From: Selaginella moellendorffii
Lineage: Eukaryota; Plantae; Lycopodiophyta
DNA length: 64,000 nt
Direction of reading: 5' to 3'
Assembly: GCF_000143415.4 (NCBI RefSeq)
Contig: NW_003314285.1
Location: 957,370-1,021,369, forward strand
Shown here piece by piece: positions 1 to 64,000 of the stretch. Numbering within the stretch: the first letter of the stretch is position 1; each line of letters starts with the position of its first letter. The position numbers and the translations under genes are program-made. Below the pieces are notes generated by a model. The model was not told the origin of the DNA, searched no databases, and saw nothing but the letters and a program-made list of their open reading frames with translations.

Positions 1-2278
1 GATGTCGCAGGGTTTACAAGTCATTCCTCCTGTGGGCTGGACGAGCGATTGCGTGGTACATTTTTGGGACTGGTTGAAAAGATATCACATTTTCAGTCTC
101 TTGGTAAGAAGGCAGGCTAAGGTTCGTTTTGCTAATTCTGGTTGAACATGAAGGTGTTAATACGGTTATTGTACGTCCAATTTTCTCTTACGATAGATCT
201 CAAGGTCCCTATTATCCTTTCAGGTATGAAATCTCAAACTGAAATAATTTGATTCGACTTTTCAATGCTTTTCATAGCTTTTTCTCTCCAATGGAAGACT
301 ATGGTTCTGGTAGTAGTAGTCTGGATGCAAGCATCTCCTTCAAGGAAATGGTGAAAGCGCTACACAAAAATGGCATTGAGGTGACGCTGCTCTTTGTTTT
401 GTTTTCTCTAAAGGTTATTTTATGTAGTTGATCTTGGACGTGGTGTATACACACACTTCTGAGAAAGGAGACGAGGATCCGGAAACTGTATCTTTTCGTG
501 GAATTGATAATCAAACTTACTACATTCTTGACAAACAAAAACGGTATGCAAGTCATTTCATTCAAGGTGTTTATAGTTCCGTGTCGTTAAATGCTTAGGA
601 TTTTGCAATCAAAGTTCGGTGCTGCGAACGTTTTCAACTGTAACCATCCTGCGGTACACAAAGTGGTGAGTGTGGATTCCTTTTTGTATTACAGCTTCCT
701 TGTTTTTCAGGTTGTGGATAGTTTACGTTATTGGGTCGAAGAATACCATGTAGACGGATTTTGTTTTGTCAATGCTCGTGATCTCACGAGAGGACCGCAT
801 GGAGAGGAGCTCTCTCGGCCACTTCTTCTCGAAGCTATCACTTTTGATCCCGTCCTTGCATCTACGAAACTGATTGCGGATCCGTACTCACCATTGTCTT
901 CTGTTCCCGAGGTAATTCATGTGTAAGTTTGTTTCTCACTCTGTTTCCTCTGTGTTTTATTCTTCCAGCCTCTCAAGTTTCCACACTGGAAACGGTGGTG
1001 CGAATGCAACATAAACTTTCAAATGGATATGACTAGTTTCTTTCGAGGTGAACAAGGAAAGTTGAGTGATCTCGCAACCAGAATTTGCGGAAGGTATGAT
1101 TAATAACTTTTCAGTAAGATTAAGAAAGTGCTTTCTTTCCAGTGCTGATATGTTTGCAGATGAGCGAGGGCCATCTTTTTCTCTAAACCACATAACGAAT
1201 GCATATGGGTTCTCAAGGCTATCAGATTCAACATCTAACAGGTTAGAAGAAACATGATATGCTTTCAGAGGACTGATAAATTATGTTACAATCAACAGTG
1301 AAAATGCGTGTGTGTCTCAGAAAACAAGGTAAGCATTGTTTTCGTTGTGTGTGTTTGAACTAACGTTCTTAGCAGCAAAACGGAGCCAAATGTCGAACTT
1401 CAGGTATTTTAGACCCCGAAAATTGATTGTGCCTCATTTCCTACTCCTTTGCAGCTCCACAATCTTCTTGTTACACAATTCTTGTCGCGAGGGACCCCCG
1501 TCTTAAATATGGGAGATGAATATGGACTTTTAGACGACGGCAAGGCTATGTAAGACTGTTTGTTTTTAGAGCAGTTCTTTATCTAACACAAAATGTTAGA
1601 CAATTTGACTGGCAGAAGCTAGCCTCCGCAACGCACACAGTTAATCTTATTTCATCTCTTTCTTTATTGCGAAGTCAACACGAGAGCCTATTACAGGTTT
1701 TAACATATGGCACGCGATCTCAATATCCCATCTGTGTTTTTACTTGTGGCAGAAGAACAAGTACGTAAGTTCAGAAATGATCACATGGCACGGAGCAACA
1801 TATGAGGAAGAACCTCTATGGACTGATCCAAACAGGTACAGTTCGTATATTTCGGAAAACTAACCTTGACAAATTCACTTGCAGTAAATTTCTCGCTGTC
1901 ACTCTGGAAGACAATGATACTGGTGATCTCTGCATAGCTTTCAATGCAAGAGATGATGTCGTTGAATTGACTCTCACAGAAGAAGCAACATGGTATGCTA
2001 AGCTTGATCTTAGAATAAATCCCTCATTGTTTGTGTGTTTTGTTATTGCAGGCTTAGAATCATAGACACCACCTTACCTTACCCAGAAACTATTGTTCTT
2101 AATGGAGCAGAACTAAGGTTGCCAGTTTCTGTAGTTACTTTCTCAAAGCATCTCACATTTTGTTTTCTTCAGCTCCGAAGCCGGCACCTCCAACGCCGGT
2201 GCCTCCTACAGTGTACAGCCATTCAGTGTTGTGGTGCTACGAGCAGGAAAATGCCAAGAACTAAAAGACCAAACTTGA
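1..2278 (+). CDS. ISA2: Isoamylase 2-like (GH13 debranching, non-catalytic subunit), multi-exon, 5' part outside window
   Basis: Spliced reading gives [46 protein letters not shown] (ISA1 has GFRFDLA), LIADP, FPHWKRW; many ~40-60 nt GT-AG introns; last exon ends TGA 2276-2278. Confidence 0.85.
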
Positions 2279-2674
2279 GTGACTAGAAAGCTATGAATGG
2301 GATTTTTGGTTTGAGGCCTTTGCGACTTTAGAATCCTTTTGACAAACCATATGATTCCAATTCACAACATTAAGCCCATACCATATCTGTTTGAATTTAC
2401 AGTCCACTTGGGCCGAACTTAAGAGCATGCCCACTTGAATCTACTTTTCTCCCTTACACACTCTCACTCATCTTCAATCTTTTGGTAATATTTACCTGCT
2501 AGAAGTGAAGGATAGAGGATGTGAGTCTCCGTCAACTTTTTCAGAATGACACTCATACACAGACGAAGAAAAGAAAGAAGACGAGAAGTATCAAACTTTT
2601 GCAAGCTTTTAATTTAATCAATAACTTCATAATTATAAAATACGTTGAGATCGCGTATAGTTATTCCATTGCTA

Positions 2675-3208
2675 TCACTCAAATGGAGGCCAGAAGACGT
2701 TCAAATCTACGCTGTAAGTCGTGTTGGTCGTCCTTATATCAACAGGAGTACTGCTCGCGAATCCCTGTGCAAAGAGAAAATCACCAGTTCCACCAGAGAT
2801 TGGAGCAACATCCTTCTTGGTGGGATCAATCTCGGAAGAAAACGTGAGCGTTCCCTTGTATTTCCCTTCGGTGAGCCGGATGGTGAACGCCCAGCAAGTG
2901 CTAAGCCCATCCAGCTTACACACACTGCCAGTCCCACGGATTGATCCAATTACCTTGGAGTTAAAGTCCGGGGTCACGGTAACGGGGTCGTCAAACACGA
3001 TCATCGTGCCGTACGGGCCGCTGACCGGCGTGATCCCGGTCCCAATGTTTGTGAGGCCCAAGATGAGGATGAAATCGGTGACGTTGAGCCGGTCTTGCCA
3101 GAAGATTTGGAATTTGTCCGAAGTATATCCCTTGGGAACCTTGCAAGCCACAACACAGAGAGCAATGCTAAGGAGGATTATGAAAGAAATGCTTGAGATC
3201 TTTGCCAT
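2675..3208 (-). CDS. Dirigent-like secreted protein, single exon, 177 aa
   Basis: Hydrophobic signal peptide; YGTMIVFDDPVT..SKVIG and PISGGTGDFLFAQG dirigent motifs. Confidence 0.88.
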   Translation of the reverse strand: MAKISSISFIILLSIALCVVACKVPKGYTSDKFQIFWQDRLNVTDFILILGLTNIGTGITPVSGPYGTMIVFDDPVTVTPDFNSKVIGSIRGTGSVCKLDGLSTCWAFTIRLTEGKYKGTLTFSSEIDPTKKDVAPISGGTGDFLFAQGFASSTPVDIRTTNTTYSVDLNVFWPPFE

Positions 3209-3786
3209 CTCTTCCTTGTTTTTCTACGAGCTGAGAGATCAAAGCCTGGATTGGATTTCTAGCTTGGGACCTTGGAGATATTAATATGCGGTAGAAATTC
3301 CTTTGACAAACATATGGTTCCAATTATCATAGGAATCAAATTATGATTCAAAGGTGACCAGAAACATGGGACTAAAGAACAATTAGCAAGCTTCCATGTG
3401 TAGATAAGAAGATGCCAAAAGCATATTTTCGAACGTGATATTTTTACCCTTTTACCCTTGCCTCGCTGGCATCATCTGGATCGTTGGATCCCAGCGCTTT
3501 GGACATTAGGGATTGCGTTTAGTCTCTGTGGAGGGGGCGAGAGCTTCAAGCGGTCGGGCGCGCGCTCGCTCGCTCGCTCGCTCGGTCGAGCGGATCGGCT
3601 AGTCCTAGCTCGTCAGGTTTCTCTGTTGCCGATCCGGATTCTCGGCTCTGGGGTTTGATATTCTCCTCTTTGATCGCTCCGGCACCCCACGCATTGTACT
3701 GTTTCTTCCTTGTCGTCTCCTTCTCTCTCGCGTGCTGGCTTTGGCGAGGCTGCATTTTGATTTCTCCTGTGTGCTCGCCAGGAATC

Positions 3787-5215
3787 ATGGCATCGGCGAT
3801 GCTTGGGAGCTGCTGCGCGACACTCCCGTGCAAAATTTCCGCCAGGCAGCAGCTCTTCCTCCACGAATTACGCGGCCGACGCAGCTGGAGTCCTCCCAGG
3901 CTCGGTCAGTTCTTGAATTTGTCGACGAATCGAAGGTGTGTAGCTCCTTTTTTTCCAAGTAAGGTTCTACTGGATTGTCTTCTTTCAGGATTTACTGTGC
4001 GCTATCAAGTGAATCCACGACAACAAAAAAGGTGAATAGCTCGATCTTATCTTCTCGAAGTAAGACTCAAGGCTTAAGCATGCTTTCCAGGAAGTTGAAG
4101 AGGAGGAAGTTCCATTGCCTATTGTTGTAATCGACCAGGATGCTGATCCTCACACCACTGTTGTCGAAGTTAGCTTTGGCGATCGGCTTGGGGCACTGCT
4201 TGACACGGTGAGTGTCATCTCTTAATTTTTCTATAACAGAGAAGTAAGCGTTTCTTCCTTTGTTCAGATGAAATCGCTGCGAGATCTTGGATTAACTGTG
4301 GTCAAGGGGAACGTAAAGATGGTTGGAAATACCAGGCGCAACAGGTTCTCCATCACACGCGCGTAAGCTACTTAAAGTCCCATTTTTCTTGAGTTGGATG
4401 GTTATTTCGTCTTAGATACGACGTTCGAGCGGTGCTTTCAGGGATTATAGAGAGATTTGGATTTGGATGCTTCCAATTTGATCGCTCATCCTTGCTTTGG
4501 CAGGGATAATGGTCGGAAGGTTGAGGATCCCGAGCTGCTGGAGTCCATTCGCCTGACGATTATTGACAACCTCTTGAAGTACCATCCAGTATGGCGATTT
4601 CGTTTTCTCTTTTCTTTGAAGATTTCATTTGATGTTTGTGCAGGAGTCGAGTGCTCGATTAGCCATGGGAGAAGCTTTCGGCATTAAACCACCGAAGAAG
4701 GTATAGTCTACTTGGATTTCCTGTATGCATTCGAAACTCTGGCTATCGGCTGCAGCAAGAGATTCAAACTTTTATCACCATCAAAGAAGATGGTTCAGAT
4801 AAAAGGTTAGAAGATGAAGCTCATCTTGATTATTTTGTTTTACGTTCGCGTTTGTTCTCTTCTTTGTGCTGCAGCTTACTGACAATTGAGACCGCAGATA
4901 AACCTGGTCTCATGATTGAGATTCTCAAAATCATCAATGATATTAGCGTGTCTGTCGAATCAGCTGAAATGGATACTGAGGTACACTCTCTTATACAGAT
5001 CTCATCATGCATCATACTTTTTCGTTCATCCAGGGTCTAATTGCGAAAGACAAGTTTCATGTTAGCTATGGAGGGAAAGCTCTGAGCAAATCGCTGTCCC
5101 AGGTATGCAAGTAGTTTCATACTTTCTTCCTTTCCTTAATTCAACATCATCACAGGTTTTAACCAATTGCTTGAGGTACTACCTCAGAAGGCCCGTGGAA
5201 GAGGAGAGCTACTAA
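3787..5215 (+). CDS. Plastid ACT-domain repeat protein, ACR11/ACR12 type, ~10 exons
   Basis: Transit-peptide-like N-terminus; [79 protein letters not shown]; canonical introns. Confidence 0.88.
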
Positions 5216-5527
5216 AGTTACTATAAATCCTTCTCCACAACATATAGCTATATATCAAAACCTCACTCCGTCCTAGTACGAGACATGCTTGCAAGCCGGG
5301 GGATTCTCTTCATAAACTCCGCAGCAAGTGTCCAAGATATCAAAGCTAATGGTATCAATGAAATTGCCAAAAAATAAAGCCTTGGCTTCATCCAGGTTCG
5401 AACTGGAGACCTTCAGTGTGTTAGACTGACGTGATGACCAACTACACCATGAAACCAATGTGCTCTTTGTTGGAAAGACAATATTTAAATTTGAGTTTTG
5501 GCAGGTTTTTGTCATTCTCATGACTAA

Positions 5528-5609
5528 GTTGCTTTGGCCGAGTGGTTAAGGCGTGTGCCTGCTAAGTACATGGGGTTTTCCCGCGAGAGTTCGAATCTCT
5601 CAGGCAACA
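5528..5609 (+). tRNA. tRNA-Ser(GCT)
   Basis: Acceptor stem GTTGCTT/AGGCAAC, A-box TGGCCGAGTGG, anticodon loop CTGCTAA, long variable arm, GTTCGAATC T-loop, TTTT terminator directly after. Confidence 0.93.
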
Positions 5610-5729
5610 TTTTCGAAATTAAAATATTCTACACTTGCTTTAATTCAAAGTAAAACCAACACGATCGTCGAAGCGAAGCTCCATGATTCTTATATAGCGG
5701 TTTTGATGAAAGAAGATTTCACCACGATC

Positions 5730-8128
5730 ATGGGCAAGCTAAAGAATTTGATCCAAACGATCGCTAGATTATGCGAGAAGGTAGGATAGGCTAGCATTTG
5801 TATCAACGCGTTGTCGAAAGATGGAAAGAAGCGTGTAGAAACACTGTCGAACGTTTCAAAAGGCTATAGCTAGAAATGCGGTATTAGGTCTTGCTCATTT
5901 CTTCCCTCTTTTCCTCCAGGAAGAACAAGGCGCGCCGAGGAGGAAGAAGCTCGAGGCGATCAAGCTGGCCGCGCACAGGATTCTCGATCGCCTCCTCCGC
6001 AAGCTCCACCTCGATCCGTATTCTTCCACTGGCGAGGTGAGAGAAATCTAGCGCGTTATTTCGATCGGTATTTCACCAGGATTTCGCCCGGCAGACCGAG
6101 GAATCGCTGATGTCGGCGATATTCGATCACCACCGCCACGCATCGGAGCTCTTCGCATCGGTCCCCAACACCGCGGCTGGAGATCCATCAAATTTCTGGA
6201 GCGAGGAGCTCAAGAAAGCCCCATTCCCGACCAACTCCTTCTGGCTCAACTACGTTCTCAAGGATGGATCACAGCCAGAGTACATTCATCCATACCTTGT
6301 TCAGTCCAAGCCAGGCGCCTTCACGATCTGCTATCCAGCCAGGATCGTTTCTCCAGCCTTCATCATCCAGGCATTCACGCAGGACATCACAATTTCTCAT
6401 GGCCGAGGCAACGTCCCACACGTCATCTCACACTACGACGATCTTTCGGTAACGCTGGAAGTTCCAGGCAAGCGGCTCAAGGTTCCTCTAGTTCGTGGAA
6501 GTCCATACGTGACGCTGGTTTTCAAGGGTGGCATCTCTAGCTCCAACTATGAACCGGTGACCATCTCAACGATTCATGCCATCTTGGAGCTCACATCAAG
6601 CCCCGACAATACCAAGCATCGCCTAGTTCTCAACAACAGGCAGACTTGGTGCATCTACTCTAGCTCGGCTATGGAGATTTTCAAGGATGGAGTGTCGGCT
6701 GTGCGAAGCAAGAGACCTTTCTCGGGTGCTTTGCGGCTGGCGTTGGTTCCTCGTCCTGAAAGCGAAGGGGTCCTGGACACTTTCAGTGGAAGATATCCCG
6801 TGAGAGGGCATGCCACCTTTGACAGGCCTTTCAGCATGGGCTTCGAGTGGAAGAGCCGCGGAAGGGGAGAGCTTCTCATGCTGTGCTTACCGATGCACAA
6901 GGAGATAATGGCTTCTCCAAGCCTGTCAACCTGCCGGGTGTCGAATCTCGTCTACTCCAGCATCGATGGAAGCTTGGAAGGCGTCGTGGGTGACAAGTGG
7001 TCGCTGGAGCCGAGGTCGGTTTCGTCTGCGTGGTACTCGGATTGTGGCATTTCGGACAGCTTCGCTCGCGATCAGATCAAGCACGCCTTGGACAGAGATG
7101 TACACGAGCTCTCGCAGATTACTACCAACTCGAGCTACTTTTACGGCAAGGCCGCTGCTCGAGCTGCAAGGATGGCGCTCATAGCCGAGGAAGTTGGCCA
7201 CTATGGAGTGATACCGAAGCTGAGAAGCTTTCTCGACGAGGCCGTCACGCCATGGCTCGACGGGAGCTTTGCGAGAAACGGGATAGTCTTTGATGCAAAG
7301 TGGGGGGGTCTGGTGAGCCGGGAGGGAGCCAGAGATCCGGGGGCCGACTTTGGAAATGGAGTCTACAACGATCATCACTACCACTGGGGTTACTTCGTCT
7401 ACGCTGGAGCTGTTCTTGCCAAGATCGACAATGCCTGGGCCAGGAAGTACCGTGACCACATCTACACTCTGGTGGGAGACTACATGACTTTTAGGAAGGA
7501 AGGCTCGAACTTTCCAAGGCTGCGGTGCTTCGACCTGTGGCTCATGCATTCCTGGGCTGGGGGTCTGACGGAATTCGCGGATGGTCGCAACCAGGAAAGC
7601 ACCAGCGAGGCTGTGAATGCGTACTACTCGGCGGCGCTGCTTGGCATGGCTTTCGGGGACGTGGGACTCATCAACCACGGTCTCACACTCGCAGCTCTGG
7701 AGATTCATGCAGCGAAATCACTCTGGTTCATCCCTTCCAGCTCCGATTCTTCGATCTACGAGGAGGAGTTTGCGAGAGACAACCGGGTCATCGGAGTTTT
7801 ATGGGCCAACAAGAGAGACACAGGACTGTGGTTTGCTCCAGCCGAGAGCAGGGAATGCAGGGTTGGGATCCAGGTTCTTCCTCTCACTCCCATCACCGAG
7901 AAGCTGTTCGACGACAAAGGTTTTGTCCGGGAAGTTGTGCAGTGGACATGGCCGAGAGTGGAGCTCGCAGATGTTGCAGATGGATGGAAGGGATTTGCCT
8001 ATGCTCTTGAGGCAGTCTCTGGGGATTCAAAGGCGGCTCTCAAGAACACTCTGGCACTCAAAGGACATGACGATGGAAACTCGCTCTCAAATATGCTCTG
8101 GTGGATATCTACTCGCCCGCCGTGCTAG
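5730..8128 (+). CDS. GH81 endo-1,3(4)-beta-glucanase / beta-glucan-binding protein; main exon from ~6080/6095 to 8128, probable upstream exons 5730-5780 and 5920-6036
   Basis: 672-aa ORF with PFPTNSFW, DFGNGVYNDHHYHWGY, HSWAGG, DGRNQESTSEAVNAYY; upstream exons join in phase 0 at GT-AG sites. Confidence 0.92.
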
Positions 8129-9419
8129 ACACTACTATAGTCAACGTTATATATGCAAGTAATATTCTGTATTTTATGCTGGTTTGGATTACATTTTCAA
8201 CTCCAAAAAGTTTCCATTATAGGACAGCTTCACTCTAACCACTTGTGAATAACTATGGTAATTGATTTTTGAAGGTAACACACTTGAGGGATGGATGATT
8301 ATGGCAATTTTTTTGAAGTTTGATGCTATTAAGGATGGTTCAAATTTGAATTGAGTTCATGAATTAAGCTCAATTTAGCTCAAGTCAATGCTAGACCATA
8401 AATTTTATAAAGACATGTCAAGTTAGAAAAATGTTATTCTTAGGTGAATTTAAAATTCATGAATTTAATTGTCAATGGCTCAAAGAAATTTTTATTTTTT
8501 GAATTTTTATAATGCAACCTATACAATAAAATATTGATTGAGTAGTTTCTAGAATTAAAAGTTCATTTGAACCCATAGAAATTTTTAGGTTTTTTTAGTC
8601 CTAAATAAAAATGGGAATATTGAAGTTCACATGAACTTAAAATTTCTATTGTACATTTCAACATTTTAACATTTCAAAAATTGACAAAAAATTATATGAA
8701 TAATTCAAAACACTAATTCACTCATTCATTCTTTAGGGTTTTACAGAGATGGAAAGTAAAAAAGACAAAAAACTTGTAAGTAGTTCTAGCATACAGAAAT
8801 ATGAGAATGTTAATTTTGTTTCACTACTACAATCTTCATATTACATTCTTGATCCTTACTACTCATCCAAGAATGTAAAGACCATAGTCATTATTGATAA
8901 AAATGATTTTATTATTTTTGAAATAATAGTCCAAAATAAGAGAAAAGAAGAAATGAACAGCATAGCAAAAAGCATTATGGCTTTTGTAATCTACTAAAAT
9001 ATTACAAAGAAAATTAAGTTTTTTTATATATATCCTATTCCTTTTGATATATTGTATCTTTGTAAGGAGTATAAATATGTAGTATATATGATGTGGATGA
9101 ATCAAAAAGTCAAATTTATATATGTTTTCAAGATTGAAAGGTAATCTTGTAAAAAAGCATGCTTACATACTTGTGTGCATTTGCCATTATTATATATGGC
9201 ATGCCAACTATATAAAATAGGCTACATATTAATTATGTGTTAGTTTTGGAACCCTATAACCACTTGTCTCTAATAGTAGGTTGTAATTACCGAGATTGAC
9301 AATTATGATTCAATATATTGCTATGTTATAATAAAATGTTATTCCCAAGATTGAAATATAGTATATTAATCAAAGAATTTTTATTGTTGGAAAGTTTAAT
9401 TCTTTTTGTGTGTTGTAAT

Positions 9420-10754
9420 GGTTCAAAAGAAGTTTACTTTTGGTCCCAGAGGCCTCTTATATGCCACCTCCATCTCCAAGCTCGTTTAATAATCCACATT
9501 CATCTTTACGCAACAATCCTCCTCTTCATTTTGAGGGGTGTTATGAAGTTTTTCCATTTACAATCTTGAGTGCAACTAAATAAAAGTTCCTTTTTTATAA
9601 TGTTGTTGAAAGAGTTAAATTGTCTCTAATACTCCAAAAGTGATATCAACATTTTCTTCAAGATCTTGCTTTAGATATGGCAAGAGTGTTTGATGTAGAT
9701 ACATATTATCTTTGGTGTCTTATATGCTACTTTTATTTGAACAAAACAAATGGTTGCATGGGTTTGGTAATTTTTCTTGAGCACTGTTGCAAATGCCCAA
9801 GAGTAGGTTTAGAAGGCATGCACATGTGGATGTACAAGAAAATCAAGAAAGAATTAAAAACACACAGCTATTATGATTTCATAGTGAAAAATAATATTCC
9901 ATTATAAACATTGCATCAATGAGTGCTAAATATAGGATACTTAAGCCACCCTTTAATATAATGTGAAAGTTATGTATAGTTTCTTCAAAATTTTAGTTCA
10001 TTATAAGTAAAGTGGAGAATTTTATATTTTTGAGAATGATAGTATTCTAGCATATATAAAGACATTATTATATATACAAGTGGTTTTGATATTATTATAA
10101 ATTTGAGGTCCCATTTTCAAGACTAATAATTTAAACTTTCAAAAATCCCTAGATCTTTCCTTAGTATAAATACCAACAAGAGATGCTTTTAATATTGAAA
10201 ATTCAGTTTATTTAAAGTGTAAAAATGGCTAGAGAGAATGTTATTGCTACTCGCACTTGGCCCTATGCATTTTATATGAATTTCCACTTCCATCTCCAAC
10301 TTCTACCAACATTCCACCTTTCCTTCCACATAATAATTGTTGTGAGGCTCTTCCTTTTGTAGCCTCAAGTGTGATTGAACAAGAGATCCCTCTTCTAGAG
10401 AATAGAGATGGATTGCCTCATGTGTTTCAAAAACAATGTTAGATGTTTTTTTGAGATCTTGTGTCAGATATGGTTGAAATTCTTAAAAGAATGAACACAT
10501 ATTATCTTTAGTGTCCCATATGCTACTTTTATTTAGATAAAATAGAAGGTTGCATGGGATGGGAAATTTTTTTAGAACACTGTCATAACTGCCCAAGAAT
10601 TGGTGTAGAAGGTGTGCATACATGGATTTATAGGAAAATCAAGAAAAAGCTAAGAACACACAACCATTATCACTTTATAGTGGGGAATAATATTCTGTTA
10701 ATAAATATTACATTCACAAGTGTTGAATATGGTATTTTTAGGCCACCCTACTAA
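9420..10754 (+). pseudogene. Two tandem decayed copies of a small C2HC zinc-finger-like ORF (~9420-9960, ~10257-10754)
   Basis: CPICY..DK..GCMG...FLEHCHxCP..G.EGVHTW.YKKIKK.L recurs here and at 21730-22776. Confidence 0.5.
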
Positions 10755-10765
10755 AATTATAGCTA

Positions 10766-13700
10766 CTAATAAAACTTATATTCTTCAATTGCAAATACCA
10801 ATCTATTAGAGTCATGTGCTGCCTTGACTATTGAACCACTACCTACTGTACAATCGATGACAACACCCTTAGTTGGGTAATAAAGCTCAAATAGGACATG
10901 CATTGCTTATGAAAATTGGAACCGATACCCAGACAATGTGTTGCGAATATCATTGCCTACGAGATTTGACATGATGTTAGTAGAGCTATCATACCTTGAC
11001 AAAACCTATGTAATACACACACTATCACAAAAACCTTCATTTTCTCTTCTGTAGAACATATGGTAAGTCCACATCATAACCTAAATAATAGAACTTTTAG
11101 AGACAACACAAAAACACAAGATGATTTCTTACCTTCTCTAACATATCTAGGGTACCTTTGGTTGTAACCCCAACACTATTCATGATGCACCCAGAAGAGA
11201 ACCTTTTGAAGTTAACTCATGTTGTATACCTCATGAGGTAAGACATCCAATTGGGGCTATTCGAGAGAATGAAAACAACTTGACTAGTTGTGTGAAGGAG
11301 AACCAGAAGGAATGCATCCTTTAAGTAGTCTTTAGTTGGGATGTTCTAGCTTGGGACATCACCATCAACGTTTGGAAGACCATTTAGCATATAAAAAAGT
11401 ATTAGCATCCTCCTTGAAAGATGCTATCAATGAACTGTAGGAACTAATAAAGATCCCGACTTCACCACGGAATGCCACTAGAGAAACAGGGAAAATCTAG
11501 AGGGAGAAGATGAAGGTAAAATGTGAAATTAAGAAAAATTTATATACCGTTATGTGGCGTGTGGTAGATGTAAGTTCCTCTAGGTCCTCTTCTCGGGCAT
11601 CAAAACGAGCTAGAATGAAGTTACTCCCGATAGTTTTTCCTGCAACCATTTTGAGGAACTAAGAAAAGGAAAGAATTAAGAGAAATATACCTTGAGAAGT
11701 TCCTTGGTTACGGGGACATCTTGGACCATCATCATCACTGTTGACTAATTCCTCCAAATGTGGATTTGCACGCTTTTGTCGAGGTAGAACTTCTTTGACG
11801 TTCTGGTTCTTTTGCTGGACTTCATCTCGAGGAATTTCTTGCAAGTTGTTCTCACCACCATCTTCACTCTCCTCGCTATTGGCACCAACAGCATTGATAT
11901 TCTCATAACCACCATCTTTGTCATCCAACACATCTTCATTATTGCCTCTTGTAGCCTCTTGACGGGCTGGTGTATAGTTTAGCATCTCCAATTCCCAAGG
12001 ACAAATTCATTTTATCGCTATTGAAAACTTCATTGTTGTCAGGTACATGCCTCCATCTCTTATGCCATGCCTCAAGAGTAGATTGCATACCAATGTTTCA
12101 AGAGGAATGCCTCTATATTGGAAAGATCTATAGTAGAATATAAACAAATTGAGTATAGTTAAGAATGGTATGTTACTTGAAAGCCACTCGCTACATGAAA
12201 TAAGGTTGGCCAAACTATTTATCAAATGGAGTCGTGTTTATGGCCTTCTTTGGCAGCCAATCATTTCTGAGTTTTGTAAACTCAGTAATGACAAAGTCCT
12301 TGAATGGAAGTTGCTCAAGATCATCCTCTATGAAAGGCACCAAAAACATCTTCCCTTCATATATAGTTTGTGAAATATAGACGGTCCTCCTCATTATAGT
12401 CTTTATCATATTATCTAAATTTTTTTCTCCTTCCCTAAGTCTACTATTGAGGTAATTTAGAATGTGTATCTATCCTCATATGTAAACTTTGATTTTGAGA
12501 TGCTATAAATAATCTCATCTGAAGTCTTGCCCATTAGGAAACAATCTTTGTGACTAACCTTTAGGTAATGCATACATTGAACCATTCCTTTGGGCACCAA
12601 GGGGCCACATTGAGTAATTTCTTTACCTTTGTCTTTTTTATGATGTTGATTTTCTTGTTAATCATAGTTAAATGCTCTAAGAGTTCTTGATCATATTCAG
12701 CTTGATGTGACTGTGCATATGTGTTCTGCCTAACCTTCACCAATGGCTGAAAACAACACAAATATTTAGTGATAAGAAGTATACTAAGAACATACCTTAC
12801 TCCACACAACTATCATAAAAGCCACTAGATTTCTATACCATCTATTGGCATCTTAACAACCTCGTTGATGCTGAATAAGTGATGCTAAATCATCACCATA
12901 GTGGTTGCAAACTGCATCCTCATTGAGATTGGCAAGAAACTAGATATGCTCAATATCATACACTAGGCTTTGCTTCTGCACCATCCCAGCTTGCAAAACA
13001 TAAATTGTTAAAAGTGATTGAAGAGGGAAAGGTACTTATGCATTAGTTTTGAGGCAAGCTATCACAAGCCTTGCCATATCTAGAGATTCTCTCATGTATA
13101 CATGTCCAACTGGAATATTGATATGATAGATAAGATCATCTCAGAAGCAGTCATTGATGCACTTCATCCACACACACGAGCAATAATTCTCGTCAATAAT
13201 GTAGAACATTTTACTCAAAAGTTGTTAAGTCCTAAGACGGCTCATAAACATGTTGTCAAATTTATGGGACTTCATTTTCCAAATGTCATCCCAAACCCTC
13301 TTGATTTCTGGTGATATCGAGAGGGTATTTGTCATTCCTGGCATGAAGACCTAAACAAGAAACATACCTATGTTTGTCCCAGGGTTTTTATGTTTATAGA
13401 GACTATAGATATCCATGTTGATGAAGTGAGGTAAAGCAGACTGAATGATACTTGTTTGAGTGAATCGACATAGTGGAATCTTTCGGATCATGTCTCCCAA
13501 GCTTTCCCACTTGCTAGAATCATGTGAATAGCATTATCTTTGGTTCTTAAAATTGTCTCCTAGAAGCACTTGTTCACAACATATTCAAGTAGCTCCACTT
13601 CTCTTTTAGCTTCAGCAACACTTCCAATAGCACCATTATCAGATCTAGCCCCCAACTTGGGCCCAACACCCACCTCAGGCACACTTGGGCACTACTCCGT

Positions 13701-14064
13701 AATATAGCTAATTTCTGTCATATTTTATAAATATGCTAAGAGTAGTGGCATTTGAGGTGGTGGCAGCAACACTAGTGGTGGTGGTGGTGATGATGGTAGT
13801 GGTGGTGGTGGTAATGGTCATAATGGCAATGGTGTTAGTAATGGTGGTGATGATAGTGGTGGCAATAGTGGTGATGAAAGTAATGGTGGCAATGGTAGTG
13901 AAGGTGGTGGTGGCAGTAATGGCAGTGGTGGTGGTAATGGTGGGGGTGGCAAAAATGGGGGTGGATGTGGGGTTGTAGAGTTAACAATGAGGACGGCAAA
14001 GTTGTTATGGAAATCTTAATTTGAAAGTTAAATTGGTTATTGTTTTGGACTTCATCTTCCTCAT
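10766..14064 (-). pseudogene. ParB/Srx-like + beta-class amino-methyltransferase-like accessory gene (MULE copy 1), spliced and decayed
   Basis: MFYIIDENYC (ParB-like, ~13175-13210); motif IV-like MLNGLPNVDGDVPS*N (~11345-11392); motif I GVVIDCTVGSGSIVKAAHDSNRLVFAIE (10785-10867); His/Pro/Thr-rich N-terminus from a (CAC)n tract. Confidence 0.7.
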
Positions 14065-14190
14065 GCCTTGTTCTCTTTGATTCAATATCCTTATCCTTTT
14101 GTATTTTTTTTTGCTTCTAAAAACAAGAAAAAAGAACTCACTAAAAAAAGAAAACAAAAGAAAAATGCATAAAAAGTGGTCATGTAGTGG

Positions 14191-14278
14191 TGTAAATAAC
14201 CAAAGAGAATGACTCAAAAGACAATCTATAGAGGTTCAAATATAAAGGGAACGGAAAGTCCAAATTTAGGAGCTTATA
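14191..14278 (+). mobile_element. Internally deleted solo LTR of the TRIM family seen at 40658
   Basis: TGTAAATAACCAAAGAGAA...AAGTCCAAATTTAGGAGCTTATA matches both ends of the TRIM LTR; flanks AGTGG/GGTGG (4/5 TSD). Confidence 0.65.
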
Positions 14279-16419
14279 GGTGGTTGTTCACCGGTATACC
14301 ACTCCAGTGGGCTGCCCTAGCAAACTCAACATGCACGGGCTGGTTCAATTCAGCACCATCGTGGCCTATATGCTGCACGCAACAAGTTGTGGCCAGGGAG
14401 CTCGGCCAGGCCCAATACACTAGCAAATTGGCCCTATGCGGGTGAGTCCGCCTATGTGGGATGGGCTCGGGACGCCTATCCCCCACAAGCCAACTCACTT
14501 GCAGCTTGCCGCATGCGGCATACAGGCAACACCGATGTGGCAGCATCGATGGCACCCACGCACAATTTGCCAGCATACCATGGGCTGTGGCATTGTGCCA
14601 GGCAGGGCATGGCATGTCATGCAGCATGCTGTTCTGGCCTATCCACCCTGTGCAGCATAGTGCTGCAGCCCACATCTACTAGCATCAGCACTGCTGCAGC
14701 CTGTTTGCCCTGTGCAGCATGGTGCCACGGCCCATGTGCGCCGTGTGGCATGCTGTCCTGGTCAAGCTGACAGCCAGGACAGTGCACCATCCACGGGTGT
14801 CCATGTGCCGGCATACCCTGGGGCTTGGTGTCATACGGCACTGGGTGTAGTGGCCATGGACGAGGTGTGCAAGCCTAGCTTGTGCAATGCAGTGTGGGGG
14901 GTGGCCCGACCTATGTGGCACAGCACGGTGCTCAGCTCAACACTTGTGTAGCAGTAGCCTACTTTGTGCTTGAGCAGCAGTAGCCCAGTTCAACGCTTGT
15001 GCAGAGGTAGCCTAGTTCGGTGCTTGTACAGTGGTAGCCTAGTTCGCATGGCGAGTGTGGAGGTGGTGGTACAGCGGCATGGAGCAATGTTGAGAGATGC
15101 AAATTGAGAAAGCACTACGAGGGGGAGGTGGAGAAAAAAATTGACTTACTCTTGGTGGCATTGTTTTTTATATCAATGGATTCCACAGAGTTGCTCAGCA
15201 GCTACCTTAACCCTAACCTAAATTTCATCATGGCCATTGATTATGGATGCAGTAAATCTCATATGTCCATTATGTTGCAATTATTTGCTAGCAATCTACA
15301 ATTTCTACTCTGTTCTAGATTTGATCACGTGACAAAGTACTTTTGAGTTATAACTTAATAATAGAGGTGTGCTATAATATCACTGTGTCATAATGTGGAA
15401 ATAATGTGACAGCCACATGTGTGGAATTGATTGCAATACAAAATTATAAATGAAAATTTTGTGTTTTCTTGCACGTCATAAAATCTTATCATAAAATATA
15501 AGATTCTTAAAATCATAAGGTGTTATTTCCAAAGCAATATGATATATAATTTACTACAGGTGATAGATGGCAGTACACTGATGGAATATATTTAAATAAG
15601 TTCAGAAAAATGTAATGATTTCAAGCTTTAATAAAGTACTTAAAATATGTATAATATTTTATTTTTATGGCAATAGTTGATCGATGGTAGATCCTAGAAT
15701 AAAATCATTTCTATCTTTCACATTATGGCACATGCTTGAGGTGATATTTCTTTTCATTTTGCCGAAAGTTAGTTTATATAATAACTTTGAGCATGTTTTG
15801 AATTTAATGTATACAGACTTTAAATATTGTACAACATAGTCCTCTATACTTCATATAGACCTTATGATAACAACATTAATTGATGGTAGATCCTAAAATA
15901 AACTCACCCTTACTTTTCACATAATGGCATATTAGTATTGACACATGTTTGAGGTGACATTTCTTTTCATTCTAACTCTAAATACTTAGCATGATAACTT
16001 TGAGTATATTTTTGAATCTAGTAAAAAAATTGGAAGACAATTTAAACTTTTAGTATTGTATAACAATATAGTCTTTTTATACTTCTGATAAACTTTATCA
16101 TAAAAGTTCAAACTTCCAAAACTTAAAGGTAACAAAATGAAGAGTTTTCTTCTACATTACCAAGATCACCTATTGCTTTCTTTTTCTCAAAGTCTTGTTT
16201 CAGAAAGTTTTCTTTGCCGACGTTTTGATCTTTTTCTCGGTTTTATTTCATTGGAGGCTATGATTCACAACACCACCAGTGTAGTTGAATGATTAAAGTT
16301 TCTTCTTTTGGGTGTGGGTGAAGGTCAATAGCATTGGGATTTGCAACATTCCAAGTCCAAAGAGATTCGAGGTTTTGGACCTTCAATCAAAGTGTGAGTC
16401 TGCAATCATGCTAAAGTGA

Positions 16420-19400
16420 ATGTGAAGCAAGAGTCGGTTATCATCATTTCCTCCTCTTCTAGTTCTTGTGTCTAGCACTAGCCAAGAATCTACTAACTCT
16501 GACTTCATTGATATTCAAAGTTGTTTGCAACGCTTTTTAGTTCTCCCAACTCTCTATCAGCCTGCACTCATTTTTGCATGGGCCCATTAGCGAGCTCCTA
16601 TTCATATACAATGGTGACATCTTCTTTGAACTACCACCTGTCAGCTCAAAATGAAAGAGGATAAAGACCAAGTAGGACATCCACAACTAATGCAAGATTA
16701 AGACCATATATTTCAAGCATTTTGAAGGCATAATGTCTATGGTTCATTGTGGTGGGCATTTGGATTGTGTGAATAAACCATACAATCAAAAGCACAGGAA
16801 AAATTCCATATTTTTTTATGGATTTGCAATCAATCCTCCTATCCGTGACATCCTTAGTGTTGGATTCAAATGCCAGTTTCTTGAGATTCACACATCCGAG
16901 ATTGTATCCTAAATAAAATAAAATGTAAGAGAGACACTATTAAAACATATGTAATATTATTTTCTTACCTCTTGAGGCTAGTTGCAAGTTGCACACATCA
17001 TAGTAACTCCTGTAAGTTAGCTTTGTCCTGTTGAGTTTTCTTTTAGCCCGGATCAAGTAAAGTGCTTCCGATAAAATTCTTCAACACTGTCTTTTGAACA
17101 TATTTTGGAGTTGCAAATGAGTTTTTCACAGTCTCTATCTACACTGCACCTTTGAAACAGTTGATTGAACTCCTTTATATCCCTTCTTACATTAGATGTA
17201 TATACGTGCCAATATGTATTATAACTTTACTAGCCTTTCCATCTCATAGAAGTAAGTAGTACATCTTGGCCTCGCTAATGGCACAACAAATTGAAGCAAT
17301 ATGATCTAAGGTAGTTATTTTTTCTCACTGTCTTAAAATAGTTTTAATGCCCTTTTCATAGGCTATGTTCCAACTTGACAGTTGCAACAGTAGAGTTTAA
17401 AGTTCAAGACTAAATAGCCTAGAAAATATTTTGGAAGTCCCTTTCCGACATTGTACTAAAGTGGACTAGTAAACTTACTAACTTTCGCAGTTTCATGGTA
17501 GATGGGGTTAGGGCTAATTGGAATGGTGTCTAGGCAATTTTTGGGAATAGTCAACCCCTAGAAGGTCATAAGAGGACTTATGACTTTCATTGAGCCTAGA
17601 TCCTAAACCAACATTGCAACTTTATCAAGCCAATGTTGTGCAAGGAATTATGCAAACAATGGCAAGCTACACCTTTTAAAGAAGAGCACAAGGCAAAAGT
17701 AAGGAGAGAGAGAAAACCCTAAGTTTAGCAAGAAGAGGAGCACCTTGAGAGTCGACTTTCGTGCTTGATCCAGAGTAGGAGTAGGACTAGGAGAGCAATA
17801 AGGACGATGCTGAGAGCAAGCCATGCCTTGGTTTCACTGGATTTGCATGTTCCATGAGCGAGAAAGCGTCAAGAGTACTCTTTTAGTCACTGCGAGCTCT
17901 CCACATGGATTTTCCACGATTCCTTTTCACGGCTGGAGAGAGCACATCCCCACGATCATTCTGAGTCCAAGAACAGGCGATTTGGAGCCAGGAATCAGGA
18001 GATCAAGGCGACCCTATCTCTGGTGGCGGCTAGGGTTATGGACGACCTAGGGATTGCGGCGGCGGCTGAACCACGTACCTTTTCACTGATCGCAACGGTG
18101 GGAAGATAGATCCTTCGAAGGAGCACACGCCAGCAAAACTTCGTGGCAATCCAACGGTTCACGAGCAAGATCCAAACGTTCAAATTTCGGAACATGGTTC
18201 AAGTTGGGGGCTTTGGAGTCCACGGTTGCTGGAACTTCTTCCAAGGACACTAGCTGCACAGAACCTCATCGGCAACGTCCTTCCTTCCTCATTCACTTGG
18301 GGTTCGGAGTTTTGGGGTCCGGAGAGCCAAGCTCCACTTAAGGAGGGGACAACTCGCTTGGTGCCGTTACGGCTGCTCGTTTGAATATGCAAAGGACACT
18401 ATTCTCTGACATGCACCGGGTCCTTCAAACTACGTGGCAGCACTTCCCTACCCTCCGATTGTACACCTAGTCCCAATCGGCAAAGGAACAACTTTCGACA
18501 GCACACTGAAGTCCCAATTTGTACAGTACAGCTGTGTTGGCTGATTCCTTTCTTGCCTTGGTTGTGGATCCACCATGATCAAGGCACTCGGAGCAATGCC
18601 ATTTGATGTATGGGATGTTTCGAGGGGCACGGCTTGTGTTAGAAGCTGCATCAGGCTAGCTTGTTGGAGTACGGAAACGTAGCTTCAACCCGGATCCGAA
18701 AGGAGTGGCTCGCCTTTGGTTGTGATTCTAGATGGATAGCGCCAAGGGTATGGCTACACTGGTATGAGGCTGTGGGACTGGCGTGGCGGCACTACACTTG
18801 CACGGCCTGATGGGAGGCTGGAAACAGCAATCCCAGTTGGAGGGGATCAGTCACACAGCAGCGAGGAGAGGACTCCCAGGCAGCAGTAGCATCACCATTA
18901 CCGGAGACGGCACACTCCTCCTCAGTTCACCGCACTGTGGGATCCAGGACAGTACATCTCCAGGGGCTTCTTATATCTCTGGAAAACTGTAGGCGTCATA
19001 CAGATGGAGATCAAGCAAGGGCGGTGTACCTTCACTGATCTCACGATCGACTCAAGTCCTTCACATCTGTAGATGCAACCACATGGGAGAGATGAGGCTG
19101 GGGACCATGGATAAGGCGCGAAGTTCACCACTAGTACGGATAGGGAGCACGCGTTTGCGGAGTGAGTGGCATGGCTTTGGGTAGCATAGAACCGAACACT
19201 AGTTCCCTGATCTGATCTGCACAGAACCGAACCGCACTCTAGTTCCAGGGATCCTCCCTTCATCTCAACCCCCCCATATGCTCTTTGCCAGTTTCAAGCA
19301 TGTCGAAACTGGACCTCTATGGTTTTCAAGAGGATAAATATGAAAAGCCCCATTGACAAGGCAAAAGTAAGCAAGATCCAAATGTGGTGGCATGAAGATG

Positions 19401-20482
19401 GCTATACGGACGTAAGTTGTCTACCACAACTTGAGTCATGGTTGGGGTGGTAAGAAGTTAGGATGTTCCAATGGGGACATCACTCTCTTCAGGTTAATTT
19501 TTCTTTTTTCTTTTCATTTTATTATTTTTTAATATCATCTTTTTCATTAGGACTAACCACTTGAGGATCTTGCATACACCCCAATTATGAATCTTTTAGA
19601 GAGTAAGTATTGGAGCTAGTGTTTTTTTTAGGCAAGGAAAGGGAAAATGAGTCTATATAAAGTATGTTTATTGGATTTAATATGCACTTTAGAACAGTTT
19701 TCAAAAGCCTTGGCATTTGAGGAAGGAAGATATATAAGAATAGACCTTCGGTTGAGATGTTACACGATTGAATGAAGAAAAAAGTGATTCCACTAGCACG
19801 AATAGTGGCAACTATAGTGGAGGAAGTGGTCCGCGGCATATCTATGGAATACACTCCCCAACCTTTTATTAGTGACATGAAGATCGTCCATTCAAAATGT
19901 CGCTTTTCCTTTGCTAATGAAGAAGTTAGTATGGACTTTGGAGCAAAAAACTCTCACAAGTCTAATGTTAAGTACCATTTTGCTCTAAGACACCGCCCTT
20001 AGACCGAGCTATCTCAAATGGCTAATAAAAAGAGTGCATCACAACAAGTTAAAATCACTTACTATAGCATGGAGCTGAAGCAATGGGCAATCCATTGAGT
20101 GCTAATAAAATCCAATGTAACATGTGTAGAGATGTTTTTGAGGGGCCAATGTTAGGCCTGGATCTGTGGTGATAAGTCTTCCTCTCTTCTAGCCTCATGT
20201 TTCCATAGGGAACGAAAACAAATAGGATTTTCAAGATGGTGTTAGTTATATTATTGCAACACTAATGTTAACCATACAAAGCGGCTTGAAGACACTATAG
20301 TGATTAAACTTAATGTAGTACCTAAAGAATGGCTAGTTGCTAACGGGGTTGCGCTCACATCAGATGAGATTGAAAACCTTAAGAAATCTAGTTTCAATAT
20401 TAAGAAGAGAGTTGAAGACATGAGTTATAGAACCAGAACTATTCCCACAAAGATGCACAAGAGGCCAACCAAAAAAAAGTAA
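16420..20482 (+). pseudogene. MULE transposase with N-terminal GCM-like region, interrupted at 17634-~19315
   Basis: YNGDIFFELPP...HCGGHLDCVN; IFWKSL...NFRSFMVDGVRANWNGV*AIFG...RTYDFH* (catalytic D and a CxFHW-like motif); IQMWW...LESWLGW after the insertion. Confidence 0.7.
17634..19315 (-). mobile_element. Probable LTR-retrotransposon 3' LTR fragment (~17634-19267) with a PPT remnant
   Basis: Breaks the transposase at TGTTGTG; the minus strand shows a G7 tract followed by TGAGATG and ends CACAACA; GC-richer than its host. Confidence 0.4.
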
Positions 20483-21729
20483 GACAGTTAAATTTATTAG
20501 TACCATTTCCAAGTAAAAGAAGGGTAAAAGAAGTTTGGCTCAAATGCTTGTGTGAGATTCTCTCCACGAAGTATATCACTACGTTTGCAAAAGAGGGGTA
20601 TAGTTTAAAGTTGAGTTAAGCTTATGAATTGAGCTCAATTCAACTCAAGTCAATGTTAGTCAACATTGTCAACCATAAGTCTTATAAGGAAATATTAAGT
20701 CAGAAAAATGTTATTCTTTGGTGAACTTGAAATTTATGAATTTAAGTATTAATAGTTCAGAGAGATTTCTATTTTTTGAATCTTTCTAATGCAATTTATA
20801 CAATTTCTAGAATTAGAAGTTCATTTGAACCCATAGAAATTTTTGGGCTTTATTGATCCCAAATAAAATGGGAATATTGAAGTTTGAATGAACCTAAAAT
20901 TTCTATTGTACATTTTAACATTTTAACATTTCAACAATTGACTAGAAATATAAAAATAATTTGAAATACTGATTCACTTGTTCATTCTTTAGGGTTTATA
21001 AAGATGGGAAGCAAGGAAGACAAAAAATTGTAAGTAGTTATAGCATACAGAAATGTGAGAATATTAATTTTGTTTCACTACCACAATCTTTATATTACAT
21101 GCCTAGTCCTTATTACCCATCCGGGAATGTAGAGACCACTGTCACTATTGATAAAAATACTCCTGTTACTTTTGAAACAACAATCTAGAGCAAGAGAAAA
21201 GAAGAAATGAACAACACAGTGGAAATCACTAATAAATCCTCTCTATAAACCTTTCAATGGGTTTTGTAATCCACTAAAATATTATAAAAAAAATAATTTT
21301 TTTATATATATCTTATTCTTTTTGATATGTTTTGTCTTTGCAAAGATATATGATGTGGACAAATCAAAGAGTTAAATCCATATATGATTTTGGGATTGAA
21401 AGGTAATCTTGCAAAAAAGCATACTCGCGTGCCTGTGTGTATTCGCCATTATTATATATGGCAGGCCAGCTATATAAAATAAGGCTATGTATTAATTATA
21501 TGCTAGTTTTTAGCTTCTGAAACCCTATAGCCACTTGTCTCTCATAGTAGGTTGAAATTACTGAGACTGACAATTATGATTCAATATATTGTCATGTCAT
21601 AATAAAACATCATTCCCAAAATTGAAATATAGTATATTAATTCGAGAATTCTTATTGCTGGGAAATTTAATTCTTCTTGTGTGTTGCAATGTTAGGAAGA
21701 AGTTTACTTTTAGTCTTGGAGGCATTTTA

Positions 21730-22776
21730 TATGAGTCTCCACCTCCATCTTCAATCTTAACCAATAATCCACCTTCACCTCCATGCAACAATCCTTTTTT
21801 TTATTTTGAGGGTTGTTGTGAGGCTCTTCCATTTGCGACCTCGAGTGCAATTGAATAAGAATTTTTTCCTTATGATGTTGTAGGGGAGTTTAATGTAGAT
21901 ACATATTATCTTCAGTATCCTATATGCAACTTTTATTTAAACAAATCAGATGGTTGTATGGGTTTGGTAAATTTTATTGAGCATTGTCACAAATGCCTAA
22001 GAGCGGGTTTGGAAGGTGTGCACACATGGATGTATAAGAAAATCAAGAAAGAATTAAAAACACACAACTATTATGATTTCATGGTGGAGAACAATATTCC
22101 ATTGGTGAACACTACATCAGTAAGTGCTGAATATAGGATATTTAGGCCACCTTTAATGTAATGTGAAAGTCATACATAGTTTTTTCAAAAGTTTAATTCT
22201 TTATGAGTAAAGTGGAAAATCTTATATTTTCGAGAATGATAGTATTCTAGCATGTATAAAGATATTATTATATATACAAGTGGTTCTGACACTATTATAA
22301 TTCTGAAGTCCCATTTTTGAGACTGATAATTTAAACTTTCAAGAACCCCTAGATCTTTTCTTAGTATAAATACTGACAAGGGATGCTTTCAACATTAAAA
22401 TTTCAATTTGCTTAGAGTGTAGGAATGACTAAAGAAAATATTATTGTTACTCACACTTAACCCCCATGCATTCATATGAGTCTTCATCTCTGTCTCCAAC
22501 TTCTATCAACATTCCACCCTTCCCTCCACACAACAATCGTTGTGAGGCTTTTTCTTTTGTAGCCCCAAGTGTGACTAAACAAGAGATCCCTCTTCCAGAT
22601 AATGTTTTAGATATTGCTATTAAAGATGAATTGCCTCATGTGCTTTAAGAGCGATGCCAAATGTTTTTTCAAGATCTTGCTCTAGATATAGCTGAAACTT
22701 TTGAAAGAATGAACACATATTATCTCCAGTGTCCCATTTGCTACCTTTATTTAGATAAAGGAAGGCTGTATGGGTT
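21730..22776 (+). pseudogene. Tandem C2HC zinc-finger-like ORF pair of MULE copy 2, second copy cut by the Tat insertion
   Basis: MGLVNFIEHCHKCLRAGLEGVHTWMYKKIKK; YYLQCPICYLYLDK. Confidence 0.5.
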
Positions 22777-23704
22777 TGTTAGGGCGTGGCCACCGAGAGA
22801 GTGAGAGAGAGAGAGGGAATCTTCTGGTCCTTAGAATATTCCCCATCTTCCTTGTATAAAACCCTTGCCTCACAAGGGCAAAGGGGGGCATTTTGCGGAG
22901 AGTAGTGAAGCATTTCTCGTGTTTGAGCGAGCATTGGGGGAAGCGCCCCTCCTTCCCCCAATAAATGGTGAACCTGGCGTGATGCGCAGGACTTTTTGAA
23001 GCGTCATTTCTCTCTTTTTTTTTGGCCGCAGACTTTGGGAAGGAATTCCTTGTTCATCTTGCGGTGGTTTTCTTTGATTTTGAGTGTGTTGGATAGGTCT
23101 GGAGCTCCTATTTCCAGCAAGGTATGGCGCTCATCAAGCCGTGTAGTATTTGAAGAGATACAATGTTTCTTAGCTCGGTCGAATGAGCATTTTGGGGTTT
23201 TCACTTTCTCGCCTGGATCCTCGGCCAAATTTCTCAATGTAGTGCATTTGGGCTTGTAGATGTGGCCTAGATCTATGAGTAGTGGTAGTTCTTGCCACTA
23301 GATTTGGGCGAATTGACGGCATGCAAAAGAATTTTTCTTCTCCAGCTAGATTGAGTTATATTTGTGGTAGGAATTCATGCTCCTCCAGGCTTGGGTTTTG
23401 GATGCCGTTTATTTCTAGAGGTGCTCCTAGTCCTAGGCTTTCAAGAAGTACCAATGGCGCCTTAGTGTCAATCTACATCATGGACATGCACATGTTTTTC
23501 CACAATGTTGGCATTCTAGGCTACCTCTTTGTGGATTTCAGGGAATATTGAGGCGGTTTCTTCCCAAATTCTTGCAATAGAAGGTAGATAGGGCTGAGCT
23601 CTTTCCAATAAGCCCACCAACAATCAAAATGGAGAAGGATCGAGACTAGAGGCCTCATTTTTCTCTTTTGGGTTTTCTCCTTGGGAACGAAGCAATCTTC
23701 AAGG

Positions 23705-23995
23705 AACAGGTAACCGTAGGAACAGGAACAGGAGGAGTAGGAACAAGAGTTGGTGTAGGAATAGGGACAAAAGGAATAGGCATAGGGATAGGAGTTGGTG
23801 TCGGAGCAAGTGTAGGGGTAGGAGTGAGAGTAGGGCTTACCGGTTATAGGTACTTGGCTACTGGTTACCGGCTACCAGCTACTCCCGCAGCTACTCTAGT
23901 GGCTGCTCTAGCGGCTACCCCGGTTACCGGCTACCGGCTACTCCAGTGGCTCCTTCAGCGGCTATTCCAGTGGCTACTCCGGCGGTTATTCTATG
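23705..23995 (+). repeat. Low-complexity tandem repeats (GGARYA-like hexamers, then CCGGCTA/GGCTACT units) in the Tat 5' region
   Basis: Directly visible periodicity. Confidence 0.7.
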
Positions 23996-26900
23996 GGTCA
24001 ATGGTTACGTGTGCTTGAGGCCTACATCTCCTTCCATTTCTCTTCGTCATAGGCATTTTGAGCAACTTGAGCACTAGCCTATAGTCTTTTTGCTCCTGTC
24101 AACCCAGTTGCCTTGACCGGGCATTTGCAGTGTTCAGGGTATTTGATGCCAGTACAAACTAGACGTACGACAAATTGGCGCCCTTTTACCATACCTCAAG
24201 GCCCTAAGGTACGTAGTAAACTTTCTAACATCCAAAGGCAGCTTAGGTACAACATTGCACCTTTTCGGGCCGAGTCTTCTTCATCCTCGGCAGATTCCAG
24301 TGATTTCGATCTATGAGCTATGGCGCAGCCACCTTTAGCTCGACCTCAGCTCCATGTTTTGCAAAAGGGGAGTGATTTGCCAACCTTCTCAGGTGTTGGA
24401 ACAGTCTCTCCAACATCGCATATCAGTCGCTTTGATTACTACTGCACCACAAACATGATCGTCAATGATGATCGTATGTGTGCAGTCTCTTGAAGGCAAA
24501 GCAGCAACTTGAGTAGATTCTCTCCTCCCAGAGGACCGGACAGACTTCCAAACACTACTTGCTTCTTTCAGAGAGCGCTTCGTTGAAGAAAAACCCATAA
24601 ATCAGCTACTTGTCGACCTCTTTTTGTTCCGGCAGGGTGCTCACAAGTCTGTTCCTGACTATATCACACGGTTTTGAGCTTACTGGAAGTAGTGTTGGGA
24701 ACGCCCAGTAGTCCAAGATGAGCAACAGGGGATCACAACATTCACAGCAGGTCTGCGTGGGAACTTGTAGCAGAAACTTCTTAAGAAGACTTTCAAGTCT
24801 TGCCGTGAAGCATTTTTGTTTGCTACAAAGTTGGAAAGAGAGCTTCTGGTTGACTTAGGGATTGCTAGAGTTGATTTTGACCAAGCCATCACCCCGTCAG
24901 AGTCACCTTGTGCAGCTGTTCGCCCATCCATACCAAAGCCTGTCGCTATTGAGCATACATCTCCGGCTCTTGAGAACTTTGCCAACGAGATGTGGCAGCT
25001 AAAGGAGATCATTCTTCAACAACAGTCCCACCATGACAAACTGCTCCAAGAGCTGGTGGAGTCCAGGAAAGAGGCCACTACAGCTCGGGAACGCAGATTT
25101 AAGTCCCGTTGGTGCACTCATTGCGAAACAAACACACACAACACACAGTGCTGCTTCAAGCTTCACCCAGAGATTCGGCCTCCATCCTCTCAATGTGTCC
25201 AACAACATCCCTTTGCTGATAATTCCACATCGTCTCGGGGTCCAGAGACATATCAAGAGCAGTTGGAGCGACAAGCAATTGAGACCGCCCCTTCGTCAAG
25301 CAAAGGCAAGGCACCAGCCTCATCGGTCAACACGATTTTGGTAGCTAAGGAACTCTATAGGCAACAGTAGCAAACTGCAGCTACTCGAGCCCAAGCGAAG
25401 AAGAAGGTAGCCGCTCAGTCTGCCACAGATCCCCCGGTGCCGGTTGAGAGTGAATCTCCATTGGCATCAGGCCCAGTGACACAGAGGGTGGCTTGTAAGC
25501 TCCCCTTCAAGTCACTACTCTCTTCTCCTCCTGGGATCCCACCAACAGCTATTCCTATTCTGGAGCCGGTTCTTCAGCAGCTGGTTGACACTCCCGTCAC
25601 CTTTTCGCTCCGAGACATGTTGTGTCTTATCCCGGGATTTGGCCAGCGTTTGGAGGAGTTTGCACGGTCAGGACCACTAGAGAGCACTCTCAAGAGGACT
25701 CCTCAAGAGGTGCACATTGTCGATATGACAAAATATGGTGGAGATCCTAGTCCATTCTTTGTCCTAGTATAGATTGGTACTTCCTCTTGTAAGATGGATG
25801 CTTTGGTTGACTCTGGTTCTGGAAGCAACATTATCTCTCTCGAGGCTACCCTTTCAACACAGCTACAGATCACTGAGAGCTCCTCCATCATGCTCAAAAC
25901 CTTCGCAAACCACACCGTTCCTCCGACAGGAATTTGCTGTGATGTCAAGGTCTCAGTGCAGGGTGTTGTTTCTAAGGTAGATTTCCTCGTGGTTGACTAC
26001 CAACGTCTTGGAACGTCCTCTTTGAAGGACTCTATCATCCTTGGCTGCTCATGGCAAGTCGCAGCCCATTGCACCATTGATAGTGCACAAGGCAGGTTGG
26101 AAATTAGCGATGGAACCCATAGCACCACCTTTCTCAACAACCACGGCAGAGCTCTTTCTCAGCAAGCCTAGCAAGCTCGGACTAAGATGGCCTCCACACT
26201 GTACTTTCCTCCTGAGCTCACAGAGGTTTTTCCTGAGTTAGCAGGGGCATCAACCATCTATATGATGGATGCTTTCTCATGCAATGCAATTGACATGGTT
26301 GGAGGTGAGTCAGGTAGCCTAAGACATCTCTCAGCTTCACTCTCTTTATTTGAGAGTAAGGCCAAGCCTCTAGACAGGCCCTCTTTATTCAATGATAGGG
26401 CTTATAGAGTATGGGTTGCTACATCCAGCTTTCCGGAGTGTCTCTCGGTAGAGGAAGGGCTTCTCGACTCGTTTCTTGCATGGGACCGACTTTCTCTATG
26501 GAGCTAGATGACATAGTCGCTTCAGACCAGGCCCATCTTTCGCAGGACACAGCCAAACTCAATCCTCCTCAACAACTATCTGAGGTGTTACACAGCCAGC
26601 ATCTTCCAACTAAAATCGCGGTAGCTGACGACTCCGAGCGTATTTTGTCATGCTGTTTTTTGGAGACGGAAGATGACATCCAATCACACAACTAGCAGGA
26701 AGAATCAAGCAAATAGAACATGTTTCATGCAAGTTATAGCTCTTTGAGTTCAGAATTTCCTACCGTGGAGCCCCCGGTACAGATCCAAGGGTATTACACT
26801 GAAACTTTAGCATCAGACTTGGACTGGACTTTGGTGGAGGATCTCCCTTCACTTGTGGAGTACCTGGCTGCAGTCCTTGCATTGGACATTGAGCGCTCAG

Positions 26901-28215
26901 AGCATCAGAAGCAAAGAGAACAACAAACAAAGACTTTGGATCCAACAGCAATGTTCTTACCAGACTTACCAGAGACGGTCTTGCCGGATGTGGTGTCCCC
27001 AGCATCTTTATTTGAGGAAGAGGCCACTCTTATGATTACAGCTTATTTTGACGGTGCTTTCTGCCCCAAAAACTAGGTTGCTGGCATTGGAGTTTGGATG
27101 ATTGATTCTGCGGAGAACAAAGTAGCTAACCTCTCTATCACTTTGCCAGCAACATCAGCTAATGAAGCAGATTACTTGGCAGCCATCAGTGCCATGAAGT
27201 TGGCCACAGATCTCAAGTTTAGGTGAGTCACTTTCATTGGAGATGCACAACTCATCATACGCCAACTTACTGGAGAATACCAAGTTCGCAAAGAGAACCT
27301 GAAAGAGCTATGGTAGCAGGCGGTCAACCTAAAGGATGAGTTCTCTGAGGTGTCTTTTCAAAGTGTCCCCTGTGAAAAAAACTTTTGGGCAGATAGGTTA
27401 TCACATCAAGCAATCACCATGATGCGAGAGGCAAAAGGCACTCCCTGCTCTTTGGTTTCCAGAGTCAGGGAGGAATCAAAGATAGATGAACCCCCTGAGC
27501 CCAAGGTTTCTCCAGACTCCAGGGTTCATGCCATTTTTCTAGGTGATGACAAGGACCCGGTCTTTATCGCCACATCGCTTGCTTCAACAAACACAGCAAA
27601 GCTCTTGGATCTCCTTCACTGTTTCAAGGACGTGTTTGCTTGGGACTACAGCCAGCTCTCAGGAGTTCCCATGGACACAATCATGCACAGTATCATGCTT
27701 TCAGAGTCAGCCAAACCAGTCCATCAAAAAATGCGGCATTTCAGCCCAGTAGCTCACTTAGAGATGAAGTTGGAGATCGAGCGACTTCTGGCAGCCGGCT
27801 TTATTTACCCTTTGGAGAGCTCAGAGTGGGTGGCCAATCTCGTCCCTGCACGCAAGGCAAATGGAAAACTTTGCCTCTGTGTTGACTTTCGAGACTTGAA
27901 CAAGGCAATTGCGAAAGATCACTTTCCAACTCCGTTTATCAATGCAATTGTGGATGAAATGGCTGGCCACCGGTACTACTCTTTCATGGATGGCTTTTCA
28001 GGGTACAACCAGATCTTCATTCATCCAGATCATTGAGATCTTACAGCCTTCCGGACACCTTGGGGTGCCTTTGCTTTCAACGTCCTCCCATTCAGCTTGT
28101 GTAATGCCGAAGCTACTTTTCAGCGCTTTATGACCCACGCCTTTCATAACTTGATTGGAGGCACCTTGAGGGTGTATATGGATGATTTGTGCACAACCTC
28201 TGACTCCTTTGAGGA

Positions 28216-29135
28216 TGTTGCGAATGTGACTTCGGGTATCGAAAGATACTTGTCGACCAGTCCTTACGGGCACTCTTTCCTTACTGCCATGACGGCAGGA
28301 GGTCGGTACTGCTGGTTCCCTTTATTAGCCCCTCTTGTCCAAGTGTTAGTAAACTGGACTTAGCATCTGTACTTGGCCGGATGAGCATAAGGACGGAATT
28401 CCTAAGTGTCTATTTTGCCAAGCATACTTGGCCCGGCTTTTTAGTTCTCTTTTGCTCTGTCTTGCACTGGCTTGGCAAGAACCCTCGCGTATTGAGACTA
28501 GTCCCTCAATATCGCCGGATGATAGCTTACCGTGTCTGCCAAACACCCTTGCTATCATATCCTTTGTGTTGGTCTCATTTCGGTCCTAAATGCTAAATAT
28601 GGAAAGTGTCTAGATTAGCTCATTTGGCATATCTACGGAATGTAGAGATCGGCCTAAACACAATAGTGTTCGTCCCGTGTCCAAATTCGCAATCTAAGGA
28701 CATTCCATATTTAGTAAGTTTCGGACTTGTCCCAGAGACTAACTCCTGGTACTAAGGGAGGCTTGGGGTGAAAGCCCAAAGCGTGTGTCCCTCAAGGGGG
28801 GGGGGGCTGTGCGGGGTTCCAAATGTATAGTAGGGATAGTGGTTGGAATGCATGTCCGACCACCTGAGACATTAGTTTGGCTTCCGCTGGGCTGTGTCGC
28901 TCCTTGTTCTGCGTCCGGCTTGGGTCTAAGCCCAAGCTCCACGTTGCTCTAGTCGGTGGAGTACCCTCCTTCTCGCGTTAGGCCACCGGTATGCCAAAAT
29001 TGTGCCAGACTCCGTCTGACACCATTTTGCGTGCAGGTGCTGGATACGGGGAGCTGGTGCTCGTGGGATTGTACCGGACCCTCGTTTCGTAGCGCAACGG
29101 GCTTGGAGTTCGGCTCCAAATTCAGGTGCGCTACA
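28216..29135 (+). repeat. 5' LTR of the chromovirus (920 bp)
   Basis: Near-identical to 34633-35551. Confidence 0.97.
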
Positions 29136-29326
29136 TTTGGTATCAGAGGAATTGTCTCAGCGATTTCTATCCAACTTTTGTCGGATTTTCTGACTCAAGT
29201 TGCATACGCAGAGACTTTTCTAGTAGATCTGAAGCGACCTGTGTAGGATTAGTTGGATTGCACCATTCGGTAAGAACGTTGTATGCATGTTCAGTTACTG
29301 ATAGAGGCATGCATGCAGCTAGCAGG

Positions 29327-32300
29327 ATGGTGAAGAGGAACCGTGCTGATGACGCTGAAACCTCTAGACGGGCGAATCGAGAGGAGGAAACTCCTGCTAG
29401 AGATGCTGCGGAAGGGGCTGAGGCCGAGTCGGAAGAGGAAGAGCCAGATGCTGCGGCATTGCAGCGTACGGCTCAGGAAGTTGAGATCGAGAATTTGCGA
29501 AGGGAGATTCGCAAATTGAAGAAGGAGAACAAGAAGAGGAAGAAAGAAGCTGAGGTAGCTAAACCAGCTAAGCCTAAGCAACCGGACTCCTCTTCGAGTT
29601 CTGAGGACGATGAAGTTCTGCAGCCGCCCCCGGTTGCACGAGTTTCAAAGTTCAAGCCTCCGAAACCACCTAATTTCAGAGGCATGCGGGACTATCAGGT
29701 TTTGGAAGACTGGGTCTACGATATGGAGAACTACTTCATAGCGGCAGACGTAGATGATCGTACGAAAGTTGCGTGCGCGCAATCCTTTCTCACCGATCAT
29801 GCCAAAACTTGGTGGCGCCAGGTGTGTGCTGAAAAAGGGCAGACTAGAAGTTGGACCAAGATGCGGTCTCGTATCCGTAAGGAATACTTGCCGGATGATC
29901 TTGGTCTGAGACTTCGCGCAGAGCTGCGACGGTTAAAGCAGCGAGGGGACCTTATGCATTACGTTAATGCGTTTGCTCAGAAGCGCATTATGATTGCAAA
30001 TATGAGTGACGAAGATGCTCGGAGTTATTTCCTGGAGGGTTTAAGTTCACTTTCTCGAAATGAGATTTTGAAGTTTAAGCCGAAGACGTACCTGGAGTGT
30101 AAAGAGGCAGCACAGCAAGTTGCCTTTAGTCACTCGCTCATAGAACAATATCAGCAATCGTATGCTGGTAACTCGGACAAGAATAAAAATTCTGGGAATA
30201 GGCAAGGTGATCGGAAACAAAGGGTGGAAAGTAGGTACCGCCCTGGGGGCTCACAAGCTACGGTGAATAAAGGTGGTGGTGGTTGGAGACCACCAGCAGC
30301 TTCTTCTGGTCCTAGGCCCTCTGTTCCTCCTCCTGGTGGGTACAAGCAGCAGCAACCTACAAAACCTGCTCCTAGCGGAACGGGTAGTGTGGGTCATTGC
30401 TTCCATTGTGGAGAGTCGGGACATAGGTCCTCGGAATGTCCCAACAAGCATAAGACAAGGTCTCGAGTTAATGTCATGAGGGAAGACGGTGGTGGTGAAG
30501 CCGAAGGGGTTGACGAGTTGGTCAATGCAGACTATGAGGAAGAAGAGGTGAGTAACTTTCGTTGCTTTCCTCAAGCTTTTCTTGCAGTCAATGCAAACAC
30601 TGATCCGTTAATGTATCTGGTAGGCTTTGTCCGTGGACACCGAATCCGAGTGATGATTGACACGGGAGCTACGCACAGCGTGATATCGGAAGACTTAGTT
30701 AAGTTGTTAGGATTGAATGCTGAGCAAATGTCGTCTATGCACTTCCGGTTTGCGGAAGGTGGGCAAGTAGCCAGAAAGTTTGTGAGTGATGTTCCAATAA
30801 AGATATCCAAGTGGAAAGAAAGAGTGGACTTGGTAGTGTTGAAGATACCAGATTTTCAGATGGTGTTTGGTATGGATTTCTTCAACAAGTATATAAAAGG
30901 GATTTATGGTGCTGGACAAAGTCGTATCACATTGAAGTCAGAAGGACATCCTGATGTATCCTTTCAGTTGCAAAAGCGTTCCTCAAAAGATTGGGATGCA
31001 AAGTTCCTGACTGCGAGGGCCGTTCAAAAAGCAGCTAAGAGGGGATGTCAGACCTTTTGGGTTCAAGTGATGGAAGCTGAGGGTGTTGGTGACTCAGTAC
31101 GAATCGGCGATGGGGTTGATCCTGTACCAAAAAGGATATTGGAGTTGTTGGCGAGGAATCAGGATATCTTTCCGAAGGATTTGCCGTCAGGGCTACCTCC
31201 TAGCCGTGAGGTTGATCATCGGATTGAGATTATTCCGGGTTCTAAACCACCTACGAAAGCTCCATATCGGTTGAACATCAAGGAGATGGCTGAACTCAAG
31301 AAGCAACTCACGGAGCTTCTTGACAAAGGTCATATCCGACCAAGCAAGTCACCTTATGGAGCGCCGGTCCTCTTCGTTATGAAAAAGGATGGAACCATGA
31401 GGATGTGTATTGACTATCGGGCACTCAATAAGATCACGGTTAAAAACAGTTATCCTTTGCCTCGCATTGATGACTTGTTTGACCAACTCTTAAAGGCTAA
31501 GTATTTTACGCGACTTGATTTGCGGTCCGGATATCATCAGATACGGGTGGCGGATCAGGATGTGGAGAAGACAGCCTTTAAGACTCGGTACGGATCTTAT
31601 GAGTTCCTTGTCATGCCATTCGGGTTATGCAATGCTCCGGCAACGTTCAGCACTGAGATTATTTGGATGCATTTGTTGTCCTGTATATCGACGATGTTCT
31701 AGTCTTTAGTGAAACATTGGAGGATCATTTGAAACACTTGGAGCTGGTGTTTCAGAAATTGCGCGAACACAAACTGTATGCTAAGGAAAGTAAATGCGCT
31801 TTTGGTCAATTGCGCGTAAACTTTCTCGGACATATAGTTGGTGATGGCGTGATTGAGGTCGATCCAAAGAAGGTGGAAGTGGTGAAGTCCTGGGAAGTTC
31901 CAACCACTGTATCAGATGTTCGTTCCTTTCTCGGTTTGGCGGGATACTATCGCAAGTTTGTCCGCAATTTTGCAAGAATTGCTCTTCCGTTGACTGAGTT
32001 GACGAAGAGTAGTATTCCGTTTCATTGGACACCAGCTTGCCAGCGTGCTTTTGCACGGTTGAAGGAGATCTTGACTACGGTTCCTGTTCTCAGGATCCCA
32101 GATCTTGATAAACCCTTCGAAGTGCATTGTGATGCATCTGGCTATGCTATTGGTGCCGTGTTGCAGCAAGATTGTGACAAAGCGGTTGGTGTTACGCTAA
32201 GGCGACATGGTTGTCCCGTTGCGTTCTATTCCAAAAAATTGGATGAGACCCAACGAAGATGGCCAACGCATGAGAAAGAGATGTTTGCTATAGTGTCGGC

Positions 32301-34024
32301 CCTAGAACACTGGAGACACTACTTGGGTGGACATACCAAGGTTTATACAGATAGTAACACACTAAGCTACTTTGCTACGCAGCCTAAGCTTACGCCGAAG
32401 CAGGCTCGTTGGCAAGAGAAGCTTGCTAGATATGATATTGAAATCATATATAAACCTGGTAAAGACAATATTGTTCCGGATGCGTTGAGTCGTCAAGCTC
32501 AGTTCCGGGCAATATCGGCAATCAGTTCAGACTGGTTGAAGGACGTTCGGGCTTCGTATGGAAGTGATCCATTGGCGAAGGCAATCTTATGCCGTGCGGG
32601 GTTGTTGAAGCAGAGCCCTGGTAGCGAAGCAGCAAAAGTTGCTAGTCGCACTAATGCGAAGCTTCACTTCTCAGTTCGGGATGGGCTTATATTTTATAAG
32701 CAAGGAAAGATTGTATCTTCCCTCTAAGGATCTTCAGCAGTTATTTCTGCGGGAACATCATGATGTTCCAGCAGCGGGACATGGTGGGAAGCGAAAGACT
32801 CTGGCTTCGTTGAAAAAGGGATTTTTCTGGTCTGGTATGGAAGGTGATGTAGCGGATTATGTCCGTTCCTACCCTATATGTCAGCAATGTAAGCGCAGAA
32901 CTGAGAAGCAGGCTGGAAAGTTGCAGTGCATTCCAGCACCAGCATGGCCATTTCAAAGTGTGACACTTGATTTCGTCACTTGTTTGCCGAAGTCTAAGGG
33001 TTATGATACTTTGATGGTGGTTGTGGATCGGTTGTCAAAGATTGCACACTTCATTCCAACTATGGGAACAGTAAATGCGAAACAAGCAGCAAAGCTCTTT
33101 TTCCATGAAGTAGTGCGAGTTCGTGGTCTTCCTGAAGAAATGATCTCAGATAGAGATTCAAGGTTTACGGGGAAGTTTTGGGGAACCCTATTCCAGTTGT
33201 TTGGTACCAAGTTGAAGTTTAGTACGGCTTATCATCCTCAAACTGATGGGCAGACCGAACGCGTGAATGCTCAAGTTGAGGATTATCTGCGGTACTATGT
33301 CGCGGCGGACCAACGCGACTGGGTTGAGCATTTGGATACAGCAGAAATTTGTTATAACAACACATTTCACAGCGCTATAGGCTGTTCTCCATGGGAGATG
33401 TTGCAAGGGAATGCTCGTGGGGTTCCTCAACAGATTGTTGTCCCAAAACCAATGACCGAGGTGTTGGTCCCAGCCGTGGAAACTTATGCGGAGCAGCTAC
33501 GCCAAGGTTGGTCTAAAGCTACCGAGGCGATGGGCAAAGCTCAGGATAGGTATCGACGTGATAAGGATCAGCATCGTCGGGATGTATCCTATCGAGTGGG
33601 AGATCAGGTGTGGCTATCTTCCCGCAACTTGAACATTAAGGGTTCTTTGTCTCGGAAGTTCTTGCCGAGATATGTTGGACCCTATCGGGTGTTAAAACGT
33701 CTTGGTGATGTATCCTATCGGTTGGATCTGCCTGCGGAGATGTCCAATGTTCATAATGTATTTCATGCCAATTTATTGGCACCTTACACTATGGATGTTG
33801 CACGTCAACGGGAGATTCGTCCACTGCCAGACGTTGTGGATGGTGAACCTGAGTATGAAGTCGAAGCTATTTTGGATTCGCGTTGGCTTAAACGTGCCAA
33901 ACGTCGGGAGTATCTCGTTAAGTGGAAAGGTTACCCAACTTGTGAATCAACTTGGGAACCTCTTAGTAATCTTACACATGCTCGTGAGCTTGTCACGGAG
34001 TATGAGCATTGTAATAAAGATTAG
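29327..34024 (+). pseudogene. gag-pol with CCHC knuckle, PR, RT, RH, IN and chromodomain; frameshifts at ~31655 and ~32700
   Basis: [65 protein letters not shown]. Confidence 0.93.
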
Positions 34025-34632
34025 TTTTTGTAAATCTTGTAATAAATCTTGCAAATTAATAAAGTAAAATATTTCTATCACTCAAAGTGTCATTTCTCTC
34101 GATCATTTGTACTTGGGTCAGTTTTGGCAGGCTGACTTCGGCACTTCAGTGCATGGGTCCAATCCATAACCATGGGGATAACTATTATAGACTGATCACA
34201 AGTCCCCGCCTCTCTCTCGATGACTCATTTTCAAAAAGGGGCGTGGTCGTGTAAACAACTTTCTCTACCAGTTTATAATAGTTGTCTAAATCTTCCCGAC
34301 GGGGTTGATTTCTTGCTCAGGGGCAGTTGGGCCTCTGGCCTTCTCCCTATATCCCTGCGGGCAGGGATGTATCATTCCTTTGTAAGCCGAGTGGTACTCG
34401 GAGCAGCAAGGGTGGCTAACTCCGTTGGTCATTTCCTTGTCGGCGACGGCCGGAGGGTGTCTGAGTCTTAGCGTCTTTTGACGTAGAGGAGAGGTCGTTC
34501 CATAACTCATTTAAGTCGGTGCATTTCCCACATAGTGTGCTTTCCGTTAACTTTCGGGGTTGTTTCCTTGACGGTTTGCTAGACTCGGGTATGCATCGAC
34601 GAGGACGTCGATCTTCCCCAAGGGGGGGAGAG

Positions 34633-35551
34633 TGTCGCGAATGTGACTTCGGGTATCGAAAGATACTTGTCGACCAGTCCTTACGGGCACTCTTTCCTTA
34701 CTGCCATGACGGCAGGAGGTCGGTACTGCTGGTTCCCTTTATTAGCCCCTCTTGTCCAAGTGTTAGTAAACTGGACTTAGCATCTGTACTTGGCCGGATG
34801 AGCATAAGGACAGAATTCCTAAGTGTCTATTTTGCCAAGCATACTTGGCCTGGCTTTTTAGTTCTCTTTTGCTCTGTCTTGCACTGGCTTGGCAAGAACC
34901 CTCGCGTATTGAGACTAGTCCCTCAATATCGCCGGATGATAGCTTACCGTGTCTGCCAAACACCCTCGCTATCATATCCTTTGTGTTGGTCTCATTTCGG
35001 TCCTAAATGCTAAATATGGAAAGTGTCTAGATTAGCTCATTTGGCATATCTACGGAATGTAGAGATCGGCCTGAACACAATAGTGTTCGTCCCGTGTCCA
35101 AATTCGCAATCTAAGGACATTCCATATTTAGTAAGTTTCGGACTTGTCCCAGAGACTAACTCCTGGTACTAAGGGAGGCTTGGGGTGAAAGCCCAAAGCG
35201 TGTGTCCCTCAAGGGGGGGGGGCTGTGCGGGGTTCCAAATGTATAGTAGGGATAGTGGTTGGAATGCATGTCCGACCACCTGAGACATTAGTTTGGCTTC
35301 CGCTGGGCTGTGTCGCTCCTTGTTCTGCGTCTGGCTTGGGTCTAAGCCCAAGCTCCACGTTGCTCTAGTCGGTGGAGTACCCTCCTTCTCGCGTTAGGCC
35401 ACCGGTATGCCAAAATTGTGCCAGACTCCGTCTGACACCATTTTGCGTGCAGGTGCTGGATACGGGGAGCTGGTGCTCGTGGGATTGTACCGGACCCTCG
35501 TTTCGTAGCGCAACGGGCTTGGAGTTTGGCTCCAAATTCAGGTGCGCTACA
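34633..35551 (+). repeat. 3' LTR of the chromovirus (919 bp)
   Basis: Near-identical to the 5' LTR. Confidence 0.97.
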
Positions 35552-37289
35552 GAGGATCACCTTGTGCACTTGGAACAGATCTTCACTCGTTGCCGACAAC
35601 ACAGGTTTTCATTGAACCTGGCAAAGTGTAAATTTGGGGTGACTGAAGGCCGGTTACTAGGCTTTGATGTCTCGCAGGATGGGATCAAACCCCAGGTAGC
35701 CAAGGCTCAGGAGATTCTGGATCGGAACCCACCAACCAACTTGAAACAGCTTCGCAGCTTCCTTGGGCAAACGGGTTTCTTTCGCCGTTTCATCCACAAC
35801 TATGCTGCACATTCACGGCCTCTGGTAGCTTTGCTACAACACAGTGTTCCATTTATCTGGGGTGAGTCCCAACAACAAGCCTTTGAATCACTACAGCAGT
35901 CACTCTGCATGGCCCCGGTACTCCAACCACCAAAACGACAACTTCCTTTTGACATTTACATCACAACGGGTACAGAGGCTTTTGGAGTATGCCTTTGCCA
36001 ATGTTCAGAGCCTGGCAAGCCACCACATGCAACATATTATGCCTCACATTCGTTCAAGGAGACTGAAAAGAAATATGTGGATGCGGAAAAAGAAGCAGTG
36101 GCTGTTGTTTACACTTTGGAGCGATTCCGTCACTTTCTTGCTGGAGCCCGTATCCATTTCCATGTCTATTTTAATGTGCTGACCTTTCTTTTACAGCAAC
36201 CGGTTCATAGTCCTCGTACTTTATCTTGGATTGTGACCATCCAAGAGTTCCAACCAACTTTTCACATGCGGCGGAAGCGTGTGATGGATCCGAACGAGTT
36301 CCTGGTTGCTGAGGCTACCTCCTTTGTGGTCCCAGCAGCATTACAGGACATTGCAGTGTACCTGGATTCAGGTCAGTTCCCAACAGATTCCTCACCAATA
36401 CAACAAAAGGCGTTGGAGATCCGAGCACGGGGGTTTTGCCTTCTTGACAGACACCTTTACAGGAGGACTTCTCAAGAAGTTTTGTTGCGGTGTGTGGGGA
36501 ACATGAGGTCCCTGAACTCCTTCGCACTTTCCACTCTTGTGTGGGGCATTTCTCGGGACGGGTTACAGCACAACTCCTCTTGCGCCATGGCTACTTTTGG
36601 CCTCAAATTCACCAGGACAGCTTGGCCTATGCAAAGGCATGCAAGCAGTGCCAATGGTTCAACCCCCAGAGCCATGTTCCACGTCTTCCTTTTCAGCTCA
36701 TCACTTCTTTGGGTCCCTTTTTCCAGTGGGGACTTGACTTCGTTGGCCCGATCAACCCACCGAGCTCAAAAGGACAGTGATACATCATCGTGGCGACAGA
36801 CTATTTCACAAAATGGGTCGAGGCCACCCCTTTGCGACAGGCAGATCAACAGTCTACAGCAAATTTTGTCTACAAGTACATCATTTGCCGATTTGGAGTT
36901 CCCGCTGTTTTGATTTCTGATCGAGGCAGCGGCTTCCTTGGACAAGTGATGTAGCATCTTCTCCAACAATTGTAGGTCAAGCATGTGAAGAGCAGCAGCT
37001 ATTATCCTGAGTGCAATGGCCAGGCAGAGTCTAGCAACAAGATATTGAAGACAGTCATCTCAAAGCTTGTGGAGGATCACCCAAGACGTTGGCATGAGCA
37101 CTTGGTTACGGCGTTGTGGGCCTTTTGGATGTCCTTCAAGACATCCACTGCAACCCCATTCTCTCTTGTCTATGGGATAGAGGCCGTGCTTCCAGTGGAG
37201 ATCCAAGTGCCATCACTCTCACTTTCACTTCGATACGCAGCAGCGATGTAGCTTAGCGATGAAGACAAGCTTCATGCACGTGACTACAG

Positions 37290-40200
37290 CCGGAAGAGAA
37301 CCTCTTGAAGTTGACTCAACTTGCATACCCTATTAGGCAGGATATCCAATGGGGGTCATTCGGGAGAATAAAGGCAATTTGACCAGTTGTGTGAAGGAGA
37401 ATTGTTGCCAAAAGGAATGCATCCTTCAAGTGGTCTTTAGTCAGGTTGTTCTAGCTTGGGACATCACTATTAACATTTGGAAGACCATCTAGCATGTCAA
37501 AGAGCATGAAGTTTGTGCTCTTGAGAGGTTGCCTATGAATATTCTGACAAAAGCACTCTCACTTTTGCCGGATAGCCATATTCTTAGCATCCTCCTCAAA
37601 AAATGACATCAATGAACTGTAGGAGCTAATAAAGATCCCAACTTCACCACGGAATGGCACTAAAGAGATAGAGCGAATCTAGGGGGAGAAGACAAAGATA
37701 AGATATGAACTTAAGAAAAATTTACATACCATCATGTGGCGTGTGGTAGATGTAAGTTCCTTTAGGTCAACTTCTTGGACATCAAAACGAGCTGGAATGA
37801 AGTTACTCCCAATAGTTTTTGCTGCAACCATTTTGAGGAACTAAAAAAAGGAGAGAATTAAGAGAAATATACCTCGAGAAGTTCCTTGATTATGGGGACG
37901 TCTTGGACGATCATCATCACTATTGACTAATTCCTCCAGATGTGGATTTGCACGCTTTCATCGAGGTAGAACTTCTTTGACGTTCTGGTTCTCTTGCTGG
38001 ACTTTGTCTTGAGGAATTTCTTGCAAGTTGTTCTCACTGCCATCTTCACTCTCCTCGCCATTAGCACCAACAGTATCGACATTCTCATGGCCATCATCTT
38101 TGTCATCCGGCATGTCTTCATTATTGCCTCTTGCAGCCTCTCGGTGGGTTGGTGCATAATCTAGCATTTCCAATTCCCAAGGACAAGCTTGCTGCTGAAA
38201 ACTTTATTGTTGTTGGGTACATGCCTCCATCTCTCACACCATGCCTCAAGAGTCGTGTGCATACTGGTGTTTCAAGAGGGACGCCTCTATATTGAAGATA
38301 CCTATAATAGAATATAAACAAATTAAGTATAGTTGAGAAATTGTATGTTACTTGAAAGCCACTCGACACATGAAGTAAAGTTGGCTAAGTTGTTTATCAA
38401 ATGGAGTCGTGCTTATGGCCTTCTTTAACAGCCAATCCTCTCTAAGTTTTATAAACTTAGTGGTGATGAAGTCCTTGAATGGAAGTTGCTCAAGATCATC
38501 CCCTATGAAATGCGCTAGAAACACCTCCCCTTCATATACAGTTTGTGAAATATAGATAGTCCTCCTCATCACAGTCTCCATCATACTATCCAAACCTTTT
38601 TCTCCTTCCCTGAGTCTACTATTGAGGTCGTTCAGAATGTGTATCTGTTCCTCATATGTAAGCTTTGACTTTTGAGATATTGTAAATAATCTCATCTGGA
38701 GTCTTGCCCATTAAGAAATAACTTTTGTGAGTAACCTTCATGTAAACGCAAACAATACTTACTTTCATGACAAGCAATCTCTGTTATAATATCAAACCAC
38801 TCCTTTGGGCGTCGAGGGTCAGCCACACTAAGTAATTTCTTTACCTTTGTCTTCTTTGTGTTGTTAATTTTCTTGTCAATTGCAGCTAAATACTCCAAGA
38901 GTTTTTGATCATTTTCAGCTCGATGCGACTGTGTATATACATCTTGCTTAACCTTCACCAATGGCTGAAGACAACACAAACATTATATGATAAGAAGTAT
39001 ACTTGGAAGAACATACCTTACTCCACACAGCTGTCATAAAAGCCATTGGATTTTTGTACCATCTATTGGCATCTTGACGACCTTGTTGATGCTGAATAAA
39101 TGATGCTAAATCATCACCATAGTGGCTGTGAACTGCATCCTCATTGAGATTGGCAAGAAACCGAATCTTCTTGATATCATGTACTAGACTTTGTTTCTGC
39201 ACTACAAACTGTCCCAACCTGCAAAACACAAATTGTTAAAAGTGATTGAAGAGGGAGAGGTACTTATGCATTAATTTTGTGGCAAGCTATCACAAGCCTT
39301 GCTACATCTAGAGATCCTCTCGCATGTACATGTCCAACCGGAACATTGATGTGATAAACAAGATTGTCTCAGAAGCATTCATTGATGCACTTCATCCACA
39401 CACACCAGCAATGATTCCCATCGATAATGTAGAACATTTTCCCCACAAATTGTTGAGTCTCAGGATGGCTCATAAGCATGTTGTCAAATTTGCGGGACTT
39501 CATTTTCCAAATGTCATCCCAAACCCTCTTGATTTCTGGTGACACCAAGAGGGTATTTGTCATTCCTGGCTTGAAGACCAAAACAAGGAACATACCTATG
39601 TTTGTCCCAAGGCCATTCTGTTTGTACAAACAATAGATGTCCATGTTGACAAAGTGCAGTGAAGCAGACTGAATGATGCTTGTCTGAGTGAATTGACATA
39701 GTGGGATTTCTCGGATTATGTCTCTCGGGCCTTCCCACTTGAGAGACTCTAGAGTCGTGTGAATGGCCTTTTCTTTGGTTCTCAAAACTATCTCTTTGAA
39801 GTGCTTGTCTACAATGTGTTCAGGTAACTCCACTTCTCTTTCAACTTCAGCTACACCTCTAGCAGCACCATTATCAGATCTAGCCCCCAACTTGGGCCCA
39901 ACACCCCCGTCAGGTGCACTTGGGCATTGCTCCATAATGTAGCTAGTTTCTGCCATATTTTGTGAATATGTTAAGAGTAGTGGCATTTTTGGTTGTGGCT
40001 GCAATGGTAGTGACGACAATCACGCTGCTGGTGGTGATGATGGTAGCAGTGGTGGTGGTAATAATGGTGATGATGGCAATGGTGGTAATGGTGGTGATGG
40101 CAGTGGGGGTAATGGTGGTGATGAAGGTAGAGGTGGCAAGGTGGTGGTGGTGGCATCGATGGTGGTGGTGGAAAAAATGGGGGTGCATGTAGACTGGAGC

Positions 40201-40290
40201 TATCTGGTTGCGAAGACGGTAGAGTTGTCGTTGTGAAAATCTTTATCTGAAGGTCAATTTGATTGTTTTCCTAGATCTCATCTTCCTCAT
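37290..40290 (-). pseudogene. ParB/Srx-like + MTase-like accessory gene (MULE copy 2), 3' end deleted
   Basis: GKMFYIIDGNHCW (~39400-39445); NFMLFDMLDGLPNVNSDVPS*N...AFLLATILLHTTGQIAFI (37365-37513). Confidence 0.7.
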
Positions 40291-40657
40291 GTCTTCTCTT
40301 TGATCCAACATCCTTTTCCTTTTGTAGTTGCTTCGGTTTTTTAAAATAAAAAAAACTGATTATAAATTAAAAATGCATAAGAAGCAGGGACTTTGGGACA
40401 TGGACTTGGCACAGGTGCCGTTTGCCAGCGAACTGGCCTGCCCCCAATCGCCTTCGCCGGCTCGCACCAAATGCCCAACACGGGCATTTGGCCCACCCTC
40501 AAGTGCCTTGCCTGGCCTGCCCCCAAGTGCCTTTGCCGGCCTCGTGTGGAGTGCCTGGCTTGGGCACTTAGCGCGAGTGCCGGTTCGCCGGCATACTGAT
40601 GGCCTGCCCAGGTGGAGTGCCCGGCCAAATGCCTAGCCTAGGCACTTGGCAGCGATG

Positions 40658-41242
40658 TGTAAGCAACTAAAGGGAACAACTTGAGAAACGATCCATAGGG
40701 GTTCAAATATAGAGGCAAAGGGCCCATGAATAAGTGTGCACCCCTTTTTCCAATCGGTTAAGGGTTTTGGGATATTTGGGGTTAAATGTCCTTGGGTTTG
40801 AATAATACTGTGTTAGATGACCTCTTGGGAAGTCCAAATTCAGGAGCTTATATTTGGTATCAGAGCGGTCTTGGGTCTGACTCTGTTGGTTGGCTAAGTG
40901 AATCACACCACATGTTAATTGACATCTGGCAAGTCCAATTTGCTCCCACTGGGCTCGACCCGAGGGGTAGGGTGTCAAGAGAGTGGGGCTCTCAAGAGAG
41001 CTGCGGCTCTCAGCTTCCATTCACGAGGGCAAGGAAGTGTGGTGGATTGTAAGCAACCAAAGGGAACGATTTGAGAGACGATCCATAGGGGTTTAAATAT
41101 AGAGGGAAAGGGCCCATGAATAAGAGTGCACCCCCTTTTCCAATCGGTTAAGTGTCTTGGGATATTTGGGGTTAAGCATTCTTGGGTTTGAATGGTACTG
41201 GACTGGGTGACCTCTCGTGAAGTCCAAATTCAGAAGCTTACA
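40658..41242 (+). mobile_element. TRIM (terminal-repeat retrotransposon in miniature), 585 bp
   Basis: 195-bp LTRs 40658-40852 and 41048-41242 (TGTAAGC..GCTTACA), PBS TGGTATCAGAGC, purine-rich tract before the 3' LTR, TSD CGATG/CGGTG, no ORF. Confidence 0.92.
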
Positions 41243-42890
41243 CGGTGGCGCTGGGCACAGCGGCAACAGCACTGGGCATGGCAGTGGCGGTGCTAGGCAG
41301 TGGTGGTGTTGGGCATGGCGTGGCGTGGGTGTGGCGGTGTTGGGCAACGGCGGCCCTAGGCAGTGGTGGCACTGGGTGTGGCGTGGCGTGGCGTGAGTGC
41401 GGTGGCGTTGGGTGTGGCGTGGGAGTGGAGGAGAGGGAGTGGAGGAGTAAAAAACTTACTCTTGGTGGCATTCTATTTGACGCCGATGGATCCCGCAGTC
41501 ACTCCCAATCTCCTGCTCTAGTTTCTGTAAAACCCTAATGCCAGCAGCTGCCCTAACCCTAACCTAACTTTCATCACATCTGTTCATCCTGGATGCAGTA
41601 AATCTTCATTACATTCTACAAATATTTGCTAGCAATGTACAATTTCTATTCCATCCTAGATTTGATCACGTGACAAAGTCCTTTTGAGTTGTAATTTAAT
41701 AATGGAGGTGTCCTCTAATATGACTATGCCATAATGTGGAAATAATGACAGACACATGTGTTGAATTAATCACAGTACGAAATTATAAATGAGAATTATG
41801 TGTTTCTTGCAAGTAATAGCATCTTGTCAGAAAATATCAAATTATTAAATAATAAGGTGTTATTTCCAAAGCAATGTATATAGATAATTTACTATAGGTG
41901 ATAGATGGTAGTAAAAGATGGAATATATTTAAATGAGTTCAGAAGAATGTGATGATTTCTGGCTTTAATGAAGTATTGAAAATATGTACAATATTTAATT
42001 TGTTTGGCAACAATTGGTTGATGGTAGATCCTAGAATAAAATCATTCCTATCTTTCATATTATGGCACATGCTTGAAGTGGTATTTCTTTCCGTTTTACC
42101 AAAAGTTAATCTATATAATAAATTTGAGCATGTTTTTGAATTCAATGTATACAGACTTTTAATATTGTACAACATAGTTTTATATACTTCATATAGAATT
42201 TATTATAACAACATTATTCAATGTTAGATCCTAGAATTAAATCACCCTTTCTTTTCACATAATGCCATAGCACATATTTGAGGTGACAATTCTTTATAAA
42301 AGTTCAGAGTTCCAAAATCTAAAGGCAAAAAAATGGAGAGTTTCCTTTTGCATTAACCCACCACTTTCTTTCTCCCAAAGTCTTATTTCAAAAAGTTTTC
42401 TTTGCGAATGTTTCGATCTTTCTCTTGGTTTTATTTCATTGAAGGTTGTGATTCGCAACAACATTGGTGTAGTTGAACGATCGGAGTTTTTTCTTTCGAG
42501 TGTAAGTGAAGGTGGACAACATTGGGATTTGCAACATTCCAAATCGAAGGATATTTGAGTTTTTAGATCTCCAATCAAAGTGCGAGGCTACGATTCTACC
42601 AAAGTGAATATGAACCAAGAGTTAGTTGTCATCATTTCTTCCTCTTCTAGTTCTAGTGGAGATTTTAGTTTAGTGCGAGCCAAGAATTTCCAAACTGCAA
42701 CTTCACCGATATTTAAAGCTGTTTGTAACACTTTCCAGTTTTCCCGCCTTTCTATCAACATGCGTTCCTTTCTGCATAGGCCTGTTAGCGAGCTCCTATC
42801 TACATACAATGGCAATATCTTCTTTGAACTACCACCTCTTGTCAGTTCAAAATGAAAGGGGATGGAGACGAAGTAAGACATCCACAACTG

Positions 42891-45800
42891 TGTAAGCGAC
42901 TAAATTTTCCATTTTACTTTAGTCACTTAACTACACCTCCAACCACTTGGAGGAGTCTCACTCACAACCTCCATAAGTCCTATTTCAGATTTGGGCTTGC
43001 TAGCCCCGAGAATGGCATCCCTGCCACTCAACCTTTGCACTTGATCCAAGTGCTCCACATGTCCGATCCCATGATCGACACCCCAAGGTACCACCGACAT
43101 ATCAGCCCGTTATGCTAAAGCCATGCCCCTTTACTTTGGTCACACCGGAGGTCTAACACCACCTGCATCACAGTCCCATCTCTCAAGGACTGGGCCAATC
43201 ATTCCAGATCCACTCCTTAGCATCCTTAGGATGCCCACAGACATGGGGAATAGCCTTCCCCAATGTCCCCTTTCTAGTCTTCACCAAGTCCCTTTTTACC
43301 CATGGCCGTGTTCACCAACACTGCCACTGGATCGAGGCCCACAGGCCCGACCACTAAGTCCCACAGTCCTCTAGGACTTCCTCACCACTCAACAGAGGAC
43401 TACTCCTCTTCCTTTCCACAGTCTAGGCCTTTGGGACAACATTTCGGAACACCGTGGCCCTACGCAGGCCTCATGGGTACTCTCCCCGCCTTCTGCCTTT
43501 GGGTGCTCTAGCCATGGGCTTAGAGCGAGGTTCCGTTAAGCCACACTTGGTATCCAAGTAGGTAGTGCCACCCACACTTGGATTGGGAGCATCGGCCAGT
43601 CGATCTCCCGGGGGAACTAGAGCCGGCTCTTGAATACTTCACCAAGCTACCCCGCTTGTCGGTCCGTATTCACTCTAGTCTTGGACTTCCCAGTGGTCAG
43701 TTCATCACCCAACACTGGGTATGGCCTTCCTGGCCTTTCCTGGGCCAAACTGGCCTTTCCTGGCCAAACTGGCTCCACTAGGTTCCAACCCCCACACTCT
43801 CCCTACTATACTTTTGGAACCCCCCGCAGCCCCCCCCCCCCCCCCCCCCTGGGGGACAATCGCTTTGGGCTTTCACCCAACTGCTTGTATTAGTATTCGG
43901 ACTCGGACTCGGACTCGGTCTCGGTCCCGGATTCATACTCGGACTCGGTCTCGGTCTCGGTCTCGGCCTCGGTCCCGGTCTCGATTCCATCTCGGACTCC
44001 ATCTCGGAATCCATCTCGGGGCCATCTCGGAATCCATCTCGGGTCCATCTCGGAATCCATCTCGGACTCCACCTCGGGTCCATCTCGGAATCCATCTCGG
44101 ACTCCCCCTCGGGTCCATCTCGGAATCCATCTCGGGTCCATCTTGGAATCCATCTCGGGGCCCTCTCGGACTCCCCCTCGGACTCCATATCGGACTCCAT
44201 CTCGGACTTCATATCGGACTCCATCTCGGACTCCATATCGGACTCTACTTCGGGTCCATCTCGGACTCCATATCGGACCCCATCTCGGACTCCACTTCAG
44301 GTCCATCTCGGACTCCAACTCGGGTCCGCCTCGGACTCCATCTCGAACACTTCCACGTGTCATGTGTTGGTCCTTTTTGGGTCCCTTTTTGGAGCCTTGC
44401 TTATTAGTTGCCTTGTGCTTGCTCCTCAAGCACTTTGTTGGGAGTTCCACTCCTGCTCTCGACCTTCCAAGTCGAAGCTTTTAGTCCAAACGTGTTATGC
44501 TCGTTTGGCTTTCGCTTCGGCCACTACCACATGGCACCCTTTCCGGCTCCACTTTGGGGCCTTGGGATTTTGTGTCTCACAACTCCACCACCCATAGACA
44601 AAGTTCGATGTCCTCATCGAACGATAAACGATTTTACAAAGTAACACCCGCATGTGTTACCATTTCCATCCTTGGCACCTAGCCAATATTTGTCAATAGT
44701 TTGACATTGAAGGCTCACCATGCCTTCTCCATATTCGTCAATGGTTTGACACCAAAAGCTCACTATGCCTTGCCCATCCTCTAAGGAGCATAGTCTTTCC
44801 AACATAGAGACTTATTCGACCACCTGGGGTGGTTTGCTCCCTTTTATTGGTTCAGTTCTCACTAAACCCATTAGAGACATCTTCTTTAACTCAATTCCCA
44901 CTACTCATTCTCGAGTGGTCTCAGTTCCCATCGATATAACCTTTGCACTTTGGAACTTTGAATTTTGACTTCTTGGAGTTAATTTCCTAGGTGTCTCCGA
45001 CACCTTGCCTTGCACCTTTTGTGCAACTCCACTTCCCATCCTAGGAAGTTCTCTACTCGAGGGCACCATCATCCTTTTTTCTATTTCGTGCCACCCTGGG
45101 GCACTAAGTTCCAGTTATCATACTTTGTGCTAGGGCTGTTCATGGCCCTATCATTTGGCTACCTTACCGCTCCCTGCCTTGGAGCTTCCCCTTTCGCCAA
45201 ATCGGAGCAATTCGGAATCCATCCTTGGAAACACACTTCCTTTCCCGCAATTTGTTAGCGTCCAATATATTAGTGTTCCTCGCTTAACTTTGCCACTTGG
45301 ATTCCTTCCAAGGGATTCCACATCCCTATCTTGGCCACTCATCTTTTGCTCCTATCCGTTGATTGTTGCACTAAGCAACACCGAATCTCTACCTCCCTCC
45401 TTAAGGTATTCTTTTGATTCCATAGCAAAGGCTCTACTTTGCCAAGACTAAGGTGTTCACCCCTAGTAAGACTTTTTAGCATCTTCTACTGTGGGCTCTA
45501 TTCACGGCCCAACTTTGCGACCCTTCCATAGGTCTCTTTAGAGATTGCTTTCCTTGGACACACTATGCCATCGCAATGACATAGCTCATTTCCCTAAGGT
45601 GCTTTTCCCACTTGGTCACCTTGACCAAGCCACACCATCATCAATAATTCAAATCAACACTTTGAACTAGGAACCTTATTCCTTAGCCCAAACAAGGACC
45701 TTGTCCTTATTTAGCCACAAGATCACCTAGTGATCTCACCTCGACACCTTAACAGGTTTGCCAATAGATACTAGGTCTTCCAGACCTTTAACTTGTTAAC

Positions 45801-46144
45801 TACGACCCCGGGGGCATCCCCCACACTTGGCGGTGTGCCCAAGCCAACCCTTCTGGCCAAGGGTCCATAGCAACTGAGACTGGGTGTCCCCATCTCATTC
45901 ACCACGTCCTTGGTGCCACTGGCACCAAAGTGTTCAAGTTAGATATGCTGAGCCACACTAAGCAATCTAACCGTGCATCACGACTCCAGGGCATCCCCCG
46001 CTTGGTGGTGTGCCCAAGCCAATCTCCTCATTGAGAGTCCATGACCACCAAAATATGAGTGTCCTCATATTCCAAACCATCACCACGCCCTAGTGATTTG
46101 GGACTCGAACCCAAGCACTAGAGGGTCGGGACTCGAACCCAACC
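42891..46144 (-). mobile_element. 3' LTR (42891-44581) and non-coding 3' region of a minus-strand gypsy element
   Basis: Minus strand: GAGGAC-loop hairpin, PPT GGGTGGTGGAG (44583-44593), LTR TGTGAG..CTTACA; shares a ~90-bp block with the chromovirus LTR. Confidence 0.75.
43897..44347. repeat. Minisatellite inside the LTR: (TCGGWC)n, then ~12-bp TCCATCTCGG(AC/GG/AA) units
   Basis: Directly visible tandem array. Confidence 0.9.
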
Positions 46145-46586
46145 AAGCTCTATTTCGTTAAAGTGGGAATTGTCATTATCCCACTTGTAAAATAAGGTTT
46201 CCAAACCTTTATATAGTATATAAATATAACAAAATTCAACTGCATTGAGGCACATGCCATTTTATTTTAAACAAGGAAATGTCTACTCAATCACTTCTCC
46301 TCCCCCTGCCACTGCTTCACCTCTCTCTTCTCCTTGTCATCGTCGTCCAATTTCTTTCCATCCTTTTAATATTGGCTCAGTTGCTCCGAGTCTAGGTGGA
46401 GCCCAAGTCCCCATTCAATCTTTACTTTCCCCTTATTAATAAAACAACTTCGTAGACTTCTAATAACATGCTGTAACACTTCTAGTATAATGCAAATCCT
46501 CTCAAAGAATTGTCTTTTAATATTAATACAATGGCATGGAACCCCATGCCATAATAAGTTACATTTTTAAATAAATACATGCCATC

Positions 46587-49500
46587 TCAGACTGTTATTT
46601 TTTGCCTCCAACGCCTATACAATAATCTTGGAATTTCATCACTCTCCACACTATCAGGATTTAAACCCAATAGTAATGCCATCTCTTCTCTAATACGTCC
46701 ACGCTCATGTTCAGTGGTCGAAGAACCCATCCAGTTGAGCAGATTATGGAGATGCGGATAGTGCTTGGCTAGACAATATACATGCCATAAATGATGACTG
46801 GTGTCTGTCCGATCAAATGGCTTCTGATATACCGTTCCATCTGCCATTTGGTTGATTTCTGCAGCCACCTCCTGGATTGGCCAGTTCTCTATCACCATCG
46901 CTCCAAGCCGTTTTGCAAGGTCCCCTAGAACATACAGTTTCTTCTCCCTAGTTTCCATACTGCAAGAGATGGGGTGCACTGCATATGTGTGCGTGTTCGC
47001 TGCAGTTTTAATCGGCGAGTCATCGATGATGAGGATTTCACTTGACCTAGCAGTCCAGTTCATCACTACAGCCTCTGGCTTGACGAAGATGGGCTTGCTA
47101 CCCCTCACATGGACCATAGTCAAGCAATCCTCCTGCGTTAGGAGAAAGTCAAATGGTAATATTACTCGCGTCTGATCGTGCATCATCTGTAGCAACGTTA
47201 ATGCATTGTGGCGCATCATGGATGTCCAAACTCCCAATTGCAAATTGAACCTGGCCCTCTGTTTTAAGTGTCGTATGGTCATTATTAGATCCCGCAGTTT
47301 CTCCCGTGTGATTAATGTGAATCTATCTCTTTTGACCAACTTGCGACCGCAGGTTTTGAAGGGTGCAGTGACATTCGAGGACGAGCCACGCTCATGGGAG
47401 AAAAGGATACCGTTCAGATCAAAAACGATACAGTACCTTCGCCATGACTCTGGAATGAAATGCGTCAGCATAAAAAATGGTACAAGTCAATTTTACCATC
47501 TACAATATTAGCGAATGGTGCTCCCGATGGTCGTTGAGAGGGTTTTGGTCGAGGAAACGTGAAGGGCGGAAATACTCTCCTCTGCAATGTGGGGTCAATC
47601 GCATCCGATGGCGTGTGGGCACATGCCATTTCAGCTGTAGACTCTGGTACAACTGACTCAACAGTGGCATGGGGTGGTTCCGATGGCGTGTGATCACACG
47701 CCATTTCAGCTGGTGCCTCCGTTGGCAAAGTGGACATGACTGAACAGGCAGTAGGGGCGGTGTAGGGAGGTTCCAATGGCGCGTAGTCAGACGATTGGGC
47801 ACACGTTGAGTCCATTGGAAATGAGGATACGACCGGCTCGGCGGCTGGGGCGGCCTCATGTGGGTCCAATGGCGCCTGGTCACCGTCAGTTGGATACGTG
47901 GACAAGATTGACTCAGTGGTATGGGCAGCATCAAGTGGAGCGTGGTCAGCTTGCTTGGCGTTGATATGGATAGTAGCCTCCACCAGTTCTGATGACTCTT
48001 GCAGGCAAGTAGAGTCCACTGGTGGATCCATATGCATGTCCAAATATCTCCCTTCGATTGAGATGGTATCCTCCCGTGCCACTAAAAACAAACTCATTAG
48101 CACATTGAATCGACTATATTGTATTTACCATCAACTGCTATTGAGGAACTAGGACCGATATCACTTGGGCGCACTGCTGATTCTGAAGGATTGGACATAC
48201 GTTTCGACCCTTGCTTGGCACTATCCTTCCTCGACACTAAAGGCTAGAGTTTGTAAATTCAACTGAATAATCTCTACTTACCATTTGCTCTGTGACCTAC
48301 ATGGACAATGTTAGAAATGGTAAAAGGTTAGGAATGGATGTACTATTATTTACCTGATGGTTTGTCTTGTATGACCTTCCTCCGCTGCTTTTTGGCCACC
48401 TCAGGCTAGCCATCGTCGTCATCATCGTCGTCGTTGTTATTGTGATCATCACCATTGTGAGGACCATCCAAGTCCTCTTCGTCCTCCTCTTCTTCGTCCT
48501 CCTCTTCTTTGTCCTCCTCTTCGTCCTTCTGCTCTTCCTGCTCATTATCTTTCTTTGGCTCCTCATCCCCCTCCTGCATTTCTTCCATAGGCTGCTCAGG
48601 CTGGATGGCTTGTTCTTCCAGGACCATCTTGGGAAAATCATCTGGCCGAGTCTCCATCTCAAAATACAAGACATCCATAGCTTGTTTTAGTGCGTGACCT
48701 AGGACCGTATCCTCACCCGACTGTCTTAACATGGTTTATGCACATTCTTGCACCCTTCGAAGACAACGAGATGAGAAAAACGTGGCCCTGACTTGAAAAG
48801 CATCCCTCATCCATTGTACCTCTCCATTGAGATTGGGGAAGGGGAGTCCGCCATAGGAATTTGAGTCAGGAGGTGGTGACTGGCTGCTTTCGCACACACG
48901 CCATAACCGCGAGGTATTACCTATCATCTTTTCGTTGCCCTTCTTCCTTTTTGAATCAAACGCCTCTGATCCCGACGACTGTCCAACGTGCTTTCGCTTT
49001 TTATGACCACTGTCAGTTTGAGCTTGGCTGGTGCTTGCCTGTTTTGCCTTTGAAGAAGTGTCTCCTGCAAGGAATGGCATGAGACCACACGCCATTGCAA
49101 ATATAATTTGTACCTCTTTTTTTCCTATTGCTTGTCTGTTTGTCCTTCTTCGACGCGCCACCAGTGCGCTTTTCAGTCCTCGTGTCTGAATATTCACAAC
49201 GATCTATAATCAAAATGGCGTGAGGCCTCACGTGACCTTACCTTGTGCAGGTTGTGAGCTCAGCCCAACAGTAGCTGTTAACGCTGTTTCAGCATCTGGG
49301 GGTGGCCACGCTCCTGCATACAGAGCTTGTGAGATAACATTTAAACTTAAAGTGCGTACTCACTAGGTTCGCAGAGAAGATACTGTTTTTCTTTGGCAAC
49401 TGTAATTATATGCTCCATTGAAGTCACCTCTTCAATGGAGTTTGTCACCGCAACACACGGGACACCCTTGAGTAGTGCGGCTCGAAAGAATAGTCTGCCG

Positions 49501-52244
49501 CAGTTGTACTCAACAACGTATTTGCCCTTGGAGTCGGAAGCAGGTGACCCACCCACTATTGCGTTGAAGACCCAGCTGAGCATTTCTCATGCTGCACCTG
49601 GAGCTTTCTCTGGATTTGAAAGCTCCATAGCCGTCTTCAGTTCCTCAGGCACGGGTAAATTGACCTCCCTCAGATCAATTCGATCGGCCTTGTCGAATGA
49701 AGCTGGGAAGTCACTCCAGTCCCACTCTGCTGCAGGACCAATAACAAGGGCGAGTGTAAAGATGCGGACATTCGTCGGTATCTTCTTCTTAGCCATTATC
49801 CCATGGATCTCCTGCATCTCCTTGCCTTTCAACCGAGCCTTCACCTCGTTCAAGGCCTTCCAGAACTTGTGATAGGATTTGGAGTCGTAGATCATATAGT
49901 GGACTGAAGATTCCACCTCCGCAAGTCCCACCATTAAGTCAATGATGGAGCTGACTTCGTCTGCATGAGTGATCTCCTCGTTTGTGAAGTCCATCACACA
50001 AAAGATGTTCTTGACCTGCTCATCTCCGCGGGAAACGATGCTCCTCCACCTTTGATCCTCATCCGAATTCACATATACCCGGTAAGGTTCTCGATAGGCC
50101 TCTGCTGCGGGGTCGAGCTGTTTCTGAAGCCGGCGGTCGACATCCCTTTTAATGAAATTTGGATACTGATCCAACTTCTCAGCTTTACTTTTCGTGGCAT
50201 CTCGCAGCAGATCGATGAACTTGGGGGCCCCCTTCACGTACTCGTTGATGTCTTCATTTGACAACTCCAGCTCTTCCATCATCTCTTGCGTGGTGTCGAT
50301 GCTCACCCTCTCCACGGCCACTTGCTCGAAGATCCAATCCTTCAATAGCGCACGAGCTCTCAGAGTCGTGCACAAGTCCTCATATGTCACAATATGGCCG
50401 GGAGTCATTTTGGTCTTATTGAAGACTACCTCACCACATAGAAGAGCATTAGCCACTGTCAGAAGGTCGTCGTCGTCTAGAGACCGCGAGAAACGCAAAG
50501 CATTGAGCTTCAAATCATTGGGCTTCCGGCCGTCCTCCACACCCATTGAGTTTAGCAACTCCCCATCATGGTACCTCCTCAGCACATCTACCCATTTGTC
50601 AAAAACAACTTTTGTCGCGAGTAGAATGTTATGGATGCTGAGTGTGTCATTGACCCCCAGTGTTTCGAGAGAAGACTCGAGAATTCCTGCAATGGAAATG
50701 GCGTGAGGCCACATGCTATGCCACATGCAACGAGGCTTACCTACCAGGCGCTAGTTGCTAGTGCACGTCCTTGTCCTGGTTTTTGTGGCTTCTTCAGTTG
50801 AACCTAGAGCTTCCGTGTTCGTGCCAATGTCTCGTGCAGACCTGATTTGTAGCACGTTTCTTGCTTGACATTCTACGCGTGGGAGATGGATATGATAGAT
50901 CGGAGGGGCGAGTTGCCTTTTATCAGGCGGACAACTCTTGTCTTGAAGACTTTCTTCACCTCCTCGCCCACCATAATATCCACAACTATCTCTTGCATCG
51001 CCAAGCTATAATGCTGCCCAGAGACGGCATAGAACCGGATGTTCTAATTGTCCAACACCTTCCTATTGATCAAGTCTGGAAACCTCGTCTTGCCCTTCAT
51101 TGTTCGATAGTAGGGGATCACGTCTGCGATGTCGGGTGTTACTGGACTTGCCAGCATCTTCTGCTTCAGTTTCTCTACCCACTCATCAGATACTAGCCTG
51201 TGGTTGTATTTGCTTTGGATGTCGATACGGCTCACGTCGATTGTATATACTTTGTTGGAATAGTACCAAGTACTATTATCTGTGATGATTTTTGCTGCCT
51301 CTTCTTGCTCTTTCTGCTCTTTGCGGCTCTTCTTTTTGGTGGGTGTAGTGTTCGAACCCGAGGCAATGGCATCACCGAGTAACTTCTTTTTTTGGAGCAA
51401 GAGAGTCGGACGTCAGCTTGAGCTTGACCACCTTTTTCTGCTTCGGGGTAGTTTCCAGATCGACCCCCTTCCCCTTCGCTTCGCGAACTGGAGGCACTCT
51501 CAACGGCTCAATGTTGGAATATAGTTTTTGAACATCGCCGTAGGTGAGGTCCGTGGATTCCATGTGATCTTCATAGACCCGCAGCGTCTTTGAAATTGTG
51601 GGCCTCCTGGACAACCTCTCCCTAGCTCCCTCTAGGAATTCCTCATAGCCGCTGCCCCCCTCCGGGAAGCTGCTAGGATGTGCAAGGTGGATCTTGAAGG
51701 CAGACGCTGTCTCTACCACAAGTGCCAGTCCATATTCTTGCATGGAACTGCATGGAGTGTCTGTCACTTGGATGAGGATCCCCATGCATTCTTTTCTCCC
51801 ACCATCTGTGTTGTACAGCCTCAGATCCTCGCCTTCCATCCCGAAAGTCCAACTGGTGAGCTCCTCCCCCTTCTCTGCATCCACATTGACAGTGGCTGGA
51901 AGAAGAACGCAATTCCTCGCCTGTTCAAAAATGCACAACAATTAGAGCTGACAGATGAAAAGCTAGCAGCTGGAAATAACGTGAGGCCACACGCCATTCA
52001 CCACTGCATCAGATGTCTTGAGGCTGCATCCTAAGATGGCGTGAGGCTACACGCCATCTGTAACCGGACTGCACTCGAGAGCCCAATCGGTGCATGCCAA
52101 TGTTGCTACTGAATGGCATGTGGCCTCATGCCATTTTCTACTTGGCCTAAAAGACTTACCATTTGAAGCCGAATGGAGGCGTGACAATCGAGGCCAGACT
52201 CGCTGGCGAATGTGCACTGTGTGTGCAGCGGATCGTAGCAGCAA
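46587..52244 (-). pseudogene. Multi-exon accessory gene: ParB/Srx-like, degenerate MTase-like fold, acidic linker, FCP1/NIF-like HAD phosphatase
   Basis: RLVSDEWVEKLKQKM..IADVIP..FYAVSGQH; GKYVVEYNCG..RAALLKGVPCVAV; IVFDLNGIL, GVWTS, IIDDSPIK; phase-1 GT-AG junctions join the exons in frame; several in-frame stops and one frameshift (~51400); 5' end uncertain. Confidence 0.7.
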
Positions 52245-53755
52245 GGCTACTCTGCCACTTACAGTTGGAGAGTGGCGCTAAAATCTCCCGGGACGCCAAG
52301 TGGGCTGCGTGTGGGTGGCGGAGTGGGCGGCGGAGTTGGCGGCGAAGTTACAAACTGGGTGTGTCTTGAAGTGGACGCCGATGCACACGAGCGCGATGCG
52401 AGCGCGAGTGTGATGCAAGAGCGAGTGGACGCCGATGCACACGAGAAACCTGTAGAGAAGGTAGATGAGCGCGAATGTGAGCGTGATCGCGAGTGGGAGC
52501 GTGATGCGAGCGCGAGTGTGATGCGAGCGCGAGCACGAGTACGAAGCAAAATGCAAAACCTAACCTCACACGTGCGAAATGTCACGACGGTTGGTAATCC
52601 CGCCACGTCATCATTCCTCGGACTTGGGCGCCACTATTAATTTCTGGATTGCCGCGCGCATGCAAGCACGCAAAATCCAAAAGAAATCCGCAACGTCATC
52701 ATTCCTCGGACTGCATGCACGCGAAATCCAAAAGAAAGATCATGATTGGGATATCATTTAATACCCTCGCTATATTTATACCATGCATGATTGGATATTC
52801 CAAAGCATCTTGTATTTCCAAAAATGGCAGATGTTCAGCTAAATAAAGAAATTCTATCTGTTTCTATTTTTCTCTCAAATCAATATTATAGCGTGTGGGC
52901 TCATGCAATTTTGAACCAAAGAAACCCAAAAAACGTTGGACCCAAAATATTTTGAAAAAACCCAAAAAACCCTAAACATTCTAAACCCAAAAGTCCAGGC
53001 GTCCTGTGGCGTTATTCCTTGAATGGCATGTGGGCGCATGCCATTTTCAGGGCCAAATGCTGAATGGAGAAAAATTCCCTTTCAGTGCAAATGCTGCAAG
53101 AGGCAGATGCCGAGCACAAAGGACTGTAACTACCTCACATGACACAGATAAACTTTTCTCTATTTGGCAAAGATAAACTTTATAGCGTGTGGGCTCATGC
53201 AATTTTGAACCCAAAAAATGCACCAAAAAATTCTCGGCGTCATTTGGCGTTATCTCTTGAATGGCGTGGGGCCGTATGCCATTTTCAAGGGCACATAGGA
53301 GTATATTCCTAGGATATCCTGACATGTGTGAGATTTTTTTGAGTTTTCTGGAGATCCAACTGTTAGATCGCAACTAGATTTTACAGAATGGTATACAATG
53401 CCCTTCTTGATGACCCTGCAGAGAAGCATCTCGATCGGACACCACATGAGACCACACGAGCCTTACAATATTTCAGGGGCATTTTCCATAGATCCGACCG
53501 TTATTTTGCTCCAAGATTTTACAGTTTGGTGTGCATTGACCTTTCCATTGACACTGCAAAGGGACACCACAATCAGATGTGGGATCACAAGACACCAACT
53601 TCACTAACTTTGGTTTCACCAAGATCTACGTAAGGAGTTATGAAATGAAAGGACCCTCTCTATTGAAATGTGTTTATGGTCCTAGGGGCATTGTGACATA
53701 TCAAAGGATTTTGCATCAAGTTCTGTATTTGCATGTTTATCAAGCTACTGAATTG

Positions 53756-53782
53756 CTAAACCCTAAACCCTAAACCCTAAAC
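53756..53782 (+). repeat. Interstitial plant telomere repeat / telo-boxes (CCCTAAA)x3-4
   Basis: CTAAACCCTAAACCCTAAACCCTAAAC. Confidence 0.85.
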
Positions 53783-55076
53783 ATGTGGCAAATGCTGCGT
53801 GAAGAAAGATGCCCTTTCTGGGCAAATGCTGTAAGAGGCAGATGCCGAGCAGATGTATCTCAGGCTAGCGAAGGGGACAAACGAAAGCTAGCTATAAACA
53901 TGACGGGATGCAAATAGATTACTAGGCTGGTCTTGCGAAAATCAAAAACCATAATTGAAAACATTGAAAATGCAAAAAGAAAGGTTTATAATATTTTTGA
54001 ATTTTAAGCAACCAAAGGAATGTAAGTAGGGCATGTGTTTGTAAGTTTCAAAATGCCTCAACCACTTAAATTCCCAAGTAAATAAAGTTGTTTCTATTTT
54101 TGGTACAGGTAAACTTTATAGCGTGTGGGCTCATGCAATTTTGAACCCAAAAATGCACCAAAAAATGCTCGACTAGCATTATTCTTTGAATGGCGTGTGG
54201 CCTTATATTGCCATAAATAGACGTACACACACAGCATAATTATTCCTTTACACGGAGAATAATCTTGGCGCGGATCGCTGACATGGCATGGCAAAGTTCG
54301 AATCACTGACATGGCACAGCTGGATCGAGGCAAGGACATGATGTGACAAAGTTTAACCTCCGACAGCAAAGTCTAGAAGCTACTCAGTTTAAAATTTGTC
54401 AGAGGAATCATAAGATCTGGTTTGTCAGAGGATTTGATGTGACGTTCAAGCGTGTGTTATTTTTGAATTCTCGAACTCATTCCTAGGTCTATCATTTTTG
54501 TGCGCCGTGTTCTTGGTTCCGCTGAGCGCAGTGAGCGCTGCTTGTGTAAGCGACGTTGTGAGCTGTGGTTTATGCATCTACGAGCGGTTGCGGCATTGTG
54601 AGCGCCATTGCGAGCGGCAGTTTATGCGAGTGGCAGTTTGTGCGAGCGGCGCTACGAGCAGTTGCAGTGTTGCGAGCGGCGCTACGAGTAGTTGCGGTGT
54701 TGTGAGCGGCACTGTCTTTGGTGTGGCTACCGCTTCCTCTTGATATTCGGCACTTGTGCTTCCTGGTATGTTCACCATGGAATGGCTTAGGACCACATTT
54801 AGAAATGGCATGAGGCCACATGCCATCTTGGGCCCTTGCAATTTCATGGCTAGCGTATTGTCATGTATGTTTTTACTTGCCTGCAGCTGTGTGTATATCA
54901 AAATGGCATGAGGGCTCATGTCAATTTTGTGAATGCAAAATTTCACGTGGGTGTCAATAGCATGTTTGAATAATGGCATGTGGCCTCATGCTATTGAGGT
55001 TGTTTGGTATGTTATGATTTAGGCCATTCTCCAATCATTTTTTGTATGGTCTTAACTTCTTTTCTGCACTTTCAGA

Positions 55077-58000
55077 ATGGCCTTCAGGGTTGGTGAAAAG
55101 GTTTACATTTTGAATGGTGGGAAGAGAGTTGCAAAAGAGACCCTTATGTCTATGGATCGGAACTTTGTTATACACTGTCAAAGGCTTGGGGAAGGCAATG
55201 CTGCTGTATCAGTAGAGACTGTCTTCGATGGGAATGTGGTCGCTATTAAACGAGGAGAGATGGTCGTCGGGGTAAATGTTGTTGTTGCCTTGAAAAATCT
55301 TCAGAAGAAAGTAGATGTTGGGGACAGCGCAAGTGCGACGCATATTCCCTCCGTGGATCTTAAGAACCGTGCTACATGGATTTAGGCAAAGGTGTTTCTA
55401 AACAAACCAGAGGGGGAGGTGGTAGCTGAGGGCTTAGCCACAGTTGTCGATCCAAGAGATGCGGTTGCTAATCAAGAATTGGGCTGGGATGCTATTGGAG
55501 TTGCGATTTTAGAGGTTGTTCACACAGAAGAAAACAGTCTGACTATTAGAAGCATTGTGTGGTGGAAATTGAGGCACTTAGTGTTTGAGAATGTGAAGGA
55601 TTCACAATCAAACACCACTACAACTGATGACAGAACATCTCTTCATGGGAAAAGAAAGTACACCTTCCTAAAGTGCAGCCAAAGGGATCTAAGCAATGAA
55701 CTGAAAAGGCAGAAAATGGCGATGGAGGTTAGAATGGTCTCGACAGTTGCTTGTTGCAAGAGGAGGTGCTGTCAACATGCTGATTGGGATGCTATTGAAG
55801 AGGAGAGAGCAAGATACAAGACATTGTCCTGGAAGGCAACTCGCAATTTTGTGTATGAGGCATTACGGTCATCTGTTGATGCTTCAGAACATCAGGTGGG
55901 GGGCATGGTCTTCCAGAGGGGTTTGGTCTGCATGAAGGCATGGAGAATCATTTATGGAGTCCCTCGAACCACATTCTACAGAATCAAAACTGAGTTCGAG
56001 GAACAAAGGGTTCAATAGGCAGTCCATGGGAACGACGGTACGCACAAAACCAGAGGTCATGTTGTATATGGAGAGGCAATCTTCAAGAGGTTTGTCGAGA
56101 CATGTAGCGAGCAGCAACCACATAAAACCCGCCTCTTGGAAGATGGAACACGAGACACCCAACGAGTTCTCCCTTCCATGTATACCAAGGGGGCCATATT
56201 GGAAGATGTGAATCGGGAACTCCAGAGTAATGGGTACAGGAAGCTGAGCCAATCTAGATTTAGTAGATTGTGGAGCAACAAGTTCAGGGATGTGAGTATA
56301 GGAAAGTACTCCAGCTTTTCAAAGTGTGACGAGTGCACTGCTATCAAAATGGCTTTGTCGAAGAATTCTTGCAGTGCTCAAGAGCGAGAGACGTTGGTTA
56401 GAAGGCGGCTCGACCACAACATCGAGCAGAGAAGCTGCAGGACTGCATATTATCATAACAGGATTCTCTCCATGGAGAGACCTGACTCTTACCTCTGCAT
56501 CATCCACGACAAAATGGACCAGAAAAAGATGTGCTTACCTCGACTCAATCCTGCCCCCAAGGCAATCTCTTCATCCATGCAGCTGCCTGTGTCTCTGTTT
56601 GGCATAATCGCTCATGGGCATGGTGCCCAGAACTATGGGAACTTCTTTGTACCTCTATGGGGTGGCGAGGGTGCAAACATGATGATTGCGTCCCTAGCAA
56701 AACACTTAAGGTCTCTGCAAAGTGCGCAGACTGAGCTGAACGGCCAACCCTTGCATAAGGCCCTTGTCGATCGAACCCCATATAGGGTTCAGCTGGAGGA
56801 GGAGCAAAGGTTTGCAGTATCGCGTGGGGCCCCATGCCATCCCAGTGAATATGTTGGCCGTCAGATTGTAGGGTTATCACGTGAGGCCTCATGCCATTCC
56901 GACGAGGCTGGTCGCCCGGTGAATGCACAGCCTCATCCAAATGAAGCAGAATCTCAAGGAAGTTCTTGCGGCCAATGTGGCCTTCCACCCCATCTTCTGC
57001 TCCAAACAGACAATGCTGGCAGTGAGAACAAAAACATGTACGTCTTCGCGTACTTGGCGATGCTTGTTGCCAAAGGCATATTTGAAACGGTTACACTTGG
57101 CTTTCTCATGGTTGGGCACACTCATGAAGACGTCGATGCCATGTTCAGTCACCTGGCAGAGTCCCTCCGGCGATCCAATGTCCTCACCCTCCTACAACTC
57201 TACGATGAATTCCAAAATTGCATCAAAGGCACTGTTAAAGCTGCACTTGTGACAGAGGTTCCAGACTTTAAGGGGTTTGTAAGAGGCTACATCAGGAACG
57301 GATCCGAAACGCTGATTGGCCACTCCAAGCCTCTTCAGTTTCATTTCAGCATGTGTGACGGTGCTCCAGTGATGAGGTACAAGATGAGAGAATGGGACAT
57401 AGTGTGGCTGCCAGTGGACGGCATTGAACTCTTCAAGAGAGATCCCATAACTAGGGAACCTATGATTCCTCAGGGTTCCCCACGACCGATGCACCCAGAT
57501 GGACTCAAAGACTAGGAAAGTATAGTGGCCGGGATTAGACAGCATATTGCCTTCTGGAAGAGGGGGTTGGTGTTTGGTGGAGAATCCTATTTTCAGAGGT
57601 GCAAGCCTTTGCTCGAATACTGGGAGAAGATTATATCTGCTATCCAAAATGGGCCGGTTGTATATGAAGAATTGGAAGAGTCCTTTTGGCCAGAACCCAG
57701 AGCACCAGATAGTAGCGGAACAATGTCCTCTGGAAATGCAGTGACAGATAACGATGTTGAGGATCACTATTGTGGGCCGAGGAACAAGAAGCCAGATTCA
57801 GCATTCAATCCAGTACAGGTCTGCAAAGGAATGGTCGTGTTTGTCAGACCCAGTAATAAAAAACAAATGATATGGGTGGGGCGTTGCATCATTGATGCAG
57901 AGGAGGACGCAGAAACTAACTCCTTCAATGTAACTGTGGAGTGGTTCAAGCCAAGTTCCGGATATACGAAGGATTGCCTAAAAAAGATATGGGTGCTGAA

Positions 58001-58218
58001 TCCAAGGGATCCCAGCATGAGCATATCGGTGGATAATGTTGTGCATGGTTGGATGCGGAAGCAGAGTGCCACCATCACCTTGCCAGACCATGCAAGAGAT
58101 GCAGCAAGAGCATTCATAACCCGGGTTCAAGGTGAGATTCATTAATATTCCTTTACTAAGTTTCTAATGTATTTTATTTCAAGGTGAACAATCCAAATCT
58201 GAATCAGAGGAGGCGTGA
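55077..58218 (+). pseudogene. Sola1-like DDD transposase, ~1020 codons in one frame with three TAG stops; probable small last exon 58184-58218
   Basis: ORFs at 55077, 55392, 56136 and 57525 share a frame; CCKRRC, FSKCDEC, IIHDKMDQ, LQTDNAGSENKN, FLMVGHTHEDVDAMFS. Confidence 0.85.
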
Positions 58219-59769
58219 TGGCATGTGGCCTTACGCCATTCCTAGGTGAGATGATACAAATAACAAGTATAAATTCTTAGTTGTTCTAGCAAATCTTACT
58301 TAAAGTTCAAGGTGAACAAGTCGAATATGAATTCATCGGATTGTTATAACAAATTGCGAGGTGATGGCATGAGGCGATACGCCATTTGAGAGTGGTAGCC
58401 ATTCCTATATGAGGTGAGTGAAATATTTATTAGAAATACCTCATTCAATTGTGCACTTCTAAGTCTTGGTCCACTCAGTACTGTTTGCATGTTTCTATTT
58501 TAATTCTTTCTCTAAAATGTTATTTAGCATGTGGCTTCATGCCATTGCTCTCCACAATCATGCATTGAATTTTTCTATCCTTGCATAATACTTCTCCATA
58601 TATATAGCATATGCGCACATGTGATATGGTTCATTATATAGTGTGTGAGGTAAAACAAAGATGATGTGACATATGCATTTACCAATCACACGTGCATAAA
58701 TCTAATAATATGGCGTGTGGCCCATATTAATGGCACATAAACCCATATTGTGGGCTTACGTGCTTTATGTACCATCATTCCCTTGCAGCGTGTGTGTTGG
58801 TTTCCTTTTATAACACAACAAACTCCATATTTTAGGGTGAAGAGCGTTCTCATGGCAAGCACAAAATCTGTAAGTGAGGCAGAAAAGGAGACGGAGAAGG
58901 AGATAGGTGAAGATGTAGAATATATAAGTCTTCCAAACTCCCCGTACTATACTCCAGGTGATCATTTTTCTGAACAAACGGCAACATTAACAACTATCAA
59001 GAACGCCCCAGTAACATTAGAGACAACAATCCAAAGCAAAACAACTGACCCGGAGAAGGATGATAGTACCGCTGAGAGTACCAAAAAGGAGGTGTCCACT
59101 AGCGCTTAGGCTTATAATGGCGTGTGCCCTCATGCCATTTACTTGATCACCAAATACCTTTTTCCCTTTGCACTAGTATATCTTAATACCAGTCTGAGAA
59201 ATAGAATGGCATGTGCCCTCGGGCCTTTTACTAAATCACCTTTGAAAGAAATGCAAGCCTCTATGTCATAAAAAAAAGGTACTAGAGAAATTCCTTAATA
59301 ATATGAATGTTATTTAGTTTCATGAAAATACACTAAGGGTCAAATGAGTTAAATGACTTCTCCAGACTAGCAATGCCTCTTGCTACACCTTCACAATTAG
59401 ATTCGTTAGAAAAAGATAACATTGAATAATATCTAAATGTTCTCACCATTAAGTTATATGTCTGGCTAATAGGAATGACGTTCATCTTGGAAAGCTCACC
59501 ACACGCTCAATGAACAAACAAATAGTGTGTGCGCGCATGCCATCGCTCTTCTTTAGCTTCAGATTCGGCTTGTTCACCTTGACAATGAGATTTATTATAC
59601 AACCAGATGGACTCAATCTGGACACAAAGTCACCGCGCTAGTCACCATGCCCCAGATATGTCTAGCCCCTGTACAAAAAACATATAATTTCACGTCATTT
59701 TCAAATACTTGAAAATTTGTACCTAGTCCCATTTTACTGAATAAATCCCACTTTAACGAAATAGAGCTT

Positions 59770-62534
59770 ACACGGCCATTGTAGTAGAGAATCCCATCCA
59801 CCAATGAGAAAGGGGCTTCCATCTGGGCTCGCAAAGAGGCTACCTCAGCATCCTGAGCCTGAGCATGCTCAACCAATTGCCCAAACTCGCTGACTATCTT
59901 ACTCAAATGATGACAAAATCGTGTTCGTAACGTCGTCACATGATGAACATAAGATAAAGCATCCGCCACCACATTTGATTTTCCCGGACGATGCTCAATA
60001 GGAAACTCCCCAAACTCCATGAGTTTGACCATCTAACGAGCTTGCCTAGTGTTCAACTCCTTCTGTGTGAAGAGATACACAAGTGGCTTGTGATTTGTCA
60101 ACACCACGAACATTGCACCATAAAGATAGTGCTGCCACGTCCGCAAAGCATGAACAATAGAGAGTAACTCTTGCTCATATGTGGAATAGCGTTGCTCCGC
60201 AGAATTCAAAGTTCAACTCTCATATGCAATAGGCTGTCCCTCTTGTATGAGAACTCCTCCCAGTGCATAACCACTCGCATCGCATGTCACATCGTAAGGT
60301 TTCAATGGATCAGCAATGCGAAGCACTAGAGCCTCACTCAACAATCGTTTCAGCGCCACAAAACTCTCCTCTTGTGGCGTCTTCCACTCGAATGGCACAT
60401 TCTTGCATAACAACCGCGTCAAAGGAATAGCCACCTCTGCAAACTTATGCTGGAAACGTCGGTAGTAACTAGCCATACCAAGAAAATTGCGCAACTCGGC
60501 CACTATAGTCGGTGTAGGCTAGTTTTCCACCACAGCCACTTTCCTTGGATCCGTCTTGACACCCTTAGATGTCACAATATGGCCTAGATATTCCACCTCC
60601 GACTTTGCAAATTCACATTTGCTCTTCTTCGCATAAAGTTTGCTGTCTCGAAGTAACAAAAGAACCTTGCGCAAATGCACCCTATGCTCCTCCATATTCT
60701 TGCTAAAAACAAGAATATCGTCCAAGAAAATCTCCACAAACTCATGAAGATAACGCCCAAATACCTCCGTCATCAACCGAGTAAATGTGGCCGGTGCATT
60801 CGTCAAACCAAACAGCATAACTGTAAACTCAAAATGTCCGAAGCTTGTGTTGAATGCCATCTTAGAAATAGATGCATCATCCATTGCAATCTGATGATAT
60901 CCACTCCTCAGATCAATTTTGGTAAACACTCGTGCTTCACCAAGCTTGTCCAGGATATCATCCACACGTGGCATTGGCATCTTATCCTTCACTATCTTCT
61001 TGTTTAAAGTGCGGTAGTCAATACACATTCGCATTGAACCGTCCTTCTTCACAAGCAAGACCGGAGCACCAAACGAAGACTTACTTGGCTGAATAAATCC
61101 AAACTCAAGTAACTCCTTGACTTGTCATTGAACTTCTTGCTCCTCCGCATAACTTAACCGAAATGGACGCTGGTAAATTGGCCGCGTCCCCGGCTCCAAT
61201 GTAATCCCATGCTCCACACCTCGTAATGGAGGCAATCCATGAGGAAGTTCAGATGGAAAAACATCAGAAAACTCATCAAGTACATCCTGTACTGCTGCTT
61301 CTCCCCCACACGTGCCTTGGTCCCCCAAGTCACAAACAAACAGCAAGTAACTTGAAAGTGCTTTTCCATTACAACAAGCCCGCTTCAAAGATGTAACAGA
61401 GAGCATAACAACTGGTGGTTGAACGCCCTCACCAAACCACACATCTTTAATGCCACCATACTCCAGCGAGATACACTTAATGCTCCACTTTATCTCTGGA
61501 TCCACCTTCACCAACCATGGCATCCCAAGAATGAGATCCATACGATGGATATCCGTGAGATAAAAAGTCTCCACAAGTGTGGTTTTGCCAACCAACACTT
61601 CCAGTCCCTCGACACAAGCATCGAAATGCTGAGCAGAGGTAGCTGCACCTTCCACTGTGTATGGAAGAACTCCACGTGTGTTCAGGCGATGCTCCGCAAC
61701 AAACTTTGCCGAAACAAAGTTGTCATCGCTCCCACTATCTAGTAAAATCCACATTGGATCGCCACAGAACACGCCCTCCAGCATTAAAGCTGATTCACAC
61801 GTATCCTCGAGCTCCATCTTGTTCCACACACAGTTGAGTTGACGAGCAACAATCGAAAGTCTCTTCCTCCGACCGGAATGGTCATTCTCGTCATCCTCAC
61901 GCTGTAAAGTTTGTAACTTTTTAGTATCTGACTTACCGTGAGAAGATGATTGGCCATTCTTCTTGTCCTGCAGCTTGTTCTTCAACTGCGGACAATCAGC
62001 CTTGTAGTGTCCAAGTTCGCCGCAATGATGACAACCTTGTCTATAATTCTTCACAAAGAACTTCTGCTTCTTGGACCCCTTTGCATCTGAAGTAGTCACC
62101 ACCGACCTCAACTTGTGATGCTTGTTCCCATCCTTGTGTCCACGGCGATCATCACGACGATTCTCGACAGAAGGACTTCGCGAACGCTTACGAGACTTGT
62201 GCTTGTCATTGTCAAGTCGACGAGCCGCATCAAAGAGCTCCTCCAAACTCTTTGTAGGCTAAGAATGACGCAAGTGCTGCCATATGCTCTCACTATGTAG
62301 GCCATCAATGAAGTAGGATTTGTTCTGATCTGGATCCTTCGTTGGAACACGACTAATCAAGCGAGTAAGCTTCTCAATATAATCCCCGAGCGTCATTTTC
62401 CCTTGCTGGAAATGGCGAAGTTTTATACGAGCATTCTCCACGTTGTAATGAGGGGCAAAACATAAACGGAAAGCAACCTCAAACTCATCCATGGTAGACA
62501 CTGGTGGTTTCTTATCTGCAACACGGGACTCCTC
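59770..62534 (-). mobile_element. Decayed Ty3/gypsy gag-pol (gag, CCHC, PR, RT, RH), cut at the start of IN by the TIR element and in gag by the next LTR
   Basis: CHHCGELGHYKADC, LLDSGS, FLDD, TCDASG, NVVADAL, DGILYYNGRV then the TIR. Confidence 0.92.
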
Positions 62535-62992
62535 TGTCAGGAATCCCCCAATTCTTGCCACATTCCTGACTCTCGCCGGATTCCTGACCTGCAGACCACA
62601 TTCCTGACTCTCGAGACACTTCCCTATTCCTGACTCTCGAGACACTTCCCGATTCCTGAGTCTCAAGCCACATTCCTGATGATGATGTGGCGCCTCCTCA
62701 ACCTCAGCTGTATTTAGGCCGTCCTCGATCCAAGAGTGGTGGAGCTTCATCAACCTATAGTATATATAGGTTAGCCTTGTTCCATTTCTTCACAATCTGA
62801 ATCAACACCAGTCTAAGGCTTCTTCTTTGTTTTCACTAGCTTTTTCTCTTTGTCTTTAGCATTTTCCAGTCTTGATCTTGTTGGGGGTCTTGACAGTTTG
62901 ATTCAGATTGTTTTTTTTGCTTTTCTTTTAGCTCGTTTTGATTATTTGATTGCCTTTGTCTTTTTCCCCCTTTCTTTTCTTTCTTCTTGCCA

Positions 62993-63964
62993 ATGGAGTC
63001 TCCAAGCCATCCTGATTTCTTTGCCGAAGTCCTTGCAAAAATCCAGTCTGAGAATACCGAGCTGAAGGCGACCCTTCTTCGCATGCAGCAGGAGCTTGCT
63101 TCACTTTCGGCTCAAGGATCCAGCAAAGTTCCTGAACCGAAGGTGAGTTTCCCGGCGAAATTTTCAAGCAAGCGTTCGGAGCTTCGTGGATTTTTGAACC
63201 AAATGGAGCTGATCTTTGCACTTCAACATCGGCGGTACCCCACTCCCGAGTCTCAAATCGGCGCGATTGGAACGTTGCTCGAGGGTGCAGCTTTGTCATG
63301 GTTTTCTCCTCTTCTGGAGAAGAGCATGAAAGGGGTTGTGGTTCCGGAGCTGATGGATCTTCAATTATTTAAAGAGAAGCTCAAAGCATGTTTTGGCGAG
63401 ACGGATCGGGTTCGGGCTGCTACCACAAAGATGAGACGTCTCTCTCAGGGGTCTCGTCCTGCCTCGATCTACGCTGCAGAGTTCCAACTCCTTGCCTTGG
63501 ACACTTAGTGGGATAAGCGGGCCCTGATTGACCAATTTCGTTTCGGCCTCAACAATGGTGTCAAGGATTTGTTGCTCACCATGGAGGATCCCAAGGACCT
63601 GTCGGACGCCATCAACAAAGCTGTTCGATGTGACAATCGTCTTTTTGAACGTCGTCAGAAAAGTCGCCGCGCCGCTGTTTTTCCGTCCCAGACTCAAGAA
63701 TCCCAGCTTGAGTCTTCGGGGCATAGTCCTGAACCTACTGCTCCGGTCCCGATGGATATTTCTGGTACTCCCCGACTCATTAGAGGGAAGTTGAGTCCTG
63801 CTGAGAAGCAACGTCGAATATCTCATAATCTTTGCCTCTACTGTGCTGATCCTAATCACAAAGCAGCTGTGTGTCCCAGGAAGCCTCCCCGATTGCTTGA
63901 GTTCACTCTGCCTCAAAGTCCACCTCTGTTGTAGTCGGGAAACGACCCTGTCCAAACAGAGTAG
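62993..63964 (+). pseudogene. gag (Tcn1/sushi/PEG10-like) with two in-frame TAG stops
   Basis: PEPKVSFPAKF..LRGFL, LLEGAALSW, PVPMDI, CLYCADPNHKAAVC. Confidence 0.85.
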
Positions 63965-63984
63965 GAGCTGTCCGTTTGGACTCC
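63937..63984 (+). promoter_or_regulatory. Putative -1 ribosomal frameshift signal
   Basis: G GGA AAC in correct gag phase, 6-nt spacer, stem GTCCAAAC/GTTTGGAC. Confidence 0.75.
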
Positions 63985-64000
63985 CCAAATAAAAATCACT

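Follow-up and report, generated by a model that had tools for sequence, protein, structure and literature searches.

A decayed accessory gene ending in an FCP1/NIF-type domain in a likely Sola-type DNA transposon of Selaginella moellendorffii

The window analysed here, a 64,000-nt stretch of Selaginella moellendorffii DNA, contains a 13.6-kb element that a repeat search found to be bounded by terminal inverted repeats, the left one at 46145..46171 (plus strand) and the right one at 59743..59769 (minus strand), 27 nt each and pairing at 96% identity. The tetranucleotide AGCT is present at both ends (46146-46149 and 59765-59768) and represents either a 4-bp target duplication or a portion of the terminal repeat; it is its own reverse complement, and the flanks on either side of the element do not make up one interrupted locus. 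A Ty3-type RT/RNase H frame adjoins the right repeat, with its stop at 59763. For public run X1, 53,187 contig records map to 46200-58400, with a summed contig depth of 5.7-9.3e5 in all 30 bins across that interval, and it is this evenness, together with the bounding repeats, that marks the element as a single unit. It belongs to a many-copy, abundant family of plant DNA transposons.

The element carries a transposase gene on the plus strand and a cargo gene on the minus strand. The transposase gene (55077..58145) matches the DUF7869 profile at E 2.9e-42 and contains three acidic motifs (HDKMDQ, TDNAGSENKN and GHTHEDVD), with three internal TAG stops in the window copy. We provisionally equate DUF7869 with the Sola-type transposase, and the element is likely a Sola-type DNA transposon. 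It lacks the GGGTG termini of described plant Sola elements and begins CTATT (or AAGCTCTATT); Sola termini do vary, since an Ectocarpus Sola1 is described with AACCG ends (PMC12477816). Moss and fern Sola clusters, in three rows of Table S2 of PMC12973397, measure about 11 kb, with 26-32-bp inverted repeats and 4-bp duplications, and their representatives there begin GGGTG, unlike ours.

The cargo gene (46587..52162), broken in the window copy, is divided in the family model into 11 exons by 10 introns, with about 4,930 nt encoding some 1,640 amino acids. No boundary was found to match 52244, where the initial annotation had begun the gene; the probable start is the ATG at 52160..52162, where exon 1 ends, although translation may begin farther upstream. 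An intron-like stretch lies upstream of it, at 52262-52203. Exon 2 (50741..51920) encodes an N-terminal region without assigned fold, a basic linker and a ParB-like region (about 51262-50741), and bears four stops and a frameshift. Exon 3 (49364..50686), with one frameshift and one stop, encodes a helical domain common to distant relatives (about 50657-50120), then a degenerate beta-class amino-methyltransferase-like region (50006-49400). Exons 4 (49242..49313), 5 (49114..49185) and 6 (48921..49064) follow, then exon 7 (48354..48891), which holds an acidic tract at about 48618-48411 and has two stops, the 15-nt exon 8 (48282..48296), exon 9 (48129..48236) and exon 10 (47497..48081), a Pro/Ala/Ser/Thr-rich linker with an in-frame 75-nt duplication that includes two of the palindromes described below. 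Exon 11 (46587..47449) encodes an FCP1/NIF-type HAD domain and is free of internal stops. All lie on the minus strand, with FYAVSGQH at 51034, VVEYNCG at 49517, DLNGIL at 47420 and DDSPIK at 47024.

The introns are GT-AG and 45-57 nt long, the exception being intron 1 at 239 nt; such lengths are normal in this DNA, as 11 candidate host-gene introns chosen by eye in 381-5155 measure 45-60 nt. The micro-exon (48296-48282) that had been proposed is confirmed in the sequence, as is the GT-AG intron 47496-47450, which joins its exons as NIVD|ESWRRYCIVFDLNG. The phase-1 junctions claimed earlier hold for introns 3-10; the first two introns are phase 0. In the family model exons 4-10 are each a multiple of 3 in length.

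The window copy of the cargo gene is a pseudogene, a state that the initial annotation overlooked. Its frame is interrupted by seven in-frame stops (51046, 50875, 50806, 50743, 49589, 48738 and 48408) and shifts at 51387 and at 50662. Intron 6 has lost its acceptor to a 32-nt deletion at 48891, and, relative to two of four runs, exon 4 has an in-frame 15-nt deletion at 49265. Public-run contigs of other copies have sense codons at all seven stop positions and reveal the two frameshifts and the acceptor deletion as indels of the window copy; the 11 exons of the family therefore form a single open frame of some 1,640 amino acids. A single 5,260-nt contig covers all of 48340-51480. Contigs of X8 and X5 do not have the 51387 frameshift; a low-depth X19 contig agrees with the window copy there, and less than 1% of the X2 depth has the gap. 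Both the single reading frame and the predicted spliced transposon cargo gene ending in an FCP1/NIF domain thus describe the family majority rather than the window copy, which is dead. Its listed substitutions are C-to-T, on one or other strand, in 62 of 69 cases (32 in CG, 16 in CHG and 14 in CHH contexts, with 470, 480 and 1,839 sites available), an excess that fits, as expected, the decay of host-methylated DNA.

The FCP1-like end of the protein is its best defined part. Pfam NIF (PF03031) matches exon 11 at about 47435-46983 on the minus strand with 26.2 bits (cut-off 21.8, E 7e-6), and the Atlas supports the domain at 0.96 (212 of 256 features), so that the domain call made earlier is borne out and firm. 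The exon is open over 286 codons, is distant in sequence from any cellular FCP1, and retains the first Asp and the WTS, Lys and DDSPxK motifs. The DxDx(T/V) signature is absent, motif I reading DLNGIL in the window copy and DLNGVL in the family majority. With DLNG(V/I)L in this place CTD phosphatase activity appears doubtful, Fcp/Scp enzymes being described as dependent on DxDx(T/V) (PMC9426563). Known FCP1/SCP phosphatases share with exon 11 the Pfam NIF domain and the order of the HAD motifs (PMC9426563); the present protein differs in its motif I, in having no BRCT domain and in the fusion of NIF to the end of a transposon protein. In the Atlas the exon lies closer to giant-virus (Nucleocytoviricota) FCP1-like clusters than to any plant protein, a proximity that by the tool's own warning is no sign of transfer.

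The methyltransferase fold is supported indirectly, through a distant relative, P0015, which aligns with the cargo protein over the helical domain (E 2e-13). P0015 matches DNA methyltransferase profiles of PHROG (6.9e-6) and PADLOC (2e-4) and a methylase profile built here (P 5.8e-8), and reaches 0.0013, under the cut-off, with Pfam N6_N4_Mtase. A profile of the C-terminal parts of the relatives ranks the matching part of the cargo gene first among 853 tiles, with 1 of 1000 shuffles higher. Prokaryotic methylase profiles give no direct match to the cargo part itself (61 and 359 of 1000 shuffles as high), hhalign assigns it a probability of 9%, and its structure model has a pLDDT of 30-48. The DPPY motif was correctly reported as missing: no [DSN]PP[YFW] motif IV is present, CVMDFTN standing at the aligned place, where the relatives read CDAN, CDSA and LDAT; the Asp at that position is common to all relatives covering it, and [DS]PP[YF] occurs in neither the cargo gene nor any of its relatives. 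Motif I comes after motif IV, the beta-class order. The SAM-binding consensus of motif I is FxGxG. The family majority has a degenerate CVVEYNCGG, aligned with YVLDVCTGG of P0015, so that the erosion of motif I noted earlier is partly private to the window copy. Judged by these motifs, the methylase is likely inactive.

The ParB identity of the front half is weakly supported. The Pfam, PHROG, NCBIfam, PADLOC and PDB-sequence libraries give no ParB match, nor does a profile of chromosomal ParB, with which 367 of 1000 shuffles score as well. One weak targeted signal points to ParB: against a profile of the N-termini of prokaryotic ParB-methylase fusions, 18 of which were gathered for comparison, 6 of 1000 shuffles score as high as the cargo protein, a result that, as the one positive among 24 tests, fails correction. 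The putative ParB N-terminal domain is modelled at a pLDDT of 30.7. The arginine patch GERRxR, through which ParB binds CTP (PMC7053999), is absent, the residues being SGQHYSLA in the window copy and SGQHSSLA in the family majority. For the helical domain of exon 3, modelled at pLDDT 50-80, Foldseek ranks P1 ParB (1zx4) first at E 0.16; this structure is outside the top 50 of a second aligner, and no profile match of the domain to P1 ParB was found.

Also overlooked at first were 22 copies (up to 3 mismatches) of a 22-bp palindrome, ATGGCRTGWGGCCWCAYGCCAT, between 47608 and 59138: six in cargo introns, eight intergenic, four right subterminal, two in exon 10 and two in the transposase frame. 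All 22 lie inside the element and none elsewhere in the window, and 100 shuffles yielded none; the pattern was derived from the same element, which inflates the number of matches but not their absence outside. Eighteen are non-coding, and coding DNA, which accounts for 58.5% of the element, holds four (P 1.3e-4); within the cargo gene, six of eight are in introns, which form 12% of it (P 7e-5). The left end has none within 1.4 kb at <=3 mismatches; two poorer matches, with 4-6 mismatches, do occur there. The palindromes may instead serve as sites for the transposase.

The closest described counterpart is Sola1-1_Ec32 of Ectocarpus, a giant Sola-type element, as ours likely is, with a 4-bp duplication (one reading of AGCT in ours) and an accessory gene opposite the transposase (PMC12477816). 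Its accessory protein, set beside the present one by description, combines a ParB-like part with an N4/N6 DNA methyltransferase, and the proposal is that it binds and modifies the element encoding it (PMC12477816). That element is 21.5 kb long with 282-bp inverted repeats, against 13.6 kb and about 22-27 bp here, and its protein has 1,104 amino acids and a methylase predicted to be active, the passages describing it making no mention of a phosphatase (PMC12477816). The present cargo protein, of about 1,640 amino acids, has lost the catalytic motif and gained the FCP1/NIF domain, and its element resides in a land plant and has 22 dispersed palindromes. The earlier statement that no such architecture had been described therefore stands for the FCP1 addition but not for the pairing of ParB with an N4/N6 methylase in a Sola transposon, already published (PMC12477816); the combination of ParB, methylase and FCP1 on one transposon was not found in the published literature.

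Red-algal Plavaka elements (EnSpm-type, thus of another superfamily) encode the accessory proteins PAG3 and PAG2, among them a ParB-like one for which nearby inverted-repeat arrays were proposed as sites; the ParB call is likewise weak there (HHpred E 0.29), and ParB is fused to a 2OG oxygenase, the N6-adenine methylase being in a separate gene and fused to SET (10.1101/2025.02.11.637652). Their repeats are tandem arrays beside the gene (10.1101/2025.02.11.637652), whereas the present palindromes are spread through introns. Prokaryotic ParB-methylase fusions and the chlorophyte ParB-HTH Dam family show the same order, ParB-like part then amino-methylase in beta order; the fusions are described as about 450 amino acids long with G-H-x-R and [DS]PP[YF] intact (PMC4738411), both lost in the present protein, which adds the helical domain, linker and NIF domain. 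In Arabidopsis VANDAL21, a Mutator-type element, the short motif bound by VANC21 gathers in non-coding parts of that element, namely introns, intergenic stretches and the termini, as our palindromes are gathered in non-coding DNA; that motif is a non-palindromic 9-mer, and both binding and demethylation were shown for VANC21 (PMC5735166). No homology between VANC21 and the present protein was seen, and VANC21 is a working analogy, not a family relation.

On that analogy we tentatively favour, at a little under an even chance, the reading that this is a decayed accessory gene whose intact protein binds the palindromes of its element through the ParB-like half and acts mainly as a non-catalytic anti-silencing scaffold. 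Splicing as modelled would yield a single protein of some 1,640 residues, whose ParB and methylase parts would descend from a prokaryote-type ParB-methylase fusion. The front half is predicted to bind the 22-bp palindromes, presumably as a dimer that recognizes both halves of a site, and the methylase fold may have been retained to bind DNA or SAM. The FCP1-like domain, on its long acidic low-complexity tether and with turnover that is probably weak or nil, might dock on phosphoproteins, the Pol II CTD for example, and the bound protein would shield the element from silencing. Any such shielding would not be lasting, given the heavy C-to-T decay of the window copy.

Maize TnpA and MURB are proteins that assist their transposases. 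A similar role here, the protein binding the palindromes and bringing ends 13.6 kb apart into a transposase complex with chromatin effects secondary, we consider rather unlikely: the same palindromes and gene linkage would serve it, ParB proteins are described as bridging and sliding on DNA (PMC7053999), and a MURA-MURB interaction offers a precedent (PMC12973397), but the palindromes do not cluster at the ends, being scattered over introns and the central spacer, the protein lacks the arginine patch on which CTP-driven sliding depends, and the acidic tether and NIF domain are left unexplained. An active enzyme, the reading nearest to that of the initial annotation, is a still poorer prospect, whether an element-loaded NIF domain that dephosphorylates the Pol II CTD or a chromatin protein, or a methylase working through an unusual active site; the residues kept in the open NIF exon, the GG at motif I in the family and the Asp shared at the motif IV position speak for it, and the altered DxDx(T/V), in window copy and family majority alike, and the missing [DS]PP[YF] against it. 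Least probable is that the NIF exon, alone or together with exon 10, is expressed separately or is a captured passenger, for although the public-run contigs include no spliced ones or junction reads linking the parts, those of presumed RNA runs read straight through 47450-47496, the linker exons have low-complexity sequence and longer proteins include no full-length relative (weak evidence by the tool's own note), eight consecutive phase-1 junctions and seven internal exons of 3n length reach the NIF exon without a stop in the family model, no Met precedes motif I within that exon, and its giant-virus-like affinities fit recent host capture poorly.

A bolder form of the favoured scaffold reading, which we regard as improbable, is that a phage-type ParB-methylase was turned to parS-like self-recognition and joined to the FCP1 domain, giving a sequence-targeted CTD phosphatase or a phospho-CTD trap that would coat the element at its palindromes and act there on the phosphorylation code of RNA polymerase II. 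If NIF does touch the Pol II CTD, the transposon would be tuning its own transcription, of which no description was found in the literature. Self-binding and self-modifying accessory proteins of ParB type were proposed for the algal elements without a test in those reports (PMC12477816; 10.1101/2025.02.11.637652); with a defined 22-bp candidate site, repeated 22 times and confined to the element within the window, and an open consensus frame, binding is easy to test in the present family. The apparently inactive methylase and the added FCP1-like domain suggest that such proteins retain their DNA-binding front and exchange the effector end, which may be a methylase, an oxygenase or a phosphatase-like domain.

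The cargo gene of the DUF7869 transposon, an element of 13.6 kb and likely Sola type (46145-59769), is a genuine transposon accessory gene, though this copy of it is dead. A six-frame reading combined with a simple splice-site scan places it on the minus strand in 11 exons, with the probable start ATG at 52162 and the stop codon at 46587, and the family model totals 4,932 nt (about 1,640 aa). Exons 4-10 are each a multiple of three in length. The phase-1 junctions described in the initial annotation hold for introns 3-10 but not for introns 1 and 2, which are of phase 0, while the micro-exon (48296-48282) and the exon join across 47496-47450 are present as it described them. From exon 3 to exon 11, 13 splice sites were in the top lists of the scan; two others, a donor (49113) and an acceptor (48237), were picked by frame. 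The single reading frame that had been claimed is broken in this copy by seven in-frame stops and two frameshifts, so the protein cannot be made from it, but the frame is open in the family majority, that is, the sequence of other element copies read from contigs of public runs. We consider a single spliced protein very likely for the family.

The junction check that had been suggested for this model gave it no support: 20 of the 24 runs listed contain the stretch or part of it, and three of them, guessed to be RNA though none is so recorded, gave unspliced contigs that are joined at none of the modelled introns. In run X20, one contig terminates at 51920, precisely where exon 2 has its acceptor, which is a weak hint only. 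At 52154, contigs of X19 and X20 (runs of different studies, guessed to be RNA) diverge from the element into one common unlike sequence that is absent from the window, possibly a host or other-copy transcript fused into intron 1. Upstream of the cargo ATG, 40 nt (52226-52265) overlapping an intron-like stretch at 52262-52203 are common to X18 and X20 contigs, which continue into unlike sequence on both sides; the X20 record has a depth of 1,052 there, with zero differing letters. We take these 40 nt to be the 3' part of the large-subunit rRNA, an identity that Rfam did not confirm at so short a length.

Copies were compared through run contigs over 48340-51480, all of which is covered by a single X5 contig of 5,260 nt; X8, X9 and X5 represent one sample and X2 another. 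Sense codons stand in the other-copy contigs at the stop positions 48408, 48738, 49589, 50743, 50875 and 51046, as well as, in a separate contig comparison over 46200-58400, at the seventh, 50806. At 50662 there is one extra base relative to this copy in X8, X9 and X5 (44% of the X1 depth and 6% of X2), and at 51387 one base fewer in X8 and X5 (less than 1% of the X2 depth), a low-depth X19 contig agreeing here with this copy. At 48891, 32 nt with the intron 6 acceptor are present in X9 and X5, with loose ends in X8, X2 and X1, and at 49265 X9 and X5 have 15 nt that are missing from this copy. In each of three small runs, plus-strand changes of A>G or T>C account for 50 of the 55 substitution places (40 rows listed). 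This copy has C-to-T changes at 62 of the 69 distinct places among the matches listed in two tables: 32 in CG, 16 in CHG and 14 in CHH, from 470, 480 and 1,839 available sites, respectively. Methylated repeat DNA is expected to decay in this way. Since synonymous and nonsynonymous counts between this copy and the majority reflect post-insertion decay, they were left out as a selection test. An assembly error behind the stops was rejected, six of the seven being of C-to-T type in methylation contexts; organellar RNA editing was likewise rejected, the repeat being nuclear and the sense codon already present in DNA contigs.

The DUF7869 transposase gene (55077-58145, plus strand, E 2.9e-42) has three internal TAG stops in this copy, and both genes are enclosed by inverted repeats at 46145-46171 and 59743-59769, with AGCT at each outer end. 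On the right flank a Ty3-type RT/RNase H frame breaks off at 59763; its integrase continuation was sought on the left flank and not found, so the flanks are not one interrupted site. Cargo and transposase travel together in many copies: over 46200-58400, a stretch that stops short of the element ends, run X1 has 53,187 contig records (28,793 at 99% identity or more, 19,230 at 95-99, 4,939 at 90-95 and 225 below 90), and its summed depth, which is not a copy number, is 5.7-9.3e5 across all 30 bins. Within the transposase, an in-frame low-complexity insert between the first and second acidic motifs contains two palindromes (56810-56900) and may conceal an intron. An open frame of 122 codons (58741-59109, plus strand), which lies past the transposase towards the right end, is a possible exon of a third gene. 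The spacer separating the two genes has a short plant telomere-type CTAAACC run at 53756-53781; Rfam gave nothing real over 51900-55100.

The open family frame, linked to the transposase, is accompanied by a private palindrome across non-coding DNA. This 22-bp palindrome, ATGGCRTGWGGCCWCAYGCCAT, was spotted as a motif in several introns, and at up to 3 mismatches all 22 of its copies in the window lie inside the element from which the pattern was derived, with none in the remaining 50 kb of the window and none in 100 shuffles. Only 4 of the 22 are in coding DNA, which makes up 58.5% of the element (P 1.3e-4), and 6 of the 8 in the cargo gene are intronic, introns being 12% of the gene (P 7e-5). 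This bias gives the intron model support that is independent of frame.

An inactive methyltransferase fold had been proposed for the middle of the protein. The catalytic PPY is indeed absent from every aligned row covering that place, and the GG of motif I is retained in the family majority; the fold itself is reached via profiles of relatives but not by a direct match to prokaryotic methylase profiles. HMMER against 1.84 billion proteins gave 5 matches at E <=0.001, of which 3 were kept as real and extended to P0006 and P0015, while the repeat-driven matches P0001 and P0003 were dropped. The relatives have a helical domain in common with the cargo (E 2e-13), the alignment continuing through motif I, and P0015 matches DNA methyltransferase profiles (best PDB match M.RsrI, E 0.11). 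In a comparison with the relatives' profile, the window's methylase part comes first, but weakly: it scores 5.6 bits, a value exceeded in 1 of 1000 shuffles, and hhalign gives E 0.0036 at a probability of 9%. Exon 3 had no usable match in the Atlas protein-cluster resource, and wide and second structure searches with its model gave only helical-hairpin matches (Z <6), the model quality making a missing Rossmann fold uninformative. Locus searches returned a single, spurious glycosyltransferase locus, with no match among genome or viral contigs, and phage tblastn gave no significant matches.

With a profile built from the N-termini of 18 prokaryotic ParB-methylases, the ParB-like region scores 2.6 bits (a score reached in 6 of 1000 shuffles, in 1 of 24 tests), over an alignment covering the first ParB motif; against this weak signal stand zero matches in profile and domain libraries, no score with a profile of 42 chromosomal ParB proteins, and the absence of the arginine patch GERRxR (PMC7053999), at whose position the cargo family has SGQHSSLA. 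Foldseek placed P1 ParB at rank 1 for the exon-3 model (E 0.16); it was not among the matches listed by a second aligner, and pairwise and profile comparisons with it gave nothing. The single-sequence model of the region, at a pLDDT of 30.7, gave no usable fold. The order of the motifs is otherwise presumably ParB-like.

Exon 11 is over the Pfam cut-off for NIF, and in the Atlas it lies closest to clusters of FCP1-homology proteins (score 0.95-0.96; 91-100% viral by recorded members). As to the proposed phosphatase, the domain is thus present, but motif I reads DLNGIL in this copy and DLNGVL in the family majority, whereas Fcp/Scp enzymes depend on DxDx(T/V) (PMC9426563). No PDB sequence matched at E <=1, and a word-index search among longer proteins found no relatives of exon 3 or exon 11, which is weak evidence. 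Recent capture of a host FCP1 was rejected, since no close cellular match turned up in these searches.

The protein would sit as a dimer on each palindrome through its ParB-like and helical domains, with a methylase fold that would have lost methylation and a NIF domain, tethered by an acidic and low-complexity linker of some 500 residues, that would dock on phosphoproteins and turn them over weakly or not at all. The targets of VANC21, the Arabidopsis VANDAL21 anti-silencing protein, lie in introns, intergenic and terminal regions (PMC5735166), and the spread of the palindrome resembles theirs, which favours the reading that the cargo protein shields or tunes the chromatin and transcription of its element. 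We hold this tentatively, as the leading one among four. That the protein is a cofactor of transposition, as its travel with the transposase might suggest, seems rather unlikely beside the VANC-like site layout. An active enzyme, for which the NIF and methylase-like parts might speak, is more doubtful still: judged by its motifs, the cargo does not belong with catalytic ParB, amino-methylase or FCP1 enzymes. Least probable by our reckoning is that the NIF exon, which shares the open family frame, is a split unit or passenger.

In its proposed way of working the cargo gene resembles the algal ParB-methylase accessory genes. In Ectocarpus, the transposon Sola1-1_Ec32 has, on the strand opposite the transposase, a gene for a 1,104-aa protein with ParB and N4/N6 methylase domains; similar proteins of green and red algae are cited in the same paper (PMC12477816), so the architecture said to be undescribed is known as to ParB and methylase, and the claim stands for the fusion with FCP1. 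No transposon protein uniting all three was found in the literature, though subscription journals, Repbase reports and some supplements might contain one. In red algae, the ParB-like PAG3 has inverted repeats next to it (10.1101/2025.02.11.637652), and PMC4738411 reviews methylases fused to ParB in chlorophytes and phages. In Marchantia, the host 4mC methylase DN4MT1 is active and has TSPPY, ParB being unmentioned in the accessible text (10.1101/2021.02.12.428880). One survey, covering 1,007 plant genomes, records Sola clusters of about 11 kb from mosses and ferns; it has ParB domains in 2 of 1,846 MULE clusters, and NIF, FCP1 and PF03031 are absent from two of its supplements (PMC12973397); the division into Sola1-3 is given in PMC4455052. 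What sets the cargo gene apart from the algal genes is its degenerate methylase, its FCP1-like tail, a land plant as host and a defined palindrome.

Elsewhere in the window, which is nuclear DNA of a land plant, compact host genes occupy 1-8100, with 11 candidate introns of 45-60 nt picked by eye and with tRNA-Val (5382-5457) and tRNA-Ser (5528-5609) among them, and nested retroelements and repeats lie beyond. The intron sizes suggest a lycophyte-like host. Two decayed copies of another repeat (37584-42658 and 11402-16470) are 81-88% alike; in the former, a minus-strand frame at 39372-40019 has IIDGNH, which we take to be a ParB-like motif, and the frame gave neither a Pfam match nor similarity to the cargo gene. 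A near-intact Ty3-type retrotransposon (28211-35512), with terminal repeats 98-100% identical and presumably a chromodomain-like end, lies inside an older one. An 80-nt motif starting GGGTGAAAGC is common to 43795-43878, 28766-28841 and 35183-35257, within retroelement repeats; its first letters are those of a moss Sola terminus in Table S2 of PMC12973397, and it adjoins a 12-nt tandem array at 43883-44351.
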